A DNA stretch of 53,084 nt, filler included, from Stramenopiles sp. TOSAG23-3 (taxonomy: Eukaryota): NCBI GenBank assembly GCA_900128585.1. It is 4 parts of 4 records of this genome, joined end to end, with 100 filler letters (N's around TTAATTAATTAA, not from the genome) between each part and the next. Parts side by side here need not be neighbours in the genome. Positions count along the whole stretch, not along the records: positions 24,498 to 48,827 come from LT642305.1; 3 more parts are not named here. One strand, 5' to 3'. Every line of letters begins with the position of its first letter. Position 1 is the first letter of the stretch. Below, in pieces: positions 1 to 53,084 of the stretch. The notes below the pieces were generated by a model. The model saw only the letters and a list, made by a program, of their open reading frames with translations, ran no database searches and was not told the DNA's origin. The translations under genes were made by a program, and so were the position numbers.

Positions 1-10700: not shown

Positions 10701-13700
10701 TTCCCTCAAAGATCGATCGTATGCTTCAAGCACAGATGAGATAGTATGATGAGAAACTGCTTCTGACAAGGATCCCAAAAGGTTGCTACTTTCCCAAAAT
10801 TGAGGGTTCAAGTATTCTCTGGGCGTCTCTCTGATTTTGCAAATTACTTCCCTTATCGTCAGGTAACCACTTTGTAATGCTTGTCGCACTATGTGTGGAG
10901 GCCACGGTTTCCAATCGTTCAACTCCACTGCAGTTTTTGTGCTGTAGCTCTTTTCAGGATTCCATGATGTAGAATGTCGTCCAAACCACGCTTCTGACAT
11001 TCTGTTTCTAGTAACAACCGAAAATGTGTTGCGAAGATGGTGCAGCAGACCTGACGATAGCAACATTTTGTGATCTCGGGACTGGTAATCCAAACACAAT
11101 GTATCCAACACAATTTGGCTTAAAGCTGGGTTTCTTGAGTAACCATCATTGGTTTGCTCTTTATAAACGTTAACAATCAAAGAGAACAAAAAATCAAACG
11201 TTTTCTTAAGATCTCCAATAGCACGAGTCGAGCACCCGTCTACGTTCTTCATGTAGTGATGCTTGCGCTTGATGGTCATGGACAAATATTCAATTTGAGA
11301 GCTCGGGGTCGCTATGTCTGCCGAGACGGACTGAGAATCGGTACGAAAAACTCCTGCTAATGATCTCCGCAAAGGAAGTAGGCAATCTACCACGGCTGAT
11401 GAAATGTTAATGTTACCAATTAAGTCAGCGAAATAATTTAATCCCTCGACTCGCTGCAACACACGGGCCGTGCGAATGTTGATAAGGAGTCTGACGAGCG
11501 TTGGGGCGGCTATGGCACCGTGCTGAGCATAGTTACTAACAGCTAGGCATGCAATTTGCAGAGGACTTTTCTGCTCGTTTGCTTTACCTTGTTCATCACT
11601 GGCAATATCCTCATCAGAAACCACTCCCATCGATGTATTCGCCAGCCCTAAAGTCTGAGCAACGTTGTTTGCGTAAAGATTACCTGCAAGTCCGGGGGTT
11701 AGATCATCGTTAAAATTTGCCGAATTAAGACTAAGGATAAAGCTGCATCGTTCCTCGACATGCCGACATAACTCCTCGAAAGACCGCGGGGCGCGAACCA
11801 TTGCTCGAGTTGAGTAATTGTCACTTCCTACCGTTTCAGCAACATGGCTGCCTGATAACTTTCGTTCTGCGCTGAACGAGCGAGTCTCTTCCTTTGTCTC
11901 TACGGCTCCAATACCCTCGTCAAAAATATCGCTCAAATTTGACCAAGTACCGCTCAAATTTGAACTCCGTCTCTGCTTAAAGGCACTTTCGCTTTTTTCG
12001 TCTGTAAACACAGGCGCATTTTCTTCCTCGGCTATAATTTGAGATCGCTCGCTCCAATCTATAGATTTCTGGGAACGCAACCAACCACGAAATATCCTAA
12101 CATTGGCAGCAATTTCGGAAATATTCTTTTTAAAATCCTTTGAATTTTCGTCCGACTCGAACACTTTTCCATTCAAATGATCTCTCAAAAGGGCCCACAA
12201 CCCCGATTGCCACAAAATTGCGGCCAGATACTTACGTTCCATCTTGGGAAAGGCACCCAATCGCTTTAAAAGAACTTTGTTCTTATATATCATACGGTCC
12301 ATTCCACCTTTTTTGTCCTGAAAATTTACCCATTCTAGAATCTTATTTGTGGAAGAAACTTTCAGCAAAAACTTGCCCGGCTTTTCTAACATGGTAGTTA
12401 CAGAATCTTCCAACATGGTATCTGCAGGCTTGTCCCATTGCGTTACATTTGTAGCTTTATTCCAGAAGTAGGAACGCTGAGAATCTGGGTCAATAAGTTC
12501 TTCCCAGGCAGAGTCGCCGGTCTCTTTGCTCGATGTTGACACCAAGTCAAGTTTAGGAACCGAAAAGAAAAGTTTTAAGGGTCTCGATGCTTCTCGAATC
12601 GCACGATAGACATCGTTCAAAGACAAAAAGTTGGAGTGTACGCTGACAGACGAAGAAATTTTTGTGAGTACATGCCCAGGATGTACTAGACCGCATTTCT
12701 CTAAAAAAGAGCGCTCGTTGAGCTCACTGCCAACGCGCCGAAAACCTCTCACGACAGCAACAAAATCCTCTCCCTGCGATTCCATAATGGACTCTTCGAA
12801 CATAATTCCAAGCTCACCAGTATGATGAACTTCCACGCTAAATTGTTCGTTCAGTTCATGTTCCTTCAAGCCAGCAGAAAATAGCGGCGAGGCCAACCAG
12901 GGATCCATCTCTAACTCTAAAGTTGTGTTTGGAACTCCAGACACGAGCGAGGATGCAAATAGGGAAGTACAACTAACAATTGTCTTTTCAAGGTCTAGCA
13001 AATAGGGAAGACAGGCAGTCCCACCGCTGTATCCGGCACCACGGACAGAAATTTCACTACCTTTATCTTCCATTGTGACGACCAGATGTATTGGATTTTC
13101 AGTATTGGTTACTCTCTCAACTTTCGTGCTGCCTTCAAACCCATTGCCCAAAAAAACACCATTGGCAAAATAGCTCAATGTGCCTGATTCCGTGTCTAGT
13201 TTCATACAGATAATATCACCTGCTTTCCCTTCATAATCCAATTGTCCTACCTTCTGCCCACCATACCACAGCGAGCCGTCTTTGACGTTCACGGCCCAAC
13301 AAGACTGCTGGTCTTCTACCCCAGCGTAAGAAACAGCTGATATGTAATGACACACGCCAATGTATATGCTGGCGGAGTTGATGTTGAATTCCCAGGCATG
13401 GAGGCCATGACTTACACCACTGGACGAGAAGACAGTCACGACCCCGCTCGTGTTGGACGTTACCGTTTGTTGATCATTAGTGGTTAAAATATCGTGATCA
13501 TCCTCGATGACATCTAAAAACTGTTTTGCCGTATTGTCTACGGGACGACTTTTCTCGACCTTAAACAATTTTGTTGAGAACCTTGGGGGGCTGGTACCGT
13601 TAGCAAACTTCTCTGTCGGATTATGTTCTTTGTCTATATCTGAGCTATTGTTCGTATAAAATGTTTTCTCCGCGTTCTTGATATGAGGTAAAGACACGTT

Positions 13701-16187
13701 TAAAGCATCGAGCTGCTTAATTGTGTCGACAAGGTGAGGGACAAGCATTTTGGATAACCAAAGTAAATGAAAATTTAAGCATGCTTCCATAACAAAGGAA
13801 GGGAGAAGCTGCCGAATTATTGATTTTTGTAATGCAGCATCAAGGTCAACGCGCGACAGCTTTGCGCTCTTCGCAGTCTTTAAAATGACCTGGGCATGTT
13901 GACATAACAACTCCCCGTATATAATCGTGACTCGCGATGGAGCAGTGTACCTTGAGGATTCACGGCTGAACAAGGCCATGAGGTGCCTTTGATAATCCAT
14001 TAGGAGTTTCAACGCGCTATCTTGCAAATCTGTGCTCGGTTTCAGTGAGGCGCCTGTCAACAAGTCTACGGTTCCATCCACACTAAAATTGAACAGTGTG
14101 GCTAACGGACCAGCGTGCTTTCTGGCATCTTCTTCGGTACAAAATTTATTTGCCTGGGGGAGGCTGTTGACAATGCCACCCTTAAATCTCTTCAACATGT
14201 TCGCAATAAGCTGCTGTTTCCCAGGGCTAAGCTGGTCCAATTCTAGCTCTTCGTTATCCTTGAGTACTTGCGTCAATACGCTAACGCGCTTTGCTTCCGA
14301 GGAGTAAATACACTCGAATCCTTCCGAGAACGCACCGGCAGCTTTCAATTGAATACTTTTCGGCAGAGACGCGTCCGCGGTAATCCTTGAGAGAGTGTTC
14401 GCCAAATCCTGTAAACAGTTTGCTTCGAAACCAACGCTTGCTGGATTTACCATAGAAATTCTAATGCGTCGAAAAGATGCGTTCAACAGGGTCAAGATTT
14501 GCTCTTTAAAGGTATCCTGTTTAAATTTATCCTGAAAGCCACCGCTCGCTAAAGCCGGGTCTATCAAAAATTGGTTGCACAAATAAAACGTCTCAACACA
14601 ACCTTCAATGCAAAATGGTACCTCCAAGTCCAGGTCAGCAACTTGGAGATCATTTTCTAAAGGCCAGATATCAAAAAGCTCTGTAGTTTCACAGAGCATC
14701 GCCATGAGGTATTCAATCACTGTACATTCACTTTTATCCCCCTGTATCTCTGCTATCCTCAACTTTATTTCCGACCGTGGCTCCCGCCCCTTTGCACGTA
14801 CTTCATTCAGAACTGTAGAAGAGACCGTATCCCAGTGCCTGCGTATGTCCTTAAAAAAGCTGCTCCACGCACCATCTTCTTCGGTAACGGGTGTTTGGCT
14901 GTACAAAGGGTTTGTGCCGGACTTTATGCACGCTTTCACAAGGTGCAACACGGTGCAGAAAGAACCGCCTAATCTTACCAGCATCATCAGCGCTTTGATA
15001 GCATCTGAATTCGACTCTGTATTGCGGTTTGTGGAGCAGATTTCGCTAAGCCAAGTGTGAATGTCGCTGATTATGCGACGTCGGTTACTCGTGCAAGGGC
15101 GATCCGTACTGCCCCATAGTTGAAAATTGCAAATCCCAACTGGGAGATAATGCGTTTTTCGGTTTGGGTCAGCAGTATGCTTACATTCCAATTTCACATG
15201 CGTCAACATGTTCCCCTCCAAGGAAACGACAGTTTTTCTAGTTATGTACGGCTTTTGAAGTGTGTAGACGCGAAACCAAGACGTCCCATCCGAAGAAACC
15301 TGGACCGATATACTTTCAGGTAGCTCTGACGTAAAAAAGAACTCCATGCTTTTTATAGCAACCGGCTCGCTCCCTTTTACACGAACCACAACTTCGCTTT
15401 TGACCCGGTTGCGCGCGGGGACAAAAACCATTCCTGGCAATTCCTTTTGCGAAGCTTTCCATTTTCCAGGTACACATAAATGCAATGGCAAATTTTCGGA
15501 AATTTTCCCCGGCGCGGAATAAGGCAACACAATCGTTGAACGGTCGATGCCCGAAGACAGGGCCTGAACCGTGACCAGTTTTCGTTCACTGTCCATCGGA
15601 GGACTCCATTCAGAAAACAGAGAGAGCGCCCCTTTTTCCTCTGAGAATTTTTTCAACCAATTGCAAACGCTGCGCAGAGGCTTACGGTCGCAGTTACCCC
15701 CAGCGTGAATCTTCGTAAGGGAAGAAAGCATCCGCAAATTAAACTCAGAGAGTGGTTCAAGTGCAATTGTTGGCGCCGCTTTTCGGCGTGCTTTGTAACG
15801 TTTTGATTGATGTTGCCGTTCATCTTCAGTCAGATTCTGGAAATACTGAAGAATTTTTACACGCTTCAAAACGGTCCCTAAAAAGCTAGGAAGATTTCCT
15901 GAGCTGCACGTCAAGTCTTTCACGCACCTATTCAAGGCAGAATTTAGGCTTTCGTCTTCTTCTACCCCTGCCGCGACACACAGGCGCTCCTGAGATATTG
16001 CATTCTCCATAATAAGCCTCTCGTCCATAGAAATATCCACGTACGGCAGCTGAAACTTGATACGTTTGATCTCTGTTTCATGTTTTCTATAAATAAAGTC
16101 AACGACGTGCGCATCAAAAAGTCCAGAAGCATAGCTCTCCTTTGCAGACGCAAGCTCACCAACAGAAGACGAGCCGCTTTCTGCCAT
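4788..16187 (-). CDS. Giant HECT E3 ubiquitin ligase (3799 aa) with SPRY, PDZ-like, WW, IQ, UBA-like and RanBP2-type zinc finger domains
   Basis: C-terminal HECT (GEGLDYGGLYRD; FSWGRSRLP; catalytic LPIVHTCFFQVELPSYSS); SPRY ~13050-13440; PDZ-like ~12560-12845; WW (AWEELIDPDSQRSYFWNKATNVTQWDKP) ~12430-12520; IQ (VQSMYRRRQATR) ~10590-10650; ZnF (WACHKCTFLN...CLLC) ~8365-8442. Confidence 0.93.
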   Translation of the reverse strand: MAESGSSSVGELASAKESYASGLFDAHVVDFIYRKHETEIKRIKFQLPYVDISMDERLIMENAISQERLCVAAGVEEDESLNSALNRCVKDLTCSSGNLPSFLGTVLKRVKILQYFQNLTEDERQHQSKRYKARRKAAPTIALEPLSEFNLRMLSSLTKIHAGGNCDRKPLRSVCNWLKKFSEEKGALSLFSEWSPPMDSERKLVTVQALSSGIDRSTIVLPYSAPGKISENLPLHLCVPGKWKASQKELPGMVFVPARNRVKSEVVVRVKGSEPVAIKSMEFFFTSELPESISVQVSSDGTSWFRVYTLQKPYITRKTVVSLEGNMLTHVKLECKHTADPNRKTHYLPVGICNFQLWGSTDRPCTSNRRRIISDIHTWLSEICSTNRNTESNSDAIKALMMLVRLGGSFCTVLHLVKACIKSGTNPLYSQTPVTEEDGAWSSFFKDIRRHWDTVSSTVLNEVRAKGREPRSEIKLRIAEIQGDKSECTVIEYLMAMLCETTELFDIWPLENDLQVADLDLEVPFCIEGCVETFYLCNQFLIDPALASGGFQDKFKQDTFKEQILTLLNASFRRIRISMVNPASVGFEANCLQDLANTLSRITADASLPKSIQLKAAGAFSEGFECIYSSEAKRVSVLTQVLKDNEELELDQLSPGKQQLIANMLKRFKGGIVNSLPQANKFCTEEDARKHAGPLATLFNFSVDGTVDLLTGASLKPSTDLQDSALKLLMDYQRHLMALFSRESSRYTAPSRVTIIYGELLCQHAQVILKTAKSAKLSRVDLDAALQKSIIRQLLPSFVMEACLNFHLLWLSKMLVPHLVDTIKQLDALNVSLPHIKNAEKTFYTNNSSDIDKEHNPTEKFANGTSPPRFSTKLFKVEKSRPVDNTAKQFLDVIEDDHDILTTNDQQTVTSNTSGVVTVFSSSGVSHGLHAWEFNINSASIYIGVCHYISAVSYAGVEDQQSCWAVNVKDGSLWYGGQKVGQLDYEGKAGDIICMKLDTESGTLSYFANGVFLGNGFEGSTKVERVTNTENPIHLVVTMEDKGSEISVRGAGYSGGTACLPYLLDLEKTIVSCTSLFASSLVSGVPNTTLELEMDPWLASPLFSAGLKEHELNEQFSVEVHHTGELGIMFEESIMESQGEDFVAVVRGFRRVGSELNERSFLEKCGLVHPGHVLTKISSSVSVHSNFLSLNDVYRAIREASRPLKLFFSVPKLDLVSTSSKETGDSAWEELIDPDSQRSYFWNKATNVTQWDKPADTMLEDSVTTMLEKPGKFLLKVSSTNKILEWVNFQDKKGGMDRMIYKNKVLLKRLGAFPKMERKYLAAILWQSGLWALLRDHLNGKVFESDENSKDFKKNISEIAANVRIFRGWLRSQKSIDWSERSQIIAEEENAPVFTDEKSESAFKQRRSSNLSGTWSNLSDIFDEGIGAVETKEETRSFSAERKLSGSHVAETVGSDNYSTRAMVRAPRSFEELCRHVEERCSFILSLNSANFNDDLTPGLAGNLYANNVAQTLGLANTSMGVVSDEDIASDEQGKANEQKSPLQIACLAVSNYAQHGAIAAPTLVRLLINIRTARVLQRVEGLNYFADLIGNINISSAVVDCLLPLRRSLAGVFRTDSQSVSADIATPSSQIEYLSMTIKRKHHYMKNVDGCSTRAIGDLKKTFDFLFSLIVNVYKEQTNDGYSRNPALSQIVLDTLCLDYQSRDHKMLLSSGLLHHLRNTFSVVTRNRMSEAWFGRHSTSWNPEKSYSTKTAVELNDWKPWPPHIVRQALQSGYLTIREVICKIRETPREYLNPQFWESSNLLGSLSEAVSHHTISSVLEAYDRSLREAMESIWEDHLRLKKTEATKAAIMVQSMYRRRQATRRVEMMKQGEINASLRTGFSDYVLQGTGHEMRQLRRGAWAFFRFLATLLVGGVRDSEHSQIDSNMDQFSNTEAPSDEIIVSKSRRMSSKIFSLSAINDSIDLQKEIFDILESEFLISVDIFTRKDCKECEFVEAMEAESYVYSHLLFYTSVVRAKHIKIYLSKMEVLTAMCQLLFAGSPRIIGLTLGILKNILHCIDPLDMNKAFGQAGNRLQPGAMEMGMPTDKFDGNSFVSFLVWRSASIISHGSGLTCTHSIFDSIFKGIREAWSTGAGSGYVLARLSCECLSLLKEMTNWGKWTDTVRDFVYHILSRFSADGVLSVGSTYEDVEKSTLAGYAAVALGVMGGISDMLRIGGKVIVNGHENTEARTILYTRGMANALIVLKESVSAPPQLVPADSLIPTFDVLPKEGVFELKDGGDLAIKNKKIRRLSLMDGLISNKNINNQCHLLYLRSCAINALSFLLGHGPSAIVARDTKILSEMFAVALQPLDLSTFVTPERLSQRFRLLQEWGYEVMSKEGSSMLLKGESKVSLGNPREAKDHPSPVRENVQRDVMPRQSVEHLSLRTDIDNAVPSTRNVSQNVAKNRKVMDTAVDVWSMNETVYSLRLCIKAVKLTERNGEYDSHRASEWLKTEEAAKVKLTLSLEQTETSYEISNRWERASELSQVGASVKLCYHALELFGDDPVKAGDWLLMNGMPRYSKLDYYNASVENKPEDNDNPKSWACHKCTFLNEDLEAKECLLCTTPRKEEKVQKSPSAKPPFVKKNRFEGAWPGYEFKTGNEGLGYYLGSNYTSLPSENTAIPEGDAVVLSSINDEAEPLVLESSEENWAKGSKSIATKVMESLSTNESSIDDNSTTSDQVKLEHICTPVWKGMMLIVSDSIGHEKLVSGRLGVVVDVVTKKNKLRGGYKELESVKLEMLDQFTGVKTTRVYPVDRLKRPVQLFGGAMLGKFTVLNLLQSTADSLSSLFARKVILSTVLDLDQAFSVDDLGGPKNLVSLMKYVAATDDSFMEESLGKTKKMNNKSTLNKLRQRFIDILSAQALDDTLSSTQTLDDCLVSECIWNIRECTSPLSSNSDEENVVVRESLHPCWPRCTYTGEVSIDGAAAIRIEFDKEYTDEIWQHPQVELTFFTEKSCRVPIKKFNIRNAPRSFIIESKRVFYKFSSFYMDEKAISRNDSFRYKGFKFEASAVRGWGMWINEDQVTNIPSLNWALWLMAFLMGLDDAISAKIHEGELVGNLTEYLKTPSAPYKDRIVVLLTQLCQCPWLFDERPNLEIFDGVSEAVMARAEREHATHLFLPHSLPSLVELCMTINMTKLSFATNSNYKREPMNPKIDQGIPLDPPLELEEHRCMEYLSMLDRDTKPSREVIFADLINLVSCMSMNARLPDHLALCVFLHSRGNRYNTNTHRTRVERMVRSLSTWTPEMDAQLVHLLNNKMKRKGMNPLKCQPSELQISSAELRNYTKLQALNDLNIRQRFALLKLLNYFIDGLMAWIDFKNSAQPWSISAKLQKLSHTIFFVVKEKFLRSALDMTWGHEQGSGLKVCLDQLDSDKSERLGLSNPHKSKNLFIQLHSQLHAVSVFKLRSKLKTKNERGVQALFEVQYVLGEGLDYGGLYRDAMNTIVDQLFSKTFSLFILTPNGKSHDGLNQTNYLPNPQCTTRECIKMFETVGKIMGISLRTEGFFPFKFPLLVYKLLITDSISMSDVASIDHREESRPNENKFSMVDKIKRCPTEDSFEALPSTLCFEFLNCSGKKVPLFLGGEKKKVTWKNRSKYYHLYTQERVHEFDVQVDAIRRGLSCIVPFRALQYLTPSELEIAICGDADIDIDFWKAHTRYTGPGFSANSALAKRFWRVMGTLSHEQRVAFIKFSWGRSRLPSRNAREKWEFKLTTTNAKTSSLPIVHTCFFQVELPSYSSDSVMRTKIVTAIEYGLGAMMNK

Positions 16188-17279
16188 TGTACCTGGCAGA
16201 AGACCAAAAGAAACTGTAGTATACGCCGTGCCTTAAATGAGGGTGCAGATGTTGTGCCATGAAAATCAAAATGTTAGATGAACGACGACCATTTATGTAC
16301 ATTTTAACCTTCTATTCGGGCGATGACTTATTCAAAGAGACGACTAAAAACAATCTAAAATAAAAGATATCATCAAAAAAATTCTTCTTCTTTCTTCTTT
16401 CTTAAACTATTTTTAATATAATAATAATAATTAATAATTTATTTTTTTTTATTATCTAATAATACCAGGTTCGCTTGGTACCCGTACCTTTATAATAATA
16501 CCACCTGGACACCACCACATACTGTACACTACTACAACCTCGTATTCCACATTAGATAATACCAGGTACCTGGTATTTTAAATTAGCTGTGCCTCTCATG
16601 ATCTCATGATCATACTAGACTAAGAAATTATTTTTTAGTCTCTTTGTATTTATTTAGACGACTGTCCATTGTCCATTTGTATTTTATTTTTTTATAGGCA
16701 CAGCTCTTGTATTGTAATAAATACCTGTAAATACGAAGACAATTATTAAAATTCTAATATATTTTAGCACCATAGAAGTACCGGTAAAACGTTGTAAAAA
16801 ATAATACAATATGACTAATAAAAATGAATAAAAATAAGAAGATTCTCTGTAAAAAACTTCATCAACAACAACCGACCTCTCAAAAATCATTTTTAGATTC
16901 AGCGCATTTTTTATTATTATTTTAATAAATAAATAAATAAATATTCTTCTATTTCCAATTATTCCTTCTCCTCCTCCTCCTCCTTCCTCAGCTCTTTCCT
17001 ATCCACACAAAGATCCAAATTGCTACCGTACTACGGTATAATAATAACAACAACAAGAAAACAAAAAAAGAATAAAAAAAATAATAGAGAGAGTGATGAG
17101 TAGTAGTCGTCTACTCGTATTTTTATTTATTATAACAGGTACACCGACCGCCCCAACCGAACGCGAGACGACGAGGAATAACCGGCTAAGAAAGTATTAT
17201 AGTATGTCATGCGAACTTTTATTCGTACATCATTGATAAAGAAACAGAAAAGACATCAACGACAAAAGGAGAAGATTAA

Positions 17280-18320
17280 ATGGCCTTACAAAAGAACTAT
17301 TTTATACGCATAACAACACTCTTAGCACTTCTATTTTTTACCACAATGTCAAAGGCAAAACAACTTAACAGTGGGGCGACTATGCCACTTATCGGTCTCG
17401 GGACCTGGAAGAGCAAGGCGGGGGCGGTAGAGAATGCCGTGTTGGAGGCCTTGAAAGTAGGGTATCGCCATATTGACTGCGCTGCCGTATATGGGAATGA
17501 GAATGAGGTTGGGAATGCGCTTCAAACCGCTTTTTCTTCCGGGATTGTCGAGCGGAAAGACGTTTTCGTTACCAGTAAGCTATGGAATACTTTCCACAAG
17601 CCGGAGCACGTCGAAGCAGCCCTGAAAAAAACTTTGAAGGAACTGCAACTCGAGTATTTGGATCTTTATTTGGTCCATTGGCCGATCTCCCTTGAGTACA
17701 ACGGGCCAGACGACCACTTTCCAAAGAAAGAGGACGGCACAATGAACTACTCCAACGACTCTTACATCGAAACTTGGAAAGCGATGGAAAAGTGTGTCGA
17801 AGCGAAACTAACAAAGTCCATTGGGCTTTCAAATTTCAACACAAGGCAAATCACAGAAGTGCTTGAGATCGCGACCGTCAAACCGGCTGTGCATCAAATT
17901 GAGTCTCACCCGTACCTTATCCAATCGAAAATGATTGAGTTTTGTGTTTCAAACGATATTGCCGTGACAGCGTACAGCCCTCTAGGATCACCAGATCGCC
18001 CTTGGAGCCAGCCAGGCGACCCCACTCTACTTGATGACGAGCGGCTCGGTGAAATTGGAAAAAAATTTGGAAAGTCTGCCGCGCAGGTTTTGATTCGGTT
18101 TCAGCACCAAAGGGGGGTGATTGTAATACCCAAGTCAGTGACTCCGAGCCGCATTAAAGAAAATTTTGAAACCTTTGACTTTGAACTAAGCTCAGAGGAC
18201 GTCGAGTTTTTGAACTCCTTTGACCGCAACCACCGATTTTGCATTCCCAAAATTGTTGTCGATGGAAAGTCGGTGCCACGGGACGGCAAGCATGCATACT
18301 TTCCATTCAACGAGGAGTAA
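17280..18320 (+). CDS. Aldo-keto reductase, AKR1/xylose-reductase-like (NADPH)
   Basis: GLGTWKS, GYRHIDCAAVYGNE (catalytic D/Y), TSKLWN (K), LYLVHWP (H), IGLSNFN, IPKS. Alternative start at ATG 17346. Confidence 0.95.
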   Translation: MALQKNYFIRITTLLALLFFTTMSKAKQLNSGATMPLIGLGTWKSKAGAVENAVLEALKVGYRHIDCAAVYGNENEVGNALQTAFSSGIVERKDVFVTSKLWNTFHKPEHVEAALKKTLKELQLEYLDLYLVHWPISLEYNGPDDHFPKKEDGTMNYSNDSYIETWKAMEKCVEAKLTKSIGLSNFNTRQITEVLEIATVKPAVHQIESHPYLIQSKMIEFCVSNDIAVTAYSPLGSPDRPWSQPGDPTLLDDERLGEIGKKFGKSAAQVLIRFQHQRGVIVIPKSVTPSRIKENFETFDFELSSEDVEFLNSFDRNHRFCIPKIVVDGKSVPRDGKHAYFPFNEE

Positions 18321-18959
18321 GCGATCTCTAGAAAAAATCCGAGAGTTTCTTTTTAAGAATTCGAAAAGGGTCTCTTGAAGCTTTTAAAGATAAATTGGGG
18401 GTAGTGATGACTCGGTACACAATGTCATTCTCGGCCTAATGGGCTAACAAGTAATACTTCACTTTCTAAAACAACAACAGTAATACCGAAAATTACAATG
18501 AATATTAGCTAATCATCTATAATAATAAATAAATAACAAAAAACTTCTCTTCTTCTTACTTCTTTTTTTTTTCGTCGTCGTTCTTTTCTTCCTTTTTTTT
18601 CTAGCTGCTGCTATTCCACACTAGTACGGTATTACGGGAATATCGGAATAATAGTACTATTTACCTGCCTGCCGTCCTCCTCCTCCCCCTTCTTTTCTTC
18701 TTCTTTCAAGAAGAAAAAAAAAAAAAGGAACAACGAAGAAAGAAGAAGGGGGGGCGGGTGGTGGTGATTTTTATTATATTATTACTCTTCGTAAGGCTAA
18801 CTTTACTAACATTTTTCAGAGGTAGAGTTTGACTATCTCCTTCAACCAAATATCCGCGGGGCATTCCCTCGCGAGACTACATCAATATCCACCGGAATAG
18901 AAAATAAAAACTCTTGTTCAAAAAATTCAAGACACCCTTTTGGTTTCTTTTCACTCAGA

Positions 18960-20576
18960 ATGCCGCGCTACACTCTCGGGATCGACTCTTCAACTCAGTC
19001 ATGTTCGGGGGTTGTAATTGACTTGGACGAGAATAAAATTGTTATAGAGGCTTCCGTCAACTACGGCAAAGATTTGCCGCAATACAATGCTCCTCATGGA
19101 TTTATTCCGGGATCATCTGTGTCTGGGGAAGTCCATTCAGATCCATGTATGTGGCTTGATGCTTTAGACGTTTTGTTTCAGAAACTTTGTAGTTCCCCCG
19201 ACTGCAACCTCGCACACGTTTGCGCAATTTCAGGCGCTGGGCAACAGCATGGCTCCGTATATTTAAAAAAGGACTGGTGCAATGCGTTAAAAAATTTGAA
19301 TACCGAAAACAATCTATCAAATCAGTTAAAATCGTTCTTTTCACGCTCAACTTCTCCCATTTGGATGGACAGTTCAACAAGCGAGGAATGCAACGAAATT
19401 GCAGCGGCGGTGGGCGGAAACTTCACTGTGTGTTCCAAATCAGGCAGCCAGTCCACCGAAAGGTTCACTGGCCCGCAAATTCGAAAGTTTTATAAAAGTG
19501 AGAAGTCCGACTACGATCAGACCGACCGAATCCATTTAATCAGCTCGTTTCTTTGCAGTGTGCTGGTGGGGTCTGACTGTCCCATTGATACTGGCGATGG
19601 AGCTGGGATGAATTTGGTTAACGTTGGGACGTGGGACTGGGATAACGAATTGCTGGAGGCGACAGCACCCCAGCTTCGACAAAAATTACCAAATGTCGTC
19701 CCAGGGCGCACGCAAGTGGGATGTCTGTCTGATTATTTCGTGAAGAAGTATGGATTCTCTGCCGAAACGAAGGTTGCAGTATTTACAGGCGATAACCCCA
19801 GTAGTCTCATTGGAATGGGGGGAAGTCAACCTGGAAAAATTGTAATATCTCTTGGCACGTCTGACACATTTTTTGCAGCTATTTCAGACTCTGTCGACGC
19901 CGACCCCGACGGGTGCGGACACCTGTTTGGAAACCCTTTCGGGGGCTCAATGTCTCTGCAGTGTTTTATCAACGGGTCGTTGGCAAGGGAAAGTGTTCGG
20001 AATCGGTATGGGTACAGCTGGGGACAGTTTTCTGCTGCACTGGGCAAAACTTCTCCAGGGAACGATGGCAAAATGATGGTCCCTTTTTTTCGTCCAGAAT
20101 GTAGTCCAAATATTTCTCTAAAAAATGGTTGCCCTGTTTTGTTTGGCGGCAACGACGACACCGCAGAAAGCTTTTCCAATTGGAACGATGCCGACGGCGC
20201 CATTCGTGCTTGCATTGAAGGCCAATTTCTAAATATGAAACTTTGCTCTAGTTGGATGAATCTCTGCCCTGAAACCATATACCTTACCGGGGGCGCGTCT
20301 CAAAACAATGAAATAGCGCAGGTGATCGCAGATGTATTCCAGGCTAAGACCGTTAGACTGTCTGTTACAGGATCCGTTGCACTCGGCGGCGCGATTCGCG
20401 CCGCCAATGTGTGCATGGGGTTGTCCCAAACTGACCTAGAATCTGCCTTTTGCCAGCTTGATAGCTCAAGTATCATTGAGCCGCAGCAAGGTTCAAAAGA
20501 GGTTTACGATAGTCTTCTAGCCAAATATGCGAATAAAATGACTGCATTGAAACAACTACAACAACAACAAAAATAA
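18960..20576 (+). CDS. XYLB: Xylulokinase (FGGY carbohydrate kinase family)
   Basis: LGIDSSTQS, SGAGQQHGSVY, SPIWMDSST, ERFTGPQIRK, TGDNPSS, ISLGTSDT, NGSLARE and TGGASQN motifs of XYLB/Xks1-type xylulokinases. Confidence 0.92.
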   Translation: MPRYTLGIDSSTQSCSGVVIDLDENKIVIEASVNYGKDLPQYNAPHGFIPGSSVSGEVHSDPCMWLDALDVLFQKLCSSPDCNLAHVCAISGAGQQHGSVYLKKDWCNALKNLNTENNLSNQLKSFFSRSTSPIWMDSSTSEECNEIAAAVGGNFTVCSKSGSQSTERFTGPQIRKFYKSEKSDYDQTDRIHLISSFLCSVLVGSDCPIDTGDGAGMNLVNVGTWDWDNELLEATAPQLRQKLPNVVPGRTQVGCLSDYFVKKYGFSAETKVAVFTGDNPSSLIGMGGSQPGKIVISLGTSDTFFAAISDSVDADPDGCGHLFGNPFGGSMSLQCFINGSLARESVRNRYGYSWGQFSAALGKTSPGNDGKMMVPFFRPECSPNISLKNGCPVLFGGNDDTAESFSNWNDADGAIRACIEGQFLNMKLCSSWMNLCPETIYLTGGASQNNEIAQVIADVFQAKTVRLSVTGSVALGGAIRAANVCMGLSQTDLESAFCQLDSSSIIEPQQGSKEVYDSLLAKYANKMTALKQLQQQQK

Positions 20577-21104
20577 TTTGAAACAAGTTGACCTATCATT
20601 GTTTATTTAAATACATTTAATAGTACTTAAATAAAACTACTATGTACAATAACACTCGTTGTAAGCAACACGTGAACACGTGAACGTTGAAAAATGGAAT
20701 GCTGCATTGTTAGATCATTTTGTCAATTATATAGACACAGCATAGTTTTCAAAAAAAAACTCCGCCAAAACATTATTGATTTTCTTACTGTGATCATCTT
20801 GTATTCTCTTCTCACTAAACAACAACAAAATCAATGATGAGATGAATACAACAAAACAACAACAAAAACCTTCTTCCTTTTTTTACTTATTTTTTACCAA
20901 GGAGGAGGAAAGGAACTGTGTTCTTTCATGTTTCGAAAGGCCCTTATGTACATCGTCAGCAAACACTTTCTGAAAAATTATTGTTGAAATAACGCAAATT
21001 TAACCTTTCTATATAGTTTAAAGTAAAAAGTAATTTGATTAGCTGTCGACATACTTCAAAAAAGGGCTGTTTCAGTATAAGTACTACCAAGGGTCTTCAG
21101 GGAC

Positions 21105-24100
21105 ATGAACGACACCAGACGAATGGCTTTCGAGCTGGGAAAGGTCGACTTTTCAACGGAATTGAAAAATGCTACAAAGATTAAACGAGCTGCTACGATT
21201 TCAAAGGCGGTTTCAAACGTAACGAACACTCTATGCTTAGGCTTTGGATACAAAAAGATAACACTTGATTTCGGCAACATAGAAGATGAGAGCAATGCAT
21301 ATCAGCAGGAACTAGTGGTTGACAACCCAAACTCAACAAAGAAGCAAATCACGTTTCTTCCAGAGGCGGGGAGGTCCAATGCAGAGTTTACAGTGAGTCC
21401 TAGTGTCCTTACCATTCAAGGTAAGTCAAACGGGAAAATGATTGTTTATTTCAAGCCAAAAGCGTGTAGCAAAGCATTTTTTTATGGTAAAGTTAGTTTC
21501 AAAGTGAGCGGAATGAGCATACCGGTAGAAGTCAAGGCCGTTGCAAAATTTTCCCACCGCGCTCGGGCGCTAAAATCTGCAAATTCTCGTGATACGAAGA
21601 GTGCAAGAGGCCTGGAGTCCCGCAAAAAGGTTTCGAAAACGAAACAAAAAAATAGTAAAGCATTTTCTGGGATTAATTCTGTAAAAGTGAAGACAAATGG
21701 GGCGTTTAACTTCGACATAACCCCGTCCCCAAAGAAATGTACTAGTAATAGTTTGAACTCGCAGAGATGCAGTACTCAAACCGATGAAAAGCTGATGAAA
21801 ATACTGAGTGGCCCAGTAGGAATCCCGCCGAAACAAAGCATACCATTAACCAAACCTGTTTGTCCTTCCGCAAAACGAAAGGACGAAAAATTGCTGAAAA
21901 TATTAAATGGGCCGGTAGGAATCCCTTTTATCAAATCAAAACCATCAACAACCCCAGTATCTTTTCATTTCGGTCAGTCATCGAAAACAAAACTTTCTGA
22001 AAACGTCAATGCCACTGACGAAAATTATGAGAAAAACAACACGGTGAAACAATCAAATTGGAAACGCGAGATTAAGAACTTACGTAAAGAGAATATTGCA
22101 AGGCATCAAACAGAAATAATTAACAGTAAGAGCCTATCTATCCGTGAAAAAACATTTATTGAAGAAAAATCTTCCTTCGATAAGGTGGGTAAATTAAGAG
22201 GAGGTTCGCTAAGAACTAAGAATGTAAGGAAAGCAACACCCAAATATGACGGTGGAAACTACAAGGCCCGGAAAGTGCTATACGACGAGCACTGGGCTGA
22301 AAAACAAATGCAAGGGTTTACGATATGGCTAAACCATGTATTCTACCCCGCCGAAGACCCATTGTCGGACGGCAAGAACATTGTCAGTGCGCCAGGCGGG
22401 GGAACAAAGCCGATGGCGGTGGACCATTTCCGAATTCTTTTGCAAAAGCAAAAACAAGCTAAGATTCGACGAGCGGCCTTTCAGTTGCTCCATAGTTCTG
22501 GCATTGGGAGAGTGTGCTTTTTGATTGACAAAGAAGTTGCAGAAAAGAAACTTCGGGTGCGAACAGACCGAGAACTACATGCAGACTTGGGTATTAGGGG
22601 GGAAATAGTCGCTATGGTTATGTCGTATAACCCTGTTTGGCTTCGAATAGGCTTTGAGTCAGTGTACGGGGAAATTATCCCTATGGGTGAACGCTCAAAA
22701 GCTGACGCTGGAAGAAGAGTTTTAAAGCAATTTATTATTCGACGTCTACTTCAAGATCCAGACTTGTCAGAAAAATTTAAAACCTCCAAACAAGGTGTTT
22801 TCGGCAAAGGCTACCAAGAGTCCACAAGGAAGTTTACCCTTCGTCAATACTTGAAATTAGTGCTCTTTCTTGATAAGGCAAAAGAAGAAAATATTTTGGA
22901 AAATGGTCCGTGCTTATTTTCCATTACTTCGAAAATTAAATCTAGCGCAGAAATGGTTACAATATTTGCAAAAAAATTTCTTAGTGGTGAAGGGGATGTG
23001 CTGAGGCACTTGTCCCTTCTCGGTTGCACTTTAGGCTACAAGCAGACGAAGCTAGATGAGTTTGATTACAAAGTTAATAACATTGCGAGTGATTTGCGCG
23101 ACGGTGTAAGACTCTGTCGCCTTGTTGACGTCTTGGTCAACAATAAAGAGCATCAACTATCAAGAAAGTTAAGAGTGCCGGCAAACTCATTGTTGCAAAA
23201 GAAACATAATGTCAAATTGGCATTGGATAAGCTGAGATCTTATGGAATTTTGCTGACTAGAAAATCCGTTCGGGGATCATACAAGATCGAAGCCCGGGAT
23301 ATCGTGCGAGCCCATAAAGAGAACACTTTAGAAATTTTGTGGAAAATTATGGCACACTTTCAGCTCAAAAATCTTTTACCTCGTGATAAGCTAAGGCAGG
23401 AAATTGATAGTATTAAAGCTGCAATGACCACAAAAAGTCTCAAGTTTTTTTCACTTCAACAGCAACAAGATGATTCGATTTCAGATTTTCCGCCTTTCGC
23501 TGTTTTGTTAAAAAAATGGGCTCGATCTGTATGTTCGCAATACGAAATCCCAGTATATGACTTCACAAACTCTTTTGCAGATGGTAGGGCTCTGTGCGCG
23601 ATTGTAAATTTCTATCATCCAGAACTGCTACCCGAGGCTTCCATCTCCAGCACTAGCGCATCGATAGGCGGAGTTCGATCGTTTTATGAAAAGGCAAACA
23701 ATGACCGGTGGCTTTCCGAAAAAGAGGTTAGTCAACAAAATGCAAAAGAACAATACTTTGCTGCAATTGAAGGCGAGAGGCAGAATTTTTTGGCCTTCAA
23801 TCATGCGATTGACTGTTTGGGGTCTGTCCCTGCGATGCTGACTGGAAAGTTTTGCACTGAAAATTTACCCGAAGAAAAATCAGTTATGGCATGCCTTGGG
23901 TTCTTATGTGGAAGAGTGATAGAATCATCAAAAGAAATAAGAGCCGCTGTAAAACTGCAAGCTGTATGGAGGCGGTACTCTAATAATAAAGATTCTCGGC
24001 GACGAAAAAATGCTGCGCTTTTAATTAATAGGACAATTCAGTCCTACATTTCTAAATGTCACCATCAAAGGTTTGTAAAATGCGTAATTTCGCTGCAAAG

Positions 24101-24397
24101 ACGGTTTAAATGTCGATCGTATATGCTCTCACTGCGAAAAAAGGTTAATGCCCTTATTTGTATTCAGTCACTATTTAGAATGCAACTTGCTAAAACCAAT
24201 TTCTTCGCTTTAGTGGAGCTGAACCAACAAAAAAATAAGGCAGCAAGGTCCATTCAAAGCATTGCACGCATGAAAATTGCGTACATTTTCGTAGATAGAT
24301 TACGAAAAGAATCGTACCGTGCTGCAACACGTATCCAAACGTTAGTACGTATGGTGCAATCTCGGTCTCGTTTTAAGAATGTCAAAGGTGCATGCAT
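21105..24397 (+). CDS. ASPM: Abnormal spindle protein (Asp/ASPM) homolog, 3'-truncated by the contig end
   Basis: N-terminal ASH-like Ig-fold region; YDEHWAEKQ..GFTIWLN; SYNPVWLRIGFESVYGE; CH domains (DLRDGVRLCRLV; DFTNSFADGRALCAIVNFYHP); IQ repeats (LQAVWR, IQSLFR, IQSIAR, IQTLVR) running into the N gap. Confidence 0.92.
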
Positions 24398-24497
24398 NNN
24401 NNNNNNNNNNNNNNNNNNNNNNNNNNNNNNNNNNNNNNNNNTTAATTAATTAANNNNNNNNNNNNNNNNNNNNNNNNNNNNNNNNNNNNNNNNNNNN
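24398..24497. other. Artificial contig-joining linker (N44-TTAATTAATTAA-N44)
   Basis: Exactly 100 nt with a central 12-mer giving stops in all six frames; identical to the two other linkers. Confidence 0.98.
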
Positions 24498-25575
24498 TTC
24501 TTTGATTTTCTGCCTTTTGAATCCCTTCCTTCTTCCCGGACTCTGCCTTTTTCCTTTGTTCGGCGGCGTGCTGCTTACGGCGCTGTTCGCCACCTTTATT
24601 GTGTTTTAAAGATTCACGCTTGTCTACTTTCAACAAGGCATTCGTGGACATTAAACGCATAAGAGTAAAACCTTTCTTCGTATCGTCGTCGTCGTCATTA
24701 TCGTCGCCGTTGTCATCGTTGTCGTCGTTGTCGTCGTTGTCGTCGTCGTCGTCCGTGATATTGAGACCCGTCACCCCACCGCTGGTTTCTGCGGTGTCCC
24801 TCTCCTCTTCATCATCGTCATCGTCATCGTTCTCTTCGCCTTTTCCGCTAGTCAAGTTGCTTGCTTTCATAAATTGGAATAACTTATTGGCACTTTTCTT
24901 CCCGTTGTCGTCGTCGTCGTCGTCCTCCTCCTCCTCCTCCTCCTCGGCGGCGGCGTCTGTAATATTGAGACCCGCCACCGGGGCATCATCATCATCTTCG
25001 TCGTCGTCCACTGTTTCGTCGTCGTTGTCGTCGTCGCCGTCGTCGTCGTCGTCCTCCTCGGCGGCGGCGGCGGCGTCTGTAATATTGAGACCCGCCACCG
25101 GGGCATCATCATCATCTTCGTCGTCGTCCACTGTTTCTAGCTTCGTAAAGGTTTCTAGCAACACAGCAAGCCCTGAAGCTCTCTTTCCTGCATTCGCACA
25201 CTTTCTTGTGTCGCTAACTGTTAGCGGAGACACAAGTTCGTTCGTTACCTGGTAAGCTGGTATGATTTTCTCGACTCGAACGCCATTCTTTCTCTTGAGG
25301 ATACGTTTCACAGTGGCAGGGCTTTTGACACTATGGTCCCCACTTGCTCTTTTTTTGGCCATTGCCCTTCTCAGGTATCCCGGATTTTTTTCAGATAGGG
25401 TCTTCTTGAGCTCAAGAAAGTTCGTGTTTAACGCCGTTGTGTGTTGTCCCGCTCGAACTTTAAGGCGTTCCCATATCGTCGGGGTGTCGTTGTCGTTTGG
25501 GTCTGGTTGCGCACACGACGCTGGCTGGAGAACGGCAACAACAAGGCAAACCACTGCAAACTGAAAGTTCACCAT
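24498..25575 (-). CDS. Secreted Asp/Glu-rich low-complexity repeat protein, 3'-truncated
   Basis: ATG 25575; signal-peptide-like MVNFQFAVVCLVVAVLQPASCA; poly-D/E tracts; repeated GLNITD; open frame to the contig edge. Confidence 0.75.
24945..25137. repeat. Intragenic direct repeat with a 120-nt period (identical 73-nt cores at 24945-25017 and 25065-25137)
   Basis: cggcggcggcgtctgtaatattgagacccgccaccggggcatcatcatcatcttcgtcgtcgtccactgtttc occurs twice and encodes ETVDDDEDDDDAPVAGLNITDAAA. Confidence 0.95.
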
Positions 25576-26451
25576 TCGAAATTACTTTATGCTTTTGTGC
25601 CAAAAATATCTAAGCAGCGTATGATGCTGACTTACTACTTAATTTTTTGTCGAAACAACGTACCTTGCTTCCTTTAAAACAATTGTTAGTGCACAATTGC
25701 GGTTATCTCGTGCCGCCCTGGACTTTTGACTGGGCTCAAAAAAGTTGGGCATCTCTTTTTATTGCCTTATTACATTGTAGTATTACTATTAGAGCCTCAA
25801 TACCTGTACCGTACTCTACTCACTTCGGTCAATTCCTGTATTATACCAGGTAGGTACGTACCTGGTACCATTCCAATTAGCGTTTATCCCATTTATTTAT
25901 CTTTTCCCCCCCCCCCCCTTTTTTTTCCAGTTTTTTTGCAGGAAGAAGAACAACAACTTCAATGGCTTCGTTGTTTGATACATTAAGGTATTTAATAATT
26001 GTCATTTTGTTATTTTTCGCATATTGTTTTAAAAAATATGTACTAAGTAAAATATAAATATCCTTTATGAATCATGGATGTTTACGTGATGTGCCTTAAT
26101 TTTAGATACATGTTATGAATACTGTGTACCTGTTGTTCCTGCTGTTTATTTAAAGGTGATTAAATAGGTCTAAAAAAAATGTATTTATTTTTGCACTTCC
26201 TCGACTCTTTCCGCTTTCCAATGTTGTTCCCCTGCTGTGCTTTTATGGTATTTAAAGCCTCAACTATCTGCACAGACAAAGGAAAAAGGACTGGAAACGA
26301 AGTCGTCATGTAATGTGCATTACTAAGTTCTTACACTTAAATAATTACAAAAGTAAACGCATGTGTTCGATGGACAAAACTTTTGTTTCACACCAATTTC
26401 CCATTCATTGCGAAAATAAACATAACACACGTTACCTCAACATTATCTCCG

Positions 26452-27549
26452 ATGAATTCGAATACGAACCCTTTGCGATCACCACCACCAAACGGTGGTG
26501 GCGAGGAGGCGCCAAAGCAGCTGGAGGCTTCCCGCTCGCGTAATGGGAGTGTGGGTGTAAAACTGGAAAAGGTATCTAAGAGCGATCGTCGGAAAAACTA
26601 TAAGCGTGGGAGCATCGTGGACCGATATCGCCGTGCGAGTGCCTTCGACGTTATTGTCAAAGACGTGAGCGAGAAAACAGACACTGGCGGTAGTGGCGAC
26701 AGAATCCAGAAAATTCAATCAGCCCAAAAGTTCGGACTAAGCCAAGACCACCGTGCACGAATGATTGCGTTTGAGAAAGCCGCGGAAAAAATTAGGCATT
26801 CGGAGCGAGAGACCAGGATGTCCGAAGATGGCGAAAAAATGGAGGAAGACGAAGACGAGTGGATCATGAACCCTTACTGCGTCGCATCGATGCCAGAGGA
26901 CATTCGCCGGGGGTTCCTCCGGAAAGTATTTGGGATTGTACTGATACAGCTCGTCCTGATGGCTATATGCATTTCTGTGATAAAATATTCTGGTCTTGGA
27001 GATTTAATAGACTCCTTCTACTGGTTTGTTCTTGTCGCCTATTTGAGCCCGTACGTCGCCGTGGGTATTCTCATGGCTGTGCGAAAGCAAGCCCCATGGA
27101 ACATGCTGGCGTTTTCATTGTTTACCATATCCCTATCTCTCTTGATTGGAATGGTGTGCTACTACCTGCCAGGGATCATTGTATTTATAGCCATGGGCGG
27201 CGTTATTTTCCAGACCAGTGCCATCATGGCCTATACTATCCGGCCGATGGAAAAGTTTACCTTCGCAAACGTCTCGTTGCTAATACTGATGATCGGCGCA
27301 ACGACGTCCTTTGTGTGCTGGTGCATAAGTCCAAACCAACCATTCATGGCGTATTTCTGGCCAGGATTTGCGAGCATGATCTTTGGTTTCTGGATGATCT
27401 GGGACGTTGTAGCCATCCAGATTGACCTGACGCCCGATGAGTACATTATTGGGGCGGTCGACATCTATCTTGACATAATTAACTTGATAATTTGGCTCCT
27501 TATATGTTGCCTTTACTGCTTAGAAGCGGTCGGCAAGGTTGCCCACTAA
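26452..27549 (+). CDS. Bax inhibitor-1/TMBIM (lifeguard-like) membrane protein
   Basis: IRRGFLRKVFGIVLIQL at the start of the membrane domain, about 7 hydrophobic segments, C-terminal LTPDEYIIGAVDIYLDIINL. First in-frame ATG is 26452. Confidence 0.9.
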   Translation: MNSNTNPLRSPPPNGGGEEAPKQLEASRSRNGSVGVKLEKVSKSDRRKNYKRGSIVDRYRRASAFDVIVKDVSEKTDTGGSGDRIQKIQSAQKFGLSQDHRARMIAFEKAAEKIRHSERETRMSEDGEKMEEDEDEWIMNPYCVASMPEDIRRGFLRKVFGIVLIQLVLMAICISVIKYSGLGDLIDSFYWFVLVAYLSPYVAVGILMAVRKQAPWNMLAFSLFTISLSLLIGMVCYYLPGIIVFIAMGGVIFQTSAIMAYTIRPMEKFTFANVSLLILMIGATTSFVCWCISPNQPFMAYFWPGFASMIFGFWMIWDVVAIQIDLTPDEYIIGAVDIYLDIINLIIWLLICCLYCLEAVGKVAH

Positions 27550-27810
27550 ATTTCAGCGGGGTCGCCTGGAGAGAACGGGCAGTAGTGTGGCTGGATTACA
27601 CAAGGCGGCTTTTACAAAAAATAATTCAAATAAAACAAACGCGGTATCATATCATAAAAACAAGAAAATTGGCTGTTATCTTAAGACAAATTATATATAG
27701 TATGTTTTAAGTCCAAAAAGAAAAGAAAAAAGAAGGTAAAACCGTTGGCTGTTATCTTATAGTATGAAAAACAAATTATATAGTATGTTTTCTTATAAGT
27801 ATGATAATTG

Positions 27811-27854
27811 GGGTTGGATTTGAATTAGTAATTGATTTAAAATGAGAGTCTTAA
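27811..27854 (+). repeat. Dispersed 44-nt intergenic repeat, copy 1
   Basis: gggttggatttgaattagtaattgatttaaaatgagagtcttaa; 41/44 identical to 42309-42352. Confidence 0.85.
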
Positions 27855-28032
27855 AACATATGCTTATCATATGTTACTAAATAATTTGTTTTTTTATTAA
27901 AATTAAAGAAAAAAGAAGGTGTCAGTTCAAGATCAATATCTCCTCCAATTGCAGATCCTCCCCAAGTTCTGGTCAAGATTCCAATTGGCATAAATGTTTT
28001 AAAGGGGCTCGTTGTCTGTCATATTAATTAAA

Positions 28033-28090
28033 ATGCGTGTGGTGATGCGTGCGTGTGGTGATGCGTGCGTGTGGTGATGCGTGCGTGCGT
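28033..28090. repeat. Short minisatellite, 16-nt unit (atgcgtgcgtgtggtg), about 3.5 copies
   Basis: Tandem units read directly in the convergent intergenic region between the BI-1 and CK1 genes. Confidence 0.9.
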
Positions 28091-28287
28091 TTTCAAAAGT
28101 TATCGTAGGACCCGACAGGCCTTTTTGCGCACCTAAAAATCATTTTTAATAATTACTTAAATAACAGCCAATTTTCTTGTTTTTAAAAATCATTAAAAAA
28201 TGGTGTATGGATTAAGTTAAAGTCTCACTTAAGTTCTGACGAAACTTTCTCACGCCTAAAGTTTCCCCACCGTTCACACCTTGCTTT

Positions 28288-29592
28288 TTACGATTTACTG
28301 TATGCACGATGCCCACCCCCATCACCGGATCTGCGTCTATTGGATGTTGGTACTTTGTCTTTAACCCTGCTGCTGGAGGCAACCTTTCGGTCCCCATCTC
28401 GGGCACTTCTAGAACTTCTTACTCGGCTATCGGAAACTCTCAGCTCGGAAGTCCGTTTGGACAAGTCACCGCCGCCGTTTCCGGACGACCGCCTCCTCGA
28501 GCTCGACTCCCGAGGCTTATCGCCGGTGAGACGAGATCGACTCCGACGGCTTGCTTCGCGGTCCCCGGCCCCGTCGCCTTTTCCGGAAGACTTAACGCGC
28601 TTGCCGCTTTCGTTTCTACTACTGGATCGTGACGCCTGCTGCTGGTACTTCAGTATAGTCCAGTCAAATACGTTGTCGTACGTAAAATTTTCGCGAAAGC
28701 AGAGTTCCTTCAACAATCGTTTCACGTAACTATAATCGGGCTTTTCCTCGAAGCGAAGCGATCGGCAATAACTGATGTACATTTTAAACTCGTCGGGGAA
28801 TCCTTTGCATAGGTCGTCGATCGTCACTGACATCTTCTTCTCACTGATCCGTTGGTACTTTTGCTTTTTCGTGTTGGCCCTCAGGCCTTGCCAGGGTAGG
28901 CTGCCCCTGTTAAAGTACATGAGCACGTACCCAAGAGACTCCAAATCATCGCGGCGACTTTGTTCGATCCCTAAGTGCGTGTTAATCGACGCGTAACGGG
29001 CCGTGCCCGTCAAACTCTTCTTGTCGCGATAGGGTATGTGTTGGTGCGTTTTCGGATCGCGGTACTTCTTCGCGAGGCCAAAGTCGATCATGTAAACCTG
29101 CCCGGCGCGTTTCCCGAGCCCCATCAAGAAATTGTCCGGCTTGATATCGCGGTGAATAAAGCTTTTGCTGTGTAAAAATTCGACGCGGGACAAGAGTTGG
29201 TCGGCCAGCATAAGAACCGTCTTCAAACTGAACTTTCGGCCGCAGTAACTGAACAAATCCTCAAGGCTTGGTCCTAGAAGATCCATTACCATGACGTTGT
29301 AGTCCCCCTCTTGCCCATACCAGCGAATGTGGGGAATCCCGAGCCCGCCCGTCAACAACCTGTATATCTTGCTCTCGTACAACAGTTGCGGGTGCCTCGT
29401 CTTCACGCTTTCTAGCTTGATTGCCACCTCGCAGCCATCTTCAATATTGGTTCCTAAATAGATATCCCCAAACGAACCACTCCCTATTTTTTTCCCTAGC
29501 CTGTACTTTTGACCCACGCGAAGCTCCATGGAACGCCTCGAACTGCTGGATCTCGACTTGGATTTGTCCGTTGCTTTCGCTTTTGAAGTCAT
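28288..29592 (-). CDS. CK1: Casein kinase 1 (delta/epsilon-like)
   Basis: [78 protein letters not shown]; Ser/Arg-rich tail. Start at ATG 29592 or 29529. Confidence 0.98.
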
Positions 29593-31372
29593 TGTTCTCA
29601 CCGTCAGTCAACAAACCGTTCTGCCCGTCGCCACAAATGCCAATAATATTTCCCTGGGCGGATATATATGGATATCAAACAAAATTCTATATTGTTTAAT
29701 CAGAACGGGGAAGCTTTGCAATCAGATGGACAACAAGTTGTTTCTCACAACCCGGTTCACTTCACTGCTTCATTCTGAACGCTATTTAAATTTGGAGTAA
29801 CGTTTGTAAAGTCGGAGTACTATATTATCTTTTTTTGTTCTAGTTGTTTTAGCTTTTATTTTTTAGCTCTTCCTATAATAATAATAATAATTAGATTGTG
29901 TTATTATTTTATTTTTTTGTACAGTATGATACAGTATGTTGCTTTGTTTTTTTGTAGTAAGTAAAATAATAAAATATTTTTTATTTTTTCATCATCATGC
30001 ATTTTGTTTTTTTTTCTTTTTTTTTTGAATAAGAGCTTATAGACCACAGACCACAGCTTTAAAATTTTGAGATTGTTGAATTCGTTAAAAAAAAAAGGGC
30101 TTCACTACACTTGTTATCAGAGAGAGAATACTATTTTTTGTACTTATATAACTCTTTATTCAAATCTTACTTCTTTGATGATGTGTGTGTGTAGTTCGTA
30201 GTTGTAATTGCCACCTAAAAATAACGACCTTCTTCTTCTTCTCGATTATTTATTATTATTTTTTCCCTTGAATGATTGCATTTGCCATCATCAGTTGACG
30301 ACAGCTGACAGCAGTCAATTGTGCCGCACTCACTCTCCACCCAATCGCTTGCTGTAGCTACAGTGCCGGTGTGCCGGTACGAAAAAAACACCAATTCCCT
30401 CCCTCCCTTCTCTTTCCATAGTCGTTTCTAGTTTAAATTATATGCTACAGGCTACAGCAGCAAAATTTCTCTCCCTCAATTGTTATTCCTATGCTGTATC
30501 ATCCTTTTTTCTTTCTAAATCTCTGGTACAATAAGGAAAAGATTATAAGGAAATCTGTATAGATTATGATATGATGATGTAAACAAATCTTCCTTAATCA
30601 TACGTATAGAAATGAACCAAACCAGTGAAATGTAGAATGTGTGGAGTATTTGGTACAGTACTGTGTAATGATAAGTATTTTTAGTGTACTATCAAGTATT
30701 TAAGTATTTAAAAGCAATGAGAATGAATAGTTCAATACAATATATACTGTCTGGTCGTATATTCTACGAGTATATATTCTTCTTCTTCTAAAAAATATAA
30801 TTATATCCTGCTGTGTAGTATTCTACGTATATTAGTAGTCATCTAAGATTTCTCTTCTTGTTTAGTCACCTCCCTCTTCAGCTTTCTTCTAAAAATTAAT
30901 TATAATATGTACGTAGTCGGCTAATAATTCTGTGTTCTGCAGGTGTTCGATGCTGTTTCCCCTCCTCCTCCGTCTCCGCGTCCATTCTTCTTCTTTTTTC
31001 TTCGAAACCACCCATAAATAATAAATAATAATAATAGACTAATAATAATTAATAATAAAAAATAAAATAAAATAATTAAAAAAAATACAATACTACTACC
31101 AAGTAGTATATTATAGTGGATACAGTAAGATATTGTAATAAAAAATTTAAAAAATAGGTTCGCGTTGCGATCAATACAAAACGAATAACTTCGACCTGAA
31201 CGAAACGTTTTTAATGAAATGATCAATTTGCATCCAGTTGATTGAGGGGTACGAGGACAAAGCAAGGTGAGTAGAAAGATTTAGATACTTGTTCTTCGGT
31301 GGACAGCGTTTTGCCCGTCCAAGAAGAAGCTTCCGTCCGACTGCGACGTGTTTGTGCGACTGCAGCTTCGAT

Positions 31373-34300
31373 ATGACGTACAACGGAACGTTCTGCAATT
31401 GTGACCCGGTCGTGTGCTGGGGGGGGAGATGTTTGGAACCAATGGGTAGCTCTGAAGGCCTGCAGTGCATTTATAACTACCGGTGCTTTCTTGAACAAGA
31501 CACCGGCGCAATATTGTGGACGGCCGTCTTGATTGGGGTTGGTTATCTTTTCTGCATGTTCATAGCGTTAAGGCTCCTTTACTTAGAGTGCACGACGTCG
31601 ACCAAGCGCCTGTTCGACCGCTGCGATGACTTCACCGTCACGATGATATCCTCCGCCCTCGCGAACATCATCAGAGGGCTCATCGTCGTCTTAAAAAAGG
31701 TGGATTACAAGGGAACTTCCCTAATAATTTTTGAAGCAGTTTGTGAGGCGTTTTACGTCACCATTGCCCTATACATTATACGGTTCAGTAGGAACATGAC
31801 GACCCATATCATCCGAGAGAAGACGTTTGCGATAAAGTGGCTGGGGAGAATACGGCGGTACAACGCTGGCATTGTCCTCTTGATATTTTTTCGGATGATT
31901 GCCCGGCTGGTGGCGCCCGAATCAGCTGCAGCGGACGCGTCGCTGCGGATTGCCTTGTCGGCAATCTTCACTTTCATTTTCGCACTTGCGTTCGTCATGG
32001 TGCGAGACACGCGAAAAACAATATCAAAAATGGTAGCCACGAGGAAGGAAGGAGATGACATCTTGAACAGAATCCACATGGTAAATAACTACATTGTGGG
32101 CATATTTTTGCTGTTCGTCCTCTGGGCGCTGTCCTGGATCATCCGCACGGGGCTCAACCTCCCTGGAGATCCGCGAGATACCGACGGCAAGCAAACGAGC
32201 ATAAAGGATCGCGATCCGATTGGTTGGAATTTAAGCAACCTTCCCAGCGAAATTTTTGAACTAGGGACTTTCTTTTGCATTACGTACGCTATTGCGTTCA
32301 TCAAAGACCAAAAGCGTGGTGGTCATCGACATACCCCAAAGCACGATGTCGCCAAGCCCACCTTGCACAAAAAGTCTAAGGCCAGGTCGGTGAAAAAGAT
32401 GTCAGACATGATCGTCCACGAGAACAAACTTCGCAAGGCGACGCAGAAACCGATAGTGAACACTCAGCGCTCGTCGATAGCAGAACCCGAGAGCTTGGCG
32501 CATTTGTCATCTTCGTTGGACATGAAAAAGGAGGAATTCTTGAAAACGATCCAGTTGTTTAATCAACTGCCAAGCCGACACTTTGAGCACATAGTGCAGA
32601 GCATCCAAACTCAAGATTTTGCCATGGGGCAAGTAATCGTGCACCAAGGGGACTCGAAGAACAATTGCATGTACATAGTAAAGACAGGGTCGGTTTGGTG
32701 TAGGATAAAAGAGACGAGGACAACCAGTGCCAGAAAACTATCCACTTCGGCGAGGAAAATTTCCGTCTCGGAAAGGTCGAGAAAATCGTCTGTCGGCGAT
32801 ATTGCCGATGCCGCTGGTGCGGTGGTTGCGAAGTTGGGAGCCGGGGATGTGTTTGGAGAGCAGTCCATCATGAAGAAACAGCCCCGAGCCGCTACCTGCA
32901 TTTCGATGAGCCCGGGCACTACTTGCTTCGTGCTATCTGGGGACGATTTCTCCACCGTCTTGTCGTCTGGTGTTGATACAGGAGGGCACGATGGAATCAA
33001 GCGCCGAAAATCCATTGCGATGAATGCGACCGCTGTGTGTTGGAGCTACCGTGGCGATAGCCTTGCGCTGGCTACGTACGCAAGCAATCTGCAGCACCTG
33101 TACAAAACAACGAGGGAAAGCCGGGCTGCGCAACAAAGGCAGAGCATTGCGGACACAGTAGCGACCCCAAGCTTTGCTTTCAACCCAGACGACACGGACC
33201 TGCAGTTTTCCCCGGTGTCCAAACGAGCCCCAGAGGTGGACATTGATGAGGTGCTGTTGGCTGCAGTAGAAGAAGAGGGCGAAGGGGAGGACGAGGTGCA
33301 ACAATTCAGAAGCAACGGTCTGTACACGTGTTCATGGGAAGAAATGTCCGGAAACCTAAGCACGGACAGGACTGTCCGACCGATGGGCCGGCAGACTAAG
33401 AGCAGCACCATCACGAAGTGGGTGGAGGATTCTGTAACCGTCAGAGGAGGTCTTGACAGTGTCGGTAACAAAAGGATGGCGGAAATAAGTGGAAAGTACC
33501 AGTTGGAGTTTCTGGGCTTGATCGGCCCGGAATTAACCGCTCGTGACATTTTGCAGCGCCTGATGTTGTACTTGAAAAAGGCGGTGGAATGTGACGACGT
33601 TACGATATCGTTGCCGTACTACAAAGATGGCACTCTCATGGCTACGGAATTTTCGACCTCGGATCCGACAACTGCCGTAGAGCGGCACTTCATAGGCATA
33701 AAACGGACAGTGGCGGTCTCGGAGCGGTTCGTATACGAAGGCACTGCCCTGTCGCACCCGGACTTTGATCCGAAAGACCCCACCATGCACAGTTCTGGTA
33801 CCCAAGCTGTCATTGCCCTCCCAGGGTTTTCAGACGGCTGTTTTCGAGCGGACCACTTGTTTTGCAACCTGTGGGACGGTGTGTCTCAAGTGGCCGAACA
33901 CGAAAAACAAAATAGCAAGGACTACTCGGATTTGACGGTGACAGAAAGCCCTAGGTACGTTGTCCAGCTTACCCGTGCAAGTGGGGCCTTCGCGCCCGTG
34001 GAAGTTGTGATCGTGGAGGCCCTCGTTCTGAGTGCTGCGACATCGTTAAAATATGACGAACTAATGGCGTGCACTCCAAACGAGGAAATCACGGAGTCTC
34101 ATCGGTCGGTTCGGGAGGCATTCCAAGTAAAACTTAACTACTTGGTAAATTGCGAAGATCTGTTCCAGCACGTGCATGGGGCTGGGACGCCGGGGAGGTG
34201 GTGCTGCAGTGGGAATTCAGAGTTTATTGTTCGTATGAATGTGTGGCCCTACACGGGCTCTGGGTGCACGGCAGACTCCCCTTCTTTGCTCGGTGCGGGG

Positions 34301-36532
34301 AACAAAACCCTTTTTCAAACTCCGCGGTTGACCGTGGAAGCAAAAATGCTTACTGATGGGGATGGGGGAAGCTTTTCTGCGCTAGAAATCGATTGTTGGA
34401 TCAACGCGCTCCGGAACATTGCGGACATCCCTCTGTCATCGTTCGTTACGTTTGAGATCGTTTCCAACTATGAATTTGATGCCCTTGCGTGGTGCGGGTG
34501 CTTTCTGTACGATTACGAAAAACGGTTTATCAGCGGTCAGATGGAGCTGCCTCTGACGCTTGGGGCATTGCCTGGAAAGATCTTTCCGTCGATGCTGAGC
34601 TCTCCAACGCAGCAAGATCTTGACGACCCCGAATTGGCGAAACAGAAAATGCTGGTAGTACAGTTTGAAGAAAAGGAAGCAATCACAGTATACACTGAGC
34701 CATGGAGCTCGTGCTTGTCGCACACGAAGCATCAGCATTTGCGGGCTGGTGCCGATGCCGAAGAGTCGCCCGAGGCAAGGATGCCTACAAAGTTTGAAAA
34801 AATCGTCAGCATCGACACTTTGCTGGCAGAGTGCTGCCTCAATCCCGACTTGTCGGAAAAATCTGCGCAACTAATTCGAAGGCACGTTGGTGAGCTGAAG
34901 ATGATCCCAAGGGCCCTACCTCTCATTGTCAAAGCTGTCGATCCCACGGCAAAGAATGCGATTCGAACAATGCACAAGACCATTAGGCGCTGGGGTCCGA
35001 TCAGTATCGATACCGCCCTTGTTCTGCTGACTTCGAATGACCCTGTTGTCCGTGCATTTGCAGTCGAACGGTTGGACGATATGTTGGATAATAGAAACAT
35101 GTGCATGTACATGCTCCAACTGACACAAGCGTTGAAGTTGGAAGTATGCCATGACTCTGCCCTGGCCCGATTCTTGCTGCGAAGGTCAATACAGCGTCCT
35201 ACTGTGGTGGGGCACTCTCTCTACTGGGGCTTGCAGGCCGAAATGCACAGGGCCGAAGCCACTGAACGCTACGGGCTTCTGATCAGTATATTTTTGCGCC
35301 ATTGCGGGGACTACCGCAACGGTATCGGCCACCAATGTTTCTTTATGCAAAAACTGAACAGTGCGCAAAAGGAAATAAAAGCCATACCATCTAAAAAGGC
35401 GCAAAAGAAGAGGATAGGTGGAGTCCTTGAGGAGCTGGGTACTGTTCTGCCCGACGCCTTCAAGCTCCCCCTTCGTGGGAACGTAGTTATTGCCAGCATT
35501 ATACCGGAAAAATGCAGGGTAATGAGCTCGAAGATGAAACCAATATGGCTGACGTGCAGGACGAGGGTTCCAAAAGATCAGACGTATAAAGTTTTGTTTA
35601 AGGCCGGCGATGACCTGCGGCAGGACCAACTCACGCTTCAGCTGCTGTCTATTATGGACACGCTGTGGAAAGAGGAAAACTTGGACCTGATGATGTCCCC
35701 ATATGGCTGCGTGGCCACTGGCGACGAAGTTGGGCTGATTGAAATTGTCCCCAATGCCAACACAGTGGCGGCGGTACTGGCATGCATGGGAGACGAGTCT
35801 CGAGAGCGTCCGAAAGAGGTGAAGCTCATCGACGCGGCGATGGGGACGACCATGGAAACCAAATTTTCTGTCAGGCGGTGGCTGTATTTGAAAGAAAATC
35901 CTGGGATGGAAGACCCGGCCTTGTCCAGTAACAACCAAATAATTACTTCCGTGATGGACGACATCGAACAGCGGGCCCTCCTGGAGGAAATGTATCCACT
36001 CTCTGAAGGCGCACAGAATAGGTTTATGCGCTCGTGCGCGGGCTACTGCGTTGCGACCTATGTTCTAGGGATTGGGGATCGCCACCCATCGAACTTAATG
36101 GTCACTAGCGATGGGCGTTTTCTTCACATCGATTTCGGCCACTTTTTAGGGAACTTTAAAACTAAGTTTGGGTACAAACGAGAAACTGCCCCCTTCGTGT
36201 TTGTGCCCCAGTTTGCAGCGGTTTTTGGGGGCGAATATACGGAGGGAAACCCGAATCCGAAGTATGTGGAATTTGAAGAAATATGCTGCAAAGCGTTCAA
36301 TATTCTTCGATCGAAGTTCACACTAATTTCCTCGCTGTTTGCCCTTATGATATCGTCCGGGTTGCCAGAATTGCGTGGGTTCAACGATTTGAAGTGGCTC
36401 CACGACAAGATGTGCCCCGAGAAGAGTGATTTAGAAGCGAGCACGATAATGAAGAAATGCATTGAAGAAAGTTTGAACAACGAAAGGACACAAATGAACA
36501 TATTTGCACACCTACAGAAGCACTATTCTTGA
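31373..36532 (+). CDS. 7TM (GPCR-like)-cNMP-binding-GAF-like-C2-helical-phosphoinositide 3-kinase fusion protein
   Basis: Seven hydrophobic helices ~31505-32302; cNMP domain (GQVIVHQGD...MYIVKTG...FGEQSIMKKQPRAAT) ~32530-32962; GAF-like ~33530-34050; PIK helical (VRAFAVERL, LQLTQALKLE, GHSLYWGLQAE); kinase (SKMKPIW, FKAGDDLRQDQL, GIGDRHPSN, HIDFGHFLGN, KRETAPF). The frame is open from about 31289; first ATG is 31373. Confidence 0.9.
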   Translation: MTYNGTFCNCDPVVCWGGRCLEPMGSSEGLQCIYNYRCFLEQDTGAILWTAVLIGVGYLFCMFIALRLLYLECTTSTKRLFDRCDDFTVTMISSALANIIRGLIVVLKKVDYKGTSLIIFEAVCEAFYVTIALYIIRFSRNMTTHIIREKTFAIKWLGRIRRYNAGIVLLIFFRMIARLVAPESAAADASLRIALSAIFTFIFALAFVMVRDTRKTISKMVATRKEGDDILNRIHMVNNYIVGIFLLFVLWALSWIIRTGLNLPGDPRDTDGKQTSIKDRDPIGWNLSNLPSEIFELGTFFCITYAIAFIKDQKRGGHRHTPKHDVAKPTLHKKSKARSVKKMSDMIVHENKLRKATQKPIVNTQRSSIAEPESLAHLSSSLDMKKEEFLKTIQLFNQLPSRHFEHIVQSIQTQDFAMGQVIVHQGDSKNNCMYIVKTGSVWCRIKETRTTSARKLSTSARKISVSERSRKSSVGDIADAAGAVVAKLGAGDVFGEQSIMKKQPRAATCISMSPGTTCFVLSGDDFSTVLSSGVDTGGHDGIKRRKSIAMNATAVCWSYRGDSLALATYASNLQHLYKTTRESRAAQQRQSIADTVATPSFAFNPDDTDLQFSPVSKRAPEVDIDEVLLAAVEEEGEGEDEVQQFRSNGLYTCSWEEMSGNLSTDRTVRPMGRQTKSSTITKWVEDSVTVRGGLDSVGNKRMAEISGKYQLEFLGLIGPELTARDILQRLMLYLKKAVECDDVTISLPYYKDGTLMATEFSTSDPTTAVERHFIGIKRTVAVSERFVYEGTALSHPDFDPKDPTMHSSGTQAVIALPGFSDGCFRADHLFCNLWDGVSQVAEHEKQNSKDYSDLTVTESPRYVVQLTRASGAFAPVEVVIVEALVLSAATSLKYDELMACTPNEEITESHRSVREAFQVKLNYLVNCEDLFQHVHGAGTPGRWCCSGNSEFIVRMNVWPYTGSGCTADSPSLLGAGNKTLFQTPRLTVEAKMLTDGDGGSFSALEIDCWINALRNIADIPLSSFVTFEIVSNYEFDALAWCGCFLYDYEKRFISGQMELPLTLGALPGKIFPSMLSSPTQQDLDDPELAKQKMLVVQFEEKEAITVYTEPWSSCLSHTKHQHLRAGADAEESPEARMPTKFEKIVSIDTLLAECCLNPDLSEKSAQLIRRHVGELKMIPRALPLIVKAVDPTAKNAIRTMHKTIRRWGPISIDTALVLLTSNDPVVRAFAVERLDDMLDNRNMCMYMLQLTQALKLEVCHDSALARFLLRRSIQRPTVVGHSLYWGLQAEMHRAEATERYGLLISIFLRHCGDYRNGIGHQCFFMQKLNSAQKEIKAIPSKKAQKKRIGGVLEELGTVLPDAFKLPLRGNVVIASIIPEKCRVMSSKMKPIWLTCRTRVPKDQTYKVLFKAGDDLRQDQLTLQLLSIMDTLWKEENLDLMMSPYGCVATGDEVGLIEIVPNANTVAAVLACMGDESRERPKEVKLIDAAMGTTMETKFSVRRWLYLKENPGMEDPALSSNNQIITSVMDDIEQRALLEEMYPLSEGAQNRFMRSCAGYCVATYVLGIGDRHPSNLMVTSDGRFLHIDFGHFLGNFKTKFGYKRETAPFVFVPQFAAVFGGEYTEGNPNPKYVEFEEICCKAFNILRSKFTLISSLFALMISSGLPELRGFNDLKWLHDKMCPEKSDLEASTIMKKCIEESLNNERTQMNIFAHLQKHYS

Positions 36533-37065
36533 ACTTTCGGTTTGTGTCCCCGGATCCATCAGCTAGAAATGCAGCATGTCCTGTGTGAAAAAATATAAAC
36601 TACTTCGTACGAGAGTAACATTTTATTAATTTATCTATAACTATATAATTTGTGTTTTTTTACTAATTTATCTCATTGAATCATTTTAATTTTAGCTTTT
36701 TTTTTAAAAACTAATTCAGATTATCTAGTTATAACATAAAATATTTTCATTTGATTGTAAACCTGAGAACAATTTTATAATATTCTTTTTAAAAAAAGAC
36801 ACAACTGTTACTTTTTAAATATTAACGTAAATTTAACGAAAGAAAACAAACCAAATAGAGATACACTGGAATTTTCCTCTACCGTGAGGCGCAGCCTGCA
36901 ACGCGATTGTTTCTTAATTTGTCCTTCGAAGTTGTCTGTTTGCGTGCTCCCTCTCGTTTTGATATTTTACCCATGCATATATCTACTTCGTACTAACGGC
37001 AACACTTCGTGAGACCCCGGAAGGTTGCCAGCGAGCCCTTCCTCCGTAGCGATCTGCTTCCGGGA

Positions 37066-37455
37066 CTACTCGCACAGCCAGGCGATTGCTTCCTTTGAAC
37101 CATTCTCATCGCCAAATACTGCAAGCAAGTACAACTCTAAAGCGGCACGCCTTCTTTCCAAAAACTCGCCAGAAATTGACCCGTGGGGACTGCACGTTTT
37201 CGGGGGCAGTTGTATGGACGTGCACAACCTCTGCTGCCTCAAACGCTTGCTTAATTGAACAAACTGACTATAACGCTTTTCTACTATCTTCTTCTCATTC
37301 CCAAATTTTATCAAAATATGGTACATTGCAATGCCACTTTGGGTGTCTACTAAGTGAATACTAGCGGTAAAATGGTCTGGCCCAAAACGGGGACTCCAGG
37401 AGTCTTCCGGAAAATATATAGAGCAAGGTAAGGATAGAGACAGATTGGCAGACAT
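37066..37455 (-). CDS. Small PX (phox homology) domain protein
   Basis: YHILIK...VEKRYSQFVQL...LPPK...FLERRRAALELYL matches the PX signature (R/K)RYSxF...LPPK...ERR..LE.YL. Confidence 0.85.
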   Translation of the reverse strand: MSANLSLSLPCSIYFPEDSWSPRFGPDHFTASIHLVDTQSGIAMYHILIKFGNEKKIVEKRYSQFVQLSKRLRQQRLCTSIQLPPKTCSPHGSISGEFLERRRAALELYLLAVFGDENGSKEAIAWLCE

Positions 37456-38436
37456 GTTTGTTGCGTTAACTCTATTTTTTTTCTACAAAGTTCGGATGTT
37501 TCTAAAGTAAACCTGAGGTGAAATCTTCCAATAATTACAAACGTTCCCGGAAAAGAATTCTGGGGCCATTTTCGTAGAAAAAAACGAAAAAAGAACAACA
37601 ACGAAGGAAGTCCTGACGACGACGGAAGAAGAGCACCCGCCCGTACCGGTATTTATACAACAAAAAAGGAAAGAAGAAGAAGAAGAAAAAAAAGAAAGAA
37701 GAAAGAAGTAGAAGAAGTTTTTTTTTATTTTTTGTTATTTATTACTTCTTTCTACGTCATACAGTACTGTTATGTTATTTTTATTTTTTTTAATTATTCT
37801 ATTGTGTACTCACATCATTGGGGAAGATATTTTTATTGTATTATTATTTTAATTATAAGTACGAGTAGAGCTAATTTATTAGGAATGAGAAAAAACAGTT
37901 AAAATCACGTTTACAGAAGGAATCCAATCGTTTCTAGTTGCTGTATTTTATTATAGCCAATAATACAATGTTTTATAGTTATAATTGTTTTATAATTCCC
38001 TATGTGAATATGTTTTCCAGCTCGTAAAAGAATGAGGTTCACATTCCTTCTTTATTTATTGATTCATTTAAAAAAGGGGGGGGGATGTCACAATAAGAAG
38101 GACAATAAGAAGATAATAAGGAATTTTTTAAATATATATAAATAGTATTGTAAATTTACTTATAATGATATCGATGTAGCTCTACCTTCGTATTCTCATA
38201 GTTAATTTTAATTTATTATACTTATGTACGCACAGCGATATAATGACATCTAATTGTCACACCCGTTCAAGGAATCGTTTATGCAACAACGGACTAAGTG
38301 AGTGTGTGTGTGTCAGAGGGACGGAACTATTTAGATTTCTCAAAAATTACGCACTGTTTAATTGAAAGAATCAGAAATTAGATCACGTTTTATTTTGTTC
38401 CAATTTGGATTCCTGTGGCTGGTTTGATACAAAAAG

Positions 38437-41400
38437 ATGAATCGTTCTACGTGTGCATATTTGCTTCTCATCCTTCTGGTTGTTGGTGAAGTTGCAAATG
38501 TTCAGGGTACCATTCAACGAAATCTTAATGCTCGCCGGCAAGAGCGATTGAACCGAGCGAACCATGGCGACAAAGACGCGGAAGATAAGGATGACCAAGA
38601 CGACCCTAAGGGTTCCTTTTTGACCGATTCGATCAAGAAATACAAATGCGACAAAACCAAGATCAAGCAAGTAATGCATGACGCCGGGAAGAAAGGGTTT
38701 AGGATCTCGATCAAGGAATTGTTGGCCCAGTTTCAGACTTGCACGAAGGAGAAAGAAAAGGCCAAGGAAAAAGACCAAGGTTCCAAAGAAGACCGGGAGC
38801 AGAACAAGGAAGTCGAGGAGCCGGTGGTCCCACTAAAGCGCTTGTTCTCCGACAATTTTGACAGCTGGAACAAAAACAATTGGGAAGAAGCCGAAGGTTT
38901 GTACGGCAGAATCGTCAAAGGTATCAACGGGAAAGGTGAAAAGGGCAGCATGCTTATGGACGGTAACGGAAAGGACGGCAAAACCCTGAAAGATGACGGC
39001 GTTCGTATGTTAACGTCAAAGATGTTCGATGCCAGGGCCGGGGGAACGGTACAATTCCAGCTGCGTTCGTTCGGTACAAAAGGCGAGGGCACGTGCTACA
39101 CGGATTACACCAAGATGAAAAAAGAAGAGCAAGACAAAAAGCGAGCCATCGAACAAGAGCAAAAGAAGAAGGCAGAGCAAGCGGCAAAGAAAGCTGCGGA
39201 ACAGACTGCGAAAGCGAAAAAGGCAGAAGCGGAGAAAAAGAAAAAAGATGAAGAGAAGAACAAGCTTGAGGCGAAGCGCATGGAAGAAGTTAAGGCCCGA
39301 AAGCAATGCCTAAGCTCGCCGCCCTGCAACGGGCACGGGCGCGGTGTGTACAAATCGAAATGCAACGAAAAGACCTGGGAGTGCACCAGCCGCCAGTGCA
39401 CGTGCAACTGCATCGGCAATTGGTACGGGCAAAGGTGCGACAAGTACATGGGAACCTCCCAGTGCCAGAGCGTTGGGGACCCACACCCTCTGTCGTTAGA
39501 CGGCCTGCGCTTTAATATCTACGATGCCGGAGAGTTTTTAATGTTCAAGCACCCAGAGCACCCCGTCGAAATTCACGAACTTACCCGCATGGCGCGACCG
39601 CATATTGCCGCGACTGCCGGTGTCGCGATGAGGACCGAAGGAACTACCATCTCGATCGAACAGCCCCACTGTGGCAACAGGAACAACTTTCAAGTTCGCG
39701 CGATCGAGAACGGAGTCTGCCGCAACATTGGGTGGGGAAGAAGGTACTCTCGGCAAGGCCTGACGTACGATGGTGGAAGGCACATTTATGGTCCACGGGG
39801 AACTGACATTTACCTAGGAGGCTGGTGGCGTTACAATTGGTGGAGGGGGCAATGCGGCTCTGCGTACTGGCTGAACATCTATGTACGCATCAAGGCCCCA
39901 CGAGACGGGAAAGCCGAGGGAATATGCGGGACATTCCGTGGTAACCGCAACACCGACGAACAAACATTGATCCAGAGTTCCGGCAAAAGGCACCACCACC
40001 AAATTTCAAGAAGCACCCGAAACAAGTGGATGATTAAGCCCGAAGATTCCTTCTTCATCTGCGGTGCGTGGAAGCCTTCGTTTCGATACTCGCCGTCGTT
40101 TAAATCTTTAAAGGCTGGTCAAAGTCTGCGAGCTGCCACGCAAGCGGCTGCCATGGTGGACGCGGAGGCCACTGTCGCCCGCGAGTTTGCTAGAGACCGC
40201 GCCCTTAACGCTGCCAACGACAAGGCCGATGCAAAGGGTGATGACGAGAAGACGCCGTTGAGCCAAGCCAAAGCGTTGGCAATCTGCAAAAAGAAGCCCG
40301 GAATCGATACAGAAGAAGCGCTTACGAACTGTGTCAATGACATGTCCATGACTAATGATAAGAAAACTGCGGACGTCGCCAAAGCCGAGAGTGAGGAAGA
40401 AGCGGAAGAAGCGGTGAACGAAGTCAAAGAAGACGAGAAAGAGGAAGAAATCGAAATGGCCGCGGAAGCGAAGATGAAAGTTGCGGAATCAATGGACCTG
40501 GTCATGCAGTACTGTGGCAAAGATTGCCACAACGAGAAGAACTGGAAGCAGCTGAAAGCTTACCCCCAAAAGGTTTACGGAGACTTTCTGAACGAGTGGC
40601 GAACCATGACTGCCCGTTTGCCCGACGATGCGAAAACTGCCGGGCTTCGCTTGAGGTTCTTCCAGAAAGAGCACACGTGCTACTGTTGCGAGGCGTACGC
40701 CATCGATAATGTAGAGGTCACTTCGGGTGGAATGAATGTTGCCATCGTTGCGGACAAAAAGTTTGAACTGTTTGCGGATGGAAAAACGGTTGGGCAAGGC
40801 GAATGGTGGGAGCCAGCCAAAGACACGTACCGCTTCAAGGTACCAGACAACACGAGAACCTTCGCCGTCAAACTTAACGGGGGGAACGATGCAAAGATGG
40901 GCCTCATTGGTATGTTCGGAGAAAAGCTTGTGACTAGTTCCAGTTGGAAATGCTCCGCAGTGCTAGACGAGAAGGATGCTGACACGTGGATGAAGCCCAG
41001 CTACGATGACAGTGACTGGGGCAGTGCCGTTGAAGAGGGCCGAAACGGTATCCTACCTTGGGGGGAACGCCCTGGCATTGCAAAGCAAGCGTACTGGATC
41101 TTTACGCACGAAGTGTACAGGATGCGTGGGCAAAATGCGTACTGCCGCGTCAACGTGAAAGATGCTGCTCACAGTCACGCGCGTACCCACGAGGCAAGTC
41201 GTTGGTCTTGCAAGGCTGGGAAGAACCGCCTTTCGCCAGCTGCCGTTCAACTGTCCTCCAAGGTAGTTGCTGCCGTCGAGGTTCGCGGTGGAAAGGAAGC
41301 AACGGAGCACTTCTCGCCCGGGACGTCTTTCACCACCAAGGTTGAAGATGACGACGAGGTTCGTGTGTTGATGAAAATCAAGACAAAGAATTTGTTTGAC

Positions 41401-42060
41401 AAAACCGTCGAGGGCGCGACCATAAAGAGGGCACTGCTGCGTGTGTTGGTGTCCGATGAAACTGAAAATGAACTGCTTGTATGTAAACTCATTCGGAAGT
41501 GGTCCGCCGCTGATGTAACGTGGAACGACCAACCGGCATACGATGGCCCAAAAGATAAGTGCATATCCGTCAAAGCCCTGAAAAAGAACGAGTGGATGAG
41601 CATCGACCTCTCCGACTGGATGAGAGAGTGGGTTAGTAACCCAGAAACTAATTTTGGGATTGTATTCGTCCCAACAGGAAAGGATGCGGCCTCGTTCGTG
41701 TCCTACTTAGACCCAGATGCGAACCAACGTCCTCGATTGTCCATGTCTTGCCATGGTGACAGAACCGATTCTAGCCACGTCTTTAAAGCAGTCATGGGGA
41801 AACTAGAGACAGCACCAAGGGGCGCGGAACCGACTGCGACCGGGGCTGAAGCTGCGACCGGGACAGGGGCTGAAGCTGCGACTGGTCCACGACAGGTGGT
41901 TCACGTAGCGCTTCCATGCGACAAACCAAACGGGTGCCCGAAAGAAGACGAAAAGAAGCCAGAACCGTACCAAAGAATGAATGATAAAATCACAATGGTC
42001 AAGGCCTCCGAGGCCGCCACCGGTGCCAGTACAGGGGCCGCTACTGGCGCATCTTTCTAA
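38437..42060 (+). CDS. Secreted mosaic protein: split reelin-like domain, coiled coil, EGF, VWD, lectin-like beta-sandwich, DNRLRE/CBM96-like domain and ATG repeats
   Basis: Signal peptide (AYLLLILLVVGEVANVQG); EGF CNGHG...CTCNCIGNWYGQRC; VWD CQSVGDPH..SLDG...GEF...EGICGTFRGN; reelin-like FSDNFD.../LPDDAKTAGLRLRFFQ...AIDNVEV; SSSWKC...YDDSDW...PWG; VTWNDQP...DWMREWV..NFGI...RPRL. Confidence 0.8.
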   Translation: MNRSTCAYLLLILLVVGEVANVQGTIQRNLNARRQERLNRANHGDKDAEDKDDQDDPKGSFLTDSIKKYKCDKTKIKQVMHDAGKKGFRISIKELLAQFQTCTKEKEKAKEKDQGSKEDREQNKEVEEPVVPLKRLFSDNFDSWNKNNWEEAEGLYGRIVKGINGKGEKGSMLMDGNGKDGKTLKDDGVRMLTSKMFDARAGGTVQFQLRSFGTKGEGTCYTDYTKMKKEEQDKKRAIEQEQKKKAEQAAKKAAEQTAKAKKAEAEKKKKDEEKNKLEAKRMEEVKARKQCLSSPPCNGHGRGVYKSKCNEKTWECTSRQCTCNCIGNWYGQRCDKYMGTSQCQSVGDPHPLSLDGLRFNIYDAGEFLMFKHPEHPVEIHELTRMARPHIAATAGVAMRTEGTTISIEQPHCGNRNNFQVRAIENGVCRNIGWGRRYSRQGLTYDGGRHIYGPRGTDIYLGGWWRYNWWRGQCGSAYWLNIYVRIKAPRDGKAEGICGTFRGNRNTDEQTLIQSSGKRHHHQISRSTRNKWMIKPEDSFFICGAWKPSFRYSPSFKSLKAGQSLRAATQAAAMVDAEATVAREFARDRALNAANDKADAKGDDEKTPLSQAKALAICKKKPGIDTEEALTNCVNDMSMTNDKKTADVAKAESEEEAEEAVNEVKEDEKEEEIEMAAEAKMKVAESMDLVMQYCGKDCHNEKNWKQLKAYPQKVYGDFLNEWRTMTARLPDDAKTAGLRLRFFQKEHTCYCCEAYAIDNVEVTSGGMNVAIVADKKFELFADGKTVGQGEWWEPAKDTYRFKVPDNTRTFAVKLNGGNDAKMGLIGMFGEKLVTSSSWKCSAVLDEKDADTWMKPSYDDSDWGSAVEEGRNGILPWGERPGIAKQAYWIFTHEVYRMRGQNAYCRVNVKDAAHSHARTHEASRWSCKAGKNRLSPAAVQLSSKVVAAVEVRGGKEATEHFSPGTSFTTKVEDDDEVRVLMKIKTKNLFDKTVEGATIKRALLRVLVSDETENELLVCKLIRKWSAADVTWNDQPAYDGPKDKCISVKALKKNEWMSIDLSDWMREWVSNPETNFGIVFVPTGKDAASFVSYLDPDANQRPRLSMSCHGDRTDSSHVFKAVMGKLETAPRGAEPTATGAEAATGTGAEAATGPRQVVHVALPCDKPNGCPKEDEKKPEPYQRMNDKITMVKASEAATGASTGAATGASF

Positions 42061-42308
42061 TTCAGCACCTAATACTAATATAAAAAAACAAATTCAGTTT
42101 TATCTAAAACATACTATATAATTTTTGTTTTTTCCAAATTATAAAAAGTTGAACTGACACAATTTTTTAGGTAAGTAATATTTATTATTAGACTATTATA
42201 TCATATTAATTCCCTCAGCAGCAGAGAGCAAATTCATCTCATCATCTTCTTCTTCTCATCATTTTTTATTTTTTTATTGTATTATTATATCGCATCAAGA
42301 TAGGATTA

Positions 42309-42352
42309 GGGTTGGAACTGAAATAGTAATTGATTTAAAATGAGAGTCTTAA
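42309..42352 (+). repeat. Dispersed 44-nt intergenic repeat, copy 2
   Basis: gggttggaactgaaatagtaattgatttaaaatgagagtcttaa; 41/44 identical to 27811-27854. Confidence 0.85.
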
Positions 42353-42650
42353 GTCTTAAAACAAACTACACGGGTTCGTAGTCTTCTAATATAATAATAA
42401 TAATAAAATAATAGTCGTCTAGTAGTCAGTCGTCTATAATAATACCAATAATATATTATAAAATATAATAAAAAAATAATAATATAAAATAATGGTGATT
42501 AAAAAAGATACGCCAAGGTTGAAACAGTTAGTGTAGATGTTTTAAATTAACAAAATTGTAAAAGTTTCAAAAAAATGCAAAAGGTTGTAGGTACCAACAA
42601 ATGGACCATCGTTTGCATTTTCTAGACAGTAATACAAAGAGATAGAAAAT

Positions 42651-45600
42651 ATGCCTTCGAAAAGGAAAAAAAAGAAACGAGTGGCTAGGCCAATATCCAC
42701 TTCGTCGGTAGTTAGACCAGCGACGTCCACTTCGTCGATCGTTGTTGGGGCCAACAAGGCTAAGAGTGTGGCAAAGGGGGAAGAAAAACCAGTAGTGCCA
42801 AAAAGCGTCGACAATGCACCACCTGTCGAGAATTTTGTCGCTGAAAAAGGAACAGGGGGTGTCGGGGCTAAACCAAAGAGTAAGAACTCCTGGAGCACCC
42901 ATTTGCCGCCCGAGTATGAAACTATACTGTCCAGAGGTTCGAAATCTCCTGGGGCGGACAACGCGGTGACAAACATTGTACTGAATAGCTCCCTGGAAAA
43001 TCAGGTTTTTGATTTTGTGAAACGATATGAGACGAAAAAATCGATTGCAGAAAGAAATGGCAGCCGTACACTAAAGCCAAGTTTTAAGAGGTTGAATGCG
43101 CTGTATGTGACCCTTGAGAATTTTGGGTTCGAGCGAGAGCAGGTTGAACAAATAATGAAAGCGAACGTAGGGTACAATATCGAAACTATGTTAGAATGGG
43201 CATGTCTAAATACTGACCATGAATTACTTCCTAGTGGCTTCTCAGACAAGACCAAGCACGACGAGCATGCACCGATACAGGTGATTTCGCTCCAGAAACC
43301 ACAAGGAGACAAACGTGCCATTGCTCGCCCACCTGCCAAGGCGAACATCATCTCCAAGACAGAAAACCTCACGAAACTGGCCAAAGGGGAAAGTACTCCA
43401 TCGCAAGTTGCAGATGATACAAAAGAATCGTCTGATGATTTAAATGCGTATATTTTAAACAATTACGCCTACAGCTATGACGATAGTGAGGGTGAAGATG
43501 AACCAAAGATGGTGTCAAAAGAGGAGCTGAAGCAGCGGAAAATAAAAGAAAGCATTGCCAAAGGCGCGGCAAAACGCGCTGCTAGAGCTCTGCTCAAGCA
43601 GGAAAACGAGGAAAAATTAACAACTCCCGCCGCCAGTGGAGACACTGCAGATATAGGATTGGTAGACCTCATGGTAAGCGATGCAGCATTGGGTGCTGAT
43701 GATGTCATGCCCAAAGTTTCTGAAGATGAAGATATAGGAATTGGAATGTTTTTTGATACCGCAGAAATTTCGGAAGTACAGAACACCAAAACTATTTATG
43801 AGAATTTTTACAAAGACCTATCCATCAATCAATCGTGGACTGGGCGGAGCCCAGTAGACTATTTCTCTTACATGATACGTAAGCGTCCAGCAAAGTTAAA
43901 GTCTAAATATAAGGCCAACCACAATTTTGATTCTTTTCCAAAGGAATATAGGTTCTCGTTGCTTTTAAAAGCGGGACTTCAGAAGAACAAAGCTGATGTA
44001 TTGGTGGAAGCGGACAAGCCGTGCCGATGTGTCGAAGACGCAAAAAACTTAATCGCCACGAAGGCTTTGTACGTTTTGTTCAAGGACCAGGCCTTGTACC
44101 TGCAACTCCCGGAGCCATTCAAGACGATGTGGAGAGACTGGAGGAATGAAGAAAGCAGTAAAGAACAGAAATTAAATGAGCAAAAAGATTCTCCAAAGCT
44201 TAATTTTGTTCACGAACTATTGGAAGGATATAGGGGCCGTGGCCGCGGTGGTGTTGGAAAACAAGAGATGGGGGATGGTGATACTAACGTCGGATCTTTT
44301 TCCGTCAACAACGCACGTCGAAACTATTCGCGCGGTAAAACTAACAAAGACGCTTGCAAAAAATTCAAATCGAGGGTTTTAGAGGACGTCTACAAAACTA
44401 GGCTACAGCAGCGAATGATCTTGCCGATCATGTCGTTTGAAGACCAAATTGTGGAGGCTGTCTTGGGCAACTCTGCGGTCGTAATTACTGGAGAAACGGG
44501 TTGTGGAAAGTCTACCCAAGTCCCGCACTTGGTACTAAAAGCAATGGTGGAGCGTCAAGGCGTTGGTGAAACAAGGGGGGATATTGTGTGCACTCAACCT
44601 AGACGAATCAGTGCCACGTCTATTGCAAGAAGGGTCAGTTTTGAAATGGGTGACGATCGCGTTGGTGCATTTTGCGGTTACAGTATTCGTGGAGAAAGTA
44701 AGCAGTCAAAGAAAACCTTGCTGCATTACTGTACTACTGGTGTGCTTTTGCGCCGGTTGCAAAGCGATCCTATGCTCAGCTCGGCAGCGGTTGTAATTGT
44801 CGACGAAGTCCACGAAAGGTCTATGCAGTCTGATTTTCTTTTGATTGCTTTGCGAAAAATACTGCTCACTCGAAAAAGTAATTTTTGTGTCGTTTTGATG
44901 AGTGCGACTATGGATAGTGAAAAGGTCTCTTCATATTTTTACGGGGCCCCTATTATTGCTGTGCCTGGCAGAACGTTTCCGGTGTCTGTCTCATACTTGG
45001 AAGACATTATTGAATCAACAGGGTTCATCATCGCTGAAGATGACCGGAATGCTGGTAAAATGCACCGTTCCAAGAAGGTGTCTGAAGTAAAAATTCGTGT
45101 CGCTAGAAATGTAAAACGAGGCGACGCCTACTACAACCATGAAGAGGCCGTCGACGAAGTTGAACTTTCAGGTCTAAATCGTTCGAAGTACAGTGACAGA
45201 ACGTGCATTGCCGTGGCACGTATGGATACATCGAGGGTTAATTTTGAGATCATTGAGCGTCTTCTTTTATGGCTAGATGACTCAAAGGGCTCCAAATATG
45301 CGGGAATTGAAGGTGCAGTACTCGTTTTCTTGCCGGGTGTGGGCGAGATATCAGCCCTTCAAAATGCGTTGTTGTCGACGCGAACGTTTTCCAATCGAAA
45401 CAAATATCTAGTCGTTGGCTTGCACTCGGTGCTGTCGATGGATGATCAAATTCGTGCTTTTGAAACGCCTCCAAAAGGGGTCAGAAAAATTGTTCTCAGT
45501 ACGAATATTGCAGAGACTGGCGTAACCATTCCCGATGTCGTGTTTGTCATAGATACCTGCCTCGTGAAAGAGACGCGCTACAATGAGCACACTCGGATTC

Positions 45601-46778
45601 GTGGCCTAGTACAATGTTACATCCCGCAATCCAGTGGCAAACAACGACAGGGGAGAGCGGGGAGGGTTCGACAGGGGTTTTGTTTTCGCACGGTCACCAA
45701 AAAACGGTACGAGGGCTTTAGCGAGGAGTTGACGCCAGAGCTGCTTCGTGTTCCCCTTGACGAATTGTGCTTGAATATCATAGTTTCAAAATCGTCGCCA
45801 CAAGAATACCTTGCGAATGCGCTTGATCCTCCCAATCCCCAAGCCATAGAAGCCTCTTTAAAAACACTTTTAGAAGTTGGTGCAATAAATTCCAGCAGCG
45901 ATAATATTAAAGAACTCGGCGATTTGGAAATGCTGCCATTAGGGTACCACCTTTCTAATTTACCCACCGACGTCCGTATTGGCAAAATGATTATTTTGTC
46001 CTCGCTGCTAGGCTGCGTTGATACTGTCACCACGATTGCTGCTGCTCTGGCCTACAAATCTCCCTTTTTGGACGACCAAAGCAAAGAAATGTTTCTCAAT
46101 GAGGCCAATCCATCAGATCATTTGATAATTGCGGAGGCTTACAATCGCTGGGAAAATACAAAAGGAAACAGAAGAAGGTGGTGCAAAAAACATAACCTGT
46201 CAGGGTTGACTTTAAATACAATGAGGCAAATGAAAAGAGAATTTTTAGGCTTTCTTAAATCTGCAAATTTACCAGTTGCGAACCACAATGGTAAGAAACC
46301 GAACGTTGTGCTCGGGGTAATTGCAGGAGGCCTGTGGCCCAACGTAGCATTGGCTACCACGACTGAGGAAGGAAAAGTGACAGTACGCACTGGCTCCCGG
46401 GCAGTACACTTGCACCCATCCTCAGTTTGTCACAAGAAGCCTCTTCCCCAACCACTGAAAGCTTCTTGGGTAGTATTTCACACCTTGATAAAAACAAGCC
46501 GGTATTTTATTAGGGATACATCCCTTGTATCACCGCAGGCTATTTTACTGTTTTGCGGGAACCCCACGGATGCCCAAGTAGCTTATGGGAAGCGAGAAAT
46601 CATAGTTAGCAACTGGATCAAAGTTCATGCAGCAGCAAAATGTGCTGTACTAATTTCTCACTTGCGCCAAAATTTGAACAATTTTCTATTAACAAACTAT
46701 ATGAATCCATCACAATCCACGAGCGGATGGGGCTCCGAGATGTTAAATTTAATCGTTGAAGTATTGGAACAAGATTGA
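42651..46778 (+). CDS. DHX29: DExH-box RNA helicase, DHX29-like (DHX29/DHX57/DHX36 group)
   Basis: GETGCGKSTQVP, TQPRRISA, DEVHER, MSAT, STNIAETGVTI, QRQGRAGR, followed by HA2/OB regions. The N-terminal UBA-like LEWACLN....LPSGF and WTGRSP motifs favour DHX29. Confidence 0.85.
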   Translation: MPSKRKKKKRVARPISTSSVVRPATSTSSIVVGANKAKSVAKGEEKPVVPKSVDNAPPVENFVAEKGTGGVGAKPKSKNSWSTHLPPEYETILSRGSKSPGADNAVTNIVLNSSLENQVFDFVKRYETKKSIAERNGSRTLKPSFKRLNALYVTLENFGFEREQVEQIMKANVGYNIETMLEWACLNTDHELLPSGFSDKTKHDEHAPIQVISLQKPQGDKRAIARPPAKANIISKTENLTKLAKGESTPSQVADDTKESSDDLNAYILNNYAYSYDDSEGEDEPKMVSKEELKQRKIKESIAKGAAKRAARALLKQENEEKLTTPAASGDTADIGLVDLMVSDAALGADDVMPKVSEDEDIGIGMFFDTAEISEVQNTKTIYENFYKDLSINQSWTGRSPVDYFSYMIRKRPAKLKSKYKANHNFDSFPKEYRFSLLLKAGLQKNKADVLVEADKPCRCVEDAKNLIATKALYVLFKDQALYLQLPEPFKTMWRDWRNEESSKEQKLNEQKDSPKLNFVHELLEGYRGRGRGGVGKQEMGDGDTNVGSFSVNNARRNYSRGKTNKDACKKFKSRVLEDVYKTRLQQRMILPIMSFEDQIVEAVLGNSAVVITGETGCGKSTQVPHLVLKAMVERQGVGETRGDIVCTQPRRISATSIARRVSFEMGDDRVGAFCGYSIRGESKQSKKTLLHYCTTGVLLRRLQSDPMLSSAAVVIVDEVHERSMQSDFLLIALRKILLTRKSNFCVVLMSATMDSEKVSSYFYGAPIIAVPGRTFPVSVSYLEDIIESTGFIIAEDDRNAGKMHRSKKVSEVKIRVARNVKRGDAYYNHEEAVDEVELSGLNRSKYSDRTCIAVARMDTSRVNFEIIERLLLWLDDSKGSKYAGIEGAVLVFLPGVGEISALQNALLSTRTFSNRNKYLVVGLHSVLSMDDQIRAFETPPKGVRKIVLSTNIAETGVTIPDVVFVIDTCLVKETRYNEHTRIRGLVQCYIPQSSGKQRQGRAGRVRQGFCFRTVTKKRYEGFSEELTPELLRVPLDELCLNIIVSKSSPQEYLANALDPPNPQAIEASLKTLLEVGAINSSSDNIKELGDLEMLPLGYHLSNLPTDVRIGKMIILSSLLGCVDTVTTIAAALAYKSPFLDDQSKEMFLNEANPSDHLIIAEAYNRWENTKGNRRRWCKKHNLSGLTLNTMRQMKREFLGFLKSANLPVANHNGKKPNVVLGVIAGGLWPNVALATTTEEGKVTVRTGSRAVHLHPSSVCHKKPLPQPLKASWVVFHTLIKTSRYFIRDTSLVSPQAILLFCGNPTDAQVAYGKREIIVSNWIKVHAAAKCAVLISHLRQNLNNFLLTNYMNPSQSTSGWGSEMLNLIVEVLEQD

Positions 46779-46988
46779 AGGGTTTGGGCGACAGGAAAAG
46801 GGTTTGATAAATTCAAAATGTAAAATAAATTACAAGAAAATAAAATACTAAAAGTATCTCTGCGTAATATATTAAAAGTACGGTAATTGTACACGAGAAG
46901 TACTCTTAAATCTAAGACAAAGTGGGTCGCGCACCTGCAACAACCAATCTAGAGCAATATGAACGGATGTCAAATGCTAAATACACTG

Positions 46989-47960
46989 TTAAACTTCCGG
47001 TTTCGTGCTGTAATTATAAAAATCGCTTCCCCCCAAGGCAGCAGCTGCCAGTGCCATTAGGGCGTTCGCGTCTGCCTTCGAAGGGGGGCTGAAGGCTGAG
47101 AGTGCGGAACTCTCCTTAGAAGCTGACTTTTTGCCTTTCGTACTTTTCTTTGTTGTTTTTTTCTTCTGGGTTGCCTTTTTCGGACCTGTTTTTGAGCGCT
47201 TGGCTTTCGCAGTGCTCGCTTTCTCGGTCTTCTTTCTTTTTTTCTTTGGTTTCGCAGCGACAAACGTTTTCGAACCTTTGCTTTCTGCGATTCGTTTTCC
47301 CTTATAACTATTGACAGTAAAATACGTACTAGTGCTTCTAGCAATGCACTTTGCCATTCCTTTGTCAGCCCCGGTACAATTTACAAATGCATACAGACGC
47401 ACGCTATGTTGCATGAAGCGCATGTGTTTATGAGATCGCCAACCATAATGCCAGTACGAGGGCCGTATGAAATAAGTTAGCTTGTCCTGCTCGACACTTT
47501 CATCTGCTGCCGGCAAATACACTGCACGCCAGCAGTCTTTATCTCTCAATGATGCTTTGGGTATTTTTTTCGGTGCTGCTGCGGCTCCTACGTTCGGAGT
47601 TCCAGGACTCCTGTAAATATCATTGTGGGATTTCGCGGTTGCAATAAGAGCAGCGCGGTATTTGTTCTCGACCGTAAATAGGTCTTCGTTGCACATTGGT
47701 GCAAGCTCGGCTATCAGCGTGTACGAGTTATAGTTACCTCCAACTCCCGAAAGCTCAATTACACAACCACAACTACACGATCCTGTGGTGCTGTGTCCGG
47801 TATTTGGACAGGCAGGGAAGCAGCGCAAATTTTTTTGGGTAGATAAGCGATTATTTCTTAAATAGTTCTTCTCAAACTTTGTCACAAACTTCAGTTTTAC
47901 CCCAGACTCGTCCACCTGATTTTCTACAATCTTGCTTGGGAGTGATACTAGGGAAGACAT
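46989..47960 (-). CDS. Uncharacterised Cys/His-motif protein with a Lys-rich tail (putative nuclear DNA-binding protein)
   Basis: ATG 47960; YLRNNR...KNLRCFPAC...H...C.C motif; WHYGW; basic KPKKKRKK NLS-like tail. Confidence 0.7.
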   Translation of the reverse strand: MSSLVSLPSKIVENQVDESGVKLKFVTKFEKNYLRNNRLSTQKNLRCFPACPNTGHSTTGSCSCGCVIELSGVGGNYNSYTLIAELAPMCNEDLFTVENKYRAALIATAKSHNDIYRSPGTPNVGAAAAPKKIPKASLRDKDCWRAVYLPAADESVEQDKLTYFIRPSYWHYGWRSHKHMRFMQHSVRLYAFVNCTGADKGMAKCIARSTSTYFTVNSYKGKRIAESKGSKTFVAAKPKKKRKKTEKASTAKAKRSKTGPKKATQKKKTTKKSTKGKKSASKESSALSAFSPPSKADANALMALAAAALGGSDFYNYSTKPEV

Positions 47961-48827
47961 CGTCCTCAAAAATCAACGTTATTGGTTTGTTTCGACGGGG
48001 ACTGTCTTCAGTGTTGGGTGGTGTTTCGAAATGGAAGTTTGTGTTGCCTGGAAACTTACGTTTCACTCTTTACACATCATGCAAGTCTCTTATTAATCTT
48101 TGCATATGAAAGCCTTACTATCACAAGAACTAATAATAATCTATTGCTTCGTTATATATTATCGACCATACTACTAGACTAACTAAATACCGTACACCAA
48201 TGCTAGCTGCTGTGCTTTTTTTCTCTATTCTTCTTCTTGATCTTTCTTATTGATTAATAGTAAAAAGTAAAAGTAAAAGAAGCCTTTATTGTTGATAGGT
48301 CACAGCATAGGCAAACGTCAAAAATGATTTTTTCTTTCCATAGTTGTACCAGTTTAACAATACCAAACTGTTTGTTCACTGTAAAATATTATATGTATGG
48401 CGTAGCTACTACTTTCCTAGTTTTTAAAAACCAAAACAGAACAGAACAGAATGTCAAAATAGCATTATAGAAAAAGGAAATTGAATGGACTGACTAGCCC
48501 CTGTTAATGATTTTAATTACAGGCCGGTTTCTTAAATTAAGGATATGTTTTTGTATGGGATTAATATTATGTTGCTTCGCGCAGTTTTCATAATAATTAT
48601 CGAATCAGAAGAATCACAAACTCATACAATTAATACTGTAAGGTAAATATCCTTAATTTCAAAGAGATGTCTCATCGATATAAATATTTTTTCCCCCTTT
48701 TTTTTCTCCCTAGTTTACTTTGCATGATATTAAATATTACATTCCCACATGTGCTTGAATCACCTCTCTTTTCTTCGTTTTTCTGTTTTTTGTTCCTTTC
48801 CGGTTTTTCTCAACACCACCACACTAC

Positions 48828-48927
48828 NNNNNNNNNNNNNNNNNNNNNNNNNNNNNNNNNNNNNNNNNNNNTTAATTAATTAANNNNNNNNNNNNNNNNN
48901 NNNNNNNNNNNNNNNNNNNNNNNNNNN
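48828..48927. other. Artificial contig-joining linker
   Basis: N44-TTAATTAATTAA-N44. Confidence 0.98.

Positions 48928-53084: not shown

Follow-up and report, generated by a model that had tools for sequence, protein, structure and literature searches.

Gene and domain organization

The window (the whole stretch of Stramenopiles sp. TOSAG23-3 DNA that was analysed, 53,084 nucleotides including filler) contains, at 31373-36532 of the plus strand (in the part from LT642305.1), one open frame that encodes 1719 amino acids followed by a stop codon, without an intron, as read from the ORF list and the translation. Upstream of the first ATG, at 31373, the frame stays open back to 31289; the stop codon is at 36530-36532. 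The original prediction, made from the sequence alone, had placed here one uninterrupted frame with a Cys-rich N-terminus, seven hydrophobic helices, a cyclic-nucleotide (cNMP)-binding domain, a GAF-like domain and the C2, helical and kinase domains of a PI3-kinase (PI3K); no stop codon interrupts the frame, and all of these domains are present in one gene in that order. Two orthologues, P0003 and P0173 (56% and 46% identical to the window protein, respectively), are collinear with it across all domains. The features are as follows:

31373..36532, plus strand: whole coding sequence (ORF translation; collinear orthologues; RNA-library contigs over ~31274-36613 without joints)
31373..31507, plus strand: Cys-rich N-terminal segment, aa 1-45, predicted extracellular (Cys count, sequon, positive-inside count)
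31508..32320, plus strand: seven-transmembrane (7TM) bundle, aa 46-316, with a GPCR-like predicted fold (hydropathy, AlphaFold2, VIA-align)
32321..32512, plus strand: basic, poorly conserved linker after TM7, aa 317-380 (K+R count, low identity)
32513..32977, plus strand: cyclic-nucleotide-binding domain, aa 381-535, with an S/R/K-rich insert at ~aa 446-485 (PF00027)
32978..33112, plus strand: conserved segment after the cNMP domain, aa 536-580 (orthologue identity)
33473..34063, plus strand: diverged GAF domain, aa 701-897 (homology to the GAF domains of relatives)
34214..34762, plus strand: PI3K-type C2 domain, ~aa 948-1130, start inferred (PF00792 in P0003; alignment to p110alpha)
34847..35317, plus strand: PIK helical domain, aa 1159-1315 (PF00613, PI3Ka, E 1.6e-29)
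35585..36376, plus strand: PI3/PI4-kinase catalytic domain, aa 1405-1668 (PF00454, PI3_PI4_kinase, E 1.4e-54)

Between the window protein and its two orthologues the domains are conserved and the linkers diverged: identities are 55% and 34% in the 7TM bundle, 46% and 35% in the GAF domain, and 72% and 62% in the kinase, against 19% and 14% in the linker from TM7 to the cNMP domain.

The same collinear fusion is found in three lineages at 46-56% identity, one of them on a separate metagenome contig (L001, the single locus returned by a metagenome scan with the 7TM profile), and full-length copies of 1658-1720 amino acids are present in ENA, JGI and EukProt records from several independent assemblies. 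Contigs from three RNA libraries (metatranscriptome) cover only ~31274-36613, ending at the ends of the ORF and containing no joints, unlike a DNA run in which the flanks of the ORF are covered; the 7TM/cNMP, cNMP/GAF and GAF/C2 boundaries are each bridged by single RNA contigs, this evidence consisting of assembled contigs from RNA libraries, which can contain DNA. No one RNA contig covers the entire ORF, and in single runs (e.g., X20) some stretches lack a contig. The gene was seen in marine metagenomes and metatranscriptomes from 12 studies, which makes its source a marine protist that is widespread and expresses the gene rather than a one-off.

An open frame of 5.2 kb, collinear orthologues and RNA cover confined to the ORF together exceed what chance would produce. 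That the long frame is an artefact, in which a misassembly or the chance lack of a stop codon fuses two adjacent genes, might be argued from the database gene calls, which come from automatic, partly prokaryote-style callers (P0003 has a false upstream extension), and from the partial span of each RNA contig, but the recurrence of the fusion in three lineages and several independent assemblies, and the passage of RNA contigs across the domain boundaries, make this highly improbable and already close to refuted; no sign of two genes or of a misassembly was seen. The 1719-residue frame is a genuine gene, transcribed and free of introns, whose product is a polytopic membrane protein.

N-terminal segment and seven-helix module

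The first 50 residues contain six Cys and an NGT sequon. Three of the Cys (C10, C32 and C38) are invariant across three orthologues, and the Cys pattern recurs in P0024, in which the 7TM module is reused with a different C-terminal part. Seven Kyte-Doolittle peaks lie within aa 51-310, and seven helices (46-75, 86-107, 115-147, 160-180, 185-221, 228-261 and 290-316) are present in an AlphaFold2 (AF2) model of moderate confidence (pLDDT 65.9, pTM 0.62), the alignment for which had 14 rows, mostly fragments. K+R counts are 3+8+7+12 for the segments predicted to lie inside and 2+3+0+5 for those predicted to lie outside, and aa 311-350 contain 12 such residues. Because the number of helices is odd and the charges follow the positive-inside pattern, the N-terminus is predicted to lie outside and the sensors and the enzyme on the cytosolic side, consistent with the Cys-rich extracellular N-terminus and seven-helix receptor of the original prediction.

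Compared with solved GPCRs by VIA-align, the 7TM model gave Z scores of 16.6-19.0 (against a level of about 14 that the tool gives for helical models) with an rmsd of 3.5-5.9 Å over 224-274 aligned residues, and GPCR entries accounted for 50 of 50 among the matches listed. Foldseek returned weak GPCR matches (one at E <= 1e-3; TM-scores 0.4-0.55), with an adiponectin receptor also among them. At E values up to 10, neither the window 7TM nor any of the 14 sequences in its alignment matched a GPCR family of Pfam, and the nearest language-model neighbours, the 7TM families of GPR137, TOM1 and PRRT3, scored 0.83-0.85, below the 0.9 level of the tool. DRY and NPxxY are G-protein-coupling motifs; neither motif was seen in the window 7TM, and the LRxGI motif of GPCR-PIPKs was not found in the window protein. 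A rhodopsin-type light sensor was considered and rejected: no microbial rhodopsin was among the VIA-align matches listed, and the sole conserved Lys near TM7 (K311) is at its cytosolic end. Five charged residues within the hydrophobic cores (R101, E121, E125, R174 and R178) are invariant in three orthologues. These buried charges, and the reuse of the module in P0024, argue that the bundle is more than an anchor.

Cyclic-nucleotide-binding and GAF domains

The cNMP_binding family (PF00027) matches in two stretches (E 3.2e-12 to 6.2e-14; 46.7-52.2 bits, gathering threshold 27.5), so that the cNMP-binding domain expected here is recognized well above threshold. Within it can be read FGE...PRAAT, which, with its Glu and Arg, is a putative phosphate-binding cassette; F494, G495, E496, P504, R505, A506 and A507 are invariant in three orthologues. 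The insert, which holds RKLS, RKIS and RKSS motifs, has a counterpart at the same place in the cNMP barrel of a relative (P0188). The segment that follows the domain (aa 536-580) is 64% and 56% identical to the orthologues, above the linkers that flank it, with invariant DSLALAT and NL..LY columns.

The GAF domain is more diverged. Pfam GAF (PF01590) is the top and only plausible match, at E 0.06 and 14.3 bits, below the cut-off of 22.4, and was found in two of four family members; a profile of the region compared with solved structures gave as its best match the N-terminal region of 4mcw_A, which was not significant (E 0.76), and an AF2 model of aa 631-1020 (pLDDT 40.8) was too poor for use. 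The neighbours of the region in the language-model atlas, however, are GAF clusters (score 0.94), hhalign aligns it onto the Pfam-scored GAF domain of P0212 (E 0.0014), BLASTP finds it collinear with the GAF domain of P0188 (E 0.021), and relatives carry above-threshold PF01590 at the same place in the domain order. Despite its sub-threshold Pfam score, aa 701-897 thus appears to be homologous to bona fide GAF domains, and the GAF-like domain of the original prediction stands on this positional homology. NKFDE is the type of motif associated with cNMP binding by GAF domains; no such motif was seen in the window GAF domain.

PI3-kinase core

The C2 domain was located through P0003, in which PF00792 matches at the aligned position (E 1.6e-5, 25.3 bits, cut-off 26.4), and through the alignment of the orthologue profile to p110alpha, which starts within C2; the C2 stretch by itself (aa 880-1180, phmmer against solved structures) had no match at E up to 1. 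In the kinase, the catalytic motifs GDDLRQD (at 1412), GDRH (at 1568) and DFG (at 1587) are invariant in three orthologues. Its closest solved relatives are p110alpha (E 1.8e-98), then p110gamma and p110beta, and the orthologue profile matches class I structures at E 6e-122. The activation loop, which contains several K/R residues, aligns with that of p110alpha, FGYKRE being identical. With its motifs present and invariant and FGYKRE as in p110alpha, the kinase appears to be catalytically competent. Both the intact C2-helical-kinase core and the class I-like activation loop that had been read from the sequence were thereby recovered.

Neither the Ras-binding domain (PF00794, E up to 10) nor the adaptor-binding domain (p85-binding, PF02192) had a match in the window protein or in P0003, in keeping with the expectation of a PI3K that operates without adaptor relay. 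The N-terminal 900 residues are occupied by the 7TM, cNMP and GAF parts, and only ~50 residues separate the end of the GAF domain (~aa 897) from the start of C2 (~aa 948).

A cNMP-GAF-PI3K subfamily

Among the 120 best matches to the kinase region, 45 contain cNMP_binding (PF00027), and 31 of those 45 also contain a GAF family. The order cNMP, GAF, C2, helical, kinase was confirmed, without a Ras-binding domain, in the 16 relatives scanned. The cNMP-GAF-C2-helical-kinase core therefore appears to define a large, widespread and mostly soluble subfamily of PI3Ks, the named members of which (from Triparma, Cafeteria, Hondaea and a thraustochytrid) are stramenopiles. Among these 120 matches, in contrast, the complete 7TM module was confined to the window protein and the orthologues P0003 and P0173. 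The original prediction had placed the oddity of the protein in its intervening sensors; these are indeed present, but the core that contains them is widespread, and the 7TM bundle is the rare part.

Sequences bearing cNMP and GAF domains were separated from those bearing a Ras-binding domain with support of 100 (FastTree, 72 rows) and 99 (IQ-TREE quick, 33 rows), and the 7TM trio was nested within the subfamily as a clade with support of 99 and 100 in the two trees. Thus, the 7TM trio is a derived clade inside the cNMP-GAF-PI3K subfamily, and in this trio the seven-helix bundle was added N-terminally. Oomycete PI3Ks also fall within the cNMP/GAF-bearing clade and may have lost these two domains. 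P0183, which matches the 7TM profile by hhalign only at the start of its cNMP domain and has a weak collinear BLASTP match to TM5-TM7 (E 0.02), may be a fourth transmembrane form, either diverged or truncated.

Proposed mode of regulation

PI3K control is classically a matter of recruitment, by adaptors, Ras and G-beta-gamma. As judged from its domains, the window protein is a member of a PI3K subfamily in which the places held in class I by adaptor-binding and Ras-binding domains, ahead of the C2-helical-kinase core, are taken by cNMP and GAF domains. This architecture suggests lipid signalling whose activation bypasses the usual inputs from adaptors and Ras, and we consider it somewhat probable that the protein is a membrane-resident, cyclic-nucleotide-gated PI3K, possibly with ligand sensing. 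The kinase would be permanently at its lipid substrate, and therefore membrane recruitment in the style of class I would not be available as a means of control. Control would instead be allosteric, with cAMP or cGMP at the cNMP domain relieving autoinhibition of the kinase; the GAF domain possibly adds a second small ligand or dimerization, and the 7TM bundle may either pass on a conformational change upon ligand binding or direct the protein to a particular membrane. The original prediction further supposed that an external ligand acts without G-protein relay, for example in prey sensing or phagocytosis; such roles would be conjectural. A 3-phosphoinositide is the probable product, plausibly PI(3,4,5)P3 (PIP3) in view of the likeness of the activation loop to that of p110alpha.

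The 7TM bundle might, on the other hand, be a mere membrane anchor or sorting signal, e.g., for endolysosomal or phagosomal membranes, that senses no ligand, with regulation solely through the cytosolic cNMP and GAF domains. Most members of the subfamily function without transmembrane helices, only three of the 120 best matches having at least two N-terminal hydrophobic segments; the ectodomain is tiny (~45 residues), no ligand-binding GPCR family matches the bundle, and its GPR137, TOM1 and PRRT3 neighbours, at their scores of 0.83-0.85, are a lead only. A plain anchor, however, needs neither seven helices, invariant buried charges nor a conserved outside Cys pattern, the bundle is conserved (55% and 34%) equally with the GAF and C2 domains, and in P0024 the module is paired with another output, so that both an anchor without a ligand and purely cytosolic regulation seem to us less likely than the reading above. 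The protein might also be a conventional GPCR that carries its own effector, activating heterotrimeric G proteins so that G-beta-gamma, or cAMP formed downstream, switches on the tethered PI3K. The GPCR-like predicted fold and the basic intracellular loops 2 and 3 (8 and 7 K+R) would suit it, the cNMP domain might complete the circuit, and it is among the models proposed for GPCR-bigrams (PMC6033456). The bundle nevertheless matches no GPCR sequence family of Pfam and shows no recognizable G-protein-coupling motifs; we regard G-protein activation, and with it switching by G-beta-gamma or downstream cAMP, as improbable.

The lipid product might also differ. If it were PI3P or PI(3,4)P2, or if the enzyme were mainly a protein kinase, its role would be in trafficking and not in PIP3 signalling. 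In support of this, the protein lacks both domains by which class I is defined, the Ras-binding and the adaptor-binding one, and the clade is apart from the PI3Ks that bear a Ras-binding domain. Against it, the best solved relatives are p110alpha, gamma and beta of class I, and the activation loop retains several K/R residues and FGYKRE as in p110alpha. Class II PI3Ks have a PX-C2 tail after the kinase, whereas the window protein ends shortly past its kinase without one. On balance an output other than PIP3 signalling is rather unlikely. Returning to the membrane-resident, cyclic-nucleotide-gated PI3K, its fullest form would be the first fusion of a receptor of GPCR fold to a PI3-kinase: a single-polypeptide coincidence detector in which an external ligand of the 7TM bundle and intracellular cAMP or cGMP at the cNMP and GAF domains jointly gate PIP3 synthesis in the membrane with no G protein, Ras or adaptor, in a stramenopile-centred lineage that exchanged Ras and adaptors for direct cyclic-nucleotide control. 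This we offer tentatively, as a proposal with the odds against it; if true, it would amount to an undescribed wiring between two second-messenger systems.

A membrane-embedded PI3K, and an extensive subfamily with cNMP and GAF domains at the place of the Ras-binding domain, would point to small-molecule allosteric gating as a solution other than recruitment. If confirmed, the protein would directly link cyclic-nucleotide and 3-phosphoinositide signalling and could serve cell-biology tools as a compact natural switch in which cNMP gates PIP3 synthesis.

Comparison with known systems

A literature search found no paper on a GPCR-PI3K or cNMP-GAF-PI3K architecture, and none describing the architecture of the window protein as a whole. 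The class I enzymes p110alpha, p110beta and p110gamma share with it the C2-helical-kinase core (E 1e-98 to 1e-91), with similar motifs and activation loop, but they possess the adaptor-binding and Ras-binding domains that it lacks; the window protein is predicted to be membrane-integral instead of recruited, has cNMP and GAF domains, and falls in a separate clade. In CNB regulation of the PKA, PKG and Epac type, as in GAF-regulated phosphodiesterases and cyanobacterial cyclases, a sensor N-terminal to the catalytic domain serves as an allosteric switch. The window protein likewise has its sensors before the catalytic domain, with the difference that its enzyme is a lipid kinase.

A GPCR-bigram is a 7TM receptor-like domain and a catalytic accessory domain in one protein (PMC6033456), a definition that the window protein fits with its predicted 7TM bundle and catalytic domain. 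Six types (PIPK, INPP, AC, PDE, TKL and AP) are described, and PI3K is not listed among them in PMC6033456 or in the available part of PMC5784254; with a PI3K as its output and LRxGI missing, the window protein lies outside all six and, if confirmed, would give the class a seventh output type. Dictyostelium RpkA and the oomycete GPCR-PIPK, -INPP, -AC, -PDE and -TKL proteins have, like the window protein, an N-terminal 7TM domain and a C-terminal cytosolic enzyme (PMC6033456; PMC5784254), and the type IV transmembrane PIPKs of ciliates follow the same plan (PMC3823935). GPCR-PIPKs are also alike in that their output is a phosphoinositide kinase and their proposed logic couples sensing directly to lipid signalling (PMC6033456). 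Their kinase, however, is a PIP5K-type PIPK rather than a PI3K, and they have LRxGI, which the window protein lacks. The 7TM bundle of the window protein matches no Pfam family; unlike GPCR-bigrams in general, the window protein has cNMP and GAF sensors between receptor and enzyme.

Also close are the soluble cNMP-GAF-PI3Ks found as database entries, such as TrST_g4028 of Triparma strigata, FNF27_03089 of Cafeteria roenbergensis, and "Phosphatidylinositol 3-kinase 3" of Hondaea fermentalgiana. They differ from the window protein in that they have no 7TM bundle, many of them having a WW domain or long N-terminal regions instead, and in that their GAF domains score above the Pfam thresholds and that of the window protein below. 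They have the same domain order, are 40-47% identical to it in the kinase region, and form one clade with it.

Gene, frame and expression

The window is nuclear DNA of a eukaryote and carries long genes without introns; besides the phosphoinositide 3-kinase (PI3K) gene these encode a HECT ligase, an aldo-keto reductase, an FGGY kinase, a CH/IQ protein, a Bax-inhibitor protein, a protein kinase and a DHX29-like helicase. The PI3K frame is open from 31289 to a stop at 36532, and its earliest ATG, at 31373, gives a product of 1719 aa (the window protein). Features beside and within this gene are:

4788-16187, minus strand: giant, intron-free E3 ubiquitin ligase ORF of 3799 aa, with SPRY, WW and C-terminal HECT domains
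38437-42060, plus strand: ORF of 1207 aa directly downstream of the PI3K gene, with reelin subrepeat-B and a CBM96 carbohydrate-binding module
32708-32827 (approximately aa 446-485): S/R/K-rich insert within the cNMP barrel, containing the motifs RKLS, RKIS and RKSS

The PI3K gene is real and expressed. Its product is 100% identical to a database copy (P0002) and 52% identical to a collinear orthologue (P0003), both found by word-indexed search; a second orthologue found by profile search (P0173, 1814 aa) aligns over the full length with 46% identity and the same architecture. On a separate contig from a metagenome (L001), one ORF of 1814 aa encodes a near-identical copy of P0173, and the P0002 cluster includes full-length proteins (1658-1720 aa) from ENA, JGI and EukProt. 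Identity to P0003 and P0173, respectively, is high in the domains (7TM, 55% and 34%; cNMP, 52% and 48%; GAF-like, 46% and 35%; C2, 50% and 41%; helical, 72% and 60%; kinase, 72% and 62%) and low in the linkers (TM7-cNMP, 19% and 14%). The gene stretch is present in 20 public runs from 12 studies, all marine or aquatic, six of the runs being recorded as RNA.

Contig cover of positions 30500-37500 was compared in three RNA libraries and one DNA run, and no joints were reported in this interval. The RNA contigs are confined to approximately 31274-36613, whereas the DNA run covers both flanks too. Individual assembled RNA contigs cross the 7TM/cNMP boundary (31861-32530 and 32523-33131) and the cNMP/GAF boundary (32725-33501), and one extends from the GAF-like domain to the end of the kinase (33609-36613), although no one contig spans the whole ORF. 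Because the orthologues are collinear, full-length copies occur independently, domains are conserved above linkers and RNA contigs bridge the domain boundaries, the frame is read as a single uninterrupted gene, as originally predicted; that it is an artefact is exceedingly improbable.

Contigs of X4, an independent DNA run, are broken and have loose ends at 30798-31124, which is intergenic and upstream of the PI3K gene, probably owing to strain variation; the coding region agrees.

Domain architecture

The original prediction, a Cys-rich N-terminus followed by 7TM, cNMP, GAF, C2, helical and kinase domains at 31373-36532, was confirmed by the frame, Pfam, hydropathy and catalytic motifs. Pfam recognizes cNMP_binding (E 3.2e-12), PI3Ka (E 1.6e-29) and PI3_PI4_kinase (E 1.4e-54), and the closest solved structures are class I, with p110alpha (1.8e-98) ahead of gamma and beta. 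The kinase is intact in its motifs (GDDLRQD, GDRH and DFG), and in a profile alignment its activation loop matches that of p110alpha, FGYKRE being identical, in keeping with the predicted class I-like loop. The RKLS, RKIS and RKSS motifs of the cNMP-barrel insert resemble basophilic-kinase sites; the insert varies in length among orthologues and is longer, in the same place, in a database relative (P0188).

No direct signal of a GAF domain in the middle region is strong: the leading Pfam match is GAF (E 0.06), in two of four members, the best PDB profile match is the N-terminal region of 4mcw_A (E 0.76), and the language-model neighbours are GAF clusters (0.94). The AF2 model of aa 631-1020 is poor (pLDDT 40.8). 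The window-family domain aligns to the GAF of another relative, P0212 (hhalign E 0.0014, residues 510-620 versus Pfam GAF 525-659), and collinearly to that of P0188. Because of these alignments, and because domain order and spacing to C2 are those of the relatives, the GAF-like domain that had been proposed is a diverged GAF.

The 7TM module

Hydropathy gives seven peaks in aa 51-310, preceded in aa 1-50 by six Cys and an NGT sequon. The AF2 model of this part (14-row alignment) has seven helices at moderate confidence (pLDDT 65.9, pTM 0.62), and positively charged residues (K+R, 30 on predicted inside segments versus 10 outside) fit an N-out, C-in orientation, so that the expected topology is borne out by prediction. 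Foldseek matches were weak and nearly all to GPCRs, with TM-scores of 0.4-0.55 and one match at E <= 1e-3; an adiponectin receptor ranked 13th. In VIA-align, run over 48,161 representatives, Z was 16.6-19.0 across 224-274 residues, exceeding the Z of approximately 14 reported for helical models without clear kin, and the best 50 rows were all GPCRs, with classes A, B and C represented. We conclude that the predicted 7TM fold is GPCR-like.

No Pfam family matched the 7TM part at E up to 10 in the window protein or any of 14 aligned members, and the LRxGI motif of GPCR-PIPKs was not found in the window protein. Three N-terminal Cys and five charged residues in hydrophobic cores (R101, E121, E125, R174 and R178) are invariant across the three orthologues; we conclude that the 7TM domain is under constraint of its own. 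When aa 1-1000 were searched exhaustively with phmmer, the 7TM part matched only orthologues, short same-family fragments and P0024, a protein of 835 aa. P0024 shares the Cys-rich N-terminus and the 7TM part (42% identity over window aa 4-329); after these come a membrane stretch of XK-related-like type (PF09815, E 1e-6) and ankyrin repeats. The 7TM module, here joined to a different C-terminal part, is thus shuffled between outputs.

The cNMP-GAF-PI3K subfamily

A search with the kinase region (aa 1130-1719) gave 3001 matches. Among the best 120 of these, 45 carry cNMP_binding, 31 of them with a GAF family as well; five more have GAF without cNMP, 42 have a Ras-binding domain (RBD) instead, and the remaining 28 have neither sensor domains nor RBD. 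Named members are Triparma strigata, Cafeteria roenbergensis, Hondaea fermentalgiana and a thraustochytrid transcriptome. The order cNMP, GAF, C2, helical, kinase was confirmed wherever GAF scored (9 of 16 relatives rescanned, up to E 1e-18), and C2 begins approximately 45-50 residues past GAF, a spacing equal to that of the window protein. The intervening sensors, first taken for an oddity of this protein, are thus a family trait. A 1528-aa PI3K (P0280, counted with the 45) has both cNMP_binding (aa 112-189) and PI3K_rbd (aa 674-761), and may be an intermediate architecture.

Trees were built from approximately 610 residues around the catalytic loop, drawn from the best 120 rows: FastTree with 72 rows (48 left out: 12 cNMP, 20 RBD and 16 with neither) and IQ-TREE quick with 33 rows. 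In both, rooted by choice on the RBD group rather than a true outgroup, RBD-bearing PI3Ks are apart from a clade that takes in every cNMP/GAF-bearing row (support 100 and 99), within which the window protein and its two orthologues form a clade (99 and 100); P0183 is sister to these three (100 and 99), and P0190/P0101 come next. In a hydropathy screen of the 120 proteins (threshold 1.6), at least two N-terminal TM-like segments were found only in P0002, P0003 and P0173. In P0183 (2310 aa) the N-terminal hydrophobic segments number two to three and are weaker, and BLASTP aligns it weakly but collinearly with window TM5-TM7 (E 0.02); it may be a fourth, truncated or diverged TM form. Oomycete PI3Ks (P0216, P0235, P0248 and others, from Phytophthora, Pythium and Albugo) have no accessory Pfam domain recorded; their nesting inside the cNMP/GAF clade suggests sensor domains lost or diverged past detection.

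Possible mechanism

The kinase would be permanently at the membrane and gated allosterically by cAMP or cGMP, perhaps also by a GAF ligand or GAF-mediated dimerisation, with the 7TM part contributing ligand sensing or membrane targeting. That the bundle is an anchor only is the most plausible of the alternatives, though still unlikely; that the protein is a conventional GPCR carrying its own effector is considerably less probable. The product would be a 3-phosphoinositide, possibly PIP3; a rival reading in which it is PI3P or PI(3,4)P2 rather than PIP3 is of low probability.

Comparison with known systems

Searches of openly readable papers, whose supplementary tables could list such proteins, found nothing relevant on GPCR-PI3K fusions, transmembrane PI3K or PI3K with cNMP and GAF, and hence no prior description of the architecture. 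PI3K does not occur in a choanoflagellate GPCR preprint; the available part of a ciliate kinome paper describes only PIPKs as transmembrane forms (PMC3823935), and that of a PI3K evolution paper mentions no GAF, cNMP or transmembrane forms (PMC4617754). The cNMP-GAF-PI3K subfamily is apparently undescribed. The closest described systems are GPCR-bigrams, in which a 7TM receptor-like part and a catalytic part share one protein, and whose outputs are PIPK, INPP, AC, PDE, TKL and AP, with PI3K not among them (PMC6033456; available part of PMC5784254). The window protein is an architecture of the GPCR-bigram kind with a PI3K output, within the cNMP-GAF-PI3K subfamily.
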